This document shows, piece by piece, positions 1 through 64,000 of a stretch of DNA of 64,000 bases (within the stretch, counting starts at the first letter, position 1; every line of letters starts with the position of its first letter). The notes beneath the pieces were generated by a model. The model saw only the letters and a list, made by a program, of their open reading frames with translations. It did not search any database and was not told where the DNA came from. This DNA comes from Anaerolineae bacterium. GTDB lineage: Bacteria > Chloroflexota > Anaerolineae > Aggregatilineales > Phototrophicaceae. Both the position numbers and the translations under genes were made by a program. The stretch covers positions 57,104 to 121,103 of the forward strand of contig JAJEAA010000031.1 in assembly GCA_022824365.1 (NCBI GenBank), written 5' to 3'.

Positions 1-1
1 G

Positions 2-385
2 GCGGTCGGCTTGTCGGCGGTGCTGGTGAGGATCACGCGCTCGGCGGTGCTGGAAGTGCTGGAGCTGGATTTCGTGAAGTTCCTGCGCGCCAAGGGCTTG
101 CGCGAGCGGCTGGTGATTTATCAGCATGTGCTGCGCAACGCCAGCATCCCCATCGTCACCGTCATCGGCTTGCAGTTCGGCTACTTGCTGGGCGGCGCGG
201 TGATCGTGGAGGAAGTCTTCAGCTTGCCCGGGGTCGGTCGGCTGATCGTCAGCTACACCTTGGAGCGCAACTATCCAGTGGTGCAGGCGGGTATGCTGAT
301 GGTCGCCTTCATGTTCATCATGGTCAATCTGGCCACCGATGTGATCTACGCCCTTTTAAATCCGCGGATACGGGGCGGCTCATGA
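2..385 (+). CDS. ABC peptide/nickel transporter permease, C-terminal part (5' end outside window), DppB/OppB-like
   Basis: Frame is open to the window edge. C-terminal permease sequence (VIVEEVFSLPGVGRL, ATDVIYALLNPRIR). Stop overlaps the next start as ATGA at 382-385. Confidence 0.85.
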   Translation, partial: AVGLSAVLVRITRSAVLEVLELDFVKFLRAKGLRERLVIYQHVLRNASIPIVTVIGLQFGYLLGGAVIVEEVFSLPGVGRLIVSYTLERNYPVVQAGMLMVAFMFIMVNLATDVIYALLNPRIRGGS

Positions 386-1239
386 AGTCGAGCCGGGCGC
401 TGAGAGACCGTCTGCGGTTATGGTACGCCGCGAGCCGCTCCGCCTTTCTTGGCGGGACGATCATCCTCGCGCTCGTGATTATGACGGCGACGGTATCGCT
501 GTATTCGCCCTACAGCCCCGAAGCGATGGACTTCATGGCCCCGCTCGCCGGTCCGACTGGCGCGCATCTGCTGGGCACCGACAACTTCGGCCGCGACATC
601 TTGACGCGCGTGCTATACGGCTATCAGATTTCGCTGGCGGTGGCGCTGGGCTCGGTCGGCTTTGGCTTGGCGGTCGGCGTGGCGCTGGGCCTTCTGGCCG
701 GATATTACGGCGGCTTGATCGACAATATCATCATGCGACCCATGGATGTGCTGATGGCTTTCCCGGCGATCGTGCTGGTGGTAGCATTGACCGGCTTCGT
801 CGGGCGCGAGATCTCGGTGATGGTCCTGGCGGTGGCGGTGGTCTATGTGCCGATCTTCGCCCGCGTGATGCGCGGCTCGACGCTTGAGGTGGTCAACGAA
901 CTTTATGTCGAGGGGGCGCGGGCTCGCGGCGCGTCGCATTTGCGGCTGATGCTGCGGCATATCTTGCCCAACGCCATCGCGCCGGTTTTGATTCAAGCCT
1001 CGATTCTGATGGGCATCGCGATCCTGCTCGAATCGGCTTTGAGCTTCATCGGCCTGGGCACGCAGCCGCCCGATCCTTCTCTCGGCTTGATGCTCTCCGA
1101 AGGGCGCTCATTCATGCAGCAGGCGCCCTGGATGGTGGTGGCGCCGGGCTTGGCGATCTCGATCGCGGTGCTGGGCTTCAACCTGCTGGGCAACGGCTTG
1201 CAAGACTTGCTGAACCCAGCGCGGAAAGGCGGGCGATGA
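382..1239 (+). CDS. ABC peptide/nickel transporter permease, DppC/OppC-like
   Basis: 285 aa multi-TM protein with an EAA-loop-like region (ARARGASHLRLMLRHILPN). 4-nt overlaps with both neighbouring genes. Confidence 0.9.
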   Translation: MKSSRALRDRLRLWYAASRSAFLGGTIILALVIMTATVSLYSPYSPEAMDFMAPLAGPTGAHLLGTDNFGRDILTRVLYGYQISLAVALGSVGFGLAVGVALGLLAGYYGGLIDNIIMRPMDVLMAFPAIVLVVALTGFVGREISVMVLAVAVVYVPIFARVMRGSTLEVVNELYVEGARARGASHLRLMLRHILPNAIAPVLIQASILMGIAILLESALSFIGLGTQPPDPSLGLMLSEGRSFMQQAPWMVVAPGLAISIAVLGFNLLGNGLQDLLNPARKGGR

Positions 1240-2198
1240 ATCTGCTTTCCCTGCGACATTTGACGACCGAATTTTACAGTGGCGGACGCTGGCTGGAGGC
1301 GGTCTCCGATGTCAGCTTCGATTTGCGGCCCGGCGAAATTCTGGGTCTGGTCGGCGAATCGGGCTGCGGCAAATCGACGATCGCTTACAGCATCATGCGT
1401 CTGTTGGCGAAGAATGCCCGCATCAGCGGCGGCGAGGTCTGGCTAGGCGATGTCAATCTGACCGAAGCGAATGACGAGCGCCTGCAAGACCTGCGCGGCA
1501 GCCGGCTGTCGATGATCTTTCAAGACCCGATGACAGCGCTGGATTCTCTCTTCACGGTAGGCCATCAGATCATCGAGACCTTGCAGGAACACCTCGATCT
1601 GGACGCGGCGGCGGCGCGGGCGCGGGCGCTTGAATTGCTGCGGCAGGTCGGCATCCCGGCGGCGGAAGAGCGCTTGAACGCCTATCCCTATCAATTCAGC
1701 GGCGGCATGTCCCAGCGGATTGCGCTGGCGATTGCGATCTCCTGTCAGCCGCAAGTGCTGATCGCCGATGAGCCGACGACGGCGCTGGACGTGACGATTC
1801 AGGCGCAGATCCTGCATCTGATCCGCCGCTTGATGGTGGAGGAGGGTGGCACGGGCGTCCTTTTGATCACGCATGATCTGGGCGTGGTGGCGCAGGTTTG
1901 CGACCGGGTGGCGGTGATGTACGCCGGCAAAATCGTCGAATTCGGCGCGGTGGAAGCGATCTTCAGCGATCCGTTGCATCCCTATACCCAAGCTCTGCTC
2001 AATTCGCTGCCGAGCCAGGGCATACAGCGGGGCGCGCTGGAGAATATCCGGGGGCGCGTGCCGAGCCTGGACGACCGACCGGCCGGCTGCCGCTTTCATC
2101 CGCGCTGCGCCCACGCGCGCGACATCTGCCGCGTGGAAGCCCCGCCCCTCGTGAAGCGCGATGGCGGGCAGGAGGTGGCTTGTGTCCTCTACGACTAA
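1236..2198 (+). CDS. Oligopeptide/dipeptide ABC transporter ATPase, DppD/OppD-like
   Basis: Walker A GESGCGKS, ABC signature FSGGMSQR, Walker B LIADEPTTALD. Oligopeptide-type C-terminal extension (HPYTQALL, CRFHPRC). Confidence 0.92.
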   Translation: MNLLSLRHLTTEFYSGGRWLEAVSDVSFDLRPGEILGLVGESGCGKSTIAYSIMRLLAKNARISGGEVWLGDVNLTEANDERLQDLRGSRLSMIFQDPMTALDSLFTVGHQIIETLQEHLDLDAAAARARALELLRQVGIPAAEERLNAYPYQFSGGMSQRIALAIAISCQPQVLIADEPTTALDVTIQAQILHLIRRLMVEEGGTGVLLITHDLGVVAQVCDRVAVMYAGKIVEFGAVEAIFSDPLHPYTQALLNSLPSQGIQRGALENIRGRVPSLDDRPAGCRFHPRCAHARDICRVEAPPLVKRDGGQEVACVLYD

Positions 2199-3213
2199 AG
2201 GAGCGGGTCCGCTTTTGCGCGCGGCCGGCTTGAGCAAGCACTTCCCGCTGGAGTCGGGCTTGCTGGCGAGCTTGCGCCGGGCGGAGGCGCGGACGGTCAA
2301 GGCGGTGGAAGCGGTGTCGCTGGATGTCTACGCCGGGCAGACGCTGGCCATCGTCGGCGAATCCGGTTCGGGCAAGAGCACGCTGGGTCGCCTCTTGCTG
2401 CGGCTGACGCAGCCGACGGCCGGGCGAGTGCTTTACAAAGACGAGAATATCTTCAGCATGAAACGCGGGGAGCTGCGCGCCTTCCGGCGGCAGGCGCAGA
2501 TCATCCTGCAAGACCCCTATGCCTCGCTGAACCCGAGGATGCGCGTCGGGCGGATCATCCGCGAGCCGCTGGACATTTATCGCGAGGGCAGCCGCGCCGA
2601 GCGGGACAAACGCGCGCACATGCTGCTGGAACGCGTGGGCTTGACGAGCGGGCATGCCCGCGCTTACCCGTCGGAGTTGAGCGGCGGGCAGCGGCAGCGC
2701 GTCGGCATCGCGGCCGCTCTGGCGCTTTCGCCGGAGATCATCATCGCCGATGAGCCGACCTCGTCGCTGGATGTCTCCGTGCAGGCGCAGACGCTGAATT
2801 TGCTTTCCGAATTGCAGCGCGATTTCAACTTGACTTATGTGTTCATCACGCACGACTTGGGCGTCGTGCAGCATTTCAGCGACCGGGTGGCGGTGATGTA
2901 CCTGGGCAAAATCGTGGAAGAAGCGCCGACCGAGACGCTCTTCGCCGCGCCCCAGCATCCTTATACGCAGGTGCTCTTCTCAGCCATCCCCCTGCCCGAC
3001 CCGACCCGGCGGGTCAATTGGGACTTGCCGAAGGGCGAGCCGCCATCGCCGCTGGATCCGCCGCCGGGCTGCCATTTTCATCCCCGCTGCCCCAAGGTGA
3101 TGACGGCTTGTTCGGCGGTTGAGCCGCCTTTGAAAGCGACGGGACCGGCGCGGCGGGTCGCTTGTCTGCTCTTTGAGGACGAGGCGGGTTTGCCGCAGAC
3201 CAAAGGAGATTAA
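2161..3213 (+). CDS. Oligopeptide/dipeptide ABC transporter ATPase, DppF/OppF-like
   Basis: Walker A GESGSGKST, signature LSGGQRQR, Walker B IIADEPTSSLD, C-terminal HPYTQVL and CHFHPRC. The listed start overlaps the upstream gene by 38 nt, so the true start may be a few codons downstream. Confidence 0.9.
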   Translation: MAGRRWLVSSTTKGAGPLLRAAGLSKHFPLESGLLASLRRAEARTVKAVEAVSLDVYAGQTLAIVGESGSGKSTLGRLLLRLTQPTAGRVLYKDENIFSMKRGELRAFRRQAQIILQDPYASLNPRMRVGRIIREPLDIYREGSRAERDKRAHMLLERVGLTSGHARAYPSELSGGQRQRVGIAAALALSPEIIIADEPTSSLDVSVQAQTLNLLSELQRDFNLTYVFITHDLGVVQHFSDRVAVMYLGKIVEEAPTETLFAAPQHPYTQVLFSAIPLPDPTRRVNWDLPKGEPPSPLDPPPGCHFHPRCPKVMTACSAVEPPLKATGPARRVACLLFEDEAGLPQTKGD

Positions 3214-3215
3214 AC

Positions 3216-4961
3216 ATGTCGCGAATGTTCGTCCTCAGTGAGCATTCAGGCGAATGGCAGCGCGCTTGCCGCTTGGTCAATTATCTGCTGCGGGAAGGCG
3301 CGGAGCTTCGCTGGGCAACCGAGCCCTTCAAGGCGCTGACTTCGGAGGAGCAAACGCTCGCTTTGGCGCGCGGCGACTACCTGATTGCCGACCTCAAGCA
3401 TGTGTCGCAGGCGATGCTGAACGCGGCGCAGGCGCGATACGGCATTCAAGCGCAAGCGGTCGATTCTCTGCGCGGATTCGTCGGTCTGCTGCTGCAGCCC
3501 TTGCGGATTGCCCTGTACGGGGGCGGTGGCGCGCCCTTCAATCACGCGCGCATTTTTGCGGAACTGGGCTTTCACACCGAGTTCATCAGCCCGCAGGAGG
3601 TCCGCGCCGGGATGCTGGACGAGTACGATCTGTTCGGTGTGCCGGGCGGCGGTGGACTGGCCATGATAGGTCAGTTGACGCCGCTGGGCGAAGACGGCTG
3701 CCGGCGGATCAAAGACTGGGTGCAGCGCGGCGGCATGTACATTGGCTCCTGCGCCGGCTCCTTTGACGCGGCGATCGTGGCTGAGAGTTTCCTGGAAGTC
3801 TGCCCGCAGCAAAGTCAGATGCAGCTTGTCAACGCCCTGATATGGAACCGCGGCGACACCGAATGGATCGGCCTGGAATCGCCCGGCGTCGGCGTCATCA
3901 AGAGCCGCAATTTGCAGCCGGATCATCCGGTGATGTTCGGACTGCCTGAGCGCTTCGACATCACGCATTACAATGGCCCCCTCTTCGACACCGATACGGC
4001 TGTCTTGCCCGATGCTTCGGCAGCGAAAGGCCTGGCGGCGGTCGCCGGCGCGCGAGACGACTTCACGCCGTCGGAGCGATTCCTAAGTTTCAGCCAACCC
4101 CGTCAACTCGACGCGACCCTGCTGGGCCGCGCGGCGAAGGAAGGACGCTTCAATATCGTCAGCGGTTACAACGGCTTGGGGCGGGTGCTGCTTTTCGGTT
4201 CGCATCCGGAGTTTGGCTACAATCTGGCGATGGACAATTGGGGCGCGCCGGCGCGGATGTTGGCGAACGCGGCTTATTGGCAGTCAGCCCAACTTGGCGC
4301 CGGACGTCCGACGATGGTCAAACGAGAACGAGGTATCGCGCAGTCCCATCCGCTGGGCAGCGGTCTGAGCCGGATCGCGGAAGCTTGCGGCGCTATCAAC
4401 AACGCGGTCGAGGCATTGCACGACCTGGCAACGGACAACGCGACCTGGCTGGACGAGTCACATGCCATGTCGGTATTTGGCATGAGCGGACGCGAGGTCT
4501 GGCAACGAGGCTTGGGCGACTTTGCTGATTTGACCGGGCGGATGCATGTCGCGCTGGAGCGAGCGAATAACCTGCTCAAGCGAGCTGACGCCCTGCTCAA
4601 TAATGACGGTGCCGACGCTGACCAGCGCAAGCAAGTGTTGAGCGACATGTTGTCCGCGCTTGAAGAGGCGGTGCATCATCAAACGCCGGCGGAATGGCGG
4701 CAGGATTTCGGCTATGAGGGCGTCTTGCAGATGCTCAAGCGGGCGGAATCGATGCTGCGGCGCGCAAAGGACAACGGCGACAGCGCCTTCGACGCCTCGG
4801 ATAATCCTTATGCCTATTTCGAGTCGAGTCCATATCAACTGGTGGTCGGCTCATATCTGGCGGCTAATGGCGTCGCCCTGAACAGTTGGCAGTTGCTGCA
4901 AGCGCATCTGCTGCGAATTGAGGAGCAGATTTTTGCCATCGACGCGGCAGCCCTCAATTGA
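3216..4961 (+). CDS. Class-I glutamine-amidotransferase-like / BPL_N-like domain protein with unassigned C-terminal half
   Basis: 581 aa. N-terminal half has GVPGGGG and GGMYIGSCAGSF (nucleophile-elbow Cys), as in GATase1/BPL_N folds. Starts directly after the ATPase stop, so probably in the same operon. Confidence 0.6.
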   Translation: MSRMFVLSEHSGEWQRACRLVNYLLREGAELRWATEPFKALTSEEQTLALARGDYLIADLKHVSQAMLNAAQARYGIQAQAVDSLRGFVGLLLQPLRIALYGGGGAPFNHARIFAELGFHTEFISPQEVRAGMLDEYDLFGVPGGGGLAMIGQLTPLGEDGCRRIKDWVQRGGMYIGSCAGSFDAAIVAESFLEVCPQQSQMQLVNALIWNRGDTEWIGLESPGVGVIKSRNLQPDHPVMFGLPERFDITHYNGPLFDTDTAVLPDASAAKGLAAVAGARDDFTPSERFLSFSQPRQLDATLLGRAAKEGRFNIVSGYNGLGRVLLFGSHPEFGYNLAMDNWGAPARMLANAAYWQSAQLGAGRPTMVKRERGIAQSHPLGSGLSRIAEACGAINNAVEALHDLATDNATWLDESHAMSVFGMSGREVWQRGLGDFADLTGRMHVALERANNLLKRADALLNNDGADADQRKQVLSDMLSALEEAVHHQTPAEWRQDFGYEGVLQMLKRAESMLRRAKDNGDSAFDASDNPYAYFESSPYQLVVGSYLAANGVALNSWQLLQAHLLRIEEQIFAIDAAALN

Positions 4962-5040
4962 TTCGTTTGTCCGCATGTAGGGAGTGGTGATTTTGGCGGA
5001 TGTGAAACATTAGCATTGATATCGGGTTTCCGCAGCTAAG

Positions 5041-5080
5041 CTCCCCTCCCCAAAGCTTTGGGGAGGGGCCGGGGGTGGGG
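5041..5080 (+). repeat. REP-A hairpin element (CCCCTCCCC...GGGGAGGGG plus G-rich tail)
   Basis: Perfect 26-nt palindrome cccctccccaaagctttggggagggg followed by ccgggggtgggg. Confidence 0.85.
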
Positions 5081-5147
5081 TAGAAAAGGCAATATCCGCA
5101 GAATTCACCACTCCGCGCATGTATGTACGTTTGACAAGGAGAAAGAC

Positions 5148-5387
5148 ATGAGCTACGGCAGAGCAAGCTCGGACGAAACGCTTGACGCGGCGGTCGTCCA
5201 GGCTTTGGCGAAGAAGATGGGCTTGGACCTCTCGGCGGAAGAAGCCGAGATGCTGACGGCGCTGCTGATGAATCAACTGGCGGCGGTCGAGTCTTTCAAC
5301 GCTTTTGACCTGCAGGATATCGTACCAGCGCCGATCTTCCGGCTGGGTCGCGTAGACACTGACCTTCGAGGAGCGAGCGATGACTGA
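5148..5387 (+). CDS. Small AtzG/GatC-like amidase partner protein
   Basis: 79 aa from ATG 5148, preceded by AAGGAG. Helical, acidic, ends ...PAPIFRL, like AtzG-type small subunits. 8-nt overlap with the amidase gene. The upstream part of the listed ORF (5058-5147) is REP sequence. Confidence 0.55.
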   Translation: MSYGRASSDETLDAAVVQALAKKMGLDLSAEEAEMLTALLMNQLAAVESFNAFDLQDIVPAPIFRLGRVDTDLRGASDD

Positions 5388-6792
5388 CCTGAACGAACTG
5401 TCCCTGAGCGAGGTAAGCGACCTGCTTGAAGCGGGCGAGATCTCATCCGTCGAGTTGGTCGAAGTGAACCTGCGCGCCATCGAAAAGACCGAGCCGGTCG
5501 TGCATGCTTATGCCAGTGTGCTGGCCGAGGAAGCCTTGGAAGCAGCGCGGGCGGCTGACGAGGAAATCGCGGCGAGCGGGCGGCGCGGTCCCTTGCACGG
5601 CCTGCCCATCGGCGTCAAGGACAATATCTACACCGAGGGCCGCCTCACCGAATGCGGCTCGCGGGTGATGGCCGGTTTCCTGCCCGATCACAGCGCAACC
5701 TGCGTGGTGAACCTGGAGCGGGCCGGCGCGATCATCATCGGCAAGACGCATTGCCACGAATTCGCCTATGGCGTGAATACGCCGCCCAGCCGCAGCCCCT
5801 GGAATATGGATTGCTATCCGGGCGGCTCCAGCATCGGCTCGGGCGTGGCGGTGACGAGCCGCTCGTCCTTCGGCGCTTTGGGCACCGATACAGGCGGCTC
5901 CATTCGCGTGCCGGCCTCCATCAACAATCTGGTGGGCATGAAAGCCAGCTTCGGCCGCGTCAGCATTTACGGCGTCGTGCCGGTGGCTTGGTCCCTGGAT
6001 CATGTGGGACCGATGACGCGCCGGGTCAAAGACAACGCCCTGCTGCTGGCGGGCATGGCCGGTTATGACCCCAAAGATCCGACCAGCGCGAATCAACCCG
6101 TGCCCGACTTTTGCGCCGATTTGGAAGCGGGCGTCGCCGGCTTGCGCATCGGCATCGAGCGGGATTATTTCTTCTACGATGGCGTCATCGACGAGATTCG
6201 CGAGTCGGTCGAGAGCGTCATCGCCGAGTATCAGCGGCTGGGCGCCGAGATTGTCGAGATCAGCCTGCCCGAGTTGGAGATCACGCAGGACGCGCTCTTC
6301 ACCATCGTGCTCTGCGAGGGCAGCACCTGGCACCGCAAGTTGATCCGCGAGCAAGGCGACAAGTATGACCCGGCCACCCGCGCTATCGTGCAATTGGGCG
6401 AGCTACTGCCGGCGACGCATTATCTGGCGGCGCAGCAAGCCCGCTCGCTGTATCGAACTGCGCTCAACCGCGCCTTCCGCGAGCAGCGGCTGGACGCCAT
6501 GCTTGGACCCACGATGCCAATCCCGACCGCGCCCCTCGATATGCTGAATGCGCCGCGGGCGGACGGCTATCCCGATACGCCGGTGGGCTCGATGTGTCAC
6601 CACACCTTCAACGCCAATCTGGCCGGTCTGCCCGCGCTGAGCGTGCCCTGCGGGATTACCAGCGATGGCCTGCCCTTCGGTTTTCAGTTGACCGGGCGCG
6701 CCTTCGACGAAGCGCTGGTCTACCGGATCGCCTACGCCTACGAGCGCGAGCATGACTGGCATGAGCGGAAGGCAGAGATTGCGGGGCTGTAG
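5380..6792 (+). CDS. Amidase-signature family amidase (GatA/AtzE-like)
   Basis: 470 aa with GVKDNI (catalytic Lys context), GGSSIGSGVAV and GTDTGGSIRVPA amidase-signature motifs. Confidence 0.9.
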   Translation: MTDLNELSLSEVSDLLEAGEISSVELVEVNLRAIEKTEPVVHAYASVLAEEALEAARAADEEIAASGRRGPLHGLPIGVKDNIYTEGRLTECGSRVMAGFLPDHSATCVVNLERAGAIIIGKTHCHEFAYGVNTPPSRSPWNMDCYPGGSSIGSGVAVTSRSSFGALGTDTGGSIRVPASINNLVGMKASFGRVSIYGVVPVAWSLDHVGPMTRRVKDNALLLAGMAGYDPKDPTSANQPVPDFCADLEAGVAGLRIGIERDYFFYDGVIDEIRESVESVIAEYQRLGAEIVEISLPELEITQDALFTIVLCEGSTWHRKLIREQGDKYDPATRAIVQLGELLPATHYLAAQQARSLYRTALNRAFREQRLDAMLGPTMPIPTAPLDMLNAPRADGYPDTPVGSMCHHTFNANLAGLPALSVPCGITSDGLPFGFQLTGRAFDEALVYRIAYAYEREHDWHERKAEIAGL

Positions 6793-6811
6793 TCAAGCTG
6801 CCAGGCCGAAT

Positions 6812-7921
6812 CTATCGCGGCGACCAACTGGTGTCCTCCACGTCGCAATCCATATCGGTCAACTGCTGTATGGCGCTGCCATCCCGGCGCATTTTGAACA
6901 GTTGGCGAGGTTCCATGTCTTGACTGTAAGCGATCCACTCGCTATCCGGTGACCAGGTTGCGCCATGCGGCCTGCCAACCGTCAGGAGCCGCAGTTCGCC
7001 GGTCCCCATGTCATACAGATGCAAACTGCGTTCATCTGAATTTCGCTCCCAGCTCGTTAGCGCCAGCCATCTGCCGTCCGGCGACCAGACGACGCCGCTA
7101 ACATTCAGCGTGAGCTCAATCTCAATGCGTTTGGCCATAACATTGTAGACGAGCAACTGGTCATCCGGGTCAAGAGCGACGCGTTCGCTATCCGGCGCCC
7201 AGACTATGCGATAGACGTCATCCTTAACCGCAAGCTCGACATCCGGCCCCCGGCCATGGAAGTTAACGAAACGAATCGTGTTCGCATCTCTGACATATCG
7301 CGGAAGCTCGTAGGCAAGCCAGCTTCCATCGGGAGACCAGGCGACCGGCGAGAAGCCGCCCCCTACGCTGGTAACATCTTTCAACCAATGTGAATCTCGC
7401 CCGTCCGCCGATACTCGATACATATTGCGAGCCACGACATAGTTGATGGCTTTTCCATCAGCTGTCCAACTGACATGCTCTTCCCGCTTGTGATTGAATG
7501 TCAGTCGCCGCCAAATTGATCCATCGAAGCGAACGATAAAGACTTCTGATAGATGCCACGCGCCCACGCCATAAAGCGCCGCTGCCAGCCACTCGCCATC
7601 AGATGACCAAACCGGCCCGTCGCCGAGACCGGTCGGATAGCCGCCGAAAATCTGCCGCAAGTTGCTCCCTTCAGGCTCGACAGTGTAGAGGCCTGTCGAG
7701 CAGGAAAAAGCGATCAGGTCCGATTCTTTGGCACTTGGAACCGCCCGGTTGGAGACTTGTTGAACTCGATACGAGAGCTGTTGAAATGGCACAGAGAGCT
7801 GGATATTCAACACCAGCCAGCCGATTCCACAGATTGCAAATGGTGCGATTACCAGCACTAAGAGCAGGCGCAGGCAACCGACGTGCGGCGGCCTTGGCGC
7901 GCGTTTTCGCTTTTCCTTCAT
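6812..7921 (-). CDS. Membrane-anchored PD40/TolB-like beta-propeller protein
   Basis: 369 aa. N-terminal hydrophobic anchor (LLLVLVIAPFAICGIGWLVL). Repeated WSSDG/WSPDG/WAPDS PD40-type motifs. Confidence 0.75.
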   Translation of the reverse strand: MKEKRKRAPRPPHVGCLRLLLVLVIAPFAICGIGWLVLNIQLSVPFQQLSYRVQQVSNRAVPSAKESDLIAFSCSTGLYTVEPEGSNLRQIFGGYPTGLGDGPVWSSDGEWLAAALYGVGAWHLSEVFIVRFDGSIWRRLTFNHKREEHVSWTADGKAINYVVARNMYRVSADGRDSHWLKDVTSVGGGFSPVAWSPDGSWLAYELPRYVRDANTIRFVNFHGRGPDVELAVKDDVYRIVWAPDSERVALDPDDQLLVYNVMAKRIEIELTLNVSGVVWSPDGRWLALTSWERNSDERSLHLYDMGTGELRLLTVGRPHGATWSPDSEWIAYSQDMEPRQLFKMRRDGSAIQQLTDMDCDVEDTSWSPR

Positions 7922-7952
7922 CGCAATTTCACCGTCTCAAATGACATCAGTG

Positions 7953-9134
7953 CTACTCCTGCCCCACCTCCAGCGGCTCGCCATCGGCGACGACAAACAA
8001 GCCCCCGCCACGTCGCCGACCCCAGGGACTCGGCGCTGCACTGGCCGAACGCTGCCTCACCCGATGCTGCTCCAGCTTCTCCATATCAAACTGAATGCCG
8101 TTGCCCGGCCGGTCGCCCAGGATGATATACCCGTCCTCGACCCGGCTGTCGTGATCGAAGACGACATCGCGGCCCGCGTCCACCACTTCCATCCAGATGT
8201 GATTGGGCAGCACGGCCGCGAAGTGCGCCATATAATTGCCCGGGCAATTCATCACCGAGACCGGCAGGTCGAAGCCGTCGGCCATCTGCGCGACGCGCAT
8301 CGCCCCGGTGATGCCGCCCGTGCCCACTCCGATTTGCAATATGTCGGCGGCCTCGTGGGCAATCAGCGCGCGGAAGTCGGCCGCGTCATCCAGGTTCTCG
8401 CCGGTGGCGACGGCCGCGTTCACCGCTCGCGAGACTTGCCGCAAGCCGGTGCTGTCCCAGCGCCGCGCCGGCTCCTCCGCCCAGAAGATCTCGTGCCGCC
8501 GCTCGAAATAGCGGATATGCTGAATCGCCTGCTTGGGCGACCAGTATTCGTTGGAGTCGATGAGCAGGATGGGCTCGCGCCCGGATGTCGCCAGCGCCTC
8601 CTTCATGATGCCGATGCGCCGCAAGTCGCTCTCGCGGTCCAAGCCGACCTTGAGCTTGCCGATGGCGATGCCGCGGGCCGCCTGCCTCTCGTAAAAGGCG
8701 CGGATCTCCTCATCGTCCAGGGGGAGATCAATGCCGCTGGCATAGGCTTTGACCGCCCGGCTGGAAGCGCCGAGAGTCTTCCAGAGTGGTTCGTCGTTGG
8801 CTTTGGCTTTGAGATCCCAGAGGGCGACATCGAGCGCGCCGATGACATCGGTGATGGCGCCGCGGTTGCCGCCTTTGAAAGCGAAAGCGGCCATGCGCCC
8901 CCACAAACCGACGACCCCCCGCGGATCGCGCCCGAAGAGCAGATCCTCCGCCATAGCGTGAATAGCCGCCTGCTCGCCCGGGTTGCCGAGCCCCACGCCG
9001 GTCAGCCCATTGTCGGCTTCGAGGAAGATTGCCAGCCCGGCGTTGAGGTCGCGGCCGCGCGGATTGTTGGCATCGCCGATCGGGCGCGCCATCTTGTGTT
9101 CAAAGAGAATCGAGCGGATGCCTGTGACTTTCAT
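7953..9134 (-). CDS. Enolase-superfamily enzyme (mandelate racemase/muconate lactonizing family)
   Basis: 393 aa from ATG 9134 (MKVTGIRS). Pattern KLKVGLD, LIDSNEYW, WAEEP, ATGENL is typical of MR/MLE metal-ligand strands. The 21 codons upstream in the listed ORF are REP sequence. Confidence 0.8.
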   Translation of the reverse strand: MKVTGIRSILFEHKMARPIGDANNPRGRDLNAGLAIFLEADNGLTGVGLGNPGEQAAIHAMAEDLLFGRDPRGVVGLWGRMAAFAFKGGNRGAITDVIGALDVALWDLKAKANDEPLWKTLGASSRAVKAYASGIDLPLDDEEIRAFYERQAARGIAIGKLKVGLDRESDLRRIGIMKEALATSGREPILLIDSNEYWSPKQAIQHIRYFERRHEIFWAEEPARRWDSTGLRQVSRAVNAAVATGENLDDAADFRALIAHEAADILQIGVGTGGITGAMRVAQMADGFDLPVSVMNCPGNYMAHFAAVLPNHIWMEVVDAGRDVVFDHDSRVEDGYIILGDRPGNGIQFDMEKLEQHRVRQRSASAAPSPWGRRRGGGLFVVADGEPLEVGQE

Positions 9135-9140
9135 GTTTAC

Positions 9141-9210
9141 CCTCACCCCAAACCCGGTTCCCCCTCGGTCCCCCGCCTCACGGGGGATGTATCCCATAAA
9201 GAGGGAGGGG
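9141..9210 (-). repeat. REP-A long variant with inner TCCCCC-N7-GGGGGA hairpin
   Basis: Inner hairpin tccccc gcctcac ggggga (9169-9187), flanked by ccctcacccc and gagggagggg. Homologous to 29231-29297. Lies 6 nt upstream of the enolase-family ATG on the minus strand. Confidence 0.75.
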
Positions 9211-9236
9211 CTTCTACATTCAGAATCTGTTACTAT

Positions 9237-9280
9237 CCTCCCCTTCCCTCATTTTGGGGGAAGGGGCCGGGGGATGGGGG
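9237..9280 (+). repeat. REP-A hairpin element
   Basis: ccccttccc / gggaagggg stem followed by ccgggggatggggg. Overlaps the last codons of the acyl-CoA synthetase gene. Confidence 0.8.
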
Positions 9281-10898
9281 TTAACTTCCCATCCGCATAC
9301 CATTGCCGCAGCGCTTTTTTATCCATCTTGCCGACGCCCGTCTTGGGGATTTCGTCGACGACCACATAGCGATCCGGCAGCCAGAACTTGGGAAAATGCT
9401 CCAGCAGATAATCGTTCAGCGCCCTCGGATCATAAGCGCCTTCGAGCGGGACCAGGATCGCCAGCGGTCGCTCGCCCCAGGTTTCATCCGGGATGGCGAT
9501 GACAGCCGCTTCCAGCACATCGGGATGCGAGATCAGCATATTCTCCATATCCACCGAGGAGATCCATTCGCCGCCGCTCTTGACCAGGTCCTTCGTGCGA
9601 TCGGTGATGGTCATGTAGCCGTTCGCGTCGATGGTGACGACATCGCCGGTGCGGAACCAGCCATCGGCGGTGAAGTGCTCCTGATCCTCTTCGAGCTTGA
9701 AGTATTGTCCGGCCACCCAATAGCCGCGCACTTGCAACTCGCCCATCGTTTCGCCGTCCCAGGGCAGTTCGCGCCCGTCATCATCGACGATGCGCGCGTC
9801 GACCCCGGGCACGAAGTAACCCTGCTTCGCCTTGATATCCCAGCGTCCTTCTTGGTCGAGGTCTTGATGCCGCGTCTGCAGCTTGGAAACGCTGCCGATG
9901 GGCGACATCTCGGTCATGCCCCAGGCATGCACGACATTGACATGGAAGTCCCGCTCATAAGCCTCGATCAAGCCGCGGGGCATGGCCGAACCGCCGACGA
10001 CAAGTTGCGTGATCGACGAGATATCGCGCGGATTCTGCCGCAGTTCGTGGTACAAGCCATTCCAGATGGTCGGCACGCCGGCGGCGATGCTGACGCGCTC
10101 GCTCTCGATCATTTCCGCCAGCGGCGCCGGTTTGAGGTGTGGACCGGGCATGATGATGGTCGAGCCGACCCAGGCGCAGGCATAGGGCAAGCCCCAGCAC
10201 ATGGCGTGGAATTGCGGCACGACGGCCAGGACGACGTCAGCTTCGGTGGGTCCCAGCGCAGCCGCCTGCAAGACGCCGAGCGTGTGCAGCATCATGGAGC
10301 GGTGGCTGTAGAGGACGCCCTTGGGCATGCCGGTCGTGCCGCTGGTGTAACACAAGCCCATCGCCATATTTTCATCGGCGCAGCGCCATTCGAAGTCGTC
10401 GCTGGCTGCCGCCATCAAGTCCTCATAGTAGGAGACATTCGGCAGCTTGACTTCTCGGCTCTTGTCCGCATTGAAGAGCACAAAATGTTCGACGGTATGC
10501 AATTGCGCCGCGATTGGCTCAATGAGCGGCAGGAGTGTGCCATCGACGAAGATGACCTTGTCTTCGCCATGGTCGATGATGAACTTGAGTTGCTCATGCG
10601 AGAGGCGGATGTTCAGCGTGTGGACGACGGCGCCGGCGCCGGGGATGCCGAAATAAAATTCGAGATGCTGATAGTTGTTCCAGGCGAAGGTGCCGACGCG
10701 GTCGCCAGACTCCACGCCCAGCGCAGCCAGCGCGTTGCCCAGCTTTTTGACGCGCCGGTAGAAATCAGCGTAACTGTATTCGTGCCAGCCGCCATCGGGC
10801 AGTTTGGTCTTGATCGTCTTCTGCGGGCTCATGCGCTTGGCATGTTCGACGATCGTGTCCAACGTCAGCGGATAATCCATCATGAGACCGTTTAGCAT
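9249..10898 (-). CDS. AMP-dependent acyl-CoA synthetase/ligase (long-chain fatty-acid-CoA ligase-like)
   Basis: 549 aa with [18 protein letters not shown] and KSGGEWIS adenylate-forming motifs. The last ~10 codons run into a REP element. Confidence 0.9.
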
Positions 10899-10974
10899 AT
10901 ATGCGCTCCCCTTTCAGCTTCGAGACCTGCCCCGCGGCAATTGTCAGACATTATACGGGAGGCCGCGGCCGCTG

Positions 10975-11748
10975 TCATTCCGGCGTGACGTAGGCAGCGG
11001 TGATGCCGCCATCGACGAGGAACGCGCTGCCGGTGACAAAGGAAGATTCCTCCGAAGCCAGGTAGAGAGCGGCTTTGGCGATTTCACCCGCTTCGCCGAA
11101 GCGTCCCATGGGAATGTGGACCAGGCGGCGGCGTTTCTTCTCCTCGGTATTAAGATACTTCATCAGCAGTTCCGTGCGCAGCGGACCGGGGCAGAGAGCG
11201 TTGACGCGGATATTCTCTTGGGCGTGGATGACGGCGAGCTCGCGCGACATAGCCAGCACCGCGCCCTTGCTGGCTGTATAGGCGAGCTGGGGCGTGGCCG
11301 CGCCCAGAACAGCGACGAAGGAGGCTGTGTTGATGACGCTGCCGCCGCCGGCCCGCTGCAATGCCGGGATGCCGTATTTGCAGCCGAGGAAGACGCCCTT
11401 CACATTGACCGCCATGGTCATATCCCAGACGGCTTCGCTGGTGTTGACGGCGTCATCGTCGGCGGCGTGGCTGATGCCGGCGTTGTTGAAAAGGATGTCC
11501 AGCTTGCCATAGGTCGATTCGGCCGCGGCGATCATATTCTCGCAATCGGAAGCGCGGGCGACATCGGCATGGACATAGCTCGCCAAGCCGCCGGCCGCGT
11601 TGATCTCGGCGATGCAGGCGTCGCCGGCGTCGTCGTTGATGTCGACAGCGACGATAGCCGCGCCTTCACGGGCGAAAAGTTGCGCGGTCTCGAAGCCGAT
11701 GCCGCTGCCGGCGCCGGTGATGAGAGCTACTTTGTCTTTGAGTCGCAT
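10975..11748 (-). CDS. Short-chain dehydrogenase/reductase (FabG-like)
   Basis: 257 aa with TGAGSGIG cofactor motif, NNAG, and catalytic YTASK. Confidence 0.9.
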   Translation of the reverse strand: MRLKDKVALITGAGSGIGFETAQLFAREGAAIVAVDINDDAGDACIAEINAAGGLASYVHADVARASDCENMIAAAESTYGKLDILFNNAGISHAADDDAVNTSEAVWDMTMAVNVKGVFLGCKYGIPALQRAGGGSVINTASFVAVLGAATPQLAYTASKGAVLAMSRELAVIHAQENIRVNALCPGPLRTELLMKYLNTEEKKRRRLVHIPMGRFGEAGEIAKAALYLASEESSFVTGSAFLVDGGITAAYVTPE

Positions 11749-11887
11749 GAGGAATCCTTGACTGAATTCTGGTGGTCCAATAGCCGTTGTCTTAAGCGCT
11801 TAACAGTCGATGAGAAAACAATTGCATATTGGAAAATAGCCTTGCCGACCTGGCGTCCAACAGCCGCCTGAGCGCGAGTCATCGCGA

Positions 11888-12130
11888 TCAATCGAAGGCG
11901 TCTCTTGGCAATCCCGACTGACGGATGATTGAAGACAAAGTGCCCGGCCGCAATTCCTTGTGATTGGGCACGGGCACCGTTATCGTGGTTCGATCACCGT
12001 TTGGAAGCAGCAGCTTCTTCTGCATAACGATGTGACTGCCACGCCGCCTGACTTCTGAAAAGCCGTTCAAGATGAGAACACCACAGACTTCACGACCTGA
12101 CAGAACTCTGCGTCTAGGCACTACCAACAC
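11888..12130 (-). CDS. hicA: HicA-family toxin (mRNA interferase)
   Basis: 80-aa ORF with a GSHIVMQK core and C-terminal LRPGTLSSIIRQSGL, typical of HicA. Overlaps the stop of the upstream hicB-like gene. Exact start uncertain. Confidence 0.75.
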   Translation of the reverse strand: MLVVPRRRVLSGREVCGVLILNGFSEVRRRGSHIVMQKKLLLPNGDRTTITVPVPNHKELRPGTLSSIIRQSGLPRDAFD

Positions 12131-12332
12131 TCAATTGTTCAATTTGACCACAACTTTCCAGGCGACTCTGGATTTCGTCTGGAGATGCGACTTCCAGGAA
12201 GAGGGACACGGCCTCTCTAATATTCTCTATAGCTTCAGTGCGGGTGCGTCCTTGACTCGCAATATCGTAGTCCAGACATTGCGAAACATAACTATCTTCA
12301 TCCTTTATGATTCGTACCGTGATCATCGCCAT
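12114..12332 (-). CDS. hicB: HicB-family antitoxin (UPF0150-like)
   Basis: 72 aa from ATG 12332 (MAMITVRII). YVSQCLDYDIASQGRTRTEAIENIREAVSLFLE matches the HicB N-terminal fold pattern. Sits directly upstream of hicA. Confidence 0.7.
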   Translation of the reverse strand: MAMITVRIIKDEDSYVSQCLDYDIASQGRTRTEAIENIREAVSLFLEVASPDEIQSRLESCGQIEQLSVGSA

Positions 12333-12519
12333 CGCTTCACTCCAAGGACTCGCCTGAAGAATGCCTTGCCTCGCAACGCTCGTTAACAGCGCCAGGCGCT
12401 TACAATGCAGATTATATCTCTGAAATCGCACATTGCCAAAAGCGGCGAAGTTCACGTCCGGCAACTGCGAGCCGCAAAACACCCGCCCCTACGCCGACGT
12501 TGAGCGCAAAGATCCATGA

Positions 12520-13899
12520 TCAAATCCGCTCGAAGTAACGCGCTCGCTCCCAGTCGGTGACGGCGCCGCGGAAACTTTCGCTCTCCAGCCGGAAGAAATG
12601 ACTGTAATGCTCGACGACATCGACGCCGAAGGTTTCACGCGTGAAGTCGCTGCTCTCGAAGTTATCGGTCGCGCCCTCCAAAGTGTAGGGCACACGCGGC
12701 AGATGGCAGGCGGCATAGATATCGCCTTCGAAGATAGCGGGCGGCTCAATTTTATTGCGGATGCCATTTAAGCCCGAGGCCAGCGCGGCGGCATAAGCCA
12801 GATAAGGATTGCAATCGGCGCCGGGGACGCGGCATTCGATGCGCAAGCTGCTGCCCTGCCCCACGACGCGGAAGCCGGCGGTGCGATTGTCGTAGCTCCA
12901 GGCGATGCGCGTCGGCGCCCAGGAGCCGTCTTCATAACGTTTGTAGGAATTGATCGTCGGCGCGTAGAAGACCATCAACTCCGGCAAATGCGCCATCCAG
13001 CCGCCGAGGAAATAGCGAAAGATATCGGAGCCGGCGACCGGTCCCAGTGCCTGATCTCCGGCGAAGGCGTTGTCCGCGCCCTTGAACAGACTGAGATGAA
13101 TGTGACAACTCGAGCCGGCTTGCCCGGCATAAGGCTTCGCCATGAAGGTGACGCTGCCGCCCTGCCCATCGGCAATCTCCTTGAGGCAGTGCTTCATCAG
13201 CGAGTGACGGTCGGCCATGCTCAGCAGATCGGCGTAACGGATGTTGATTTCGTGCTGGCCCAAGCCCCATTCGCCCTTGCTGCTCTCGACCGGAATGCCG
13301 GAATGCTTGAGATGGCGGCGGGCGGCGGCGGTGAAACTCTCTTCCCGCGTCCCTTGCAATAGATGGTAATCTTCCAGATACCAGCCCATCGGCTCAAGAT
13401 CGGCATAACCCCGCGCCTGCGCTTCGCGGTAAGAATCGCGATAGATATAATATTCCAATTCCGAAGCCGCATAGACCTTATAACCCAGGCCAGCCGCCGC
13501 TTGAAGTTGACGGCGCAGGATGGCGCGCGGCGATACCGAGACCGGCTCGTGCGGCCTTTCGTTCTCGACATCGCAAAGCACAATCGCGGTTTTCTTCAGC
13601 CAGCTTGCCTGCCGCAGCGTATTCAGATCGGGCGCGAGATGAAAATCGCCATAACCCAGCTCCCAATTGGCGAAGTCATATCCGGGCGCCGGTTCCATTT
13701 CCATATCGGTGGTCAGCAGGTAGTTGCAGGCATGTGTGCCTTGCTGCGCCGCCTCCGCCAGGAAGAAGTCGGCATCGAGGCGCTTGCCCAGCAGCCGCCC
13801 GTAATGATCGCAGAAGGCGATGATAACAGTTTCGATTTCGTCCCCATCCACCAGGCTCTTAAGCTCATCCAGGCTCAATATCCCCCGTGACTCCTTCAT
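12520..13899 (-). CDS. Glutamine synthetase family protein (gamma-glutamyl-amine synthetase-like)
   Basis: 459 aa with GS catalytic-domain patterns (GSSCHIHLSL, SYKRY, NPYLAYAA). Confidence 0.85.
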   Translation of the reverse strand: MKESRGILSLDELKSLVDGDEIETVIIAFCDHYGRLLGKRLDADFFLAEAAQQGTHACNYLLTTDMEMEPAPGYDFANWELGYGDFHLAPDLNTLRQASWLKKTAIVLCDVENERPHEPVSVSPRAILRRQLQAAAGLGYKVYAASELEYYIYRDSYREAQARGYADLEPMGWYLEDYHLLQGTREESFTAAARRHLKHSGIPVESSKGEWGLGQHEINIRYADLLSMADRHSLMKHCLKEIADGQGGSVTFMAKPYAGQAGSSCHIHLSLFKGADNAFAGDQALGPVAGSDIFRYFLGGWMAHLPELMVFYAPTINSYKRYEDGSWAPTRIAWSYDNRTAGFRVVGQGSSLRIECRVPGADCNPYLAYAAALASGLNGIRNKIEPPAIFEGDIYAACHLPRVPYTLEGATDNFESSDFTRETFGVDVVEHYSHFFRLESESFRGAVTDWERARYFERI

Positions 13900-13906
13900 C
13901 GCTCCC

Positions 13907-15070
13907 TCACTCGCGCAGGCCGAAGAGACCCGCCGCCTTCGTCTTGCTTTCCGCCCATGCCTTCAGATCGACCATGCCGTCAATGCCTTTGCGATAGACC
14001 GGACTCGCCTCGTCCAGCGGCAGGCTGACGACCCGACCGGTCACAGCCGAGGCGTATGCGCCGAGCACGATCTGCAGGGCGCGAGCGCCAGCGGCGGCCG
14101 GGGCGATAGGCTCCCGGTCATGGCGGATGGCATCGCGGAAATCGGCCCAAAGCTCAATGAAAGAGCGGGCGGTATTGTCCAGGTGTTCCTCGAGATTGGC
14201 GATGGCGTGGTCAGTCCGCTGCCAGTCGCTGTCGATGCTGTAAAGCTCAATCGGCTGATTGAAGCCGCCCGACTGATACTGCTTGTAGCGCATGCGGATC
14301 TGCCCCTCGCTACCGCTGATATCAGCGCCGCCGACGCCTTCGCCCCAGCCCATGTGGATGACGGCATAAGCGCTCGGGAAGGCGACTTGCAACAGAGCCA
14401 GGTCCTCGATGACGGGCCCCCGCTGAGCGTATTCCGGCGCGTCCACAAACGCCATGACCTGCTGCGCCTCCGCCCCGACCAGCCACTCAGCCAGATAGAC
14501 CGCATGGATCATGTCCATCAGCACGCCGCCGCCGGCCGCCATCGTATGCCGCCAATCAGCTTGATATTCGGCCGCGCCGGGATAATCGATGACGCCCAGA
14601 AAATGCAGCGTGGCGACGCGGATATCGCCGATCGCGCCCGCAGCCAGCAGTTGCTTGATCTGGCGATATTCGGGCAGGAAATGATAATTGTGCACCATCG
14701 CCATCTTCAGGTCCGCCTCAGCCGCGGCGCGCGCAAGTTGGTCGGCGACAGCGGGGACATTGCTGATCGGCTTTTCGCTGAGCACATGCTTGCCAGCCGC
14801 GAAGGCATCCAGCACGATCGGCGGGCGGAACTTCTGCGGCACGGCGATGACCACCGCCTCAATCTCGTCGATGGCCAGCAGATCGCGATAATCGGCGTAG
14901 AGCTGCCCGTCATCGAGATTGAACCAGTCTGCCCCGATAGCGCGGCGGGCGGGGGTGATATCGGCCAGAGCGACCAGTTCGACATCCGGCAGCGTGGTCA
15001 GCGCCGGACGATGCCCATAATTGACGACATTGCCGCAGCCGATGAGACCGACTTTGAGTGTGTTGCTCAT
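13907..15070 (-). CDS. Gfo/Idh/MocA family oxidoreductase
   Basis: 387 aa. N-terminal Rossmann motif VGLIGCGNV. Family-typical EKP segment (LSEKPIS). Confidence 0.85.
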   Translation of the reverse strand: MSNTLKVGLIGCGNVVNYGHRPALTTLPDVELVALADITPARRAIGADWFNLDDGQLYADYRDLLAIDEIEAVVIAVPQKFRPPIVLDAFAAGKHVLSEKPISNVPAVADQLARAAAEADLKMAMVHNYHFLPEYRQIKQLLAAGAIGDIRVATLHFLGVIDYPGAAEYQADWRHTMAAGGGVLMDMIHAVYLAEWLVGAEAQQVMAFVDAPEYAQRGPVIEDLALLQVAFPSAYAVIHMGWGEGVGGADISGSEGQIRMRYKQYQSGGFNQPIELYSIDSDWQRTDHAIANLEEHLDNTARSFIELWADFRDAIRHDREPIAPAAAGARALQIVLGAYASAVTGRVVSLPLDEASPVYRKGIDGMVDLKAWAESKTKAAGLFGLRE

Positions 15071-15100
15071 CTCGCTCCTTTCAAAACCTGGCGGAGAGAA

Positions 15101-15946
15101 TCACCAATCCTCCAAACCCAGCAGCTTCTCGCCCAGCGGCGTCAGTTCGGCGGTGACGCCATGCTCGATTTCCCAACGCCGCGGATCGCCCGGAAAAGCC
15201 GGACCGACGCGCGGAGTACGATCGCGCCAGGAGTTGACGCGCTCCTGTCGTAATGCTTCGTCCTCCGGCGTCGGGAACATCGAAATGTATTGCGCCAGCC
15301 GCGGCTTGTCCGAGCTGTTGCGGCTCGTGCCATGCGGCAGCATGCTATTCCAAATGACGAGATCCCCCGCCTTCATCTCCACCCCGACTAATTCGTATCC
15401 GCTGATATCAGGCTTCCAGGGGTCGCGATCGGGCGGCTGCGTCTTGACCCATTCCTCGAACTCGCGATGGAAACCGGGTACTACCTGCAAGCCGCCCTCG
15501 CCCGCCTTCACATCGACCAGCGCCAGCACGCCTTGCACGCCGACCGGCAGCGGACGCAGCGACGTGTCAATATCCCAATGGACGAATCCCTGGAAATCCC
15601 AATCCATCCGCGCCGGCGGATTGAGGTTGACCCGGTCGATGGTCACCCAGAGCTTTTCCGTCTCCCAAATATCGACGAAAGCGCCGTAGACGCGCGGGTT
15701 CTGCCGGTTATCCCAGAGCGACTGATGATGATAAAGCTCGACCATGCCCGAGCGGCTCAACTCCACCATGCCGAATTCGCCCTGTGGCGCATGATACCAG
15801 GTCTCGGGATCGTCCCGATCCATCTCCAGAAACCGCCAGATCGTATCGACGACCGCATCAATGTTTTCTCGCGGCGCGGCCTCCCGCACGATGACGTAGC
15901 CATTTTCGCGCCAGAAATTCATATCGGCTTGGGAAAGCGCGCGCAT
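15101..15946 (-). CDS. Phytanoyl-CoA dioxygenase (PhyH) family Fe(II)/2-oxoglutarate oxygenase
   Basis: 281 aa with N-terminal NGYVIVREA, HWDID (His-x-Asp) and distal LPHGTSRN. Confidence 0.8.
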   Translation of the reverse strand: MRALSQADMNFWRENGYVIVREAAPRENIDAVVDTIWRFLEMDRDDPETWYHAPQGEFGMVELSRSGMVELYHHQSLWDNRQNPRVYGAFVDIWETEKLWVTIDRVNLNPPARMDWDFQGFVHWDIDTSLRPLPVGVQGVLALVDVKAGEGGLQVVPGFHREFEEWVKTQPPDRDPWKPDISGYELVGVEMKAGDLVIWNSMLPHGTSRNSSDKPRLAQYISMFPTPEDEALRQERVNSWRDRTPRVGPAFPGDPRRWEIEHGVTAELTPLGEKLLGLEDW

Positions 15947-16192
15947 GAGTTTTCCTCCCGGCTGCCTGTTGTGAGGGACTTTCGCCAGTGAGTATAAACC
16001 TTATGCCCGGATTTTGCTTGACAAGGTTTGCGGCGCGGAGCCTCAGGAATTGGTTGTGGCCCGCGCCAAGTTGCGTTACAGTATTCGTCGCCATACAGGA
16101 AGAAATGCGCAACCAGAGAAAAGGAGGCTGAATAGAAGGGGTGCGCATAAAAACTTATAGCAATTCTCTACAAGTTTACCGGGAGAAAGACA

Positions 16193-17812
16193 ATGTTTCG
16201 CATCAAGCTTGTTCATGTAACGTTCATTCTTGCCCTGCTTGCCGCGCTTGTGGCTGGCGCCGCCAGCGCCCAGGAACCCAGGGACGGCGGCATACTCAAC
16301 TATGCATATAGCCAGACACCTCGCAGCATGGATCCGCTGAACGGCGTCCAGGGCGTTCAATCGGATATTATGCGCTTCATATACAACACGCTGCTCGCTT
16401 ACGACATCGGCTTCTTTGTCGACCCAATTCCGGTATTGGCGAATTCCTGGGAAGTTTCGGAAGATGCCCAGACCTTCACCTTCCACCTGCGCGATGATGT
16501 CGTCTGGCACGATGGCGAGCCCTTCACCGCTGATGATGTCGTGTTTACCTTGACCATCGCCGTCCACCCCGACAATACGACCTTCTGGGGCAATTCCCTG
16601 CAAGACCTTGCCGGGCTTGAGGACTTTGTCGCGGGAGACGCCGATAACATTGCCGGCCTGCAAGCGATCGATGACCATACGGTCAGCATCAGCGTGAACC
16701 AGGCGGCCGTCACCCTGCTCGATACCTTGAGCTACATCAGCATATTGCCGGAGCATGTCTTGGGCGATGTGGCCTATGCCGATCTTTCAGGCCATAAATT
16801 CTTCACCGAGAGCCCGATTGGCACAGGTCCATTCAAAGTGGCGGAAGCAAATCTCGACCAACTCATTCGCTTTGAGCGCAACGAGAATTACTTCCGGGGC
16901 GCGCCGCACATTGAAGGCATCAATATGTTCTTCCCCGATAGCTCCACAGTACCGGCCGGTTTGGAAACCGGTGACATCGACATGACGCAGCATGTCGGCG
17001 CTGACGATCTGCCGCGCTTCCTCGATAACCCGGACTTCCAGATCTTCTGGCAGAAGAGCAACGTATTCTGCAACGTATCCGCCAATACGACCCGCATTCC
17101 CAAGAAGGTGCGTCAAGCCATCTCCTTCGCCATCGACCGTCAGACAATTACCGATGAGCTCTTCCTGGGAAGTCAACTGGCGGAGCCCTTCTATCACCAT
17201 TTGGGTCAGGAATTTCTCAAGCCGAATCCGCATGAACTGGATTATTCCTTCAATCCGGACAAGGCGCGCGAACTAATCGCGGAAGCGATTGCCGACGGCG
17301 ATTGGGAGGCCGATCGCGTCATCGATTACGTCTTTGGCGGCGAGGAGCCAGCCAACGATCTGCTGTTCATCGTGCAGTTCCTGACGGATGTCGGTTTCAA
17401 TATTGAACTGCGTGGCGCGGGTGATCGCACGAATTACAACGATGTCGTGCTGACGCAGATGGACTTCGATCTGGTAGCGATCTGCAATGCCTTTGGACCG
17501 GATCCGGATTCGGTAACGATCTATTACAAATCCGGTTATACGCTAGCCGAGGGCGGCTTCAATTTCACGCAGCTCAGCCATGAGCGCGTCGATGAAATCT
17601 TGGCGCAAGGGCGTATCGAGCCGGATCGCGACACGCGCATCGCGCTTTATCAAGAACTTCAGGGCATCCTGGATGACGAGGCGGCGATGATCCCGATCCG
17701 TTTGGGCAATCGCGCCTGGGTCTTGACGTCCAAGCTCCGCAATGCGACGCCGCAGTATTTCGGCCACTTGCCGAATTACAACGCGATCGAGACCTGGTGG
17801 CTGGCGGAATAG
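16193..17812 (+). CDS. ABC transporter substrate-binding protein, family 5 (peptide/nickel type)
   Basis: 539 aa. Signal peptide ending AGAASAQE. Family-5 SBP length and composition. Followed by DppB/DppC-like permeases. Confidence 0.85.
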   Translation: MFRIKLVHVTFILALLAALVAGAASAQEPRDGGILNYAYSQTPRSMDPLNGVQGVQSDIMRFIYNTLLAYDIGFFVDPIPVLANSWEVSEDAQTFTFHLRDDVVWHDGEPFTADDVVFTLTIAVHPDNTTFWGNSLQDLAGLEDFVAGDADNIAGLQAIDDHTVSISVNQAAVTLLDTLSYISILPEHVLGDVAYADLSGHKFFTESPIGTGPFKVAEANLDQLIRFERNENYFRGAPHIEGINMFFPDSSTVPAGLETGDIDMTQHVGADDLPRFLDNPDFQIFWQKSNVFCNVSANTTRIPKKVRQAISFAIDRQTITDELFLGSQLAEPFYHHLGQEFLKPNPHELDYSFNPDKARELIAEAIADGDWEADRVIDYVFGGEEPANDLLFIVQFLTDVGFNIELRGAGDRTNYNDVVLTQMDFDLVAICNAFGPDPDSVTIYYKSGYTLAEGGFNFTQLSHERVDEILAQGRIEPDRDTRIALYQELQGILDDEAAMIPIRLGNRAWVLTSKLRNATPQYFGHLPNYNAIETWWLAE

Positions 17813-17973
17813 AGCGCTAAGGGCCAATCGCGAAAGAGCCATCCTGGGACCAAATTCGGGCTGGCTCTTTAACTTGCCTTGCGCGCCTCCGGCACAAGGT
17901 TGATGGCGAACGCGACGCGCGCTTGGACAGTATGTCGAATCCCTTGCGTGATCAAAAATAGCAGCAAGCGACA

Positions 17974-18936
17974 ATGTCGAAATACATTATTCGCCGACTC
18001 GTTCTAGCGATTCCGATTCTATTCGGAATCACGTTGATCGACTTCATGCTCATCAACCTGGCTCCTGGCGATCCCATCATTGCCATGATTGACCCAGCGG
18101 CGCCAATCGCCCCCGGCGAGCTTGAAGTCTTGCGCGAGAATCTTGGTTTGAATCAGCCATTTTTTGTGCGCTATGTCATCTGGCTGCGAGAGGCTATGCA
18201 AGGCAATATGGGTTATTCTTTTGTGCATAGTGTGCCGGTGATGCAGCGCATCCAAGAGCGGCTGGGTCCCACGCTCATATTGACCGTGTCCTCCTTGGCG
18301 ATATCGGTTCTTATCGGCATCCCTTTGGGTTTGATTTCGGCATTGAAGCAGTATTCGAAGCTGGATTACGCCCTCACTTTAGGTGCCTTCGCCGGCATTT
18401 CGGTACCGAATTTTTTCCTAGCGTTGGCCGGTATTTATGTCTTTGCGCTAAAGCTGGATATTTTGCCGCCTTTTGGCATGGTCAGCCTGCGCTCGGAATT
18501 GCCTTATACATTGGATCTGTTGCATCATTTGCTATTGCCGGCGACCGTGCTCGGCTTCGCCAACATGGCTTCATTGATGCGCTTCGCCCGCACGAGTTTG
18601 CTCGAAGTGCTAGATCAGGATTACGTGACGACGGCGCGAGCCAAGGGTTTGCAGCAGCGGCGGATCTTGTCGGTTCATGCGCTGCGGAACGCGCTCATTC
18701 CGTTGATCACGGTGCTTGGCTTGCGATTGCCCGGCTTATTTGGCGGCTCCGTCATCATCGAAACGATCTTCAATTGGCCCGGTATAGGCAAGCTGGCGAT
18801 CGACTCCATAACCGACCGCGATTACCCGCAAATCATGAGTCTACTGCTCATCACCGCGATACTGGTGTTGGCGGCAAACCTGATCACCGATATTTTCTAC
18901 GCCTATGCTGATCCGCGGATTCGCTATGCCGAATGA
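17974..18936 (+). CDS. ABC transporter permease, DppB/OppB-like
   Basis: 320 aa multi-TM protein ending ITDIFYAYADPRIRY, as in DppB-type permeases. Confidence 0.9.
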   Translation: MSKYIIRRLVLAIPILFGITLIDFMLINLAPGDPIIAMIDPAAPIAPGELEVLRENLGLNQPFFVRYVIWLREAMQGNMGYSFVHSVPVMQRIQERLGPTLILTVSSLAISVLIGIPLGLISALKQYSKLDYALTLGAFAGISVPNFFLALAGIYVFALKLDILPPFGMVSLRSELPYTLDLLHHLLLPATVLGFANMASLMRFARTSLLEVLDQDYVTTARAKGLQQRRILSVHALRNALIPLITVLGLRLPGLFGGSVIIETIFNWPGIGKLAIDSITDRDYPQIMSLLLITAILVLAANLITDIFYAYADPRIRYAE

Positions 18937-18949
18937 GACTTTGTGAGAA

Positions 18950-19867
18950 TTGACCATGCGCGACGAGCATAAGGGACTTGGCCCGAGCCCAAAATCTCTT
19001 GATGGAGAAGTCGAAGGCGGCGGGTTTTTCCAATCGCGTTTCTGGCGGCGTTACCGGCGTCATCGGCTGGCGCTGCTGGGCGCGGCGGCTTTGCTCATTT
19101 TGGTCGGCATCGCCGTTTTTGCGCCTTTGATCACGAGTCATGATCCGCTGCGCGTCAACATGCGCGATACCAAAGAGCCGCCGAATGAAGTTTATGTGCT
19201 AGGCACAGACAAAGCCGGGCGCGATATGTGGGCGCGCTTGGCCTACGCCAGCCGGATTTCGCTGTCGGTCGGAGTTGTATCGGTATCGATTTACATCGTC
19301 ATCGGCACCATATTGGGCGCCATCGCCGGCTATTACGGAGGCTTTACCGATTCGCTGATCATGCGTTTCACAGACACGGTGATGAGTTTTCCCGGCTTGA
19401 TCATCATCATCACCGTGGTGTCTTTTGTGGGGCCGAGCATCTACAACGCCATGCTCGTCATCGGCTTGTTGGGCTGGCCCGGGACTTGCCGCTTGGTTCG
19501 CGGACAAGTGTTGCAATTAAGGGAGATGGAGTTCATAGAAGCAGCGCGCAGCATGGGCACGCCGGCGCCGCGGATTATCTTGCGCCATATTCTGCCGAAT
19601 GTGGTTCCCTATCTGATTGTTGTGGCGACCTTGGGCACAGCCAGCGCGATTCTGATTGAAGCGGGCTTGAGCTTCCTCGGGCTGGGGGTACAGCCGCCAA
19701 CGCCGAGTTGGGGCAATATGCTCAACAGCGCGCGGCAGCTAACCTTGCTGGAGCAGTTTCCGCATTTGTGGCTGCCGCCTGGTCTTATGATTGCGATTAC
19801 AGTCTTGAGCATCAACTTCATCGGCGATGGCTTGCGCGACGCCTTGGACCCGCGCATGAGCCTTTAG
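18950..19867 (+). CDS. ABC transporter permease, DppC/OppC-like
   Basis: 305 aa with OppC-type N-terminal segment, EAA-loop region (AARSMGTPAPRIILRHILPN) and C-terminal GDGLRDALDPR. Confidence 0.9.
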   Translation: MTMRDEHKGLGPSPKSLDGEVEGGGFFQSRFWRRYRRHRLALLGAAALLILVGIAVFAPLITSHDPLRVNMRDTKEPPNEVYVLGTDKAGRDMWARLAYASRISLSVGVVSVSIYIVIGTILGAIAGYYGGFTDSLIMRFTDTVMSFPGLIIIITVVSFVGPSIYNAMLVIGLLGWPGTCRLVRGQVLQLREMEFIEAARSMGTPAPRIILRHILPNVVPYLIVVATLGTASAILIEAGLSFLGLGVQPPTPSWGNMLNSARQLTLLEQFPHLWLPPGLMIAITVLSINFIGDGLRDALDPRMSL

Positions 19868-19896
19868 GCAAACTTAGCCAATACGAAGGACAGAAG

Positions 19897-20988
19897 ATGA
19901 TGAGCATTCCCTTGATTGACCTGGCGGATGAAAGCGAGCGGCAGGTTTTGGTGGATCGACGCCCGGAACAATATCTCGGGCATGTCACCACTGTGCTGCT
20001 CGAAGACAACCGAACGATGTACGCCACCTACCCTATCGGCCATGGCAAGGGGCAGATTCTCTTGAAACGCAGCGATGACGGCGGGCTAACCTGGAGCGAG
20101 CGCTTGCCGGTACCGGACAATTGGTCAACCTCAAAGGAAGTGCCCACCATCCACCGGGTGGTGGATATGCAGGGTGTGAAGCGCTTAATCCTGTTTTCCG
20201 GCTTGTATCCGATCCGGATGGCGGTCTCCGAAGATGACGGAGCGACTTGGTCCCCGCTTGAGGCAATTGGCGATTTTGGCGGGGTGGTGACGATGTCTTG
20301 CCTGGACCGGCTCAAAAACGGCGATTACATGGCGCTATTTCACGATGACGGCCGCTTCCTGCGGAACAAAGGCCTCACCGAGCGCCCTTTTAAGGTCTAC
20401 AAGACAATCTCCAGCGACGGCGGTCTTAGCTGGAGCCAGCCGGAAGCGATCGCGCAACATGAGGAGGCTGACCTCTGCGAGCCGGGTTGGATACGCTCGC
20501 CCGATGACGATCGCATCGCTGTGCTCTTGCGCGAAAACAGCCGGCGGTTCAATTCCTTTGTGATCTTCTCCGATGACGAAGGCAAAAGCTGGACGGAACC
20601 GGCCGAACTGCCGGCGACGCTGACAGGCGACCGGCACATCGGCAAATACGCGCCGGACGGCCGTCTCTTCATCACCTTCCGCGATGAAGCGAAGAGCAGC
20701 CCTTGGATGGCGGATTGGGTGGCTTGGGTCGGGACTTTCGACGACATCGTAAACGGCTGTGAGGGGCAGTACAAAATTCGGCTTATGCGCAATCACGGAC
20801 GCAATCAGCGCGGCGACTTCATCTTCGGCGACTGCGCTTATCCCGGGTTGGAAGCGCTGCCGGACGGGACCTTTGTGACGACGACTTATGGGCATTGGAC
20901 GCTGAACGAGCCGCCTTACATCATGAGCGTGCGGCTGACGCTGGCGGAGATGGACGCCAAGCGAAACGACGCGGCGGGAGCACATTGA
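19897..20988 (+). CDS. BNR/Asp-box repeat glycosidase (sialidase-like)
   Basis: 363 aa from ATG 19897 (GAAGGA upstream). Four Asp-boxes: SDDGGLTWS, SEDDGATWS, SSDGGLSWS, SDDEGKSWT. The listed upstream extension overlaps the permease gene. Confidence 0.75.
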   Translation: MMSIPLIDLADESERQVLVDRRPEQYLGHVTTVLLEDNRTMYATYPIGHGKGQILLKRSDDGGLTWSERLPVPDNWSTSKEVPTIHRVVDMQGVKRLILFSGLYPIRMAVSEDDGATWSPLEAIGDFGGVVTMSCLDRLKNGDYMALFHDDGRFLRNKGLTERPFKVYKTISSDGGLSWSQPEAIAQHEEADLCEPGWIRSPDDDRIAVLLRENSRRFNSFVIFSDDEGKSWTEPAELPATLTGDRHIGKYAPDGRLFITFRDEAKSSPWMADWVAWVGTFDDIVNGCEGQYKIRLMRNHGRNQRGDFIFGDCAYPGLEALPDGTFVTTTYGHWTLNEPPYIMSVRLTLAEMDAKRNDAAGAH

Positions 20989-20991
20989 ATT

Positions 20992-22224
20992 ATGTCCCAG
21001 CCCCAAAACGACGCTGATTTCTCTTTGCAGCCGGTCTTCGTCAACGGCCGCGAAGGCTACGCCTGCTACCGTATTCCCAGCATCATTCGCCTGGGCAATG
21101 GGGATTTGCTGGCGGTGGCGGAGGGGCGCCTGGCGAATTGCGGCGATCATAACGGCATCATCCGCGTCGTCGGCAAAATCAGCCAGGACAGAGGGAGGAC
21201 TTGGGGCGGTGTTTTCACCATTGCGCGCAACATCTTGCCCGACGGCACAGAGCATGTGGCGCAGAATCCATCGCCGGTCCTGGACATGATGGATGCCGAC
21301 AATCCCCAAGGGCGAGCCATCATCATCTACAACAAGACGGAATTCGGCGAACAATTCATCACCGGCGGCAGCGGCGTGCGGCGCGCCTGCGCCATCGAGA
21401 GCTTCGACCACGGACGAAGCTGGCTGAATGAGACGGATATCACCGCGCAAGTGCATAAACCGCTGAAGCCAAACTATACCGCGGTTTACGCCGATGCGGC
21501 CGAGCGCTACAACCACCCGGAAGACTGGCGCATGAACTTCCCGGCGACCGGGCACGGCATCCAGTTGCGCGGGGGCCTGCGCAACAGCCCGGCGACGCGC
21601 GGACGCTTATTCTATTGCGCTAAATTGACCAAAGGGGACCGGTCAGTCCGCCACGGGCAAAATTATGCCTATTGGAGCGAGGACCATGGGCGGAGCTGGA
21701 CTATTGGCGGAGTCAGCGCTGTCCTCGGCAGCAGCGAGGCGATGGCGGTCGAGCTGGAATCGGGCGATATCATGGTGAACTTCAGGAACAATACGGGACC
21801 AGATGGCGCCCCTGTCAATTTCCGCGGGGTGATGATCCATCAGTTCGACGAAGACGGCAATATCTTGATGGCGGCAACTCATAGAGATGACGAAGGGCTG
21901 CCCGACCCCATCGTGCAAGGCAGTATCCAGCGCTATACCTGGAGCGACGAAGCTGAATACGGGAACAAGAGCCGCATCCTTTTTTCCAATCCAGCCAGCC
22001 AAAGGGCGCGGGAAAAGATGACCGTGCGCTTAAGCTATGACGAAGGGCGGACTTGGCCGGTGGCGAAGTTGGTTGACAGCGGCCCGTCGGCTTATGGCGA
22101 CTTGACCGTGCTGGACGATATGCGCATCGGTTTGCTTTATGAGCAGGGGAACAGTGGCGGCATCGTTTTCGCGCGCTTTACCTTGGATTGGTTGAGCGCC
22201 GGGAAAGATTCGCTGAGCGGATAA
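20992..22224 (+). CDS. Exo-alpha-sialidase (GH33-like)
   Basis: 410 aa. Sialidase RIP motif (YRIPSI). Asp-boxes SQDRGRTWG, SFDHGRSWL, SEDHGRSWT, SYDEGRTWP. Confidence 0.85.
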   Translation: MSQPQNDADFSLQPVFVNGREGYACYRIPSIIRLGNGDLLAVAEGRLANCGDHNGIIRVVGKISQDRGRTWGGVFTIARNILPDGTEHVAQNPSPVLDMMDADNPQGRAIIIYNKTEFGEQFITGGSGVRRACAIESFDHGRSWLNETDITAQVHKPLKPNYTAVYADAAERYNHPEDWRMNFPATGHGIQLRGGLRNSPATRGRLFYCAKLTKGDRSVRHGQNYAYWSEDHGRSWTIGGVSAVLGSSEAMAVELESGDIMVNFRNNTGPDGAPVNFRGVMIHQFDEDGNILMAATHRDDEGLPDPIVQGSIQRYTWSDEAEYGNKSRILFSNPASQRAREKMTVRLSYDEGRTWPVAKLVDSGPSAYGDLTVLDDMRIGLLYEQGNSGGIVFARFTLDWLSAGKDSLSG

Positions 22225-22297
22225 GGCGGCGGGGAGCCATTCATAAAGCGGCTCTTCGTGGCGCCCCCTTCCATGCAACGGCGGGCGCATGATTGTC

Positions 22298-24160
22298 CTA
22301 ATAATAATTCTCGCGCCCTTTGTTCGCCTCATAATCGACGCGGGCCGCTTGCACCGCCTCCATCTCCGAGACTTCCGCCACCGGCACATCCCACCAGGAG
22401 CCGTAACCCGGGACGCGCTGCCGCCGGTCAACCTCGGTCACGATGCAGACGGGACCGCCCTGATGCGCTTTCGCCTCTTCCATAGCGCGGGAGAATTCCT
22501 CGCGGTCGCGCGCGCGGATGACATGAGCGCCCAGGCTCTCGCAATTCTTGGCGAAATCAATCGGCAGGGTCTCGCCATCAAGCTGCCCCGAGTCGCTGCG
22601 ATAGCGATACTTGGTGCCGAAGCCATCACTGCCGACGCTCTTCGACAGCGCCCCGATACTGGCGAAACCATGATTATCGACCACGATGATATTCACCTTG
22701 ATGCCCTCTTGCACCATCGTCACGATCTCGGTGTGCATCATCAGGAAAGAACCATCGCCCACCATCACCCAGACCTCGCGCTCCGGCTCAGCCAGCTTGA
22801 CGCCCAAGCCGCCGGCGATCTCGTAACCCATGGTCGAATAACCATATTCGAGGTGATAGCCCTTGCGGTTCCGCGTGCGCCAAAGCTTGTGCAAGTCGCC
22901 GGGCATGCTGCCGGCCGCGCAGAGCACCGTGTCCCCCGCGCCCGATAACGTATTGACCATGCCAATGACCTCGCCCTGGCTCAACATCGGCTCGTGCTCA
23001 AGATTATAAATGCGATGCACCTCGGCATCCCAAGCCCGGTTGCAAGCCTGGACGCGCGCGCGATAATCATCGGCGACGGCGTAATCCGAAAGCGCCGCCG
23101 ACAACTCCTCCAGCGTGACGCGGGCATCGCCGATCAAAGGCAAGGCGCTGTTCTTGTAAGCATCGAACTCGGCGACGTTGATATTGATGAAGCGGGCGCC
23201 TTCACGAGCGAAGGCGGTGTTGGAGGCGCTGGTGAAATCGCTGTAGCGCGTGCCGATGCCGATGACGAGGTCGGCTTCGCTCATCAGCGCGATGGCGCCT
23301 TCCGTGCCGGTCACGCCGGCCGCGCCCAGGTTGACCGGATTGTCATACAGCAGCGCGCCCTTGCCCGCCTGCGTCTCCGTCACCGGAATGCCCGTCCGCG
23401 CCGTGAAAGCTTCCAGCGCATCGTGCGCATCGCTGTAATGGATGCCGCCGCCAGCCACGATGATGGGCTGCTCGCTCTCGCGGATCCACCCCGCCGCCCG
23501 CTGAACCGCCGCGACATCCGGGCGATTGCGCGGGATCTGCCAGACCCGCTTCTCGAACATGTCAGCCGGATAATCGTAAGCGTAGGCTTGTATGTCCTGC
23601 GGCAAGCTGAGCGTGACCGCGCCGGTATCGGCCGGCGATGTCAGCACGCGCATCGCTTCCGGCAAAGCCGTGATGATCTGTTCGGGCCGATTGATGCGAT
23701 CCCAATAACGCGAGACCGGCTTGAAGCAATCGTTGACGCTGAAATCCTGACTGTGCTCGCTTTCCACCTGCTGCAAGACGGGCGCCTGAATACGCTCGGC
23801 GAAGATATCGCCGGGCAAGATGAGGACGGGGATGCGATTGACCGTCGCCACCGCCGCGCCAGTGATCATGTTGGATGCGCCCGGACCAATCGACGAAGCG
23901 CAAGCGAAAGCCGCCAGCCGGTTGCGATGCTTGGCATAAGCCACCGCAGTCAGCACCTGCGCCTGCTCGTTGCGGCACTGATAATAGCGCAAATCGGGCG
24001 CGTATTGCTCCAGCGCCTGCCCGACGCCGGCGACATTGCCGTGGCCGAAGATGCCCCACATGCCGGCGAAGAAGCGGTTCTCGACGCCATCGCGGGCGAC
24101 ATACTGCGCGGCGAGGTATTTGACCAGCGCTTGGGACATGGTGAGGCGGGTGGTGGTCAT
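22298..24160 (-). CDS. iolD: 3D-(3,5/4)-trihydroxycyclohexane-1,2-dione acylhydrolase (TPP enzyme)
   Basis: 620 aa from ATG 24160 (MTTTRLTMSQALVKYL). TPP motif VMVGDGSFLMM. Sits in the operon with iolB, iolC and iolG. AAGGA lies 8-12 nt upstream. Confidence 0.9.
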   Translation of the reverse strand: MTTTRLTMSQALVKYLAAQYVARDGVENRFFAGMWGIFGHGNVAGVGQALEQYAPDLRYYQCRNEQAQVLTAVAYAKHRNRLAAFACASSIGPGASNMITGAAVATVNRIPVLILPGDIFAERIQAPVLQQVESEHSQDFSVNDCFKPVSRYWDRINRPEQIITALPEAMRVLTSPADTGAVTLSLPQDIQAYAYDYPADMFEKRVWQIPRNRPDVAAVQRAAGWIRESEQPIIVAGGGIHYSDAHDALEAFTARTGIPVTETQAGKGALLYDNPVNLGAAGVTGTEGAIALMSEADLVIGIGTRYSDFTSASNTAFAREGARFININVAEFDAYKNSALPLIGDARVTLEELSAALSDYAVADDYRARVQACNRAWDAEVHRIYNLEHEPMLSQGEVIGMVNTLSGAGDTVLCAAGSMPGDLHKLWRTRNRKGYHLEYGYSTMGYEIAGGLGVKLAEPEREVWVMVGDGSFLMMHTEIVTMVQEGIKVNIIVVDNHGFASIGALSKSVGSDGFGTKYRYRSDSGQLDGETLPIDFAKNCESLGAHVIRARDREEFSRAMEEAKAHQGGPVCIVTEVDRRQRVPGYGSWWDVPVAEVSEMEAVQAARVDYEANKGRENYY

Positions 24161-24174
24161 GGGGCAGTGTCCTT

Positions 24175-25119
24175 TCAAATCTCGGCTCTAAGTATTCTAT
24201 AAGGTTCGTTAGCGCATTCCCAATTCTTGATGTTTTCGCGAAGCGATGTCTTAATAAAATACTCTTCTTTATACTTATTTCTCAACTTCCGTTCGAGCTT
24301 CAAACGGTCACAAAGTTCCTTGAATCTTGATGGCAAACTTTGTCCAAACACTGATTTGAACATAATCGGCATCAGGTACGCGATGAGAGCGACGGTGTCA
24401 TGTCCTTGGCAGAGTTGTATGTTCGGCGTCTGATACTTGTCTATTGCTTTGAGTTTGGCGACTCCCGCTAATAGCTCCTCATGTTCTATCCGTTTGTCTA
24501 TCACTCGATTCTTCCCGGCGTTATGGAATTCGGTTAGCCGCATAGCGAAGCGATCCCGACGAATCTGTATCGAGTCAATGTCTTCTGCATCAACGAATTC
24601 ATCATAGGCATAGCGGCGACTTTTCCAAAAGTCCTTAAAATTGATGCCAAAACTCTTACAGTCATTGAGCAACCGAAAGTAGCCGAATTCCATTGCCAAA
24701 CGCTCTGCTTCAGTCGTTACTACCTCTGCAAGCTTCTGTATGTCCGGATCGTCATCAAGGCCAAACTCCTTATTCAAAACATCCGTCAAGGTGGCTGAAT
24801 TCAAGATAATCAGTTCCGCATCCGGATAGCATTCGTCATAAAGCAGGTCTTTCTGGCATAGTTTATCCGATTCCGTAATAAGCCAATAATCTGCATCTAT
24901 AATACCTGCGAAACCAGATACCTTACGTTCCTGTCTAGACTTAAGACGGGATTTCACCTTTAGCTTGCCACCTACGCGCTCTAGCTTACAGTGGATGCAC
25001 GAAAAAAATCTTCTCCAGAGCACCTCGTCCGCAGGCCCTTCAACAAAAATAGTCGCACGCTTTTGCGTCGACATCCTATGACGATTGGAATGATAATACT
25101 CAGTCTTTCTAATGGTCAT
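24175..25119 (-). CDS. DUF4435/TOPRIM-like protein, AriB-like (PARIS effector-like)
   Basis: 314 aa, AT-rich codons. IFVEGPAD (Toprim Glu), GIIDADY (DxD), YPDAELIILNSATL are typical of DUF4435. ATGA overlap with the upstream ATPase gene. Confidence 0.75.
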   Translation of the reverse strand: MTIRKTEYYHSNRHRMSTQKRATIFVEGPADEVLWRRFFSCIHCKLERVGGKLKVKSRLKSRQERKVSGFAGIIDADYWLITESDKLCQKDLLYDECYPDAELIILNSATLTDVLNKEFGLDDDPDIQKLAEVVTTEAERLAMEFGYFRLLNDCKSFGINFKDFWKSRRYAYDEFVDAEDIDSIQIRRDRFAMRLTEFHNAGKNRVIDKRIEHEELLAGVAKLKAIDKYQTPNIQLCQGHDTVALIAYLMPIMFKSVFGQSLPSRFKELCDRLKLERKLRNKYKEEYFIKTSLRENIKNWECANEPYRILRAEI

Positions 25120-26387
25120 CCCATGATCTCACTTTCGGGATATCCTAATCCGACCGTCCATTCCCACTTGTCATCAATGAGAGTCGGCGAGTGGGTCGCA
25201 ATGAGTAAGTCAATGTTCCTCAACTCGACTATTCGTTGAATGTCCCTAAGGAAATGTTCCTGCCAGTCAACATGAAGCGACAACTCCGGTTCGTCAATGA
25301 ATATCAAAGAGCCCGGTTGCGCCACAAAGACAAGATGATAGTAAAGAGCAAGCAAGTGTTTTTCACCAGACGACAGTCTATCCTCAGGGATTTCGCCCCC
25401 GTCACGGGCAAACAGTCTGTAATCTTTGCTGTATGCAGCGTCCTCATTGAACTTCAAGGATGCGAATAAAAACCGCCTGTTGACAATTTCTTCAAATAGC
25501 CGCAGTCTGGCATAAGAGTCTTCCGACGCCAACTCTATTGCGAATTCAAGTCTTGCCTCAATAACTGCATTACGATCTTGTATTTGCTGCATCAGCCGAA
25601 AGAATAGACCGTCGAACGGCCCGTATACCAAACGGAGAATGCCTTGAACGATTGACAACGGTAACGCAAAAGGTAGTACAAGGATGAACATAATCGCGAC
25701 TTCTATTCTTTCCCGTGAATTGGCATTTTTGAGATTCCTTAAGAACAGTTGGATATCTTTATTTTCACTTTGGAAAAAGCCGATAGTGAATACCTGTTTT
25801 GTTATCCCCTTCCAAAGATCAGCCTCCCTTGGGGCTGTATCGCTCTGCAATCGTCTTGTCCCATAAAACTCTGTGCTAATTGCGTGGCTTATTTCACTAA
25901 ACCATGGTGGGATCTCGCCATGAATTCTCTTATGCAATTCAGGGAAATCATTCAGAACCTCCTCTCTGCTAAGATAAACGCTCAATCGTCTTAGGCTAAT
26001 CCAAGCTGGCTCTTCGGTGAATTTACGCCTAAGAAGGTCAAGTGGTCGAAGTGAATCTACTACTTCGTCGAAATTATCTTCCGGTACATATGGCGCGAAC
26101 TCCGCAATAGTCCCATTGTCACGTTCAATTGATAAATAATCATCTCCATCGCCAAATTGAACGGTAATACAATCTTCTCCCTCCAGTTCAACTCGAAATT
26201 GCTCGAAATGCATAGTCGTGAATGGCTCATAATCATGGTTGAACAACCCATGCACCATCCTCAACAACACAGTCTTCCCCACCCCATTCGGACCATGAAT
26301 AATCGTAATCCGAGACTCCTGATTCAACGGAATCTCGTGATCGAACATCCCAAACAAGCCCTTCACGGAGATCTTCGTAATCCGCAC
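25116..26387 (-). CDS. ABC/SMC-type ATPase, AriA-like (PARIS sensor-like)
   Basis: 423 aa, GTG start. Walker A GPNGVGKT, signature LSSGEK, Walker B LIFIDEPELSLH, H-loop ATHSP. AT-rich relative to flanks. Confidence 0.75.
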   Translation of the reverse strand: MRITKISVKGLFGMFDHEIPLNQESRITIIHGPNGVGKTVLLRMVHGLFNHDYEPFTTMHFEQFRVELEGEDCITVQFGDGDDYLSIERDNGTIAEFAPYVPEDNFDEVVDSLRPLDLLRRKFTEEPAWISLRRLSVYLSREEVLNDFPELHKRIHGEIPPWFSEISHAISTEFYGTRRLQSDTAPREADLWKGITKQVFTIGFFQSENKDIQLFLRNLKNANSRERIEVAIMFILVLPFALPLSIVQGILRLVYGPFDGLFFRLMQQIQDRNAVIEARLEFAIELASEDSYARLRLFEEIVNRRFLFASLKFNEDAAYSKDYRLFARDGGEIPEDRLSSGEKHLLALYYHLVFVAQPGSLIFIDEPELSLHVDWQEHFLRDIQRIVELRNIDLLIATHSPTLIDDKWEWTVGLGYPESEIMG

Positions 26388-26415
26388 TTCTTAGCCCTTT
26401 CCTCTTGCATTGAAG

Positions 26416-26454
26416 CCCCTCTCCCCTTGTGGGAGAGGGGTTTGGGGTGAGGGG
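26416..26454 (+). repeat. REP-A hairpin element
   Basis: cccctctccc / gggagagggg stem plus tail tttggggtgagggg. Abuts the iolB stop codon and the AT-rich island boundary. Confidence 0.8.
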
Positions 26455-27336
26455 TTACCCCTCCATCCCATGATGCACAATCGGCAACCGCGGATCCAGG
26501 TACGTCCACGTCCCCTTCACCCACGCATACGCCGGATCATCGCTGTTCGCCAACGACTGCGCGCTGCCCGCCAAAAAATTCAAATAGTAGGTCGTATACC
26601 CGTGCGCGCTGACCACCGGATGATAACCCTCCGGCACAAGCACCGTATCGTGATTCTCCGCCATCATCACGCCGTCAATGCTGCGGTCGTCATTGTAAAC
26701 GCGCTGATAAGCGTAACCGCCCGGATGATCGATCTTGTAGAAGTAGATCTCTTCCAGGTCGGCTTCCAGCAAGTTGCCCGCCTCGTCTTCTTTGTGTACA
26801 TCATGCTTGTGCGGCGGATAACTCGACCAGTTGCCCGAGGGCGTATAAACCTCGACCGCCACGATGCGATGGCAGTTGAAACCGGGCGGCAAAATCCCGT
26901 TGATCTGCCGCGAAGCATTGCCGCCGCCGCGCAGTTCAATCTCGCTCATATCGGGACTCACCAGTTGCGTCGGAAAATCCTGATCGGTCGGGACCCAGCA
27001 AGAGGCGAATTCCAGCCTGTCGCTTGTCGCCCTGATTGTGAATCGCTTGCGCCGCGACATATACAGCGCCCAGGGCATGCCGCTGAAAACATCGGGCCGC
27101 CGCCCCACATTCACGAACTCGCCGTCCGATGTGACGATATCGCAAGTCCCGCCCAGGATGACGGTAGCGTTTTCGTGCTCGCGCGTCTCGACGCTGAAGC
27201 TCTCGCCCCGGCTCAGGCGCATCGCCGCCATGTTGAGATAATCCCAACCCGCTTGCCCGGCGCTGACCTCGGCGAAGATGCCCGAATCGCCGCTGTCCTT
27301 CGATTTAATCAGCATCGTCTCTGATGTGTATTGCAT
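26455..27336 (-). CDS. iolB: 5-deoxy-glucuronate isomerase
   Basis: 293 aa cupin-type IolB-like sequence (GWDYLNMAAMRL, VILGGTCD, PPHKHD) in iol operon context. Confidence 0.85.
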   Translation of the reverse strand: MQYTSETMLIKSKDSGDSGIFAEVSAGQAGWDYLNMAAMRLSRGESFSVETREHENATVILGGTCDIVTSDGEFVNVGRRPDVFSGMPWALYMSRRKRFTIRATSDRLEFASCWVPTDQDFPTQLVSPDMSEIELRGGGNASRQINGILPPGFNCHRIVAVEVYTPSGNWSSYPPHKHDVHKEDEAGNLLEADLEEIYFYKIDHPGGYAYQRVYNDDRSIDGVMMAENHDTVLVPEGYHPVVSAHGYTTYYLNFLAGSAQSLANSDDPAYAWVKGTWTYLDPRLPIVHHGMEG

Positions 27337-27370
27337 ACGTTATACCTCCAAGACAAGTTCAAGATAATCT

Positions 27371-27573
27371 AACCACAGAGGGCACAGAAGTAGAATCAAC
27401 AAAGTAATGAGAAAATATTGCAAGGTAAAGAGATTGGCAAAAACCGTAATCATTGTAGCTTACGACATCCACTACATTTCATTTGTCGCATGACTAACTT
27501 GGTTTTACTGAGAGCGCAAAGGGTTGATAGAAATAGTTTCTTTTCTCTGTGTCCTCTGTGATCTCTGTGGTTC
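27371..27573. mobile_element. MITE-like AT-rich element bounded by CACAGAG-type inverted repeats
   Basis: Left end aaccacagagggcacagaag (27371-27390). Right end, reverse-complemented, reads gaaccacagagatcacagagg (27553-27573). The first 10 nt are identical and the cacaga core is shared. About 160 nt of AT-rich non-coding sequence lies between them. Confidence 0.5.
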
Positions 27574-27580
27574 AAAAAAA

Positions 27581-28093
27581 TCATGCGCCAAGCCGCTCGA
27601 CATAAGCCCGCAGGTCATCCACATGATCAGCATAATGCGCGAAGGTATTGCCCACCAGAAAATAAAGCAGCGGCATCCCGCGAATATCGCAGACCTCGGC
27701 GTCATTGATTTCCTCATCGCTGAGGCGGTTAATCAGCGCTTCCAGCGGCGGAAAGCTGACCTCGAACATCTCGAGCACGGTATTCAGCGGCAGGTCGCGA
27801 TTGTCCGCGAAGACGCGGGCGTTGATCTCATCCGGCGTCTCCGTCCGCGCCAGCAGCTCGCCGGTCAAAGCCCGCGAGACCCAGTTGGTCGCCGTTTGCT
27901 CCCACCAGGTGATATGCGCGATGATGTCCTTGACCGACCACTCCGGATGCGGTCCCGGCCGGCGCGTCAACTCCTCGTTGTCCAAACCCAGCCAGAGCGC
28001 TTCCAACTCGGCCCGTTCCCGCCGCGCCCGCTCCAGCAGGTCATCGCCGCTCATATACGTGATCCAGCCCTCTTCGTTCGTCTCAGTAACCAT
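27581..28093 (-). CDS. DinB/ClbS-like four-helix-bundle protein
   Basis: 170 aa from ATG 28093. WSVKDIIAHITWWE and FAHYADHVDDL His-containing helices are typical of DinB_2/ClbS-like proteins. The upstream extension of the listed ORF is REP sequence. Confidence 0.6.
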   Translation of the reverse strand: MVTETNEEGWITYMSGDDLLERARRERAELEALWLGLDNEELTRRPGPHPEWSVKDIIAHITWWEQTATNWVSRALTGELLARTETPDEINARVFADNRDLPLNTVLEMFEVSFPPLEALINRLSDEEINDAEVCDIRGMPLLYFLVGNTFAHYADHVDDLRAYVERLGA

Positions 28094-28138
28094 AGCTATT
28101 TCCTTCCAGTATCTCCAAACCCCACGCGCATGGCGACT

Positions 28139-28200
28139 GCCCCCCTCCCTAATGCTTTGGATGCCCGCCATAGAGATGGCGGGAGGGGCCGGGGTGGGGG
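28139..28200 (+). repeat. REP-A long variant with inner CCCGCCAT-AGAG-ATGGCGGG hairpin
   Basis: Outer arms cccctccc / gggagggg, inner palindrome 28164-28183, tail ccggggtggggg. Homologous in inverse orientation to 32627-32696. Confidence 0.8.
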
Positions 28201-28204
28201 CTTG

Positions 28205-29218
28205 TCAATCTAGCCCGCCGTAAGGGGCGACGAAAGTTTCCACCTCGGCCATCGTCGGCATGAAGTTAGCGCAGCCATGCTCGGTGACGACAATCGCCCC
28301 GCAAGCATTGCCCAGCCGCGCCGCTCGATACCAGCCCCAGCCTTTGACCAGCCCGTAGATGAAGCCGCCGCCGAAGGCATCGCCCGCGCCCAGGATATTC
28401 GTCACTTCCACCGGGAAGCCCGGCGCCTCGATAATATCGCCGTCCCGCAGGTGGATGCGCGCCCCTTCCGGACCAATCTTCTCGACCACCGCTTCCGGTC
28501 CCATGCCCAGCATGAATTCGATGGCGCCCCGCGTATCCCCCGCCACTTTGGTATCGGAGACCTGCGAATGCGTGACTTCCATCTGCGAGGCGTCGCTGAG
28601 CATGGCGGCGTTGATCTCGTCTTCCGTGCCGATGACCACATCGACCAGACGCAGGACACTCCGCGCCACCACGCCAAAAGCGCGCACATCATGCCATTGG
28701 TCGGGCCGGAAATCGACATCGAAGACGACGGTCGCGCCGGCCAAACGCGCTTGCTCGGCCGCGAACATCGTCGCGCTGCGGCTCGGCTCCCGGCTCAAAT
28801 TGGTGCCAGCGAATTGAAAGACGCGGCAATCCCCCACCGGCGCCGCCAGCGCATCATCGATATTCAAATTGATATCGGCGCAATTTTCGCGATAAAAGAC
28901 CAGCGGAAACTTGTCCGGCGGTTCAATGCCCAGCACAGCCGCCGAGCTGCGATGCTCCGGCTTGCGCGGGATGAAGCGCGTCTCCACGCCTTCCTTGTTG
29001 AGAAAATGCAAGATAAAGTCGCCCACCGGGTCCGCGCCGACAGCGGTCAGCAGCGCCGTATTCAGTCCCAGCCGTTTCCCGCCGACGCTGATATTCGTCG
29101 GCGAGCCGCCGACATAAGCGGCGAAGCTGTCAATCTCGACGAAAGGCTCGCCGATGTCGTTGGAATACAGATCAATGGAACTGCGCCCCATGTGCAGGGA
29201 GTCGTATGTTTTGCTCAT
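28205..29218 (-). CDS. iolC: 5-dehydro-2-deoxygluconokinase (PfkB family)
   Basis: 337 aa. N-terminal MGRSSIDLY...GGSPTN and C-terminal GAGDAFGGGF PfkB motifs. Operon context. Confidence 0.88.
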   Translation of the reverse strand: MSKTYDSLHMGRSSIDLYSNDIGEPFVEIDSFAAYVGGSPTNISVGGKRLGLNTALLTAVGADPVGDFILHFLNKEGVETRFIPRKPEHRSSAAVLGIEPPDKFPLVFYRENCADINLNIDDALAAPVGDCRVFQFAGTNLSREPSRSATMFAAEQARLAGATVVFDVDFRPDQWHDVRAFGVVARSVLRLVDVVIGTEDEINAAMLSDASQMEVTHSQVSDTKVAGDTRGAIEFMLGMGPEAVVEKIGPEGARIHLRDGDIIEAPGFPVEVTNILGAGDAFGGGFIYGLVKGWGWYRAARLGNACGAIVVTEHGCANFMPTMAEVETFVAPYGGLD

Positions 29219-29230
29219 AGACGACCTCTA

Positions 29231-29297
29231 CCCCCTCTAAACGCCCCCCTCGGTCCCCCCGTCTCGCGGGGGGAAGAATCCCATAGCAATGGGGGAG
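29231..29297 (-). repeat. REP-A long variant with inner TCCCCCC-N7-GGGGGGA hairpin
   Basis: Inner hairpin 29254-29274. Shares cctcggtccccc...cggggga.g.atcccata with 9141-9210. Lies 12 nt upstream of the iolC ATG on the minus strand. Confidence 0.75.
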
Positions 29298-29339
29298 ACT
29301 TGCCTGCGCTATTACCACACCGCGCTCGATGACTGAATT

Positions 29340-29378
29340 CCCCTCCCTGATGCCTCGGGGAGGGGCTAGGGGTGGGGT
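29340..29378 (+). repeat. REP-A hairpin element
   Basis: cccctccc tgatgcctc ggggagggg plus tail ctaggggtgggg. Loop identical to the copy at 32771. Confidence 0.8.
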
Positions 29379-29402
29379 TAGAAAAGCGACATTCCCTCAT
29401 CG

Positions 29403-30413
29403 TCACGCCTCCACCTCATCAAGCCGCACCGGCCGCCTCTCCGCCACTGAGCGCATGCCCGCCAGCGCCATCAACACCGGGACGCGCCCGTCATTGCCAA
29501 CCACCGGCACGGTTTCCCCCGCCCCTATCGCCTCAACGAAAGCCATCATCTCAGCCGCGTAGCTGTCCATGTAGCGCTCCATGAAGAAGTTCAGCGGCAA
29601 GTCCCGCCGAACGTTGGCGGCATCGCTGATCGTGACGGCGTTGGGATACCAGTTGCCGCTGCTGACGGCGCCGCCGCTGCCGAAGACTTCCACCCGCTGA
29701 TCGTAGCCATAGACCGCCTGCCGGCTGTTCTCGATCGTGCCTATTGCGCCATTCTCGAAGCGCAGCATCACCTTGGCTGTATCGATATCGCCCGCTTCGC
29801 CGATCGCCGGATCCACCATCACATCAGCCAGCGCGAACATTTCCTCGACCTCGCCCAGCAAGAAGCGGCACATATCGAAGTCGTGGATCATCATGTCCAT
29901 CATCAAACCGCCCGAGACCTTGATGTAGTCGATTGGCGGCGGCGCCGGATCGCGGCTGATGATCGTCAGTGTATGCGCCTGGCCAATCTCGCCGCCCTCG
30001 ATGGCTCCCTTGATGCGCGCGTGATTGCTGTCGAAACGGCGATTGAAGCCGATCTGCAACTGTACGCCCGCCTCGGCGACAGCAGCCAGCGCCGCGTCTA
30101 TCTCCGCCAGGTCGAAGGCGATCGGTTTCTCGCAAAAGATATTTTTGCCCGCCCGCGCGGCCTCGGTGATGAAGCGGCAATGCGTGTCGGTCGAGGAGCA
30201 GATGACAACCGCGTCAATGTCGCCGCTGTTGATGATCTCGGCCGGCTCCCTTGTGTAATCAGGGATGCCAAAGTCCGCCGCGGCCGACTTGGCCGAGTCT
30301 TCGTAGATATCGGCGATGGCGAGCAGGTCCGCGCCGGGGACGCGCGTCGTCAAAGTGTCCGCGTGGACGCGGCCGATGCGCCCCGCGCCGATGATGCCTA
30401 GCTTGATCGTCAT
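29403..30413 (-). CDS. iolG: myo-Inositol 2-dehydrogenase (Gfo/Idh/MocA)
   Basis: 336 aa from ATG 30413 (MTIKLGIIGAGRIG). EKP motif (FCEKPIA). Operon context. Confidence 0.85.
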   Translation of the reverse strand: MTIKLGIIGAGRIGRVHADTLTTRVPGADLLAIADIYEDSAKSAAADFGIPDYTREPAEIINSGDIDAVVICSSTDTHCRFITEAARAGKNIFCEKPIAFDLAEIDAALAAVAEAGVQLQIGFNRRFDSNHARIKGAIEGGEIGQAHTLTIISRDPAPPPIDYIKVSGGLMMDMMIHDFDMCRFLLGEVEEMFALADVMVDPAIGEAGDIDTAKVMLRFENGAIGTIENSRQAVYGYDQRVEVFGSGGAVSSGNWYPNAVTISDAANVRRDLPLNFFMERYMDSYAAEMMAFVEAIGAGETVPVVGNDGRVPVLMALAGMRSVAERRPVRLDEVEA

Positions 30414-30527
30414 AGTTGCCCCCAGCCGCGCCCGGATAATGGCGCTTATCATAACGAATCTCCCCTTATTATTGAATAGCGCGGCCTGCTTGCGCTACAA
30501 TTGTCGGGACGATGTGGGAGGCAAGCT

Positions 30528-30734
30528 ATGAATCCCGACAAACTGAATCCGACTTTGCCCCAAGCGCCGCGGACGCTCGAGGAAGATGACGACCGCGAGC
30601 CGACGAAAGAAGAAATCATGGAAGATATTCGCCAGGGCCTGCGCGATGTGATGGCTGGGTACAGAGGCCAGGACGCGATGGAATTCCTTGACGAACTAGA
30701 ACGCGAAGCTATGGTCGATGCCGAAAACAGTTGA
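30528..30734 (+). CDS. Putative antitoxin, copy 1 (partner of RelE/ParE-like toxin)
   Basis: 68 aa from ATG 30528 (GGGAGG upstream). Acidic, with C-terminal 46 codons nearly identical to copy 2. Confidence 0.6.
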   Translation: MNPDKLNPTLPQAPRTLEEDDDREPTKEEIMEDIRQGLRDVMAGYRGQDAMEFLDELEREAMVDAENS

Positions 30735-30962
30735 GCATCTGACCGGACAAGGAGAATGAAAATGGACGGACCCAAGCTGAAGCCAGTCCCGCCGGACACT
30801 GTCGCAGCCGATGAAGATGACCGCGAGCCGACGAAAGAAGAAATCATGGAAGATATTCGCCAGGGCCTGCGCGATGTGATGGCTGGGTACAGAGGTCAGG
30901 ATGCGATGGAATTCCTTGACGAGCTAGAACGCGAAGCTATGGTTGATGCCGACGAGAGTTGA
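30583..30962 (+). repeat. Tandem duplication (228-nt period) covering the antitoxin C-terminal coding region
   Basis: 30591-30725 and 30819-30953 differ at 4 positions, all synonymous third-codon sites (ggc/ggt, gac/gat, gaa/gag, gtc/gtt). Confidence 0.9.
30756..30962 (+). CDS. Putative antitoxin, copy 2 (partner of RelE/ParE-like toxin)
   Basis: 68 aa with AAGGAG upstream. Stop overlaps the toxin start. DREPTKEEIMEDIRQGLRDVMAGYRGQDAMEFLDELEREAMVDA is shared with copy 1. Confidence 0.65.
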   Translation: MKMDGPKLKPVPPDTVAADEDDREPTKEEIMEDIRQGLRDVMAGYRGQDAMEFLDELEREAMVDADES

Positions 30963-31281
30963 CACCCACCCGACATTTCGTAAACGAACTAGGAGGCTCC
31001 GCCGCCGGTTTCCCTCGATCCATCTCGATTTACGCCCTTTATTCCAGCGTCTCAGGAACGATGAACGCCCAGGCGATAGAATTCCCGGCATCGGCCACAC
31101 CGTCTACAAAGTACGCCTGCCCAATCGCGCGGCGCAGCGGGGCAAAAGCAGCGGCTTCCGCGTCATCTATTATGCCCAATTCAACGACCGCGTCACCCTG
31201 CTCACCATCTATTCCAAGACCGACGACACCGACATCAGCGCCGCGGAGATTCGCCAATTGGCGCTTGAGGCGGATGAATAG
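30943..31281 (+). CDS. RelE/ParE-superfamily toxin (HigB/RelE-like)
   Basis: 112 aa. YKVRLPN...GKSSGFRVIYY...VTLLTIYSKTDDTDIS matches the common RelE/ParE toxin pattern. TTG 30943 or ATG 30946 start. Confidence 0.8.
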   Translation: MMPTRVDTHPTFRKRTRRLRRRFPSIHLDLRPLFQRLRNDERPGDRIPGIGHTVYKVRLPNRAAQRGKSSGFRVIYYAQFNDRVTLLTIYSKTDDTDISAAEIRQLALEADE

Positions 31282-31387
31282 CACAGGCCGCGAGCCCCTC
31301 GACCAACCGCTTTCTCGATGCCTTTAGCGATTCAATTCGCTATAGTCTGTTTACCCTGATCAGACGGATACGGATTGCGCCGCCAAG

Positions 31388-32623
31388 ATGAACCAAAGGC
31401 ATTGCCCCATCACAAATCTCAGCGCCGACTTCGACCCCCTCGACCTGCGCGACCCCTTCCCCCTGCTCGCCGCCGCCCGCCGCGAACAGCCCGTCTTCTA
31501 CAGCCCGGCCATCGACTACTGGGTCGTCACTCGCCACGAGGACGTCAAAGCCATCTTCCGCGACCACGAGACCTACACCGCCGCCAACACCATCACTCCC
31601 ATCCTGCCCTTTTCCGACGCCGTCCAGCGGATGCTTGCCGTCGGCGACTACACTCCGGAGCCGGTCTTGTCCAACAACGTCCCACCCAGCCACACGCGGA
31701 TCCGCGCCCTGGTCAACCGCCTCTTCACCCCGCGGCGCATGAAAAGCTTCACGCCCGCCATCCGCGCCATCGCCGAACGAGACATCAGCCGCATTCGCGA
31801 TAAAGCGCCGGTCGATATCGTCGCCGATCTGACCTACGAATATCCCGCTTACGTTTTGTTCCGCGTCCTGGGCGTGCCCGCTGACGATGTGCCGCGCGTG
31901 AAAGCCTGGGCCGGCAACCGCATCAAGCTCTATTACGGTCGCCCAAGCCCCGACGAGCAAATCGCCATGACGCGGCATCTAGTGCCCTTCTGGCGCTACG
32001 TGGTCGAGCTTGTCGCCGAGAAAGAACGAGCGCCGCAAGACGACTTGACCAGCGATTTGATCCGCCTGCGCGCCGGCGATGACGCGGTGCTGACGCTGAA
32101 CGAGATCGCCAGCTGCATGATCACCCTGCTGGTGGCCGGGCACGAGACGACCACAGCCCAGATCAACAACGCCCTGCTGCATCTGCTGACTCATCGCGCG
32201 CATTGGGAGGCGCTGTGCGCGGCGCCGGAGCGCATCCCGCAAGCCCTGGAAGAGATGATGCGCTACGATCCATCGGTTTGCGCCTGGCGGCGACTGACGG
32301 TGAAAGCGAGCAGGATCAACGGCGTCGACATCCCGGCGGGGGCGAACCTGCTGCTGATGCTCCACTCAGCCAATCGCGATGAGGCCGTCTTCCCCGAGCC
32401 GGACGAGATCTTGTTTGAGCGCGGCAATCTCAAAGACCAACTGGCTTTTGGCTACGGCATACACTACTGCGTCGGCGCGCCGCTGGCTCGGCTGGAGATG
32501 GCGATATTGCTGGAGACGCTGGCGCGGGAACTGCCCGGTTTGCGGCTGGCGGACGGGCAAGAACTCGAATACACGCGCAATATCTCCTTCCGCGGTCCGG
32601 TTGCGCTGCGGGTAACTTGGTAG
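31388..32623 (+). CDS. Cytochrome P450
   Basis: 411 aa. I-helix AGHETT, ExxR (EEMMR), heme loop FGYGIHYCVGAPLA. Confidence 0.92.
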   Translation: MNQRHCPITNLSADFDPLDLRDPFPLLAAARREQPVFYSPAIDYWVVTRHEDVKAIFRDHETYTAANTITPILPFSDAVQRMLAVGDYTPEPVLSNNVPPSHTRIRALVNRLFTPRRMKSFTPAIRAIAERDISRIRDKAPVDIVADLTYEYPAYVLFRVLGVPADDVPRVKAWAGNRIKLYYGRPSPDEQIAMTRHLVPFWRYVVELVAEKERAPQDDLTSDLIRLRAGDDAVLTLNEIASCMITLLVAGHETTTAQINNALLHLLTHRAHWEALCAAPERIPQALEEMMRYDPSVCAWRRLTVKASRINGVDIPAGANLLLMLHSANRDEAVFPEPDEILFERGNLKDQLAFGYGIHYCVGAPLARLEMAILLETLARELPGLRLADGQELEYTRNISFRGPVALRVTW

Positions 32624-32626
32624 CTG

Positions 32627-32696
32627 CCCCCACCCCAAACCTAGTCTCCCCCATCTCTATGGCGATGTTGTCGTCCCAAATCATTGGGGAAGGGTG
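32627..32696 (-). repeat. REP-A long variant (inverse orientation)
   Basis: cccccaccccaaacc...ccatctctatggcg...cattggggaaggg matches the reverse complement of 28139-28200. Confidence 0.7.
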
Positions 32697-32770
32697 ACTC
32701 GACGATGAAATTGACAATAAACGCGCAAATAGCACAAGATTGAGCATCAAAATCATCTACTCTCAGCGCG

Positions 32771-32813
32771 CTCCCCCTCCCTGATGCCTCGGGGAGGGGG
32801 CCGGGGGGTGGGG
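32771..32813 (+). repeat. REP-A hairpin element
   Basis: ccccctccc tgatgcctc ggggaggggg plus tail ccggggggtgggg. Confidence 0.8.
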
Positions 32814-32831
32814 TTGGCTTTGAGATTCGCC

Positions 32832-33293
32832 CTATTGCTCTGGATGATTGGGACCGATCCAGATAATCTCCGAGCTTTCCGCCGGCTCGATATCGAGGTT
32901 GACGACAATGGCTTCCTGGTCGCTGCGGACGAGGATGCACTCCAGCGGCTGCTCCGGGTCGGCGTTGATTTCCTGGTGGGGCACGAAGGGCGGCACATAG
33001 ATGAAATCGCCGGCCTCAGCCTCGGCGACATATTCCAGATTATCCCCCCAGCGCATGCGGGCCCGCCCGCGCAGGACATAGATGACGCTTTCGAGCTCGC
33101 CGTGATGGTGGGCGCCGGTCTTGGCGTCAGGCTGGATATTGACCGTGCCCGCCCAGAGTTTCTCCGCCCCCGCTTTGGCTTGGTTGATGGCGGCCGCGCG
33201 GCTCATGCCCGGCGTCTGCGGAGTGTTGCTATCGAGTTCGCCCGCTCGGACGATGCGGACGCCGTTATCGCGCCAGTTGGGTTTCTCGGTCAT
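32832..33293 (-). CDS. Cupin domain protein
   Basis: 153 aa with cupin motifs GAHHHGELESVIYVLRG and GDFIYVPPFVPHQE. Confidence 0.8.
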   Translation of the reverse strand: MTEKPNWRDNGVRIVRAGELDSNTPQTPGMSRAAAINQAKAGAEKLWAGTVNIQPDAKTGAHHHGELESVIYVLRGRARMRWGDNLEYVAEAEAGDFIYVPPFVPHQEINADPEQPLECILVRSDQEAIVVNLDIEPAESSEIIWIGPNHPEQ

Positions 33294-33449
33294 GCGCGGC
33301 TCCTTGTGTCTTGAGAACTTCTAGAAAGATTGTACCACCGAGCGCGCCCAGTTTATTGAGATTATCTTCGGCCGCCGAGAACAATGAATCCAGCCAGACG
33401 CGGATAAGGATGGTAGAATATCTTCCAGCCACTCTCTTGGAGAGATGAT

Positions 33450-36400
33450 ATGACATCTGACTTTGACGCTAAGCTGGAAACATATATCAGCAACATAACA
33501 GACGCCCATACAAGCCAACAACCCGAGCGGCAAATCAGTCACCTGTTTCTGGGTTTCATCAGCGATGCTTTTGGCGTGAGCTATGAAGATATTGCGCTGG
33601 AACATCACGTGACGATGACAAAAGTGCGGAAACATGGCTACATCGATGCCCTGCTGGGCGATCTGCTGATTGAATTCAAGCGCGACATCAAGACAGACCT
33701 CGGCGCCAACATCGACCAACTTGCCGCTTATATGCGCGTCATGCCGGAACTTCATCGTTATGTCGGTATGCTGACGGACGGCATCGAGTTTCGCGCTTAT
33801 GTTTTGGATGAAGCCGAACAAGCGAAAGAAATAGATCAATTCATTATCACAAGCGCCGACGCTGAGGTCGCCTATTTATGGTTTGATTCTTACCTCTTCA
33901 GCCGCCAAAACATTGAACCGACGGCGGACGACATCGTGCAGCGTTTCGGCGTCAAAAGCCCGACATTCCAACTCGTTCAGCAGACGCTGACAAGATTGCT
34001 CGGCGAAATTGAAGACAACACGGAACTGGATGTTTGGCGCGGACAATGGAAGGCGCTGCTGAGTAAGGTCTACGGTTCGGATATCGCCGACGATAACCTG
34101 TTCATAAGGCACACCTATCTGTCGCAATTCGCCAAACTGCTGGTATTCGCCGCCCTCGAAGGCCGCCCGGACATTACCGATCTCCCCAGCATCGTCAACG
34201 GCGAAGCCTTTCATAAACACGGCGTCAGCAATATCGGCGAGAACGACTTCTTCTCCTGGTTGATGATGTCCGATATTCGGGCTGACTCTATCAACTTCCT
34301 CTACGGGCTGTCCGCCGAGTTGCAGGTTTACGACCTCAGCGCCATCCGTCAAGACTTGCTCAAACAACTCTATCAAGACTTGGTCGACCCGGAAACGCGG
34401 CATGATCTGGGCGAATACTACACCCCCGATTGGCTGGCGCAGTTGACGCTCGAAGAGATCGACTATCGCGCCCCGCAGAGTTTGCTCGATCCCGCCTGCG
34501 GCTCCGGCACCTTCCTCTTTAACGCCATCCGCCGATTGGCGGACAACGGCTTGACCGGACGCGAATTGGTCGACTTCGCTTTGAACAATATCGTCGGGAC
34601 AGATATACACCCGCTAGCCGTTACCATCGCCCGGATAAATTATTTGCTGGCATTGAGCGAGCATCTGGAGATGGACAATCATGGCGGAGATCCGCCGCCT
34701 TTGCCAGTCTTCCTAGCCGACGCGCTGATTGGACCACTGACCTACCGAGGACCTGAGGCTGTCCCCATCGCCGTCGACCTGGAGAAAGACGAAGCCTTCC
34801 ATATACCGCTTGAATCCGCTGTAGACGAAGACAAGCTGACAAAGACAATCGACTACATGGACGACTTTGCCAAACTCGCCAGCCCCGAAAAAACGGCGGA
34901 AATGGCGAAGGTTTTCAGAAGGTGGGTGCAAGACATTTACAGCGGCCTCACGAACCCGGCCTTTCGCAATCACTGGGCGAGCAATTTCCAACTGCTGGTC
35001 GAGTTAATCCGCGATGGTCGCGACAGCATCTGGGCATACATCCTCAAAAACCTCTCGCGCCCCCTGGTGCTGGCGGAAAAGGGATTTGACGTCGTGGTCG
35101 GTAATCCGCCCTGGCTGTCTTACCGCTATATCAACAGCCCTACTTGGCAAGACGAAGTGAAGGCTCTGTATATCCACTATCAGCTTATCGATTCGGGCGA
35201 TGTAAAACTCTTCACGCAGATGGACTTGAGCACACTGTTCTTCGCTCACGCCAAAGACCGATATTTGAAAGATGATGGCACACTGGCATTTGTCATGCCC
35301 CGTAGTGTGCTCACCGGCGCCAAGCAGCACCGCCCCTTTCAGCGACAAGGCATGACTCGTATCCTCGATGTCGGCGATGTCAGTCCCTTGTTCAATGTGC
35401 CATCCGCCGTCATCATCTCGTCGAGTGGCCACATCGCCAAAGCCGACATCCCCACGACAACCTACCGGGCGGCTTTCGCTAAACACGAATTGCCGTTGGC
35501 GGAAGCGGAGCCGCTGCTGACAGTGGGCAAGACCCTCACCAACTTCGTCGACCCGAAAATCCGCAGCATCTACTATTACGAGCTTTTCGCCCAGGGCGCG
35601 TCGCTCGTCCCGCGCAACCTTTGTTTTGTGCGCCCGGCCGGTTTGCCGAACATGCCGATTGTCGAGACCGATCCCGAACTCGATAAAGACGCCAAAGCGC
35701 CTTGGAAGGGCATCAAACTGGAAGGCACGGTGCATAATCCCTACATCTACGCCACTCTGCTCAGCAAGCACCTGCTGCCCTTCGGCCACCAGAAACTCAA
35801 TATGGTCGCCTTGCCAGCAAAACAAAATGAGGTGGGCAAACTTGAATTGCTGCATGACGTATTGGCTTTCGCCGTAACTGCCCATCACCGGAGTTTCACC
35901 ACCTGGTTTGAGAAGGTGAGCAATATCTGGGACGAGCGCAAATCAGCCACCACGACAGAAACTCTGCTTGAGTGGTTCAACTATCGCAACAAACTGACCT
36001 CGCAAACCGTAAACGACAGGTTTCGCGTGATTTATGGCGGCAGCGGCACGAACATTGCCTGCTGTGTCTTGGATCTCGACTACGAGAACTTGAGAATATA
36101 CCGGCGGAGAGTTCAGCAGTTTGTTGTCGATTACACCTGTTTTCATTACACTGCCCCGACTGAAGCCGAAGCGCATTACCTTTGCGCAATCCTCAATTCT
36201 CGAATTGTCAATGAACAGATAAAAACGCATCAGCCGGAAGGTTTGTGGGGCGCGCGGCATATCCAGCGCACCCCCTTCGAAGCCTGCGCCATTCCTATCT
36301 TTGAACCAAACAATCCCGATCATCTCGAACTCGCCCGCTTGAGCATCGCCGCCCACGAGAAGATTGAAGAGATGAAAGGCATGGAAGAAAACCGCTTGCT

Positions 36401-36500
36401 CAACGGCGGTCCTGGACGAGCAAGGGGAAGAGCGCGTGAAATCCTCGCCGAAGAAATCAGCGCGATTGACAAAATCGCTCGAAGAGTCATTGGCGATTAG
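33450..36500 (+). CDS. MmeI-family Type IIL/IIG restriction-modification enzyme (fused endonuclease + N6-adenine methyltransferase + TRD)
   Basis: 1016 aa. N-terminal nuclease motif GYIDALLGDLLIEFK (D-x8-E-x-K, 33645-33680) in an MmeI-like context (FLGFISDAFGV...EHHV). GEYYTP, SAM motif I LDPACGSGTFL (34488-34517), motif IV NPPW (35103-35114). Long C-terminal target-recognition region. Confidence 0.8.
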   Translation: MTSDFDAKLETYISNITDAHTSQQPERQISHLFLGFISDAFGVSYEDIALEHHVTMTKVRKHGYIDALLGDLLIEFKRDIKTDLGANIDQLAAYMRVMPELHRYVGMLTDGIEFRAYVLDEAEQAKEIDQFIITSADAEVAYLWFDSYLFSRQNIEPTADDIVQRFGVKSPTFQLVQQTLTRLLGEIEDNTELDVWRGQWKALLSKVYGSDIADDNLFIRHTYLSQFAKLLVFAALEGRPDITDLPSIVNGEAFHKHGVSNIGENDFFSWLMMSDIRADSINFLYGLSAELQVYDLSAIRQDLLKQLYQDLVDPETRHDLGEYYTPDWLAQLTLEEIDYRAPQSLLDPACGSGTFLFNAIRRLADNGLTGRELVDFALNNIVGTDIHPLAVTIARINYLLALSEHLEMDNHGGDPPPLPVFLADALIGPLTYRGPEAVPIAVDLEKDEAFHIPLESAVDEDKLTKTIDYMDDFAKLASPEKTAEMAKVFRRWVQDIYSGLTNPAFRNHWASNFQLLVELIRDGRDSIWAYILKNLSRPLVLAEKGFDVVVGNPPWLSYRYINSPTWQDEVKALYIHYQLIDSGDVKLFTQMDLSTLFFAHAKDRYLKDDGTLAFVMPRSVLTGAKQHRPFQRQGMTRILDVGDVSPLFNVPSAVIISSSGHIAKADIPTTTYRAAFAKHELPLAEAEPLLTVGKTLTNFVDPKIRSIYYYELFAQGASLVPRNLCFVRPAGLPNMPIVETDPELDKDAKAPWKGIKLEGTVHNPYIYATLLSKHLLPFGHQKLNMVALPAKQNEVGKLELLHDVLAFAVTAHHRSFTTWFEKVSNIWDERKSATTTETLLEWFNYRNKLTSQTVNDRFRVIYGGSGTNIACCVLDLDYENLRIYRRRVQQFVVDYTCFHYTAPTEAEAHYLCAILNSRIVNEQIKTHQPEGLWGARHIQRTPFEACAIPIFEPNNPDHLELARLSIAAHEKIEEMKGMEENRLLNGGPGRARGRAREILAEEISAIDKIARRVIGD

Positions 36501-37060
36501 CCATGATAACTTCTTGCCCCGCAAACGCCGCGCCCCACCCGCCACATCCTCCGCCACCGCAATAAGCAAACCATGCTCGACGATGCCGGCGCGGGATTCG
36601 ATTTTGTGGACGAGAGCGGCCGACTCGGCGCATCGCCCATAATCCCTCTTCTCCGCGTCCTCAAAATAACTCGGTCTGCTCGGCGGCAAAAAACTTCCTG
36701 CCCTTGGTTATAGAAAATATGTACTTTGTGATAATTCCCCAATGCGCGAACATATAGTCGCCTATTCACCATCATTTTCTGCTACCCTCAAAATATGAAT
36801 GCAAATCGCCAGTCCAACATAATCCAAATCCATGCCGTCCCTAATCCAAATTCCAACCTTAGTCCTCCAAATGCCGCAAATTCAGCGCCCGAAACCTCGC
36901 TGTATCAATACTGTATCAATATATTTCGGCGTTTATGCCCTGCTTCACTTCACTTTTATTATCCCGTTTATATCCTCTATGTATCCTTTTACGGTCTTTT
37001 GTGGACCTTTTCGTATCCTTTGCTTCACTGCCGGAATAATCTTGATCGGAGACCAAAGCC

Positions 37061-38110
37061 ATGACCAAAGAAATGCGAGTCGCCCTCGGGCAGCATGCCT
37101 CCGCCACCCACGATTATCTGACCTTCGCCCGGCAACTGGGCGTCGGCGGCGTACAATTCAACATGATCGGCAAGGGCATCGACCTCATCCCGACCTCGGA
37201 CGATCTCCCCGGCGACAAAGGCTACTGGGAACTCGCTGACCTCAAGCGCCTCAAGCAGCGCGTCAACGACTACGAGCTGGAACTGGAAGCGCTAGAAAAT
37301 GTGCCGGCGGCTTTCATCCGGCAAGCCATGCTCAACGGACCGCGCCGCGCCGAACAAATCGCCAATTATCAGACCACCCTGCGCAACATGGGCGAGGCGG
37401 GCATCCCCATCCTCGGTCTGAACTGGATGCCGAACCTCGTCTGGCGCACGCCCGCCCAGACCGGCCGCGGCGGCGTCACCGTCACCGCCTTTGATATGGA
37501 ACGCGCGCTGGCGGGCGAGGTGGTCACGGGCATTGTCGATGTGCCGGAAGCGGAAGACCGCGACTACAGCGAAGAGGAGATCTTCGAAAATTACGTCTCG
37601 TTCATGCGCGCCGTCCTGCCGGTTGCCGAAGAAGCCGGCGTCAAGATCGCCCTCCATCCCGACGATCCGCCCGTGCCCTCGCTCGGCGGCATCGCCCGCG
37701 TCTTCTACAAACCGGAAAACTTCAAGCGCGCCCTGGAAGCCGCCCCCAGCCCCAACCACGGCCTGGATTTCTGCATGGGCTGCTTCTCGGAGATGGTCTA
37801 CGCCGACCGCTCCAACAATGAAGGCGTGCTCGACGCCATCCGCTATTTCGGCGCCCGCGGCAAAATCTTCTACGTCCACTTCCGTGATGTGCAGGGCTGC
37901 GTCCCCCGCTTCCAGGAATGCTTCCCCGGCGAGGGCAATGTCGATGTGGTGACGGCGATAAAGACCCTGCGCGAAGTCGGCTTTGACGGCTTCATCATTG
38001 ACGATCACGTGCCGGAGATGCTGGACGACAGCGATTGGCGCCATCGCGGTCACGCCTATTCGACCGGCTACATCATGGCGCTGGTCGAGGCGGTCAAGAA
38101 GCTGGCATAA
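37061..38110 (+). CDS. uxuA: Mannonate dehydratase
   Basis: 349 aa. YQTTLRNMGEAGIPILGLNWMPNLVWRT and LPVAEEAGVKIALHPDDPPVPSLGGIARV closely parallel short Gram-positive-type UxuA. Confidence 0.8.
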   Translation: MTKEMRVALGQHASATHDYLTFARQLGVGGVQFNMIGKGIDLIPTSDDLPGDKGYWELADLKRLKQRVNDYELELEALENVPAAFIRQAMLNGPRRAEQIANYQTTLRNMGEAGIPILGLNWMPNLVWRTPAQTGRGGVTVTAFDMERALAGEVVTGIVDVPEAEDRDYSEEEIFENYVSFMRAVLPVAEEAGVKIALHPDDPPVPSLGGIARVFYKPENFKRALEAAPSPNHGLDFCMGCFSEMVYADRSNNEGVLDAIRYFGARGKIFYVHFRDVQGCVPRFQECFPGEGNVDVVTAIKTLREVGFDGFIIDDHVPEMLDDSDWRHRGHAYSTGYIMALVEAVKKLA

Positions 38111-38133
38111 GCGTCAAGCCATCTTGGGCAGCG

Positions 38134-39831
38134 CTAGCTCCTCAGCCGTTGCCGCAGCAGTTTTAGCAGCCAGGACAATTCATGCAGCTTGAGCCAGCGC
38201 GCCGCCAAGACGAAGACAGCGCCGTAGAGCAGGGCGCAGACTGTTACCAAAAGCAATTCGTCAAAGACAGTAGCAGCGCCGATCCAGCCGGTAATGGACG
38301 GCAGCGTGAACTGCGCGATCGCCGCCATGACAAGCGATGCCAGCGCCGACTTGAACAATGTGCGCCGCAGCCGTTGCGCGCCAAAGCCATCCAGCCGCCG
38401 CCACAAAAGCACCGCGCTGATGGCGGCATGCACAAAATGCTTCACGCTATCGGCGACCATCAGACTGAACAAGCCATAACGCTCGAAGAGCAGCAGGGCG
38501 ACGCCCATATAAGAAAGCAAGCTGACGATGCCGATCAGCGCCGGCGTCAGCGTATCTTTGCGGGCGTAAAAGGCGTAGACCAGCAGCAGATCGATGGCGG
38601 CGAAGGGCAATCCGATGAGATAGAGCCGCAGCGCCTGCGCCGTGATTTCCGTATCCGCCGCCAGGAAAGCGCCATTCTCAAACAGCAGCGCGATGATGGG
38701 CGTCGCCAGCACGAACAAGCCCGTCGCCGCGGGCAAGATCAGCGTGGTCGCCAGGCGCAAGCCCAGCCCCAGCGTGTCTTTAAAGGCGCGCTGCGCCCCC
38801 GCCGTCATCTGTGCCGACTGCCGCGCCAGGGTGGGCAAAATGGCGATGCTGATGGCGGTGGCGACCAAGCCCTGCGGGAACTGAACCAGGGTGGTGGCCC
38901 AGTTCATGATCGCGATGCCGCCATCGCCGGTCAGGCTCGCCAGCCGGTAGCTGAAGGGGCGGATAATCAGCGTGTCCATGCTCAGGGAAAACATGACCGG
39001 CAGGTATAGCAGGGCGATGCTCTTCAGCGCCGGGTGCCGCCAGTTGAGGCTGAGCCGAAGCCGACGCAAACGCAAGCCCGGCATCTGCAGAATCATCTGG
39101 GCGACCGCGCCTGTCAGCCAGCCCAGAGCCACGACCATGATGCCGGCGGCGGGCCGCGCGAAGATGAAAGGAAAGATCTCGACCCGCGCTGCCAGCGTCG
39201 GCTGCCAAGCCACCGGCGGCGCCAGAGCCAGCGTGACCAGCACGATGCAGCCGTTAAAGACGACGCCGGCAAAAGCCGGCAGCGTGAACGAGCGCAGCGC
39301 GAAAAGCGCCCCGCTGAAAACGGCGAACAGACTCAGGAAGAGCAGCGATGGCGCCGTCAAGCGCAGCAATTGGATCGCCAGGCGACGGGTCGCCAAGTCC
39401 GCGCCCGGCGCGACCAGGGGCACAATCTGCGGCGCGAAGACCTCGATGAGTACGACCAGCAGCGCCAGCGCGGCGATGACCAGGCTGACCAAAGCCGATA
39501 CGACGCGCCACAATTCGTCTTTGCCGCGCAGGGTGATGACATCGCTGAGCACGGGGACGATGGCGCCGTTGATGTGGCCGCCGATCAGCAGATCATACAT
39601 CGCCTTGGGCACGATGATGGCCACCTGCAGGGCGTCGACCGCGCCGGTCGCGCCGAAGAGGAATGTGAGCACGATTTCCCGCGTCAAGCCGAGGAGGCGG
39701 CTGCAGATATTGCCAAGGGCGAGGATGCCGCTGGCGCCGGCTACGCGGGCATTGGTGGTCTCCTGCTCATCCGGCAGAGCCTCATGCAGATCGGGGTCGC
39801 TGATGGCGATTGGCTGCTCCGCAGTCATCAC
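38134..39831 (-). CDS. murJ: Lipid II flippase MurJ/MviN
   Basis: 565 aa polytopic protein. N-terminal SRLLGLTREIVLTFLFGATGAVDALQVA is typical of MurJ. Confidence 0.88.
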   Translation of the reverse strand: MMTAEQPIAISDPDLHEALPDEQETTNARVAGASGILALGNICSRLLGLTREIVLTFLFGATGAVDALQVAIIVPKAMYDLLIGGHINGAIVPVLSDVITLRGKDELWRVVSALVSLVIAALALLVVLIEVFAPQIVPLVAPGADLATRRLAIQLLRLTAPSLLFLSLFAVFSGALFALRSFTLPAFAGVVFNGCIVLVTLALAPPVAWQPTLAARVEIFPFIFARPAAGIMVVALGWLTGAVAQMILQMPGLRLRRLRLSLNWRHPALKSIALLYLPVMFSLSMDTLIIRPFSYRLASLTGDGGIAIMNWATTLVQFPQGLVATAISIAILPTLARQSAQMTAGAQRAFKDTLGLGLRLATTLILPAATGLFVLATPIIALLFENGAFLAADTEITAQALRLYLIGLPFAAIDLLLVYAFYARKDTLTPALIGIVSLLSYMGVALLLFERYGLFSLMVADSVKHFVHAAISAVLLWRRLDGFGAQRLRRTLFKSALASLVMAAIAQFTLPSITGWIGAATVFDELLLVTVCALLYGAVFVLAARWLKLHELSWLLKLLRQRLRS

Positions 39832-39958
39832 TTGCGTTTCGCTCAGGGGGGCAGAGTGTGGCGCTGCCCCTCAATATACACAGGGGGCGCTGGTTTGCTC
39901 AAGCGTTATTGGTTTAGGGGGAGTGGTCGCGGGCGGGCGAGGTGGTATCGCGCCTCGA

Positions 39959-40462
39959 CTAGCTCAATACGGGACCGATATAGCGCGCGCCGGCCATCAG
40001 CGCCAGGGAAGCAAGGGCAAGCCACATGCTGACGCGGCCGTTCCGCCGCAGCTTGCCTTGAAGCGCCGCCGCCTGGTCCGCGTCCGTCAGCGCGGAATAG
40101 GTCGCCGCCGGGCGCCACACGGCGAAGAAGCCATGCGCGAAAGCCAGCAAGCCCAGGAGCGCGCCCAGCGTCAAAACCACGCCCATGCCGCTGCCCAGCG
40201 CTTCGTGATAGGACATCATGCCGTACAAGAGCAAGCCGGCCACGGTGGTCGCCAGCGCGGATATGGGAAGCAGGCTGGGGAAACTTGTCTCGCTATATAG
40301 TCCCCGCAAGATGCGCCCCCCATCGGCGCCAGCTTTCTCCAGCGCCGGCTCAATGTAAAAGGAGAGGACGACGGCCGCGCCAACCCAGACCAAGCCCCCG
40401 ACGATATGCAGCAGGCGCAGTACGGTGATGATCAACGCGCCGCCGGCTGAACTCAGATCCAT
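39959..40462 (-). CDS. Hypothetical integral membrane protein
   Basis: 167 aa with four hydrophobic helices and coding-like codon usage. No motif recognised. Confidence 0.55.
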   Translation of the reverse strand: MDLSSAGGALIITVLRLLHIVGGLVWVGAAVVLSFYIEPALEKAGADGGRILRGLYSETSFPSLLPISALATTVAGLLLYGMMSYHEALGSGMGVVLTLGALLGLLAFAHGFFAVWRPAATYSALTDADQAAALQGKLRRNGRVSMWLALASLALMAGARYIGPVLS

Positions 40463-40510
40463 GATAGCCTCCGATAAGCAACTAGTTTCTTAATGCCTTG
40501 AACTTCAAAT

Positions 40511-40930
40511 CTAATCCAGAGTCAGCAGAAAGGCAATCAGATCAGCCAGGTCAGCCGGCTCAAGGCTTTCTTCATAGCGGCTGTACATCAGATTGGAGTA
40601 ACCCGCGAGCAGATATTGGCCGGGCCGCAGGATGCTCCAATACAAGTATTCTTCCGCCGATTGCCCGGCGACGCGCCCGCCAGCCAGCGCGGCTATGCCC
40701 GCCAGGGAATTGCCCATGCCGCCGCTTTCGCCCGTGAGCGAGTGACAGGCGGAGCAGGCCGGCGCTTCGTTATTGGATTGGTTGAACAACTTCTCGCCGC
40801 TGCCGGCGTCTGCCAGGTCGAAGTCCAGTTCAGCCAGCGAGACGCGCGGCAAATCGGCGCTGCAGCTGCTTAGCAGCAGACTCAATTCAATCGCCAGCCA
40901 GACAAAGGGTCCGATTCTCATAGCATTCAT
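40511..40930 (-). CDS. c-type cytochrome (lipoprotein-like signal)
   Basis: 139 aa from ATG 40930 (MNAMRIGPFVWLAIELSLLLSSC). Heme-binding CSACH. Distal Met context. Confidence 0.75.
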   Translation of the reverse strand: MNAMRIGPFVWLAIELSLLLSSCSADLPRVSLAELDFDLADAGSGEKLFNQSNNEAPACSACHSLTGESGGMGNSLAGIAALAGGRVAGQSAEEYLYWSILRPGQYLLAGYSNLMYSRYEESLEPADLADLIAFLLTLD

Positions 40931-41027
40931 CCTGGACGCCGACACTATCAGAATACCGCTCTTTTTTCCATAATACGCTACAGTGTCCGCCACTGTCGCA
41001 TTCCAAACAGCCGGTAGAGGCAGTTCC

Positions 41028-42143
41028 ATGTCAATTGCCCTGTCCCCGCTTCAACTGCGTCGACTGCGTCTGCAAAATCAGTTACTGTCCGAAAATTCCC
41101 GCTCGGCTTCGACAGCGGAAGTCGTCCGCCGGCTCTGCGCGCTGCAATCGCAGGAGTGGCCCTCGGCGCAACTTGCGATTCACGCTCGCGCGGGCGGTAT
41201 CACCCAGGCGAGTGTGATTCAAGCCCGCGAGGTGGAGCGCGCCTTCGTCTTGACCTGGAGCCTGCGGGGCACGCTGCATCTGGTCGCGGCGGAAGATATC
41301 CGCTGGCAGCTCGCGCTCTGTGGAGCCGGCGCCATCCGCGGCACGAGACGGCGCTATCAGCAACTGGGCTTGACGGAAGAGTTGCGTGAGCGAGGGCTGA
41401 GGGAGATGGAAGCGATCCTCGGCCATGACGGTCCTTTAATCCGCTCGGCACTGGCGGAAAGGCTGGGCGCGCGCGGCATCCCGGTCGAGGGACAAGCGAT
41501 CCATCATCTCGTTCGCTTCGCGGCTTTGCGCGGGCTTATCTGCCTGGGACCGGAAATCGACGGCGACTTGACATACGTCCTGCTGGATGACTGGCTGCCG
41601 GCCGGGAGAACCATTCGCAAGCCGACCAACCCCGCAGCGGAACTGGCGCGGCGTTATCTGCGGGCTTTTGCGCCGGCGACCGCGGAGGATTTCGCGCGCT
41701 GGTCGGGCTTGGGCAAAAGGGTGATCAAAGCGGCTTGGGGCGCTATCGCTGGCGACTGCGTCACAGTGGCGATCCCGGATGGCGAGGCGCAGATGCTCAA
41801 GACACAGCTTGAACAGCTTGACGCGGGGACGCCCGAAGCTGTCGTCCGCTTCCTGCCGCGCTATGACAATTATCTGCTCGGCTATGTGAGCCGCGCTTTT
41901 ATGGTGGCGGACGAATATGCCAAGCAGGCGCATCCGGGCGGCGGTTTGATCCGCGCCTGCGTCATTATCGATGGCGAAGCGAAAGCACACTGGAAGCTGG
42001 AGAAACGGCGGGCGGCTATTCGCCTGGTCGTCGAGCCTTATGAGAACCTGAGCGGGGCAGAAGCGGCGTTGATGGAAGCGGAAGCGGGGTCGCTGGGCGG
42101 TTTCCTCAACACCAGCGCCGAATTGCGGATAGAGGACGCTTAG
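41028..42143 (+). CDS. Winged-helix DNA glycosylase-like protein (YcaQ/AlkZ, DUF1006 family)
   Basis: 371 aa from ATG 41028. LRRLRLQNQLL...VVRRLCALQSQEW...TWSLRGTLHLV matches the YcaQ/AlkZ N-terminal pattern. Confidence 0.7.
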   Translation: MSIALSPLQLRRLRLQNQLLSENSRSASTAEVVRRLCALQSQEWPSAQLAIHARAGGITQASVIQAREVERAFVLTWSLRGTLHLVAAEDIRWQLALCGAGAIRGTRRRYQQLGLTEELRERGLREMEAILGHDGPLIRSALAERLGARGIPVEGQAIHHLVRFAALRGLICLGPEIDGDLTYVLLDDWLPAGRTIRKPTNPAAELARRYLRAFAPATAEDFARWSGLGKRVIKAAWGAIAGDCVTVAIPDGEAQMLKTQLEQLDAGTPEAVVRFLPRYDNYLLGYVSRAFMVADEYAKQAHPGGGLIRACVIIDGEAKAHWKLEKRRAAIRLVVEPYENLSGAEAALMEAEAGSLGGFLNTSAELRIEDA

Positions 42144-42151
42144 CGCTATTC

Positions 42152-42193
42152 AACCCCTCCCCCGGCCCCGCCTCAATGAATTAGAGAGGGGAG
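42152..42193 (-). repeat. REP-A hairpin element (inverse orientation)
   Basis: aacccctcccccggccccgcctc ... agaggggag is the reverse complement of the REP-A consensus. Confidence 0.7.
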
Positions 42194-42239
42194 CTCTCCG
42201 AAAATTCTTGAGTAAGAACCGGCGAACCAAGGTTCGCCC

Positions 42240-43268
42240 CTACATTTTCCCGTCGGGCGCGGTTGCGCATGGAGGCGCTTGGACATCGCCGCGGAGGACC
42301 TCCACCGTCAGTTCTTCCAACTGCGGGATGACATGGCGGGCTTCGTGTTGAACGGCGCGGACGATTTCTCCGCTCGCTTCCAGCGTCGTGTCGGCGGGCA
42401 GGGCGATTTTCATCACGCCGTACATGCGATGGCCGACCCAGCGCAGGCGCAGCGTCTCAATCGCCAGCACGCCGTCCAGCCCCAACACATGCGCCTCGAC
42501 ATGCTCGACAAGATGAGGATCGACCGCGTCCATCATGCGATACCAGATCGCCTTGATGGCGTTCCAGGTGATGCCGACGATGGCCAGGGCGATGACGACG
42601 CCGATGAAGGGATCGAGGATTGGCAATCCGATCAGCGTGCCGATGACGGCGATGAGCACAGCCAGCGAGGTCAAGCCGTCGATCAGAGCGTGCTGCCCAT
42701 CGGCAATCATGGCGTCCGAGCCGATGCGCCGGCCGACGCGGATCTGCATGACGGCGACCAGTTCGTTGCCGACGAAGCCGACCAGGGAAGCCAGGGCGAT
42801 CCACTCCAGGTTTTCCAGGGGCAGGGGATTGAGCAGGCGCTGGATCGATTCGTAGAGGATGTAGGCGGCGCTGAAACCGATGGAGATGACGATGAAGACG
42901 CCGGCGATATCTTCCAGGCGGCCGTAGCCGTAGGTGTAGCGCTTGTTGGCGGCGCGGCGGGCAATGTAGAAGGCAAAGAGCAGCGGGATAGAGTTGAGGG
43001 CGTCGCCGAGGTTGTGCACGGTATCGGCGAGGAGAGCGACGCTGTTGCTGGCCAGGTAGATGACGATTTGCAGGGCAGTGGTCAAGCCGAGAGCGATGAG
43101 GGCGATCCAGACGGTGCGGACGGCGAGTTGGTTATCGAGGAAGGCGCGGTCGGCGGCGAGGTCGTGGTGGCTGTGGTCATGGGTGAAGCCGGGCAGGTGC
43201 AATGCTTGCGCGATTTTGACGAGGGGGTTGTTGCTGTGGTGGTGGCTGTGGTCGTGGGAGTGTGCCAT
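42240..43268 (-). CDS. Cation diffusion facilitator (CDF) metal efflux transporter
   Basis: 342 aa. His-rich N-terminus (HSHDHSHHHS...HDHSHH), six TM helices, LADTVHNLGDAL signature region, cytoplasmic C-terminal domain. Confidence 0.9.
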   Translation of the reverse strand: MAHSHDHSHHHSNNPLVKIAQALHLPGFTHDHSHHDLAADRAFLDNQLAVRTVWIALIALGLTTALQIVIYLASNSVALLADTVHNLGDALNSIPLLFAFYIARRAANKRYTYGYGRLEDIAGVFIVISIGFSAAYILYESIQRLLNPLPLENLEWIALASLVGFVGNELVAVMQIRVGRRIGSDAMIADGQHALIDGLTSLAVLIAVIGTLIGLPILDPFIGVVIALAIVGITWNAIKAIWYRMMDAVDPHLVEHVEAHVLGLDGVLAIETLRLRWVGHRMYGVMKIALPADTTLEASGEIVRAVQHEARHVIPQLEELTVEVLRGDVQAPPCATAPDGKM

Positions 43269-43497
43269 GGGTCGCGCCTTGCTGATCCGTCGCTGGTTTT
43301 AAGTTAACCACAAAGGGGCGCGGGGCACAAAGATTTAATGCCACAGAGTACACCAAGAATGATGGGCGGGTCAGCGAGAGTCGATAAGGGGTGGCAACTG
43401 GATGTTCGCGAGTCTTTATTCCGCGCCTGGTCCAGTCTGGTGGCAACTAACTGGACGTGAGCATTCATAGCTCTCCAGATCGAACACCGGCATTTTG

Positions 43498-44289
43498 CTA
43501 GAGTTCCAAGTCGATATCGTTTTCGACTCTCAGTATCCCCTTTGGAGACAACGTTACTTCATTTGTATCCTTGTTAAAGAAAATTAGTTCGGACTGATGT
43601 AGCGGAGTTAGTACCTTACTCTTGAAGCGAGTGAGGTTCTTATACTCAATCGATTCTCGCAGAACCTCAACCGTCTGCTTATTTGTCGATTCGCTATACA
43701 GTAAGACCAGCACCTTATCTTTAGCAAGTAGTGTTCCCGACGAAGGTGAAAGTACTCGTTTGAAACCATCCACCTCCCAAATAAGAGGAATGTTCTTTGT
43801 AGACAATTCCTGTACCATCTCTCGCGCTTCCTTTAGCGATACGTGTGGCGATAATTTGTGTAACAGTCGGACAAGTTCTGCTACAACCCAGTCAACACTA
43901 GACCGCACCAGAGTTGCATCCATGAAGTTGGGGTCGACGTTGCCAGGAGTATGACCTACGCCGCGTTTGTTGCGAATATTAAAGATGGAGGCGAGGATAT
44001 CTGGAATGTGGAATCGAATTGAATCGTCCAGACTCGAGTCGCTTTCGAATTTGCGAACCTTACCCTTGAAATTCTGGATATGAGTTCCATATGGGGTGAA
44101 ATCATTGCTCGCACTTGTATGCCATTCCAGCAGACGATAGACGTCTTCACAGAATTTTGCACCATTCAACTCTGATGGCTCGTACATATTCAGAACATAA
44201 TAGCGCTGAATCTCGAGATAATGCTTTCGCATGCGCCGCCGTATGTCGACGGGAACGGTTGCGAAGACTTGATCAAATCGATCGGTCAT
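43498..44289 (-). CDS. Abi_C/HEPN-like protein with C-terminal winged-helix-like module (cassette gene 3)
   Basis: 263 aa from ATG 44289, with ATGA overlap onto the upstream gene. IRNKRGVGH at 43951-43974 is the RNxxGxGH form of the HEPN Rx4-6H motif seen in Abi_C domains, followed by ATLVRSSVDWVVAELVRLL. C-terminal ~100 aa end EVTLSPKG. AT-rich. Confidence 0.65.
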   Translation of the reverse strand: MTDRFDQVFATVPVDIRRRMRKHYLEIQRYYVLNMYEPSELNGAKFCEDVYRLLEWHTSASNDFTPYGTHIQNFKGKVRKFESDSSLDDSIRFHIPDILASIFNIRNKRGVGHTPGNVDPNFMDATLVRSSVDWVVAELVRLLHKLSPHVSLKEAREMVQELSTKNIPLIWEVDGFKRVLSPSSGTLLAKDKVLVLLYSESTNKQTVEVLRESIEYKNLTRFKSKVLTPLHQSELIFFNKDTNEVTLSPKGILRVENDIDLEL

Positions 44290-44828
44290 GATTCGTCGTT
44301 CTCGGAAAGCCACTTAGCGATTAGATTCTCACCCTTCGGAGCAAGCGTATAACCGTGCTTACGACTTTTCCTGTCCAAAAGGCCACGACTTTTCAACGTC
44401 CTTAGGGTAGCAGCAGCATCAGAGGGTTGCTTTTGACCGGTCGCTCTACATGCTTCAACTACAATCTCGGGAGTTATCCCGCTTTCTCTAAATTCGCCAG
44501 GACCGTGAATCTCGAAAACATACGCGAGGAAAGTGACGAAAGTCTGCTGTTTGGCAGTTTTCAGGTCTTTGTCTTTCTCGTTGGCAATCGCGAACATTTC
44601 TTGCCTGTAATCCCACTGTTCATCGACTTCCTCAAGTGCTTCACCTGTCGAAGCAGCCGCAACAATCTCCCGCCTGATTGAATCGCCGTTGGGCATGCTC
44701 GGATCCGACAGAAACGCCCTGCACAAGTTATCTACTATCGTAGGGCGTAGCAGCGGATCATACTTTTCCGCTACAGCCACTATGTCGCCCATTGCGTCGG
44801 TCAAAAGCTGACACTTGTCCTTGCTCAT
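44286..44828 (-). CDS. Hypothetical protein, paralogue B (cassette gene 2), winged-helix-like C-terminus
   Basis: 180 aa, AT-rich. Alignable along its length with the 188-aa upstream protein. Ends KHGYTLAPKGENLIAKWL. No named family recognised. Confidence 0.6.
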   Translation of the reverse strand: MSKDKCQLLTDAMGDIVAVAEKYDPLLRPTIVDNLCRAFLSDPSMPNGDSIRREIVAAASTGEALEEVDEQWDYRQEMFAIANEKDKDLKTAKQQTFVTFLAYVFEIHGPGEFRESGITPEIVVEACRATGQKQPSDAAATLRTLKSRGLLDRKSRKHGYTLAPKGENLIAKWLSENDES

Positions 44829-44867
44829 GTTTCACCTCACTTTTACAATCTTGCTGCCATCATCATT

Positions 44868-45434
44868 CTACGAATCAGACTGCTTCAGCAAATTGTTCTT
44901 CACATAATACTTGCCGTGGCCTGTTAAGCTAAAGCCATCGCGCTTGCCACCTTGCAGGTACTTCTTGTTCTTTCGCTTTGCATTGTTTAGCGCCGCCAGC
45001 GGATTACCTACCGAATGGCCAACCGTCAAGCATGCTTCCTCAAACTGTGCCAGCGTAATCGATTCCACTCGATGTCCCATCGGAGCCAAAACTGTGTAAA
45101 AGTACACAACCGCCGCTCCAAACTCCACTCCGTCCTTTTCTCGCAGGCCAAATTCTTCGGCTAACTTTGACAGCTCCTCGGCTTCATTCCAAACTGAAGC
45201 CTCCATTTGCACTGGTTCTCTCACGATGTCAGACACGCCAGGAATCTGTGATTCGCCATGGCGCTGGGAAGCAGCGCTAATGTCGTCAATGTCCACTACC
45301 CTGCCATCCATTAGAGTTGAATAAGCCGCACGGAACACATCCCTTTGAACATGCGATGGGAAGAGCTTTAATTTGGACGCAATTGGCGCTAGCTCTGTCA
45401 TAAGCATGTCGTATTGTTCCTTACTCATCTGCAT
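44868..45434 (-). CDS. Hypothetical protein, paralogue A (cassette gene 1), winged-helix-like C-terminus
   Basis: 188 aa, AT-rich, with GAGG-containing leader and an upstream promoter-like TTGCAA-N16-TATACT. Ends RDGFSLTGHGKYYVKNNL. No named family recognised. Confidence 0.6.
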   Translation of the reverse strand: MQMSKEQYDMLMTELAPIASKLKLFPSHVQRDVFRAAYSTLMDGRVVDIDDISAASQRHGESQIPGVSDIVREPVQMEASVWNEAEELSKLAEEFGLREKDGVEFGAAVVYFYTVLAPMGHRVESITLAQFEEACLTVGHSVGNPLAALNNAKRKNKKYLQGGKRDGFSLTGHGKYYVKNNLLKQSDS

Positions 45435-45467
45435 ACCTCATTTTCTCTGATCTAGAAAGTTAGTCAC

Positions 45468-45495
45468 AGTATAGCATAACGAAGAATACTTGCAA
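45468..45495 (-). promoter_or_regulatory. Sigma70-like promoter of the three-gene cassette
   Basis: Minus strand reads TTGCAA-N16-TATACT. The -10 ends 34 nt upstream of ATG 45434. Confidence 0.45.
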
Positions 45496-45624
45496 GACAC
45501 AAATCGACAAACAGAAATCCAGCAATGCAATATGTACACAATTTGCGTTATCTCATACGTATCAGCGTTATTCTACCATGACTTCTAGACTTGTCAATTT
45601 CTTGGGTTTAGCCGCTCTACGATT

Positions 45625-45690
45625 CGCGGCGTGGGCGACCAGGGCGGCGATGTTGGCAAGATCGCCGCCGGTCAGGATACGCGTGGACTC
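45625..45690 (-). pseudogene. Possible second, more degraded copy of a maeB/PTA-type 3' end
   Basis: GC-rich patch in AT-rich surroundings. Minus-strand translation reads RILTGGDLANIAALVAHAA. It shares gtgggcg, ggcggcgat and atcgccg strings with the 46134-46199 remnant. Similarity is weak. Confidence 0.35.
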
Positions 45691-45705
45691 TCCGCTTTGA
45701 TTCCG

Positions 45706-45714
45706 TGTTATACT
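45706..45714 (+). promoter_or_regulatory. Extended -10 element of small-protein copy 1
   Basis: TGTTATACT is homologous to the copy-2 element. The -35 is weak (TGGACT with 19-nt spacing). Confidence 0.35.
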
Positions 45715-45735
45715 CTAGGCGACACAGGAGGACAC

Positions 45736-45963
45736 ATGGCCACAGAGAGTTTACACAATCGGCTGCCAGCGGTGGAGCAATCGGTCGCCCGGCTTGAAGG
45801 CGCTTACGAGCATGTGGCGACTAAAGCCGACTTGGGAGACGTTAGGAGTGAGATCGCGACATTGGCTGCCAGAGTGCAGCTATTGCAGTGGATCACCGGC
45901 ATTGGTTTCACGGTCATCGCCGGTTTGCTCATCCATATGCTAGGAATAATTGCCTCGCTATAG
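45736..45963 (+). CDS. Small coiled-coil protein with C-terminal TM anchor (DUF1640/XhlA-like), copy 1
   Basis: 75 aa from ATG 45736 (AGGAGGA upstream). VARLEGAYEHVATKADL coiled-coil, then WITGIGFTVIAGLLIHMLGIIA TM helix. Paralogue at 46258. Confidence 0.65.
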   Translation: MATESLHNRLPAVEQSVARLEGAYEHVATKADLGDVRSEIATLAARVQLLQWITGIGFTVIAGLLIHMLGIIASL

Positions 45964-46010
45964 CGCTTGCGCCGGTGCGGCGAAATCCCCCTACCCTCGG
46001 TATCAAATCA

Positions 46011-46061
46011 GCGAGCGACTCACAGGGGCGCGTAGACACTGCCCGTCAGTCGCCCCTACAA
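46011..46061 (+). repeat. REP-C element (GCGAC...GTCGCCCCTACAA)
   Basis: gcgactcacag...cagtcgcccctacaa, the extended variant of the hairpin found at 46078. Confidence 0.65.
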
Positions 46062-46077
46062 TTGACACGCGGATTTC

Positions 46078-46104
46078 GGGCGACTCACAGAGTCGCCCCT
46101 ACAA
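46078..46104 (+). repeat. REP-C element
   Basis: gggcgact cacag agtcgccc hairpin followed by ctacaa. Confidence 0.8.
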
Positions 46105-46133
46105 ATCCTGAGGTTAAGCTGTACTACCCACCC

Positions 46134-46199
46134 CGCCCGTGGGCGTCGACGGCGGCGATAGCGACGATATCCTCGACATCATCGCCGGCAGCCCAGAAG
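46134..46199 (-). pseudogene. Decayed duplicate of the maeB 3' end
   Basis: Minus-strand translation reads FWAAGDDVEDIVAIAAVDAHGR. Intact MaeB ends LQAGDDVEDIVAIAAVAAMDAHAREG (46526-46600). Confidence 0.8.
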
Positions 46200-46207
46200 C
46201 GCGCAAA

Positions 46208-46236
46208 TTGACAGCTTTGAACCTGCTTGTTATATT
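46208..46236 (+). promoter_or_regulatory. Near-consensus sigma70 promoter of small-protein copy 2
   Basis: TTGACA (46208-46213), a 17-nt spacer carrying an extended -10 TG, then TATATT (46231-46236). Lies 22 nt upstream of ATG 46258. Confidence 0.55.
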
Positions 46237-46257
46237 GAGGGCGAAACAGGAGGACTC

Positions 46258-46461
46258 ATGGCAGCAGAGAGCTTGGAAAGCCGAATTGCGCCGGTAGAGA
46301 GATCAGTCGCGCGGCTTGAGGGCGCGTATGAGCATCTCGCGACAAAAGCCGACATCGCGGCCGTAAATGCCAAGCTGCAACTCTTGCAGTGGATCACCGG
46401 CACCGGCTTCACCATCATCGCCGGCTTGCTCATCCACATGCTAGGAATAATTGCCTCTTAG
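46258..46461 (+). CDS. Small coiled-coil protein with C-terminal TM anchor (DUF1640/XhlA-like), copy 2
   Basis: 67 aa with AGGAGGA upstream and a strong promoter-like element at 46208-46236. VARLEGAYEHLATKADI and WITGTGFTIIAGLLIHMLGIIA. Confidence 0.7.
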   Translation: MAAESLESRIAPVERSVARLEGAYEHLATKADIAAVNAKLQLLQWITGTGFTIIAGLLIHMLGIIAS

Positions 46462-46479
46462 CTTCGGCCCCGACGCTAC

Positions 46480-46504
46480 GGGCGACCCAAAGGCCGCCCC
46501 TACA
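46480..46504 (+). repeat. REP-C element
   Basis: gggcgacc caaa ggccgccc imperfect hairpin followed by ctaca. Lies 22 nt from the maeB stop. Confidence 0.7.
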
Positions 46505-46525
46505 TTTGATAGGTGGGAAGTCTGG

Positions 46526-48781
<2,256 letters not shown>

Positions 48782-48890
48782 GGCGGGATGCTCCCCAAAG
48801 AGATGGATGAGTTTACAGCATTATTCTACCCCAGCGCGGCGTCTCAGCGAAAACACGGTTTGAGCATTGAACTGTCAGAACCGACCGACA

Positions 48891-48922
48891 AAGGGTTCTC
48901 CCTATTAGGAAGGAGAACCCTT
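48891..48922 (-). terminator. Hairpin downstream of the acidic secreted-protein gene
   Basis: 11-bp stem aagggttctcc / ggagaaccctt with a 10-nt loop. Only a short T-tract follows on the minus strand. Confidence 0.4.
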
Positions 48923-48953
48923 TAGAGTCTTTTGACTTGTTATGCGCTTACAA

Positions 48954-49865
48954 TCAGCAGGCCGGGTTGAAGGGATCGACCTCGCAATTTACCGGACCGC
49001 CGCCGTTGCCGCCATCGTCGTCGTCATCGTCATCGTCATCATTGTCATCGTCATCGCCGGCTGAGTCATCGCCGGAGCCTTCGCAGTGCGCCTGCAAATA
49101 TGGCGCGCCTTCATCGGGCTGATAGCAATTGTAGGAGGCGACGGGGCAGTTGCCCGCTTCTCTCACGGTCAGGTTCAAGCCCGATGCGTCGTATTCAGAA
49201 GCCAGGATCCACTGTCCGACCTGGTAGGGTCCGCAGCCTGTCGGCGCGTTTTCAACAACAGGCGGATCCGCAGGTTGCTGGGTTGTCGGCTGTTCTGTCG
49301 CTTGACTATAGTCGGCTTGGGTGGCGCCCAGCGCTCTATTGTCGATGGATGTTGTCAACGCGATAAGCTCGAAGGTCTCGGGGTGAAACAGCGCGAGGAA
49401 GACCAGGCCGTCGGGCATGGCGCTGGTACCTGGAACGCAGAGGGTATCCGTGCTGCCGCTCAACTTCTCGGTATCGCAGATGCCGTCTACTTCTTCTTCG
49501 TCGTATACCAGCAAGCCGTCATCGATTTCCCCGATAGCTTCAATCTGCTCGGCGAGTGTTTCGGCGTTTTGCAGGTCATCCAACTCCAGCAAGGTTTCAC
49601 TGATCACGTGGCGAAAGGGGAACTCCGTGACATTTTCAATTGCGAGTTTGGGTTCGCCGGCTTCATCGCTGTTTCTGTAGCGCAGCCAGCCGGAGTCGTA
49701 AGTTCTGAATTCGAGGACAGTGAGAGCTGGCGGCGGGGCTTGCTCATCCTGTTCCTGCGCCAAGTAGATCCCGCCCGGCAGCGCAATCGCCATCAGTAAA
49801 ACCAGCGCCATGAACCGGAGCAGGCGACCATAGGTTGTGGAATTAAAGTTGCGTGTTGCTGTCAT
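48954..49865 (-). CDS. Secreted/anchored acidic Cys-containing protein with poly-Asp tract
   Basis: 303 aa. N-terminal hydrophobic segment LLRFMALVLLMAIALPGG. Very acidic. C-terminal GDDDDNDDDDDDDDDGGNGGG (49014-49055) and several Cys. No family recognised. Confidence 0.6.
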   Translation of the reverse strand: MTATRNFNSTTYGRLLRFMALVLLMAIALPGGIYLAQEQDEQAPPPALTVLEFRTYDSGWLRYRNSDEAGEPKLAIENVTEFPFRHVISETLLELDDLQNAETLAEQIEAIGEIDDGLLVYDEEEVDGICDTEKLSGSTDTLCVPGTSAMPDGLVFLALFHPETFELIALTTSIDNRALGATQADYSQATEQPTTQQPADPPVVENAPTGCGPYQVGQWILASEYDASGLNLTVREAGNCPVASYNCYQPDEGAPYLQAHCEGSGDDSAGDDDDNDDDDDDDDDGGNGGGPVNCEVDPFNPAC

Positions 49866-50049
49866 CAGCGGTCTCCCTTCTCTAATAACCTACCTAATAA
49901 TTTAGACCAAATTTCCCAGCAGGGAGAGAAGATGAAGGCTTAATTTGCTGTATATCGGATTATTGATACAGTATCATAGAGGAAGTATCAAAACGAGCAG
50001 GTGTAACAGCGCGGAATTGCTTGGGAGAGTCCCAATAGCGCGTTGGAGG

Positions 50050-50125
50050 TTCAGCCCAACTGTTCGCAGATGATATCGGCGGTGTAGTCGAGCGCCTCTT
50101 GACGGGTGTTGGGTCGTCCGCGAGC
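50050..50125 (-). pseudogene. Decayed duplicate of the 3' end of the IPMDH-family gene
   Basis: 50050-50081 is identical to 51022-51053 (ttcagcccaactgttcgcagatgatatcggcg), and 50072-50090 equals 51085-51103. Minus-strand translation reads ...DYTADIICEQLG*. The intact gene ends ...DYTADILGADGMSTDDFADIICEQLG*. Confidence 0.85.
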
Positions 50126-50168
50126 ATACGTAGCACTTTGTCAGCGCTGCTAATGAAGTGAGTGGGAA

Positions 50169-50750
50169 CTATCGGTCTCGTCGGATCGTATTCAAGAAAG
50201 GTTGATCGAGATCAACTCGTTCATCGGCGGCTTGCCATAATTCCCTGGCGTGGCTTCGCGGCTCGCCGGTGAATAGCCAGACGGCAATCCCTTCCCTCTT
50301 TGCCTCTTCAAAGGCAGGCACCATATCGCTATCGCCGGTGACGACCGCGGCGTGCCTGATGGAGCGCTTGGCGCTCAGCAAAGCGAAATCCAAACCCAGC
50401 AGTAGATCGACTTGCTTTTGTTGGTAGATCGGCTGTCCTTGATTATTCTTGCCACGATACTTAACGACACCCAATCTTACGGTAAAACTAGACAGCCGCT
50501 CTAGAGCGTCGTAGAACTTACGGCGGTTCTGGAAGAATTTTCTTTCATGTTCAGTGGGGCGATTACTTTGGTAGGGCAAGCCATTATAATAATATGTACG
50601 CAAGAGATCCATTGGCGCTGCTGGCGTTCGCGCGTTTACCCGTGTAAGTATCTCGGAAGAAAGTTTTTCGTAATCGACCCATACGTTAATCTTCTTGGCG
50701 ACCTTCTCCAAATACGCTCCATCAACAAAAATCGCTAAACGAAACATCAT
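50169..50750 (-). CDS. NYN-domain (LabA/DUF88-like) putative ribonuclease
   Basis: 193 aa. LAIFVDGAYL at the N-terminus, QKQVDLLLGLD, VVTGDSDMVPAFEEAKREG match the NYN/PIN-like acidic residue pattern. Confidence 0.75.
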   Translation of the reverse strand: MMFRLAIFVDGAYLEKVAKKINVWVDYEKLSSEILTRVNARTPAAPMDLLRTYYYNGLPYQSNRPTEHERKFFQNRRKFYDALERLSSFTVRLGVVKYRGKNNQGQPIYQQKQVDLLLGLDFALLSAKRSIRHAAVVTGDSDMVPAFEEAKREGIAVWLFTGEPRSHARELWQAADERVDLDQPFLNTIRRDR

Positions 50751-50770
50751 TGATCCTTTGCCTTGGCTGC

Positions 50771-50808
50771 AAAAAAACGGAGAGGCTAGGAATTTTCGCT
50801 AGCCTCCC
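50771..50808 (-). terminator. Rho-independent terminator-like hairpin between the dehydrogenase gene and the NYN gene
   Basis: Minus strand reads gaggctag-(9 nt loop)-ctagcctc followed by tccgttttttt (A7 run at 50771-50777 on the plus strand). Confidence 0.6.
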
Positions 50809-50956
50809 GCAAATTGCCTGACGAACTATCGTGAGGTCGCCAGGGGGTATTGTCACCCTACTGTACGCCAATAGACGGCATATGTCAAGTCTATAAGTCA
50901 GGCCGTGTTACTCAATCGGATAGCGCGGCCCGACCCTGCAATAGCGCACGCTTTTT

Positions 50957-50982
50957 GGGCGAGACAAGTCTCGCCCCTACAA
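50957..50982 (+). repeat. REP-C element
   Basis: gggcgagac aa gtctcgccc hairpin followed by ctacaa. Lies about 40 nt from the dehydrogenase stop. Confidence 0.8.
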
Positions 50983-51022
50983 CTGTCGTGTGATCCGGAG
51001 GGGCGAAATACGGGATACGGTT

Positions 51023-52030
51023 TCAGCCCAACTGTTCGCAGATGATATCGGCGAAGTCGTCCGTGCTCATGCCGTCGGCGCCGAGGATATCGGCGGTGTA
51101 GTCGCCGCGGCTGAGGGCGGCGTTGACGGCGGCGTCGATGCGATCGGCGATAGCGGGCTGCTTCCAGTGGTGGCGCACGAGCATGGTCGCGCTGAGAATA
51201 ACGGCGGTGGGGTTGGCGATGCCCTGGCCGGCGATATCGGGGGCGGAACCGTGCACTGGCTCGGCGACAGCCACATCATCGCCCAGGTTCAGCGCTGGCG
51301 CCAAGCCTAAGCCGCCGCCCCAGGCGGCCGCCATATCGGAGAGGATGTCGCCATAGAGGTTGGGCGTCAGGACGATATCGAAGCGGGCCGGTTCCTTGAC
51401 CATCCAGTAGGCGGCGGTATCCACCAGCAGTTCATCGGTTTCGATCTCGGGATAGTCCTTGGCGATTTCGTAGGCGACGCGGCGGAAGAGGCCGTCGGTC
51501 TGGGGCAGGACGTTGCCTTTGTGCACGATGGTGACGCGGCGGCGGCCCTCGTTCAAGGCGAGGCGGAAGGCGGTCTGCGTGATGCGCTCGGTGGCGTAAC
51601 GCGTGATGCGTTTGGTGGCGGTGCCGGTATCGCCGGCGTCATCGGTGGTTTCGTCGCCGATGTAGAGGTCTTCGGTATTTTCTCGCACGACAACGAGGTC
51701 GACGCCTTCGCGGGCGGTGGGCACGGGCAGGAAGCGGGTGGGGCGCAGGTTGGCGTAGGTCTCCATCGCGCGGCGCAGCTTGACGATGGGCGAGGAATAA
51801 CCGGGCACCGGATAGGAGGGCGAACTGCAAGCCCCAAATAAAACGGCGCCGGCCTCATTGGCGATTTCGATGGTCTCGGCGGGGAGGGCGTCGCCCACTT
51901 CCTGGAATTTGTCCCAGCCGGCTTCGGCGGGAAGGATTTCGATTTGCGGCAGGACTTGGCGCAACACGCGAACAGCGGCCGGAACGACCTCGCGGCCGAT
52001 GCCATCACCCTCAATAACGCATAACTTCAC
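51023..52030 (-). CDS. Isocitrate/isopropylmalate dehydrogenase family protein (LeuB/homoisocitrate DH-like)
   Basis: 335 aa with VIEGDGIGREV, NLRP, VVVRENTEDLY, NLYGDILSD, GSAPDIAG family motifs. Confidence 0.88.
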   Translation of the reverse strand: MKLCVIEGDGIGREVVPAAVRVLRQVLPQIEILPAEAGWDKFQEVGDALPAETIEIANEAGAVLFGACSSPSYPVPGYSSPIVKLRRAMETYANLRPTRFLPVPTAREGVDLVVVRENTEDLYIGDETTDDAGDTGTATKRITRYATERITQTAFRLALNEGRRRVTIVHKGNVLPQTDGLFRRVAYEIAKDYPEIETDELLVDTAAYWMVKEPARFDIVLTPNLYGDILSDMAAAWGGGLGLAPALNLGDDVAVAEPVHGSAPDIAGQGIANPTAVILSATMLVRHHWKQPAIADRIDAAVNAALSRGDYTADILGADGMSTDDFADIICEQLG

Positions 52031-52514
52031 AGCAGCATCTCCTCGTCACGGCAGACGTCAGAAAGACAGTAAAGCTATTTCAAAGCAAAAAAGAAATGTC
52101 TTCGCGCAGCCGCGCCAGGAACTGCCTCTTGTTCATGCAGGATATGCGACGCCAGCAAAGATTGTTGCACATCACTGGAGATTTGTCGAATTTTTCCCCT
52201 TAGCAGCCAGGGCAATTGTCTTAAAATCATTATACGGCGTTTTCCAAGCAAGATTACGCAATGTAGAGGCGGCTCGGCGAGCCCGGGAAAATGACCTGTG
52301 ATATGCGGGCGTTGCAAGGAAATGTCGCTACAAATTATTGATGCTGCGGATAATTTGTCATTATCGACGGCATTTCAATTTTGAAGCGATTGTCTTGGGT
52401 CCCGCGTCAGCGAGTTGCGTATTCCGAACGCCGGCGCTATCATTTCCATGTGAATGCGCGTTCAGCGCAAATTACCCATCTCACCGTTTCAATATCTGTA
52501 CTTACGGAGGCGAT

Positions 52515-53810
52515 ATGTTCAGCAAATATCCTCGTACGCTTTTAGCTTTTCTTCTAGTCGCAATCCTTGCGTTTGCACTGGCGCCAGCGCAAGCGCAAGA
52601 CGCCGTCGAAATCGTTATCTGGCACATGGAACAGCCGCCGCAGCGCGTTGAGCGGGTCCAAGGATTGATCGACGAATTCAACGCCGCCAATCCGGGCATT
52701 GTTGTCAGCCAGGATGTCCAAAGCTGGGGCGAAATCTATACCAAAGCGCCGGCATCCGTCGTCGCCGGCAACGCCCCCGACATCCTTTTCGCCATCCCCG
52801 ACTTCACGCCGATCATCCGTGAATTGGGCGCGGTGCAGGCGGTGGACGACTTCGTTGCCGAGATTGACGAGACTCATGGTTATCTTGACGTCGGCATCGA
52901 GCCTTATACTTCCGATGGCCAGGTCTGGGCGATTCCGCTCTGGAATATGGCGCATGCCATCTGGTACAACGTTGACGATCTTGAAGAAGCTGGAATTGAA
53001 GAACCGACCACTTGGGATGAATGGGCGAGCGCCGTCGAAGCCTTGACCGGCGAGGGCCGCTATGGCATCGGCTTGCCCGCCAATCGCAATCTTTACACTG
53101 ATCAGGTTGTTTACAACTTCATGATCAACGCTGGCGCATCCGCTCTATACAATGACGATGGCAGCCTGCGCTTCAATAACGAGCAAACTGTACGCGCGCT
53201 CGACTTCTATTCGCAGCTCAGCCAATACTCGCCGCCGGACAGCCCGAGTTGGGCTTGGGGCGAGGCGGAAGTCTGCCTGGGCAGCGGCACTTGCGCGATG
53301 GTCAATCAGTTCGCCTTTTTGCGATCCTATGAAGCCAATGGCGGGGACCCGGCAAATCTCGGCGTCATGCCCATGCCCGTTGATGAAGGCGTCGAAGATC
53401 CTGGGACTATTTCCTACGTCAATGCGGCGATGATCCTGACCGACGACGCTGCCAAGCAAGAAGCGGCTTACGAGTTTCTCCGTTTCATCTTCCAGCCCGA
53501 AAACTACGGCCTGTTCCTCAATATGGAACCAGGCTTGTTCTTGCCCATCACTGAATCCGGCTTTGAATCGGAATCGTATTGGAGTGATCCGCTGGTGGTC
53601 AAGTATCGTGAACAGCTCGAGACCGTCCTCGATTATTCGCGTTCGGGCCGGCTCTTCGGTTTCACTGGCGGCCAGACCTTCCCGAGCATCGCCCGTATTT
53701 CCGCTCAAAACTTGCTGAGCCAGGTGGGGCAGCTGGTTGTAGTGGATGGCATGGGCGCTACTGAAGCGGCTGAAGAAGGTGAATACCTGATGATGGAAGC
53801 GATCGAATAG
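52515..53810 (+). CDS. Sugar ABC transporter substrate-binding protein (family 1)
   Basis: 431 aa from ATG 52515 (GGAGG upstream). Signal peptide LLVAILAFALAPAQAQ. Followed by two MalF/MalG-type permeases. Confidence 0.85.
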   Translation: MFSKYPRTLLAFLLVAILAFALAPAQAQDAVEIVIWHMEQPPQRVERVQGLIDEFNAANPGIVVSQDVQSWGEIYTKAPASVVAGNAPDILFAIPDFTPIIRELGAVQAVDDFVAEIDETHGYLDVGIEPYTSDGQVWAIPLWNMAHAIWYNVDDLEEAGIEEPTTWDEWASAVEALTGEGRYGIGLPANRNLYTDQVVYNFMINAGASALYNDDGSLRFNNEQTVRALDFYSQLSQYSPPDSPSWAWGEAEVCLGSGTCAMVNQFAFLRSYEANGGDPANLGVMPMPVDEGVEDPGTISYVNAAMILTDDAAKQEAAYEFLRFIFQPENYGLFLNMEPGLFLPITESGFESESYWSDPLVVKYREQLETVLDYSRSGRLFGFTGGQTFPSIARISAQNLLSQVGQLVVVDGMGATEAAEEGEYLMMEAIE

Positions 53811-53920
53811 ATCGGCAAATGACAGTTTCCTCGGCGCGCGGCCGGGCCTCGCGCCGGGGAAGAACATAATCTTTATCGAAATCCCTGAGTAAGGCAGCGC
53901 CTGATCGGCCGAAAGCGCTA

Positions 53921-54847
53921 GTGTCTAGTACAGTAAAACCAAAGCGAGACGAAAGGCGTCGCCGACGGGCCTTATTGGGCATTTTCCTGGTCGCGCCGCT
54001 CGTGATATGGCTGGTCGCCACCATCGCCTACCCCATCTTCTCGCTGATACGCCTCAGCTTTCTCGATGTCGGCGTCATCGGCACCGGCGGCGAATTTGTT
54101 GGCCTGGACAATTATCAGCGTGTCCTGAACTCCCGCGCCTTCTGGCCCTCAATGGGGCGCAGCGTGGTTTGGGTGCTGGGCAACGGTCTGCTGCAAACCG
54201 TCTTGGCATTCGTGGCCGCGCTCGTCTTGAATCTGCCGTTCCGAGGCCGGGCGTTGGCGCGCACCTGGGTCATCCTGCCTTGGATCGTGCCAGCAGTCGT
54301 CGCTGTCATCGTCTGGAAGTGGATGCTGGGCACATCCGGCGGCGTCGTCAATATGATCTTGCTGCGCCTCGGATTGATTCAGGAGCAGGTCGGGTTTTTC
54401 AGTACTGGCAACACAGCAATGGCATCACTTGTCGGGATTAATTCCTGGCGTTTCTTTCCGCTGCTGACCATCATCATTCTCGCCGGCATGCAAGGCATTC
54501 CGAAGGATCGCTATGACGCCGCCGGCGTTGATGGCGCCAGCGCCTGGCAGCGTTTCATAAATATCACGATTCCCGGCTTGAAACCGGTGCTCTTTGTCAT
54601 GGGATTGGTCGGCACGCTCTGGTCGGTCAACATTTTTGATGTCATCTACCTGGTCACGGGCGGCGGGCCTTCTCGCGCGACCTTAACCATGCCGGTGTTG
54701 ATTTACGATATGGCATTTCTTCAATATCGTTTGGGGCGGGCGGCGGCGGCGGCGGTTTTGATGGCGGTCGCGGTCACTATCTTCACAGTCGCATTCATCT
54801 ATTTCCTCGCGCCGGGCTCCGAAGAAGAAGACGAGGAATGGGGATGA
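53921..54847 (+). CDS. Sugar ABC transporter permease (MalF/UgpA-like)
   Basis: 308 aa, GTG start, six TM segments, EAA-loop region (YDAAGVDGASAWQRFINITIP). Confidence 0.88.
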   Translation: MSSTVKPKRDERRRRRALLGIFLVAPLVIWLVATIAYPIFSLIRLSFLDVGVIGTGGEFVGLDNYQRVLNSRAFWPSMGRSVVWVLGNGLLQTVLAFVAALVLNLPFRGRALARTWVILPWIVPAVVAVIVWKWMLGTSGGVVNMILLRLGLIQEQVGFFSTGNTAMASLVGINSWRFFPLLTIIILAGMQGIPKDRYDAAGVDGASAWQRFINITIPGLKPVLFVMGLVGTLWSVNIFDVIYLVTGGGPSRATLTMPVLIYDMAFLQYRLGRAAAAAVLMAVAVTIFTVAFIYFLAPGSEEEDEEWG

Positions 54848-55674
54848 ACGAGGGCAAGCGGGGCCGCGCCGTCCGTTACCTGCTAGTGATCCTGGTGATG
54901 TTCTTTATCATCGCGCCCTTCTACTGGATCTATAGCTCGTCGTTGAAGGTATCTACCGAAATCGTCGCGCAGTCGCCGACGCTTTTCCCCGAGTCGATCA
55001 CGTTCGGGCATTACGCTAACCTGCTTTCCTCGTCGGATTATCCAATTTATCTGACGAATAGCGCGATCGTCAGCTTCGCCACGATGGTGATCACGGTTGT
55101 CCTGTCGACATCGGCGGCTTATGGCTTGTATCGTTTGCCCTTCCCCGGTCGCAAGACGATTTATCGGCTAATCCTGCTTGCTTATATTTTCCCAGGCTCC
55201 CTTCTGCTCATCCCGCTTTACGTCATGCTCAGCAGATTGAATCTACTTGATACGCAACTGGCGCTTGTCATCATAAACGTCACGTTCGCGGCGCCATTTT
55301 CCGTCTGGCTGCTCAAAGCCTTCTTCGCCTCCATCCCTTTCGAGCTGGAGGAGGCGGCCAGCCTCGATGGCGCTTCCTGGCTGCAAACGTTGCTGCTGGT
55401 GGTGCTGCCGCTGGCATCGCCCGGGGTCGCCAGCGTCGCCATTTTCGCCTTTATCACGTCGTGGACCGAGTACATGTTCGCCTCCGTCCTCATTATCAGC
55501 GATGCCAACCGCACACTCCCCGTCGGCTTGGCCGGCATAATCGGCCAGTACGTCATAGACTGGGGTCTTCTCCTGGCGGGCGCAGGCGCAACCACACTGC
55601 CTATCATCCTGCTCTTCGTCCTCATCGGACGCTTCTTCGTCAATGGCTTGCTCGAAGGCGGCGTAAAAGCCTGA
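54838..55674 (+). CDS. Sugar ABC transporter permease (MalG/UgpE-like)
   Basis: 278 aa with EAA loop (EEAASLDGASWLQTLLLVVLP). Overlaps the upstream permease gene. Confidence 0.88.
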   Translation: MGMNEGKRGRAVRYLLVILVMFFIIAPFYWIYSSSLKVSTEIVAQSPTLFPESITFGHYANLLSSSDYPIYLTNSAIVSFATMVITVVLSTSAAYGLYRLPFPGRKTIYRLILLAYIFPGSLLLIPLYVMLSRLNLLDTQLALVIINVTFAAPFSVWLLKAFFASIPFELEEAASLDGASWLQTLLLVVLPLASPGVASVAIFAFITSWTEYMFASVLIISDANRTLPVGLAGIIGQYVIDWGLLLAGAGATTLPIILLFVLIGRFFVNGLLEGGVKA

Positions 55675-55705
55675 GCGCGCCGCAAGTCGTCGGGGAGACA
55701 ATCTC

Positions 55706-56866
55706 ATGAGCACAAGACTGGGCTTGGAAATCTTTCTCGACTCTTCAACCGATCTCGCAGCTGGCAAGCGGGTCGGTTTGGTCGCCTGCCCCAGCAGCGT
55801 CGATCGGCAGTTGCGCAGCAGCATTGACCTGCTTCACCGCCATCCCGCGGTCAATCTGGTCGCGCTATTTGGTCCGGAGCACGGTATCCGCGGCGATGCC
55901 CAAGCGGGCGCCAAGGTCGCCAGCGGCGTCGACCGGCTGACCGGGCTGCCCGTCCACAGCTTGTACGGCCGGTCGCAGAAACCCAGCGCCGACATGCTGC
56001 GCGACATCGATGCCATTATTATCGACTTGCAGGAGGCGGGCGTCCGCTTCTATACCTTCGTCGCCACGATGCTGCATGTCATGGAGGCGGCGGCAGGGGC
56101 GGGCATCGGGGTCATCGTTCTGGATCGGCCAGCGCCGATCAACGGGAAGCGCGTTGAAGGTCCCGTCCTCGACCCGGCTTTCAGGTCTTTCGTCGGTCCC
56201 GCGCCCCTGCCCATCCGCTACGGGATGACCATCGGGGAATTGGCGCGACTGCTGAATGAAAGAATCGGCTGCGACCTGCAAGTTATCCCAATGCGAAATT
56301 GGACGCGAGCCATGTGGCAGGACCAGACCGGGCTGCCTTTCGTCCCTTTGTCGCCCAACCTGCCGACATTGGATGCCGTCACGCTCTATCCGGGCACTTG
56401 CCTTATCGAAGGCACGAACCTGTCCGAAGGCCGCGGCAGCACCCGGCCTTTCGAGTATATCGGCGCGCCCTGGATAGACGCGGAGGCGCTGGCCGAGGAA
56501 CTCAACGATTTGAAGCTCGCCGGTCTGCGCTTCCGGCCAGTTTACTTCGTCCCCACCTTCGGCAAGCATCAGGGAGAGCTTTGCGCCGGCGTCCATGTCT
56601 ATGTGACTGACCGCGAGGGGTTCCAGCCGGTCAGCGCCATGCTGCACGCGCTGCAGACGCTCAAGCGCCGCTATCCCGATGACTTCGCCTGGCGCTCGCC
56701 CTGGATACCGGGCCGGCAGCGTCCGATCGACTTGCTCTGGGGCAGCGACCGCTTGCGCCGGCATATTGACGCCGATGAATCTGTCGCAGAACTCATTGAG
56801 AGTTGGCAGGCGGACATTGCGCAATTCCTACAATTGCGAAAGCGGCATATGTTATACTCTCCGTAA
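55706..56866 (+). CDS. DUF1343 family protein (exo-beta-N-acetylmuramidase NamZ-like)
   Basis: 386 aa. GKRVGLVACPSSVD...LFGPEHGIRGD...IIDLQEAGVRFYTF matches the DUF1343/NamZ pattern. Confidence 0.8.
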   Translation: MSTRLGLEIFLDSSTDLAAGKRVGLVACPSSVDRQLRSSIDLLHRHPAVNLVALFGPEHGIRGDAQAGAKVASGVDRLTGLPVHSLYGRSQKPSADMLRDIDAIIIDLQEAGVRFYTFVATMLHVMEAAAGAGIGVIVLDRPAPINGKRVEGPVLDPAFRSFVGPAPLPIRYGMTIGELARLLNERIGCDLQVIPMRNWTRAMWQDQTGLPFVPLSPNLPTLDAVTLYPGTCLIEGTNLSEGRGSTRPFEYIGAPWIDAEALAEELNDLKLAGLRFRPVYFVPTFGKHQGELCAGVHVYVTDREGFQPVSAMLHALQTLKRRYPDDFAWRSPWIPGRQRPIDLLWGSDRLRRHIDADESVAELIESWQADIAQFLQLRKRHMLYSP

Positions 56867-56912
56867 GCAAGCTACCTTTGTCCGAGTTAAAGCATAATTA
56901 TTTGAGGAGAAA

Positions 56913-58220
56913 ATGATGAAGTTCAAAACTAGACATTTCAGCCTGCTGTTGTTCGTCCTGCTATTGATTCTTTCCAGCTCGGTCACTATCGCGCAGGACA
57001 CAACCTTGACCATGTTGACGCACTGGGGCACGGAAGATCAATTGGCGGCTCAGCAAACCATCATTGATGCTTACATGGCGGAGAACCCGGATGTCGCAAT
57101 CGAGTTGGTCACGGTCGACTTTGGCGAACTGCGAACAAAAATCATTACGGGCCGCACCGCCGGCATAAGCGCCGATGTCTACCACTTCTATCACTTGTGG
57201 CTGCCGGACTTTGTCAACGCCGGCGTCCTGGCCGAGCCGCCCCAGGATTCGCTGAGCTACATTGACGAGAATGTCGCCCAGGGCACAATCGACGCCGTCA
57301 GCACCCCCGATGGGCAAACCTGGGGGTATCCGACCGAGGTCAATCCCTACCTGCTCGTTTACAACAAGCGTTTGCTAGCGGAAGCGGGTTATGAGGCGCC
57401 GCCGGCGAATTGGGAGGAACTCAAGGAAATCGCGGCTGCTATCACGCAGGTTGATGACACGGGCGCCATCAGTCAAGTCGGCGTCGGCGTGATGCCCGGT
57501 TGGGACTCCGGCATCGTGCATCCCTTCAGCGCTCTGCTCTTCTCGAACGGCGGCAATTACCTGAGCGAAGATCGCACGGTCGCCGAGTTCAACAGCGCGG
57601 AAGGCGTCGAGACGCTGCAACTTTATGCCGATCTGGTCGCTAGCGGCGGCACTGATCCCAGCATCAACGGTTTGGGCGATTTCCCCAGCGGCACTGTCGG
57701 CATGGTGATCATGGCGCCATGGTGGCGGGCGACGCTGCGCGCGGCCGAAGGCATCGACTTTGATACCGAGGTTGGCGTCGCCGAGATTCCTGTGGGACCG
57801 AGCGGAGACGCGCCGTCGAGCATCGCCTATACCTGGCTCTTCGCCGTCGATTCCAATTCGCCCAACAAACCGGCCGCCTGGGACTTCATCCATTGGATGA
57901 ATGCCGAGCATGAAGCAGGCGCTGGTTCCGCGATTGGGGACTTCCTCGTCAACGCGCTTGGGGCCATCCCGAGCTTTGACCATGACCAAGCCGCCTTCGC
58001 CGAATCCATGAGCGATCACTATGTCTCGGCATTCGTGGCCGCCTCCGCTTATGCGCGGCCGGAACAGATCGTCGCCGGCGGTCAGGAGATCAAGACTCTG
58101 CTACAGGTCGAGATCGAAGCCGTTCTGGCGGGGATGACGACGCCGGAAGACGCGCTGGCATCGGTGGAAATGCAAGCGAACGCCATTTTGGAAGAGCAAA
58201 GGATGATGGCTGAGGAATAG
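56913..58220 (+). CDS. Sugar ABC transporter substrate-binding protein (family 1)
   Basis: 435 aa with GAGGAG upstream and signal peptide LLLFVLLLILSSSVTIAQ. Confidence 0.85.
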   Translation: MMKFKTRHFSLLLFVLLLILSSSVTIAQDTTLTMLTHWGTEDQLAAQQTIIDAYMAENPDVAIELVTVDFGELRTKIITGRTAGISADVYHFYHLWLPDFVNAGVLAEPPQDSLSYIDENVAQGTIDAVSTPDGQTWGYPTEVNPYLLVYNKRLLAEAGYEAPPANWEELKEIAAAITQVDDTGAISQVGVGVMPGWDSGIVHPFSALLFSNGGNYLSEDRTVAEFNSAEGVETLQLYADLVASGGTDPSINGLGDFPSGTVGMVIMAPWWRATLRAAEGIDFDTEVGVAEIPVGPSGDAPSSIAYTWLFAVDSNSPNKPAAWDFIHWMNAEHEAGAGSAIGDFLVNALGAIPSFDHDQAAFAESMSDHYVSAFVAASAYARPEQIVAGGQEIKTLLQVEIEAVLAGMTTPEDALASVEMQANAILEEQRMMAEE

Positions 58221-58240
58221 GCTTTACAGGACCACAAGCC

Positions 58241-58272
58241 AAGCGAGGGCCTGGTCAAGCCTGCTCGCTTTT
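58241..58272 (+). terminator. Terminator-like hairpin after the second sugar SBP gene
   Basis: aagcgag ... ctcgctt stem followed by ttt. The loop is long (16 nt). Confidence 0.4.
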
Positions 58273-58310
58273 CAAATCAGCTATCGTATATGCTGAGCAA
58301 GCCTGAAGAC

Positions 58311-58347
58311 GCCCCTCCTCATTTACTCGGGGAGGGGTTGGGCCGGG
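58311..58347 (+). repeat. REP-A hairpin element
   Basis: cccctcc tc atttactc ggggagggg plus tail ttgggccggg. Ends 2 nt before the permease start codon. Confidence 0.75.
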
Positions 58348-58348
58348 A

Positions 58349-59293
58349 ATGCTAATGTCCTCCCATGCCTCAAAGACCGCCTGGTGGCTGCCGGAAATCC
58401 CCAAGAGCGCGCTCATGCGGCGGCGTATGCTTTGGGCTTATGTCTTTGTCTCCGCGCCGATCTTCGCTCTGCTCGTATTCCTCTTGGGGCCGATTCTGTT
58501 TTCCGGCTGGGTGAGCCTGCACCGCTGGGACATGCTTTCGCCCGTCAGTGACATGCCCTGGCGGGGCTTGAGCAACTACAGCTACTTGCTGACCAAAGAT
58601 CCCGTCTTTCTCAAGTCACTGGGCAACACATTTCTCTTTGCCATCGGCGGAGTGGGCGCCAACACCGTACTCGGTTTGGGCTTCGCGCTGCTGCTCAACA
58701 GCCGCATTCGCGGGCGGACAATATGGCGAGTGCTGTATTTCATGCCGGTCATCACCGCGCCTTTAGCGCTGGCGGTTATGTTCTCCTTTATCTTCAATCG
58801 CAATTACGGCGTAGTCAACAATGTCATCACCGCCTTTGGCCTGCCGCGCCAGCCCTTTCTCAGCGGGCCCAGTCAAGCGCTGATGACGCTCGTCTTCATC
58901 GCCATCTACCAGTACGTCGGCTACTATATCGTGATCTTTCTGGCGGGTTTGCAGGGCATCCCGCAAGATTATTACGATGCGGCGCAGGTCGATGGCGCTG
59001 GCAAATGGCAGGAGTTTCGCTTCATCACGCTGCCGCTATTGCGCCCGGTGATGCTTTTCGTCGTGGTGACCAATACCATCGGCGCTTTACAGGTCTTTGA
59101 TCTCGTCTTCGCCACTACTGGCGGGGCGCCGGCCAACAGTTCGATGACGGTTGTCTTGCACATGTACAATACCGCCTTCAAATTTTCGCGAATGGGGCGA
59201 GCTTCGGCTATGGCTTTCATCCTTTTCGCTATCATCATGTTGATCACTATCGCGCAGGTCCGCCTCTTAAGGGACCGCACTTACCAGGACTGA
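58349..59293 (+). CDS. Sugar ABC transporter permease (MalF/UgpA-like)
   Basis: 314 aa with EAA loop (YDAAQVDGAGKWQEFRFITLP). Start 58349 or 58355. Confidence 0.88.
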   Translation: MLMSSHASKTAWWLPEIPKSALMRRRMLWAYVFVSAPIFALLVFLLGPILFSGWVSLHRWDMLSPVSDMPWRGLSNYSYLLTKDPVFLKSLGNTFLFAIGGVGANTVLGLGFALLLNSRIRGRTIWRVLYFMPVITAPLALAVMFSFIFNRNYGVVNNVITAFGLPRQPFLSGPSQALMTLVFIAIYQYVGYYIVIFLAGLQGIPQDYYDAAQVDGAGKWQEFRFITLPLLRPVMLFVVVTNTIGALQVFDLVFATTGGAPANSSMTVVLHMYNTAFKFSRMGRASAMAFILFAIIMLITIAQVRLLRDRTYQD

Positions 59294-59298
59294 AGGCG

Positions 59299-60138
59299 AT
59301 GTCGGATCATTCATCTCGGCTGCAGCCGATGGGAGCAGTTGTCAAGTACCTGGTCTTGTTCGGGGGCGCCTTCGTCATGGTCTTCCCCTTTGTTTGGATG
59401 ATCATCGCCTCGCTGATGACCGCCGGCGAGATTCAACTGCGTCCGCCTGTTTGGCTGCCGGCCGAGCCGCAGTTTGGCAACTATATCGAATTGACTGAAT
59501 CCATTCCCATCGGCCGGCTCTATTTCAACAGCCTCTTCACCTCGGGCTTAATCGTCTTCGGTGTTCTACTGAGCAGTTCGCTGGCCGGCTTCGCCTTCGC
59601 CAAGTACCGCTTTCCGGGCCGGGAAGCTCTCTTTTACCTGATACTGGCGACCATGATGATTCCCTTCTTTGTGACGCTCATCCCGGTGTTTTTTATCGTG
59701 CGGCAGTTGGGCTGGATCGATACGTATCAGGGGCTGGTCGTGCCCGGGCTCACCTCGGCTTACGGCATCTTCTTGATGCGCCAGTTCATCGTCAGCCTGC
59801 CGGACGAATTGATCGACGCCGCCCGCATCGACGGCGCGTCCGAATTAAGAATCTTCTGGCGGATAGTTGTACCGCTGGTCAAACCGGCTTTGGCTACCCT
59901 GGGCACGTTCACATTCATCGGTTCCTGGAATGCTTTCCTATGGCCCCTGTTGGTCATCAACAGCCGCGAACTGATGACCTTGCCCCTCGGCATCAATTCG
60001 ATGAAGAGCCTCTATGCCGATAATACCAACTTGCTGATGGCCGGCACGGCCGTCGCCGTCATTCCCATGCTAATTGTATTCATCTTCTTGCAGCGCTATT
60101 TCATTAAGGGAATCGCGCTCACAGGCTTGAAAGGATAA
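59299..60138 (+). CDS. Sugar ABC transporter permease (MalG/UgpE-like)
   Basis: 279 aa with EAA loop (IDAARIDGASELRIFWRIVVP). Confidence 0.88.
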   Translation: MSDHSSRLQPMGAVVKYLVLFGGAFVMVFPFVWMIIASLMTAGEIQLRPPVWLPAEPQFGNYIELTESIPIGRLYFNSLFTSGLIVFGVLLSSSLAGFAFAKYRFPGREALFYLILATMMIPFFVTLIPVFFIVRQLGWIDTYQGLVVPGLTSAYGIFLMRQFIVSLPDELIDAARIDGASELRIFWRIVVPLVKPALATLGTFTFIGSWNAFLWPLLVINSRELMTLPLGINSMKSLYADNTNLLMAGTAVAVIPMLIVFIFLQRYFIKGIALTGLKG

Positions 60139-60147
60139 TGGACGCTT

Positions 60148-61089
60148 ATGGATATCCGACCATTCCAGGGCAAAGACGAATCTGAACTGCTGGATGTATG
60201 GCATCGCGCCATGTCCAGCGATCGCATCAGCGACAGTCTCTTCCGCAGTCAAGTCTTGCTCGATCCCAACTTTCATCCCGACTACGTTCCCGTGGCTGTC
60301 GAGGACGGGCGCGTGGTCGGTTTCATTCTCTGTCTTGTGCGGCGAGTCCCTTATTTTCTGCAAGGCATGGACCCGGCTGAAGCCTGGATCACCGCCTTCG
60401 GCGTGCATCCGGACTACCGCGGCCGCGGCATCGGCAGCGCTCTCTTTGCGTACATCATCGACAAGCTGCGGGGGGAAGGGCGGGCGAATGTCGATATCTC
60501 GCCTTACGTGCCGAATTATTTTGTGCCCGGCATAGACAGGCGCGCCTACCCCGATACCATCCGCTACCTGCAAGAACGCGTCGGCTTCAGGACCTTGTAC
60601 CACGCGATCAGCATGGGGGCGGACCTGAGCGGCTTTCAAATCCCGGCCGAGATCCAGGCTCGCATCGACCGCAGCGAAGCCGAAGACGGCCTGACAATCC
60701 GCCCGATTGAAGCCGCCGATATCCCCGACCTGATGCCTTTCCTGGTCGAGCACTTCGGCTGGGACTGGTTTCGGCACGCCCAGAGTTACCTGCTCGAATA
60801 CTTCGGCGATAGTCCGCATCGCATTTCTTTTTTGATCGCGCGAGAAAAGGGCGAGGTGGTGGGCTTCTGTCAACAGCGCAACGAACGCTATGGACCCTTC
60901 GGCGTGCGCCCGGATTGTCGCAATCGCGGAATCGGGAGAATGCTGCTCTTCAAGTGCCTGGAGCAGATGAGCGCCAAACATGTCTTTTTCGCCTATTTCC
61001 TCTGGACAGACGAGGACGCGGCGCGTTTGTATTCGCTGGCCGGTTTCGAGCGTCGGCGAGAATTCGCTGTGATGCGCAAACTGCTATAG
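60148..61089 (+). CDS. GNAT family N-acetyltransferase (two-domain)
   Basis: 313 aa with acetyl-CoA motif A twice (HPDYRGRGIGSALF and RPDCRNRGIGRMLL). Confidence 0.8.
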   Translation: MDIRPFQGKDESELLDVWHRAMSSDRISDSLFRSQVLLDPNFHPDYVPVAVEDGRVVGFILCLVRRVPYFLQGMDPAEAWITAFGVHPDYRGRGIGSALFAYIIDKLRGEGRANVDISPYVPNYFVPGIDRRAYPDTIRYLQERVGFRTLYHAISMGADLSGFQIPAEIQARIDRSEAEDGLTIRPIEAADIPDLMPFLVEHFGWDWFRHAQSYLLEYFGDSPHRISFLIAREKGEVVGFCQQRNERYGPFGVRPDCRNRGIGRMLLFKCLEQMSAKHVFFAYFLWTDEDAARLYSLAGFERRREFAVMRKLL

Positions 61090-61112
61090 AGACGAGATAA
61101 GGAGAGAAAAGT

Positions 61113-61820
61113 ATGTCCGGACATCTGATGGTCGTAGGCGGTCACATATCCGACGCCGAAAATATGGCGGGCGCCGTCATGTTGAAGCACAAGAAAGCAG
61201 GCTGGGATATCACCATTGTTCACGCGACGACGGGCGAAAAGGGCCACCCCACGCTCAGCGCGCAGGACTATCTCAAGATGCGGCTGGCGGATGCGCAGGC
61301 TTCGGCCGAGTTCATCGGCGCCAACATGGAACTCCTGCCTTATGGCGATGGCGAGTTGCCGGTTAACGATCGCTCGATCTGGCTGATGGCGGATCTCATC
61401 CGCAAGTACAAGCCAACGCTGATCATCACACATTGGAAGGGCAGCTTCCACATCGACCACAACAATACCCATGACGTGGTCATGAAGGCTTTATTCCGCG
61501 CCGGCTTACCCGCCTTTGAACGCGAAGAGCCGGCGCATTCGCCGCAAGCCGTCCTCTTTTCGGAAAACTGGGAAGATATGGAGGGGTACAACGCTGACAT
61601 TTATCTCGATGTCAGCGATGTCTTCGACGACTATCTCAAGCTTTTGAAGACGCACGCCCTGATGCGGGAGAGTTATTCCAGCTTTCGCTATTGGGATTAT
61701 TACAAAGCATTGGGAGAAGCTCGGGGCGCCCTCGGCGGATATGACCGCGCCGTGACCTTGATGCGTCCGCGCAGCCTGTACTCTTTCGAGCGCAAGAGCG
61801 GTCTCTTGCTGGAGGGCTAA
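61113..61820 (+). CDS. PIG-L/LmbE family deacetylase
   Basis: 235 aa with VVGGHISDAE, HATTGEKGHP and HIDHNNTH zinc-site pattern. Confidence 0.8.
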   Translation: MSGHLMVVGGHISDAENMAGAVMLKHKKAGWDITIVHATTGEKGHPTLSAQDYLKMRLADAQASAEFIGANMELLPYGDGELPVNDRSIWLMADLIRKYKPTLIITHWKGSFHIDHNNTHDVVMKALFRAGLPAFEREEPAHSPQAVLFSENWEDMEGYNADIYLDVSDVFDDYLKLLKTHALMRESYSSFRYWDYYKALGEARGALGGYDRAVTLMRPRSLYSFERKSGLLLEG

Positions 61821-61827
61821 ACACAGG

Positions 61828-62991
61828 TCATTCCGACCACTCGCTCAATGTCGCCAGCAGTTCATCACGCGCCGGCGGCTTTTTCAAGTAGCCGTCAGCG
61901 CCCAGCGACAGCGCCAGTTCCTCCATCGCCAGCACGGAGCAAATGAGCACCGGTATGTCCGCAGTAGACGGATGATTTTTGAAGCGTTGCAAGATCTGCC
62001 AGCCATCCGCGCCCGGCAGCATCACATCCAAAATGACGCATAAGAGCGGCAGGCCCTGCGCGATGCTCAGCGCCTCGCCTTCTTCCCGCGCCGCCAAGAG
62101 TTGATAGGGCTGCTTGGCCAGATAGCGCTTGAACAAAGCAATGGTGTCCGGATTGTCATCCACGATCAAGACCCGGTGGACTTTCCGCTGGAATCTCAGC
62201 ATCAGCCGCGACGCCTCACATTCCAAACGCGCATTCACACTCTTCATCAGCGCCATCGCGGTGCGGTCGCCGCCAAGCCGCTGCCAAGCGTCCTGCGCCG
62301 CCGCCATGCTGGAAAAGGCGATCGTCGGCTCGCCCTCTTCCATCGTCAAGGCGATGCTGATCTGACCGCCGGGCGGCATCCCAGCCATGAGATCGTTCAG
62401 CAGGTAGATCACCAACTGGCGGAAGACCGGCTGCGAAATTTGAAGTTGAACCGGCGCGCCCGCCCCCTCGGCGCGAATGTCGATCTCGCGCTGCCGGGCG
62501 ATCGCTCCCGTCGAACGCAGCGCCGCCTGGATTTCGGCTTCGGCGTCAAAGCTCGCCTGGCCTCGGTCGACGCTCAAGTATTCGAGCTCGCCAACCAGCG
62601 AAAGCATTTCGGGAGCCTGCGCGCCGGCAAAATATTTGTCCCAGATAACGCGGCTGATCGTTTGCAGCGCCCGCTGATGCTCGCGATAATACTGTCGCTC
62701 GCTCAATGCCAGCCGATTCAAGACTGCGTTGGTACCCTGCTCCTCGATATAACGCAGCAGCAATAAGTGATAAAGTCGGTTCCGCCGTGATGCCGGGCTG
62801 GTGGCGCTCCCCCGCCGCAAGTCTTCTATCGCCGCCAATACCGCGCCGCGAATCGCCCCCATGCGCTCTTTGCCGCTATGCCCTTCCGCCAGTTGCCGCG
62901 CCACCGGATTCTCGACCAGCTTCAAGTAGTCGTAGAGATTGCTCAACAAGTCGCGGATATTATCTTCGAATTCGCGGCTATAGATCGTCAT
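61828..62991 (-). CDS. Response-regulator receiver domain protein with unassigned N-terminal region
   Basis: 387 aa. C-terminal REC domain (VLIVDDNPD...VILDVMLPGADGW...ADGYLKKP). N-terminal ~260 aa carry no clear H-box or HTH motif. Confidence 0.7.
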   Translation of the reverse strand: MTIYSREFEDNIRDLLSNLYDYLKLVENPVARQLAEGHSGKERMGAIRGAVLAAIEDLRRGSATSPASRRNRLYHLLLLRYIEEQGTNAVLNRLALSERQYYREHQRALQTISRVIWDKYFAGAQAPEMLSLVGELEYLSVDRGQASFDAEAEIQAALRSTGAIARQREIDIRAEGAGAPVQLQISQPVFRQLVIYLLNDLMAGMPPGGQISIALTMEEGEPTIAFSSMAAAQDAWQRLGGDRTAMALMKSVNARLECEASRLMLRFQRKVHRVLIVDDNPDTIALFKRYLAKQPYQLLAAREEGEALSIAQGLPLLCVILDVMLPGADGWQILQRFKNHPSTADIPVLICSVLAMEELALSLGADGYLKKPPARDELLATLSEWSE

Positions 62992-63250
62992 CGCAGACCG
63001 AATATGGCAGGAATATGGCAGTCCAACGCCAGTATCGCCCCGTTACATTTTAAGCAGGTGGGAAAGACTATATCAAAGAGCAACAGGTTTTATCAAACGG
63101 GCGACCACCACAAGCAATACATCAGCCTCGCCAGGTCGCCTTTCACGCAAATCTGTCCACCTTGCGCTATCATCTGGAGGAGGGAGGCTTCGATTGACGC
63201 TACAAGTTTCACAAATTCGTTCGCTCTACTGTTAGTAATCGAGGTGAAAA

Positions 63251-64000
63251 ATGCTCCGCCAACGTAAATTAGTTACGCTTCTGGTCGTTCTGGTCTTGCT
63301 GCTTGGCGCCGTCGCCAGCGCGCAGGACGATGGCTTGAAGCTCACCGGCTGGCCCTACGAAGTTGATGTCGTAACCGAGAACCTGGGCCGTTTTACCGAT
63401 CAATCGGGTCATGGGGCTGTGTTCTTGCCCTTCCCCAGCAATGAGTACCGCGACAAGATGGTCGCCAGTTTCGTGGCCGGCACCGAATTTGATGTCGCCT
63501 ACGTCCGCGACAGCTACCTGGCGGAATGGGCATCGGCTGGCTGGATCGTGCCGATAAGCGGTTTGGAAGGCGCCGATGAACTGCTGGCGGACTTGCCGGC
63601 GGGCATCATCGAGCAGATGTCCTACGATGGCGAGGTCTATGGCCTGCCCTACTATTCCGGCGTTCAGACGATGGCTTACAACGCGGCGCATCTGGAAGCG
63701 GCCGGCGTTGATGGACCGCCCGAAACCTGGGACCAGATGCTGGAACAGGCGCAGATGATCAAAGACGCCGGCGTGGTCGAATACCCCATTCTGATGCAAC
63801 TGCGCAGCGGCGAGAACTACCTGCTCCGCGAATGGGAGACGCTGACCGCCTCACGCGGCGGCCGCCTCTTTGACGAGGACTTCAACCCCTTGTTCCATCT
63901 CGAAGGCAGCGCGGCTTGGGAGGCGCTCGATTGGCTGACGGAAGGCTTGGACGCGGGCCTGATCGATCCGGCCTCGATCACCGATGATGACGGCACGCTG
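63251..64000 (+). CDS. ABC transporter substrate-binding protein (family 1), 3' end outside window
   Basis: Not in the ORF track because it has no stop inside the window. ATG 63251 after GAGGTGA. Signal peptide LVTLLVVLVLLLGAVASAQ. Frame is open to position 64000. The antisense 176-aa ORF is an artefact. Confidence 0.8.
   Translation, partial: MLRQRKLVTLLVVLVLLLGAVASAQDDGLKLTGWPYEVDVVTENLGRFTDQSGHGAVFLPFPSNEYRDKMVASFVAGTEFDVAYVRDSYLAEWASAGWIVPISGLEGADELLADLPAGIIEQMSYDGEVYGLPYYSGVQTMAYNAAHLEAAGVDGPPETWDQMLEQAQMIKDAGVVEYPILMQLRSGENYLLREWETLTASRGGRLFDEDFNPLFHLEGSAAWEALDWLTEGLDAGLIDPASITDDDGTL

Follow-up and report, generated by a model that had tools for sequence, protein, structure and literature searches.

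A divergent PARIS-type gene pair in a hypervariable defense hotspot inside the inositol operon of a Chloroflexota clade

Two genes between iolB and iolD

The window, meaning the whole 64,000-nucleotide stretch of DNA analyzed here, carries inositol catabolic (iol) genes with two further genes between iolB and iolD. We found that these ORFs, of 423 and 314 aa, lie on the minus strand, overlap at ATGA, and form a block with a GC fraction of ~0.44 (0.43 to 0.47 over positions 24200 to 26400) compared to ~0.60 (0.57 to 0.66) in the flanks. The iol genes score above their NCBIfam equivalog cut-offs: iolB (TIGR04378) with 313 bits (cut-off, 205), iolD (TIGR04377) with 913 bits (715), iolC with 382 bits (300), and iolG with 449 bits (355). 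The ORF calls and GC profile bear out an earlier note on this DNA, which had described an AT-rich, ATGA-coupled minus-strand pair at this place, and the motifs quoted there were all found in the two translations. The features of the locus are as follows.

27412..27440, minus strand: sigma70-like site TTGCCA-17-TATTTT (consensus match only), in the 244-nt AT-rich spacer that precedes iolB
26455..27336, minus strand: iolB, 5-deoxy-glucuronate isomerase (Pfam KduI, 2.9e-80), the upstream conserved flank of the slot
26393..26454, minus strand: extra ~62 nt separating the AriA start from the iolB stop, relative to loci L024 and L033 (alignment), carrying a hairpin
25116..26387, minus strand: AriA-like ABC ATPase, 423 aa, GTG start (Pfam, PADLOC, PDB sequence, and fold matches)
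25368..26090, minus strand: AriA hypervariable middle (about aa 100 to 340, a helical insertion), column identity 0.06 to 0.50 versus ~0.9 in the ATPase lobes
24175..25119, minus strand: AriB-like DUF4435/Toprim protein, 314 aa (PADLOC, family-level profiles, Toprim residues)
24877..24911, minus strand: recombination crossover zone in AriB, codons ~70 to 81 around D75-x-D77 (blastn tracts)
24194..24223, minus strand: sigma70-like site TTGGGA-18-TAGAAT within the 3' end of AriB, ~34 nt before the iolD ATG
24161..24174, minus strand: iolD ribosome binding site spacer, 14 nt, holding AAGGA; the GAAAGGAC motif is kept in L024 and L033
22298..24160, minus strand: iolD, THcHDO acylhydrolase, the downstream conserved flank of the slot

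The 423-aa protein matched Pfam AAA_21 (83.2 bits, profile positions 1 to 304 of 304) and AAA_15 (71.6 bits), with the AriA model as its top PADLOC match (2.5e-23) and AriA 8ux9 as its top PDB sequence match (2.6e-17). PADLOC PtuA models also matched the C-terminal lobe of the ATPase (1.2e-21), and there were matches to mad3 and AbiLi. When its AF2 model was searched with Foldseek, the top 15 matches were all AriA chains (8ux9 and 8v45-49; E, 3.8e-15 to 4e-12; TM, 0.43 to 0.53, reaching 0.66 for one shorter chain), with PtuA ranking below them by ~5 orders of magnitude (E of at least 1.5e-10; TM, 0.3 to 0.4); these fold matches rest on a model with a pLDDT of only 74, which is low in the variable middle. 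Walker A (G32-K38), the signature (G341/E342), Walker B (D365-E368), and the H-loop (T398-P401) are invariant over 30 AriA alleles, and K38, D365/E366, G341/E342, and H399 are invariant in 53 database homologues as well. The hypervariable middle, in which helices 196 to 305 were modeled at a pLDDT of 37 to 72, is presumably the sensor/scaffold region; in Escherichia coli AriA, insertion sequences and a coiled-coil build the scaffold and pores (PMC11464382).

For the 314-aa protein, the sole match among 5,027 PADLOC models was AriB PDLC02983 (E, 5.5e-6; residues 23 to 246, profile positions 4 to 219 of 236), and there was no match to Pfam DUF4435 (PF14491) even at an E of ≤10. The PARIS detection rule of Rousset 2022 combines AAA_15 at ≥32 bits or AAA_21 at ≥27 bits with DUF4435 at ≥27 bits; the 423-aa protein passes the ATPase part and the 314-aa protein fails the DUF4435 part, so the original Pfam-based rule would miss that protein. 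Close relatives of the window protein matched PF14491 in 31 of 46 cases and PADLOC AriB in 44 of 46. A search with the clade AriB profile found 3,060 proteins, and in a sample of 52 tested further, 46 matched PF14491 (best, 1.2e-18), all 52 matched PADLOC AriB (best, 6e-29), 3 touched OLD-like Toprim models, and none matched GajA. The assignment of the window protein to DUF4435/AriB is thus one made through family-level profiles. AriB residues E27, G28, D31, D75, D77, and D95 are invariant over 33 alleles, with D100 and E102 nearly so, and the invariant residues of both proteins fit the catalytic pattern of E. coli PARIS (AriA K39/E393; AriB E26/D30/D88/E90/E122; PMC11464382), the residue-by-residue equivalence in AriB being drawn from the motif pattern and not from an alignment. 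With the AF2 model of AriB (pLDDT, 91), Foldseek retrieved small Toprim proteins and RNase M5 (probability, ≤0.91; TMt, ~0.45), including Toprim-core matches to 2i5r/2fcj (probability, ~0.9); solved AriB chains were absent from the top 50, and a BFVD search was also empty. The failure of PF14491 on the window protein is an outcome that the earlier note had named as refuting; the family-level PF14491 and AriB matches and the conserved acidic residues stand.

We identify the two genes, from their sequences, as a divergent PARIS-type pair: they are adjacent, co-oriented, and coupled, and they have the AriA ATPase motifs, the AriB acidic residues, and AriB-family homology. Their first description as PARIS-like is upheld by the Pfam, PADLOC, PDB, and fold matches of AriA and by the AriB family profiles. 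With PARIS of E. coli B185 and its relatives (PMC9122126, PMC11464382; 8ux9, 8v45-8v49), the pair shares an AAA_15/AAA_21 ATPase and a DUF4435/Toprim protein of ~300 aa encoded by overlapping genes, the Walker A Lys, Walker B Glu, and Toprim acidic residues, and AriA as best PDB match in both sequence and fold. Unlike in those systems, the window AriA is only 15 to 19% identical to solved AriA, and AriB is below Pfam DUF4435 detection and is not tied to solved E. coli AriB by sequence profiles, nor by Foldseek beyond the Toprim core. In further contrast, the family is restricted to a single locus in a single Chloroflexota clade, was not found on phages or satellites (none in IMG/VR), and sits inside a catabolic operon, in many genomes without space for its own promoter.

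Both junctions of the pair are short in related loci. After the AriB stop TGA (24175-24177) come AAGGACACTGCCCC and the iolD ATG at 24160, so the 14-nt spacer reported earlier, with the iolD Shine-Dalgarno sequence inside it, is confirmed. At the other junction, AriA follows iolB by 5 nt in L024 and 2 nt in L033, as aligned, and the additional ~62 nt of the window include a perfect 10-bp GC hairpin without a T-run (CCCCTCTCCC-ACAA-GGGGAGAGGGG, 26416-26440; longer arms, 26413-26425/26431-26443); the 70-nt iolB-AriA spacer has a folding energy of -27.2 kcal/mol (z = -2.1). Judged from the alignment, this segment is a secondary micro-insertion and not a cassette boundary. The hairpin, which had been called a REP-A copy, occurs once within the window, but five related loci also contain its core CACCCCAAACCCCTC in their iol spacers, so the label REP-like is fair; L008 and L083 have related copies at this same junction, and further copies lie in other iol spacers. 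We found no terminator-like site at either junction, as noted before. The same statement about promoters needs amending, given the sigma70-like sites upstream of iolB and inside the AriB 3' end. The 27412-27440 site, in a region where GC dips (27200-27800), is a candidate promoter of a putative iolB-AriA-AriB-iolD unit, and the 24194-24223 site is a possible internal promoter for iolD. The latter recurs at the same position in 8 of 33 alleles, compared to 2.6% of other 60-nt bins, and overlaps conserved N-W-E...Y-R/K-I-L codons. Sense-strand sigma70-like sites number 0.57 to 0.76 per kb in the AT-rich cassette versus 0.12 to 0.15 in iolB/iolD. Since they are denser in the cassette and one recurs near iolD, expression need not rest on the iol promoter alone.

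Positional conservation and mosaicism in related genomes

A pair of this kind, on the iol strand of the iol cluster, was found in more than 30 related Chloroflexota assemblies, 26 of them from different species; records of the clade carry the label Anaerolineae, Aggregatilineales, or Phototrophicaceae. Of the 26 GTDB species representatives that hold a family member, 22 show this arrangement, and the pair adjoins iolB/iolD on the same strand in L032, L033, L037, L083, L084, and L086 as well. The iolB-to-AriA gap is ≤6 nt (often 2 to 6 nt) in 11 of 19 loci and the AriB-to-iolD gap is -4 to +23 nt in 19 of 22, with the AriB stop and iolD start overlapping in L007, L008, L023, L028, and L032. In every locus, AriA and AriB lie -23 to +3 nt apart and are two separate ORFs, which, with the lack of a GajA match, speaks against membership in OLD/Gabija (GajA), where one polypeptide combines the ATPase and Toprim domains. 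A second pair, 32 to 43% identical to the first, follows iolD in four surveyed genomes (L007, L009, L028, and L030), L086 has one pair on each side of iolD, and AriA is disrupted in L010. Almost all of these data come from metagenome-assembled genomes, and the arrangement recurs in many independent assemblies, including long-read chromosomes of 4 to 5 Mb.

The slot is occupied in every sampled genome with iolB at least ~87% identical and identifiable slot content (L036 was left out), and iolB is followed directly by iolD in Phototrophicus methaneseepsis and ~21 metagenome loci, whose iolB is 65 to 85% identical. The idea of a cassette inserted in the operon of this one genome is thus not borne out, and the iolB-iolD adjacency expected in relatives holds for distant lineages (iolB ≤85% identical) and not for close ones. 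Presence of the same two genes as conserved iol components, which would have spoken against the earlier reading, applies to their position and not to their sequence: because the pairs are hypervariable, mosaic, and low in GC and share the slot with other defense genes, they are not conserved iol enzymes.

Mean identity across the clade is 89% for iolB (84 to 97% among clade genomes) and 84% for iolD (78 to 98%), compared to 46% for AriA and 50% for AriB. Spearman coefficients of these identities were 0.60 for iolD-iolB, 0.03 for iolD-AriA, and -0.04 for iolD-AriB, values meaningful as effect sizes only because pairwise identities are non-independent. Between the window and L024, for example, iolD is 97.6% identical and AriB 36 to 39%; identity to the window is 83.6% for AriA and 38% for AriB in L083, and 70% for AriB and 41% for AriA in L006. 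DNA upstream of the AriB crossover zone is of the L083/L084 type and DNA downstream is of the L006/L007/L008 type, with the window-L083 blastn tract stopping at 24877 and the L007 and L008 tracts starting at 24909 and 24911, respectively. The window cassette is a chimera with its crossover at the AriB DxD motif. In L084, a scar of iolD 5' and AriA 5' fragments is present. The dN/dS ratio is 0.21 to 0.37 for the pair versus 0.06 to 0.17 for iol genes, which indicates that the genes are functional.

Other defense genes occupy the same slot: a SIR2 gene in L039/L040, the pair with an MTase and a TdeIII-type REase (type II R-M) in L022, and HNH, MTase, and REase genes with the pair in L084, all of low GC. 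Varied defense systems thus occur at one site, with content uncorrelated with the flanking genes, and the site is a lineage-specific defense hotspot inside the iol operon; a second slot comes immediately after iolD. For P0230 and P0240, the closest outgroup DUF4435 proteins, the AAA_21+DUF4435 pair is free-standing and its surroundings are not iol genes. The IMG/VR viral contigs yielded no member of the clade, the gene tables of L032, L033, L083, and L084 contain neither integrase nor transposase Pfam families, and terminal repeats were not found. An integron gene cassette, which would end in a 3' attC site and have an IntI integrase nearby, was ruled out, since the only hairpin lies 5' of AriA and is the dispersed REP-like repeat absent from L024/L033, the 3' junction is the 14 nt holding the iolD ribosome binding site, and those four gene tables list no integrase.

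Origin and possible role of the locus

Hypervariable low-GC loci with conserved flanks under frequency-dependent selection are familiar from O-antigen and capsule loci and hsdS-type specificity swapping, which have promoters of their own and code for surface structures or for the specificity subunits of R-M systems. The slot appears to share with them a fixed position, low GC, deep alleles shuffled against the backbone, and module swaps at conserved motifs; it differs in holding a putative abortive-infection sensor/effector, and in doing so inside a catabolic operon. With core defense hotspots (Pseudomonas aeruginosa cDHS1/2, PMC10250203; E. coli defense-island hotspots, PMC10121019), it shares a fixed site, conserved flanks, variable low-GC content that is uncorrelated with flanking phylogeny, and no consistent hallmarks of mobile elements. 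Unlike those hotspots, it is small (2 to 6 kb), lies inside an operon, co-oriented between two enzymes of the same pathway with junctions of 2 to 6 nt and -4 to +23 nt, and contains mostly a single type of system, with recombination between its alleles at sub-gene resolution.

We consider it probable that this is a PARIS-type pair in an intra-operonic defense hotspot diversified by homologous recombination. An ordinary AAA_21+DUF4435 pair of the free-standing kind would have colonized the slot, probably once, and diversified in place, with alleles and sub-gene modules swapped between lineages by homologous recombination. Anchors for this may be the conserved iolB/iolD flanks and, within the genes, the first ~40 to 50 AriA codons, the AriA C-terminal ATPase lobe, and the AriB DxD motif, and further defense genes (SIR2, type II R-M, HNH) would join at the same site. 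Recombination via conserved flanks has also been proposed for known core hotspots (PMC10250203, PMC10121019). By homology, an AriA ABC-ATPase oligomer would sequester the AriB Toprim nuclease until a phage-encoded trigger binds the AriA variable region; AriB, freed in an ATP-dependent step, would then cleave host tRNA, stopping translation in an abortive infection. The low GC of the pair, which persists despite long residence, counts against this account.

Recent insertion of a mobile PARIS cassette into the iol operon of this genome, with close relatives lacking it, is scarcely credible: the low GC, the REP-like hairpin at one junction, and the direct iolB-iolD order in distant relatives would suit it, but the slot is filled in all the sampled close genomes (L036 aside), the hairpin lies in the extra ~62 nt missing where AriA starts 5 or 2 nt after iolB, the four gene tables list no integrase or transposase, and terminal repeats and IMG/VR viral copies were not found. 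It is very unlikely that the pair belongs to another ATPase-nuclease defense family (OLD class 2, Gabija, AbiL, Septu, or MADS). PtuA nearly equals AriA in PADLOC, mad3 and AbiLi match too, and three wider-family AriB relatives touch OLD-like models; however, AriA chains lead PtuA clearly in the fold search, and the partner matches AriB alone among the PADLOC models, with AriB matches in 44 of 46 and 52 of 52 family members, and is a separate Toprim/DUF4435 protein, neither HNH (Septu) nor fused (OLD, GajA).

We regard as unlikely a domesticated, non-defense role, for example, a Toprim nuclease processing or destabilizing iol mRNA or tuning iolD, with the variability reflecting relaxed constraint. 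The confinement of the whole subfamily to the iol cluster on either side of iolD, the five stop/start overlaps with iolD, the sigma70-like motif conserved near the end of AriB, and the small Toprim RNases, such as RNase M5, that are the nearest solved folds of the AriB core would all agree with such a role. Sister lineages nevertheless run the same operon without the pair, invariant catalytic motifs around a hypervariable AriA middle look sensor-like rather than uniformly relaxed, dN/dS is below 0.4, the slot accommodates SIR2, R-M, and HNH genes too, L010 has a disrupted AriA, and the outgroup consists of ordinary PARIS-type pairs. A selfish addiction module of AriA antitoxin and AriB toxin, kept without defense benefit because losing or polarly disrupting it would kill the cell or impair iolD, is likewise improbable. 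PDB depositors do name AriA an antitoxin, the tight embedding makes clean deletion hard, and the pair persists across the entire clade, but the concentration of hypervariability where the trigger presumably binds, the presence of two non-redundant pairs per genome, and R-M/SIR2 neighbors point to phage selection, and allele replacement by recombination is left without an account.

Co-transcription with the iol genes is architecturally plausible: since, in many genomes, AriA starts 2 to 6 nt after iolB and iolD lies within ~20 nt of the AriB stop or overlaps it, the pair is most likely in the iol transcript, and iolD expression would have to pass through it. A broader proposal, which we put forward tentatively and consider rather doubtful, is that a catabolic operon was co-opted in this symbiont-rich Chloroflexota clade both to express a hypervariable immune locus and to serve as its scaffold for recombination. 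On this view, transcription of the PARIS-type sensors, at times with R-M or SIR2 genes, would happen only by riding on the inositol operon, which would couple immunity to use of a single nutrient; the essential downstream iolD would guard costly defense genes against deletion, and sub-gene module swaps at catalytic motifs would yield new sensor/effector combinations. A point against the favored account is that the strict tie of the whole subfamily to one catabolic operon is unusual for defense genes and could mean a functional link to that operon.

Identity of the two genes between iolB and iolD

In the window, the space between iolB and iolD is filled by two minus-strand open reading frames (ORFs) joined by an ATGA overlap, which confirms the coupled gene pair described in the earlier note:

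25116-26387, minus strand, ORF of an AriA-like ATPase (423 aa, GTG start)
24175-25119, minus strand, ORF of an AriB-like protein (314 aa)

The GC content of this block is 0.43 to 0.47, compared to 0.57 to 0.66 in the flanks, and the flanking iol genes are genuine, with iolD, iolB, iolC, and iolG exceeding the NCBIfam curated equivalog cut-offs. A 14-nt spacer (AAGGACACTGCCCC) separates the AriB-like stop from the iolD ATG at 24160, as originally read, and the iolB stop is 67 nt away from the AriA start.

We found that the earlier assignment of the pair to PARIS, the AriA/AriB defense system, is essentially right. The 423-aa protein matched the full length of Pfam AAA_21 (83 bits) and also matched AAA_15 (72 bits), its top PADLOC models were AriA (2.5e-23), and its top PDB sequence match was AriA of the PARIS complex (8ux9, 2.6e-17), in an alignment that spans the Walker A plus signature/Walker B regions. 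The first 15 fold matches of its AF2 model (pLDDT 74) were also AriA chains (E values of 4e-15 to 4e-12, TM ~0.5), followed by Septu/retron PtuA at about five orders of magnitude weaker. A TM-like hydrophobic stretch at residues ~225 to 262 is placed by AF2, with low confidence, in a helical insertion.

The 314-aa protein has no match in Pfam, even at an E value of ≤10, or in NCBIfam, so the DUF4435 similarity proposed for it was not found in the protein itself; its sole PADLOC match was AriB (5.5e-6; residues 23 to 246). The assignment to AriB was made because its relatives match DUF4435 and PADLOC AriB: among 46 clade members, 31 matched Pfam DUF4435 and 44 matched PADLOC AriB and no other model. 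When an AriB-clade profile was searched against 1.84 billion representatives, 3060 proteins were found, and in a sample of 52 of these, DUF4435 was detected in 46 and AriB in all 52. Phmmer and two profile searches against PDB sequences did not retrieve AriB, giving only marginal Toprim matches (1t6t at 0.18 and 0.025 and RNase M5 at 0.67). The AF2 model (pLDDT 91) has a Toprim core like those of small Toprim proteins and RNase M5; in Foldseek searches it matched PDB entries through the Toprim core only, with the solved Escherichia coli AriB not retrieved, and matched nothing in BFVD. Placement of the two genes in PARIS as a divergent system (AAA_21 plus DUF4435), linked to the solved AriB only via the Toprim core, thus appears essentially right. 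The original Pfam detection rule for PARIS (PMC9122126) does not detect the window AriB, which means that counts of such embedded systems may be too low.

Distribution of the pair and other occupants of the locus

The pair had been viewed as a private insertion in one operon, with iolB and iolD expected to be adjacent in close relatives, and neither expectation held. The two nearest homologues of the window iolB (89% and 87% identity, on 4.6- and 3.7-Mb contigs) have an AAA_21 plus DUF4435-like pair at the same site, and empty sites appear only further out: iolD directly follows iolB in Phototrophicus methaneseepsis (iolB 77% identical) and in ~21 metagenome loci (iolB 65 to 85% identical), in which no AriA or AriB HMM matches were found. 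When one genome per GTDB species was scanned for AriB-family members, we found 26 loci, all titled Chloroflexota, Anaerolineae, Aggregatilineales, or Phototrophicaceae. The pair adjoins iolB and/or iolD on the same strand in 22 of these loci, and in three of the other four it adjoins PhyH or GFO/IDH/MocA genes, which come after iolD in loci L032 and L084. Four loci (L007, L009, L028, and L030) have one pair before iolD and another after it, with a mutual identity of 32 to 43%, and L086 has a pair on both sides as well. With gene starts estimated from alignments, the gap between iolB and AriA is 6 nt or less in 11 of 19 loci, and that between AriB and iolD is -4 to +23 nt in all but three of 22 loci (19 of 22). 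L011, L013, and L022 depart from this packing, L022 through an intervening R-M system. In L017 and L033, the successive gaps from iolG through iolC, iolB, AriA, and AriB to iolD are 8, 44 to 45, 2, 2, and 18 to 19 nt. This packing of the pair with the iol genes is operonic.

Some loci have irregular gene structures. In L036, with an iolB 92% identical to that of the window, iolB is followed by 1.7 kb (1956-3653; GC content of 0.51 to 0.58) with no long sense ORF and no AriA or AriB similarity by HMM or tblastn, which could be a degraded slot, other content, or poor assembly. At L010 3648-5944, AriA of the site after iolD (slot 2) is in two fragments (3648-4187 and 5072-5944) that are 884 nt apart, and AriB is intact; this could be due to an insertion or a pseudogene, and the split, if real, would leave an AriB toxin without an intact AriA. 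At L032 5990-7002, on an otherwise complete 4.6-Mb contig, the iolC call is split into two ORFs (163 and 160 aa), which could be a frameshift or pseudogene in a pair-carrying operon.

The iolB-iolD slot (slot 1) also contains other genes. In L039 and L040 (iolB 84% identical), its only occupant is a low-GC SIR2 gene (Pfam SIR2_2; PADLOC Aga_SIR2, 2.7e-12); in L022 it combines the pair with a TdeIII-type endonuclease and a type II methylase, and in L084 it contains an HNH gene, a methylase, a HinfI-type endonuclease, and the pair. All of these occupants are low in GC and oriented with the operon. The locus appears to be a defense hotspot within the operon, shared across the clade, at which PARIS-type alleles recombine. 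Among known concepts, PARIS itself and core defense hotspots with conserved flanking genes (PMC10250203) come closest; the locus differs from them in its operon-internal position, tight coupling, and sub-gene mosaicism. We found no prior description in the literature on operon-embedded defense or on Chloroflexi, sponge, inositol, and defense links, in a search whose incomplete coverage makes this weak evidence of absence.

In the exhaustive profile search, the best-scoring representatives were the iol-embedded clade, including P0222 (245 bits), which is iol-embedded with two pairs. The next tier, P0230 (196 bits) and P0240 (170 bits), comprised free-standing AAA_21 plus DUF4435 pairs in unrelated contexts, one of which adjoins a DNA methylase. 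The three outgroup and ingroup contexts sampled fit a model in which an ordinary PARIS-type pair would have colonized the iol operon once and then diversified in place. Carriage by a phage or satellite was rejected, as no relatives of the pair were found on IMG/VR viral contigs. An integron/attC cassette was also rejected, since the hairpin lies 5' of AriA, occurs at scattered sites, and is missing from relatives, and no integrase is present. The gene tables of L032, L033, L083, and L084 contained no integrase or transposase families.

Divergence and mosaic structure of the alleles

In 16 genomes with complete slot 1 loci, mean pairwise identity was 89% for iolB and 84% for iolD, 46% for AriA, and 50% for AriB. 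Identity of iolD tracked that of iolB (rho = 0.60) and not that of AriA (rho = 0.03) or AriB (rho = -0.04). L024, the genome closest to the window, has 97.6% identical iolD and 92.5% identical iolB, yet its AriB is 36 to 39% identical. Column identity in AriA is ~0.9 at residues 1 to 40 and 341 to 420, with the Walker A, signature motif, Walker B, and H-loop invariant, and drops to 0.06 to 0.5 at residues ~100 to 340. In AriB, E27, D31, D75, D77, and D95 are invariant. This acidic pattern of the window AriB resembles that of E. coli PARIS (AriB E26/D30/D88/E90/E122), and K38/E366 of the window AriA resemble K39/E393 (PMC11464382). The dN/dS values were 0.21 to 0.37 for orthologous pair modules, while iolB and iolD gave 0.06 to 0.17 in those same pairs of genomes. 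These patterns indicate that the pair genes are working, with the engine under purifying selection and a presumed sensor changing rapidly.

The GC content of all pairs is 0.44 to 0.53, compared to 0.53 to 0.65 in the flanks. Across slot occupants (all pairs in L006 to L031 and the other occupants in L084), it is 0.43 to 0.53 in ~0.60 genomes despite apparently long residence. Candidate causes of this low GC are ongoing exchange, selected AT-rich composition, and a codon effect. Between the window and L083, AriA has a dS of 0.41, below the values of iolB (0.58) and iolD (0.64).

Compared to the window, L083, from the same sampling series, has 83.6% identical AriA and only 38% identical AriB, while L006 has 70% identical AriB and only 41% identical AriA. 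DNA homology between the window and L083 (~83%) extends from iolB through AriA to 24877 and picks up again at 24183, while homology to L008 spans iolB plus ~146 nt at the start of AriA, is then interrupted, and runs again from 24911 through iolD. The AriB 3' module is common to the window, L007, and L006. The L083-type and L008-type tracts share positions 24877-24911, where the codons of the invariant D75-x-D77 and its neighbors lie, and this switch indicates that the window cassette is a chimera joined at the AriB catalytic motif, which offers homology between otherwise diverged alleles. DNA-level conservation between alleles is also seen in the first ~120 to 200 nt of AriA. In the HNH-methylase spacer of L084 (3644-3745), 70 nt of iolD 5' sequence (81% identical, with the ribosome-binding site) is fused to ~30 nt of AriA 5' sequence, a scar of an earlier rearrangement via the same anchors. 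Nearest-neighbor alleles were in the same versus the other slot in 20 versus 4 cases for AriB and 14 versus 5 for AriA, which suggests that some alleles move between slots and that most are nearest to same-slot ones.

Junctions, transcription, and neighboring genes

The following elements lie at or near the junctions of the window pair or are REP-like core copies in related loci:

26416-26440, perfect 10-bp GC hairpin in the iolB-AriA spacer, no T-run
27440-27412, sigma70-like site upstream of iolB
24223-24194, sigma70-like site within the AriB 3' end
L008 452-466 and 4731-4745, REP-like core copies
L011 3738-3752, REP-like core copy
L013 683-697, REP-like core copy
L023 533-547 and 3543-3557, REP-like core copies
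L083 5876-5890, REP-like core copy

The REP-like element consists of a core (CACCCCAAACCCCTC) and, after it, a GC hairpin. Copies occupy the gaps between iol cluster genes: L008 and L083 have one at the iolB-AriA junction, as in the window, and L011, L013, and L023 have theirs in different iol spacers; the L083 copy has a loop ~30 nt longer than that of the window. Compared to L024 and L033, the window has ~62 extra nt (26393-26454) after the iolB stop. A REP-like repeat is thus present at the iolB junction, as the earlier note proposed, but is absent from L024 and L033 and does not mark a cassette boundary; it appears to be a lineage-specific repeat that landed in the spacer. Around the cassette, terminal direct or inverted repeats were limited to this hairpin and short chance-level matches, and the whole 64-kb window contained no Rfam family at gathering score. 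The hairpin is not a canonical terminator and might attenuate transcription or stabilize the upstream transcript.

Neither junction of the window pair has a terminator-like site, as first reported, although the accompanying view that promoters were lacking is qualified by the two sigma70-like sites. In loci where only 2 to 6 nt separate iolB from AriA and where AriB is abutted or overlapped by iolD, the simplest reading of the tight junctions is co-transcription of the pair with the iol genes. Sense-strand sigma70-like sites per kb are 4 to 6 times denser in the AT-rich cassette than in iolB or iolD. A TTGGGA-18-TA[G/A]AAT site ending 13 to 19 nt before the AriB stop was found in 8 of 33 alleles, compared to 2.6% of other 60-nt bins; since it overlaps conserved AriB codons, its recurrence could reflect either protein or promoter constraint.

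The usual description of a defense system is that of a self-contained module, carried in an island or on a mobile element. In at least 26 species, the PARIS-type pair instead lies between genes for two enzymes of a single pathway, in many genomes without its own promoter space, and yet it evolves like an arms-race locus, with a hypervariable sensor region, mosaic alleles, a duplicated slot, and co-resident R-M, SIR2, and HNH genes. We infer both the defense activity and the mechanism of the pair. If co-transcription holds, this would be natural nutrient-coupled immunity, with defense genes sheltered from loss by the operon. The panel of >30 natural AriA/AriB combinations, with invariant catalytic cores and swapped variable modules, would be useful for mapping trigger specificity and AriA-AriB compatibility determinants in PARIS.

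Other genes were also noted in the window iol region. Upstream of iolG, a 112-aa ORF (30943-31281, plus strand) resembles HigB-2/RelE-family toxins (PDB 5ja9 and others, E value of 1e-5) and is probably a type II toxin-antitoxin toxin. A DinB/DUF1706-family gene of normal GC content (27581-28171, minus strand) separates iolC from iolB; most clade genomes have it, L017, L033, and P. methaneseepsis lack it, and it looks like a second, older operon passenger. Two adjacent BNR/sialidase-like genes (Pfam BNR_2; 19708-22224, plus strand) converge on the iolD 3' end, where relatives instead have PhyH, GFO/IDH/MocA, and Gln-synt_C genes or a second AriA/AriB pair.

Follow-up and report, generated by a model that had tools for sequence, protein, structure and literature searches.

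A low-GC cassette from an Anaerolineae bacterium that couples an Abi_C-like protein to winged-helix partners: a candidate toxin-antitoxin-like or abortive-infection-type module

The window analysed here, a stretch of 64,000 nucleotides from an Anaerolineae bacterium (contig JAJEAA010000031.1), contains a minus-strand operon of three co-directional genes whose GC content is 0.477 compared to 0.605 in the flanks. The question raised by this locus is what such a low-GC unit encodes. An earlier note on this DNA had singled the operon out as a three-gene cassette, and the list of ORFs confirms genes of 188, 180 and 263 aa at the positions given below, with the ATGA overlap of the last two genes found where it had been reported. 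Homologues of all three ORFs keep the same gene order in many genomes, and the cassette is therefore more than a product of chance. The answer that we favour, with moderate confidence and from sequence comparison and modelled structures, is that the cassette may be a module of toxin-antitoxin-like or abortive-infection type, from a family that is large and unannotated. Since this family pairs a probable RNase with a small, quickly evolving partner of DNA-binding type, a new toxin-antitoxin or anti-phage module is the most likely identity of the cassette. The features on which the argument is built are the following:

44868..45434, minus strand: g1, partner paralogue A (ORF of 188 aa; homologues; AF2 model)
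44286..44828, minus strand: g2, partner paralogue B (ORF of 180 aa), translationally coupled to g3
43498..44289, minus strand: g3, the putative effector (ORF of 263 aa counted from the ATG)
44286..44289, minus strand: ATGA stop/start overlap of g2 and g3, read in the sequence (translational coupling)
43795..44289, minus strand: N-terminal all-alpha domain of g3, residues 1-165, an Abi_C-like HEPN candidate (AF2, Foldseek, weak Abi_C matches)
43951..43974, minus strand: RNKRGVGH, putative catalytic R-N-x5-H (Rx6H) HEPN motif (R106, N107, R109, H113)
43498..43794, minus strand: C-terminal winged-helix domain of g3 with the stop codon, residues 166-263, its wing carrying V-T-L-S-P-K-G

The case for an RNase effector begins with the motif in g3. 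The strings RNKRGVGH, ATLVRSSVDWVVAELVRLL and EVTLSPKG, which had been reported for this gene, are all present, and the Arg106 and His113 codons of the motif lie at 43972-43974 and 43951-43953 of the minus strand; EVTLSPKG, said to end the C-terminal module, is followed by 12 further residues. Across 143 homologues of g3 the residues R106, R109, E48, D124 and R141 are conserved in 100%, H113 in 99% and N107 in 95%, and R-N-x-R-G-x-G-H is essentially invariant in the family. The HEPN pattern Rx4-6H with a polar residue after the arginine is present as Rx6H with Asn following R106. That R, N and H, along with E48, D124 and R141, hardly vary among more than 140 highly divergent sequences is a hallmark of an active site, and HEPN domains that are inactive have usually lost these residues.

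Profile searches gave a weak signal that links the g3 family to Abi_C. Comparison of g3, g1 and g2 with Pfam, NCBIfam, PADLOC and PHROGs gave nothing meaningful and no model for any of the three, in agreement with the earlier view that g1 and g2 could not be assigned to a named family; from PADLOC at most an orphan Abi_C hit had been expected, and it gave no match. The g3 protein of the window matched no Abi_C or other HEPN model at E <= 1, but weak matches to Abi_C were obtained for 24 of 66 family members (best E 0.0018) and no other family recurred. These matches cover the motif and the following helix, corresponding to profile positions 36-76 of 83. Two example relatives score 15.6 and 15.8 bits, and since scores of 15-16 bits are below the Pfam cut-off of 24, g3 is here called Abi_C-like and not a member of Pfam Abi_C. 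The HEPN/Abi_C-like character that had been claimed for this gene is thereby retained for its conserved motif, its weakly matching relatives and its predicted fold, and at the level of likeness. The assignment of AbiJ to HEPN was made on evidence no stronger than that for g3 (PMC13064643).

The AF2 model of g3 (pLDDT 91.3) is all-alpha in its N-terminal half, the half to which a HEPN-like module had been assigned, and Foldseek matched this half to HEPN structures (2hsb with probability 0.91; 2q00 with probability 0.85 and TM 0.60; also 4nqf, AbiV and Csm6), all with E-values above 0.1 for a query that is a two-domain protein. The C-terminal ~70 residues matched MarR-family wHTH domains with a probability of ~1.0 and an rmsd of 1.8-3.5 Å over 68-77 residues. 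The N-terminal domain is thus predicted, in a confident AlphaFold model, to recall HEPN structures and the C-terminus to be a MarR-like winged helix, with the motif placed at a helix end and in a lower-confidence loop (pLDDT 67-82). Against PDB sequences, profiles of the effectors, of the effector N-terminal domain and of the partners gave chance-level matches only, and Foldseek of the effector against viral structures gave small winged-helix matches only. The top-ranked Foldseek matches were PCI-domain proteins (eIF3, CSN, Rpn6), which were rejected at probabilities of at most 0.3 and an rmsd above 14 Å; we take this resemblance to be a coincidence of architecture, with a winged helix behind a helical domain in both.

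A comparison with AbiJ/Abi_C proteins (PF14355) supports the same placement. SadR of S. aureus is an experimentally validated Abi_C RNase with the motif RNEYGDAH, in which R, N and H are essential (PMC13590631). RNKRGVGH of g3 equals it in R-N-x5-H spacing and in the position of the Gly, and the likeness extends to the HEPN-like domain, predicted to be all-alpha, the patchy and accessory distribution and the weak Abi_C matches on the motif region. The architecture is different, however. AbiJ is a single-protein system with a C-terminal HEPN domain, which either stands alone or follows an AbiJ N-terminal domain (PMC3710099, PMC13590631), whereas the HEPN-like domain of g3 is N-terminal and precedes a winged helix, and in place of the single-protein action of AbiJ and SadR the g3 family has an obligatory, translationally coupled partner gene. 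The sub-threshold relatives, the window protein without a match and the failure of PADLOC to recognise g3 also separate the two. The order of HEPN first, then winged helix, with a dedicated winged-helix partner that can be multiplied, is so far undescribed.

The partners are small proteins of a common layout. In g1 an N-terminal helical hairpin (residues 5-43) is followed by a disordered linker (45-79) and a C-terminal winged helix (80-188), the latter modelled with pLDDT > 90 and matched by Foldseek to generic wHTH domains only; g2 has the same three parts. The two had been described as diverged paralogues alignable end to end. Their paralogy is genuine but very distant, being detectable only via intermediates and profiles, and BLASTP of g1 against g2 gave no alignment at all. 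Likewise, a C-terminal module common to all three proteins exists at the level of the winged-helix fold but no further (hhalign E 0.006, probability 6%), and the wing motif G-x-x-L-(T/S/A)-x-x-G proposed for all three lacks its first Gly in g3, since the wing of that protein reads E-V-T-L-S-P-K-G.

The conservation of this arrangement was assessed across the family, which comprises at least 1,500 clusters at 50% identity and occurs in archaea as well as in many bacterial phyla; the best 150 matches listed from an exhaustive HMMER search were all full-length family members. The linkage of partner and effector holds in both directions, as a co-occurrence check suggested earlier had anticipated: a partner-family gene adjoins the g3 homologue in 61 of 81 loci, with a zinc-ribbon variant in 6 further loci, and independently found partner homologues were upstream of a g3 homologue in five of five cases. 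The stop codon of the partner falls -20 to +15 nt from the effector start in 50 of 57 loci, and the mirror-tree correlation of r = 0.66 compares to a permutation maximum of 0.14. The genes thus have the layout of type II toxin-antitoxin systems, being adjacent, co-directional, closely spaced or overlapping and inherited together. What is conserved is a translationally coupled gene pair, the partner preceding the effector. Culturable hosts of such two-gene homologues include Dyella marensis UNC178MFTsu3.1, Pedobacter jejuensis TNB23, Streptomyces ossamyceticus NRRL B-3822 and Dyadobacter sp. OTU695. The three-gene system with a duplicated partner, as first proposed, is what is present here, but duplication occurs in 13 of the 81 loci only, with up to four copies, and the duplicated partner of this cassette is specific to its lineage. 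Partner-seeded scans of metagenomes and viral sequences found nothing because the partner is too divergent for pattern scans.

Several described systems combine an RNase or toxin with a small partner in a comparable manner. In the type IX retron (Retron-Kva2) a HEPN-fold nuclease is encoded beside a separate winged-helix protein, which is wrapped around the active site of the HEPN and silences it until the cell is infected, and this constitutes a direct precedent for the partner-effector relationship proposed here. The retron HEPN is, however, without the Rx4-6H motif; the two alpha-beta domains with which the retron winged-helix protein binds it have no counterpart in the partners of g3, and the system needs a reverse transcriptase and msDNA. 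Neither the cassette nor the called neighbouring genes at 12 related loci include a reverse transcriptase gene, an Rfam scan of the cassette gave no match and no tandem repeats were found within 43498-45640. With no ncRNA family and no repeat array in or beside the cassette, both a retron ncRNA and a type III toxin-antitoxin system (AbiF, AbiV, ToxIN-like), which would have a tandem-repeat RNA antitoxin array upstream of the toxin, were rejected.

Among the protein-neutralised systems, HEPN-MNT (HepT-MntA, type VII) resembles the cassette in pairing, within an operon of two genes, a HEPN RNase toxin that has Rx4-6H with a small neutralising partner encoded upstream. The MNT antitoxin is, however, a minimal nucleotidyltransferase which AMPylates the toxin, while g1, g2 and 58 partner homologues matched no NTase family and the partner is predicted to fold as a helical hairpin plus winged helix; the effector also has an extra winged helix, and membership of HEPN-MNT was rejected. 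AbiE (AbiEi/AbiEii) and other type II/IV systems share the upstream winged-helix antitoxin, autoregulation, overlapping or close genes and abortive infection, but the AbiEii toxin is a nucleotidyltransferase and not HEPN, the winged helix of AbiEi is N-terminal and there is no sequence relationship. RnlA-RnlB and LsoA-LsoB also have a HEPN RNase toxin neutralised by a small labile partner in anti-phage abortive infection; their three-domain toxins are, however, much larger, the antitoxin is encoded downstream, winged-helix modules are lacking and the cassette proteins gave no sequence or profile match to them (Pfam, PADLOC, NCBIfam, PHROGs).

Taken together with these precedents, the favoured toxin-antitoxin-like or abortive-infection-type reading suggests how the cassette might work. 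In g3 an N-terminal domain with the HEPN fold, of Abi_C (AbiJ/SadR) type, would be joined to a winged helix at the C-terminus, and dimerisation would turn R-N-x-R-G-x-G-H into an RNase site that is either independent of metal or assisted by Mg. The partner, with its helical hairpin, its flexible and often basic linker and its winged helix, and here in the form of two paralogues, would bind the effector and hold the RNase off, translational coupling would fix the partner:effector stoichiometry, and the winged helix of the partner would probably repress the operon too. Upon infection, or loss of a labile partner, the RNase could be freed to degrade cellular or phage RNA, and growth would stop. 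RNase activity, neutralisation by the partner and a defence phenotype are what we infer from the family.

The genomic setting bears on what the cassette would be for. Related Chloroflexota genomes have it at a single hotspot, flanked by the genes for malic enzyme and the CDF transporter. The cassette is horizontally mobile, and its GC content is below that of the flanks in 63 of 79 loci of the family. At one syntenic site identity is 82-91% in the flanks, compared to 43-62% for g3 and 25-41% for the partners. The neighbours of the loci include OLD/Gabija/PARIS-type ATPases, methylases, AbiEi, integrases and transposases, and the hotspot also has a terminase remnant and RhuM, as would suit an accessory element of conflict type; the defence-gene content is modest in an uncontrolled count. 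The domains of the cassette are mosaic among these Chloroflexota, the C-terminal winged helix of g3 recombining independently of the N-terminal domain. The most variable component is g2, which in locus L095 is 37% identical when g1 is 67% and g3 86% identical. No partner domain co-varies with any effector domain in eight syntenic cassettes, which argues mildly against a highly specific partner-effector interface. These values from L095 and the domain matrix also weaken the idea that g2 is the cognate antitoxin of g3 and co-evolves tightly with it. Mosaicism at a single hotspot whose flanking genes are ~90% identical amounts to a natural experiment on specificity diversification. One may speculate, though we hold it to be rather improbable, that the three winged-helix modules and the partner heads are exchangeable specificity determinants, recombined at the hotspot and gating one conserved HEPN RNase. 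With 2-4 partner genes and an own combination in each strain, the cassette would on this improbable account be an "allele-shuffling" innate immune locus at the population level. The logic would be like that of hsdS shufflons or polymorphic toxin loci, but centred on an RNase.

The same variability feeds an alternative in which the partners activate the HEPN RNase of g3 instead of inhibiting it, as swappable sensor or adaptor subunits of a split AbiJ. Their variable heads and winged helices might then sense phage-derived nucleic acid or protein, equivalent to the N-terminal domains of AbiJ. HEPN domains of the AbiJ family usually come coupled to N-terminal domains that vary (PMC3710099), and the partner head is indeed exchangeable, a helical hairpin in most loci and a double zinc ribbon in Bacteroidota. 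Partners in up to four copies, hypervariable and mosaic beside a conserved effector core, and the lack of partner-effector co-variation fit this arrangement as well. A small partner encoded first and in tight translational coupling is, however, the classic antitoxin-toxin layout, and neither ligand-binding nor enzymatic features were seen in the partners. A single AbiJ_NTD4 match among 58 partners was not reproduced in a spread of partners and is treated as chance. We regard activation by the partners, and with it a sensory role of their heads, as unlikely.

A second alternative accepts the antagonism of partner and effector and denies it a role in phage defence: as a selfish addiction module the pair would mainly serve its own stability, or that of the variable island downstream of the gene for malic enzyme. 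The toxin-antitoxin-like layout, the low GC and the patchy occurrence across phyla and domains would agree with this, as would the hotspot, with its insertion scars and with a terminase remnant and RhuM at the same place. The integrases and transposases among the neighbours fit it as well. Plasmids are where addiction modules are common, however, and tblastn of g3 found no match on any of 72,556 plasmids, nor in 50,697 phage genomes; members of the g3 family were found in only two viral contigs. The same absence counts against the favoured reading too. Such extreme diversification, with partners being duplicated, better resembles an arms race against some outside antagonist, and we consider the mainly selfish explanation quite doubtful. 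That the three proteins bind DNA or RNA as one complex, for example as a transcriptional regulator or xenogeneic silencer, with the HEPN-like domain serving non-catalytic binding or dimerisation, is very unlikely, since winged-helix domains in all three proteins, the lack of an enzymatic family at curated thresholds and the existence of non-catalytic HEPN domains (PMC3710099, Table 1) are outweighed by R, N and H being near-absolute in canonical spacing, along with E48, D124 and R141, and by mobility, confinement to a hotspot and mosaicism, which do not resemble the behaviour of a housekeeping regulator.

If the reading as a toxin-antitoxin-like or abortive-infection-type module is confirmed, a large and completely unannotated family joins the HEPN-based conflict systems, and the recently validated Abi_C RNase class extends beyond single-protein systems. 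Thousands of hypothetical proteins would then receive names, and defence-annotation tools the models that they are missing.

The region upstream of g1 contains three candidate regulatory sites:

45570..45597, minus strand: promoter-like TTGACA-N16-TAGAAT, 11/12 consensus matches, the stronger candidate for the operon promoter
45468..45495, minus strand: promoter-like TTGCAA-N16-TATACT, 9/12 consensus matches, the site named in the earlier note
45552..45565, no strand assigned: short near-palindrome with core ATACGTAT, a possible operator just downstream of the stronger promoter-like site

The TTGCAA-N16-TATACT promoter put forward at first is thus present in the sequence, but a better site lies upstream of it (45597-45570), and both were identified by consensus match alone in a search that found two sites where shuffling gives 2.7 expected, neither being above chance. 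The operator search upstream of g1 found one 8-bp palindrome core, of which ~1 is expected by chance per 221 bases, making the near-palindrome a very weak candidate operator. The "GC-rich gene-end remnant" noticed beside the operon is real, but it is made up of degenerate copies of the malic enzyme 3' gene end, which lie within a tandem duplication of ~500 bp. Finally, the database orthologues of g1 begin at its second Met (MSKEQ...), which corresponds to a start at 45428, and the true length of g1 is probably 186 aa.

The low-GC cassette of the window consists of three co-directional minus-strand ORFs, and ORF calling placed them exactly as claimed in the earlier note:

44868-45434, minus strand: g1, ORF of 188 aa
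44286-44828, minus strand: g2, ORF of 180 aa
43498-44289, minus strand: g3 (gene 3), ORF of 263 aa counted from the ATG

The ATGA in which the g2 stop overlaps the g3 start was found in the window sequence, every peptide quoted for the cassette is present (RNKRGVGH at 43951-43974), and GC content is 0.477 compared to 0.605 in the flanks. Database orthologues of g1 begin two codons further in, yielding a protein of 186 aa.

The conserved unit is two genes, a partner of the g1/g2 family and an effector, the latter being g3 and its homologues. A recognisable partner-family gene adjoins the effector in 61 of the 81 loci with enough upstream sequence, and 13 loci of this set carry two or more. In 50 of 57 loci the partner stop and the effector start are -20 to +15 nt apart. 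The earlier note had considered that g1/g2 homologues might occur mainly in prophage regulatory contexts without gene 3; all five partner homologues identified independently of gene 3 are located upstream of a g3 homologue. The similarity matrix of the partners correlates with that of the effectors (r = 0.66; permutation maximum 0.14), and partner sequences diverge far more quickly. No third gene family recurred near the effector loci in the neighbourhoods examined.

The assignment of gene 3 as an HEPN/Abi_C protein draws on motif, profiles and fold, three independent lines that agree, none of which is significant singly. Among 143 homologues R106, R109, E48, D124 and R141 are invariant, and H113 (99%), N121 (97%) and N107 (95%) nearly so. 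Abi_C proteins most often show the spacing R-N-x5-H, and in SadR (RNEYGDAH), a validated Abi_C RNase, both RNase activity and phage defence require each of R, N and H (PMC13590631). The window protein itself did not match the Abi_C profile, but weak matches were obtained in 24 of 66 scanned family members (best E 0.0018), while the next most frequent family matched only four of the 66. These matches span the motif and the following helix (profile positions 36-76 of 83), and their 15-16 bits fall short of the 24-bit cut-off. In the confident AlphaFold model (pLDDT 91.3) residues 1-165 are all-alpha and residues 166-263 form a beta-hairpin and a winged helix. A Foldseek search of the PDB returned nothing at E <= 0.001. 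Its local matches separate cleanly by half: HEPN proteins at the N-terminus (2hsb, 2q00, 4nqf, AbiV and Csm6, probabilities up to 0.91) and, with probability ~1 and rmsd 2-3 A, MarR-type winged helices at the C-terminus. The HEPN assignment of lactococcal AbiJ was made from similarly weak HHpred evidence and superposition on 4NQF (PMC13064643); the domain order in g3 is reversed relative to AbiJ. These data suggest that g3 is an Abi_C-like HEPN protein outside the Pfam family as defined, and that this putative RNase is very probably catalytic.

The family is large and unannotated. At most an orphan Abi_C match had been expected from PADLOC; run on all three proteins, it gave no meaningful match, and neither did Pfam, NCBIfam or PHROGs. 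A word-indexed search yielded 100 clusters of g3 homologues, all with the source name "hypothetical protein" and none with a Pfam domain. In an exhaustive profile search of 1.84 billion representatives, 1,523 clusters passed E <= 0.001, 1,103 of them also E <= 1e-10; the best 150 of the 1,523 are of ~255 aa or fragments. A one-genome-per-species collection yielded 260 confirmed stretches with homologues. These occur in Chloroflexota, Acidobacteriota, Actinomycetota, Proteobacteria, Bacteroidota, Planctomycetota, Patescibacteria, Nitrososphaerota and DPANN archaea, and cultured hosts include Dyella, Pedobacter, Dyadobacter, Streptomyces and Leeuwenhoekiella. No homologue was found in plasmid and phage records, and only two contigs of the viral collection carry one (L086 and L087, IMG/VR), both with a partner-family gene upstream as well. 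Archaeal effectors from Nitrososphaerota, Woesearchaeota and Aenigmarchaeota (L009, L011, P0045, P0061) share 44-46% identity with the Chloroflexota effector, more than the 34-40% of most bacterial homologues, which suggests transfer between the two domains of life.

The end-to-end paralogy claimed for g1 and g2 could be upheld only through intermediates and profiles; BLASTP gave no alignment between the two. Single-sequence phmmer from either protein reached common intermediates, such as L006_-1, matched by g1 at 5e-12 and an orthologue of g2 at 2e-36. Iterative searches from the two seeds converged on one family (70 common among 79 and 73), and with added intermediates such as P0103 both align over their full length with A134, G139, L170 and G174 invariant. 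The two are thus genuine paralogues, if distant ones. In its AF2 model, g1 has a helical hairpin (5-43) joined by a disordered linker (45-79) to a confident C-terminal domain (80-188) of winged-helix topology, with pLDDT above 90. Foldseek found only generic winged helices (Rio2, MarR, MntR, TubR, retron-Eco1 effector HTH; all E >= 0.35), and Pfam and PDB profile searches with the family gave no recurrent match. A C-terminal module common to all three proteins had also been proposed; the C-terminal domain of the partner aligns to the g3 winged helix with wing motifs in register, but just at E 0.006 and a probability of 6%, and the wing of g3 reads E-V-T-L-S-P-K-G and not G-x-x-L-S-x-x-G. The partner domain and the g3 winged helix have a common fold, while a common origin is not demonstrated.

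Locus L094 (1978-5173) carries four tandem partners before the effector in the order g1-type, g2-type, g1-type, g2-type (185, 180, 179 and 181 aa), which means that the g1-g2 pair itself was duplicated. A longer protein stands upstream in six further loci, mostly of Bacteroidota; it begins with a double zinc ribbon and shows faint likeness to the partner family. In the Bacteroidota-type loci below, this partner has 320-385 aa, and the zinc ribbon (Pfam DZR, best E 2e-8) takes the place of the helical hairpin; L065 matches the family at E 0.001:

L028:6887-7846, zinc-ribbon partner locus
L035:6044-7198, zinc-ribbon partner locus
L046:6956-7990, zinc-ribbon partner locus
L062:6884-7993, zinc-ribbon partner locus
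L065:6941-8005, zinc-ribbon partner locus

Cassette GC is below that of the surroundings in 63 of 79 loci (median difference -7 points). In at least 12 related Chloroflexota assemblies the cassette lies at one and the same site, with the malic enzyme gene on one side and the CDF transporter/AlkZ-like genes on the other; the flanks there are 82-91% identical, g3 43-62% and the partners 25-41%. Across L004, L005, L006, L015, L088, L089 and L091-L095 this interval is a variable hotspot that also carries other cargo, genome by genome:

L088: terminase large-subunit remnant
L093: RhuM-family gene
L095: GFO/IDH oxidoreductase and AP_endonuc_2 genes

One to three beta-helix/Chlam_PMP-like genes of 262-264 aa are also found there. 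Over the whole effector family, the defence or mobile-element character of the neighbourhoods is modest, as judged from raw, uncontrolled counts: OLD/Gabija/PARIS-type ATPases in 4 of 143, integrases 4, methylases 3, AbiEi 2 and transposases 2, with many housekeeping genes alongside.

The pieces of the cassette have separate histories. Between the window and L095, g3 is 86% identical, g1 67% and g2 37%, and no nucleotide match survives over g2. The g2 of L093 matches that of the window at 83% in the N-terminal hairpin and 20% in the C-terminal half. The two halves of g3 are likewise uncoupled, at 71% and 32% between L088 and L015 as against 80% and 81% between L089 and L015. No co-variation of any partner domain with any effector domain was seen in a small sample of eight cassettes with non-independent pairs.

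The best-supported reading is a module of toxin-antitoxin-like or abortive-infection type, with an Abi_C-like HEPN RNase as its proposed effector. A co-translated winged-helix partner would keep this effector inactive and probably also autoregulate the operon. In the type IX retron a winged-helix protein can surround and silence the HEPN site, but that system requires RT and msDNA, neither of which is in the cassette. The mosaicism is also compatible with a second model. The partners would then be exchangeable sensors or adaptors, a counterpart to the variable N-terminal domains that AbiJ carries fused to Abi_C. In effector chemistry and general logic the cassette belongs to a known kind, that of HEPN-based conflict systems; new ones are reported regularly, which makes it less surprising. 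The libraries and literature searched did not cover the effector family, the HEPN-then-winged-helix order, the dedicated partner family or its multiplication and shuffling. What makes the system worth pursuing is the extent of this unannotated family, together with the mosaicism at the hotspot.

The promoter-like TTGCAA-N16-TATACT upstream of g1 is present at 45495-45468, but a better consensus match lies further upstream:

45597-45570, minus strand: promoter-like TTGACA-N16-TAGAAT

In a consensus scan such matches were no commoner than in shuffled sequence. Just downstream of the stronger site, a near-palindrome, CTGATACGTATGAG (45552-45565, minus strand), lies between direct TAACGC repeats and is a possible candidate operator, within chance expectation.

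What had been described as a GC-rich gene-end remnant proved to be degenerate copies of the malic enzyme gene 3' end, within a ~500-bp tandem duplication (45630-46600) that separates the cassette from that gene. The duplicated units encode small coiled-coil proteins, each with a C-terminal transmembrane helix and only a weak DUF2721 match:

45631-45963, small membrane-protein gene (110 aa)
46258-46461, small membrane-protein gene (67 aa), 70% identical to the former

The terminal ~40 nt of the malic enzyme gene (46560-46600) recur in degenerate form in each unit, at 46149-46189 (83%) and 45632-45672 (61%), and the copies look like serial insertion scars at the 3' end of that gene. The small genes are absent in the syntenic relatives L004, L005, L006 and L015. 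The AlkZ-like gene beside the CDF transporter (40983-42143) is 52-64% identical to those of L004, L005 and L015, compared to 82-91% for the malic enzyme and CDF genes of the same genomes, and is thus also unusually fast in evolution or exchange.
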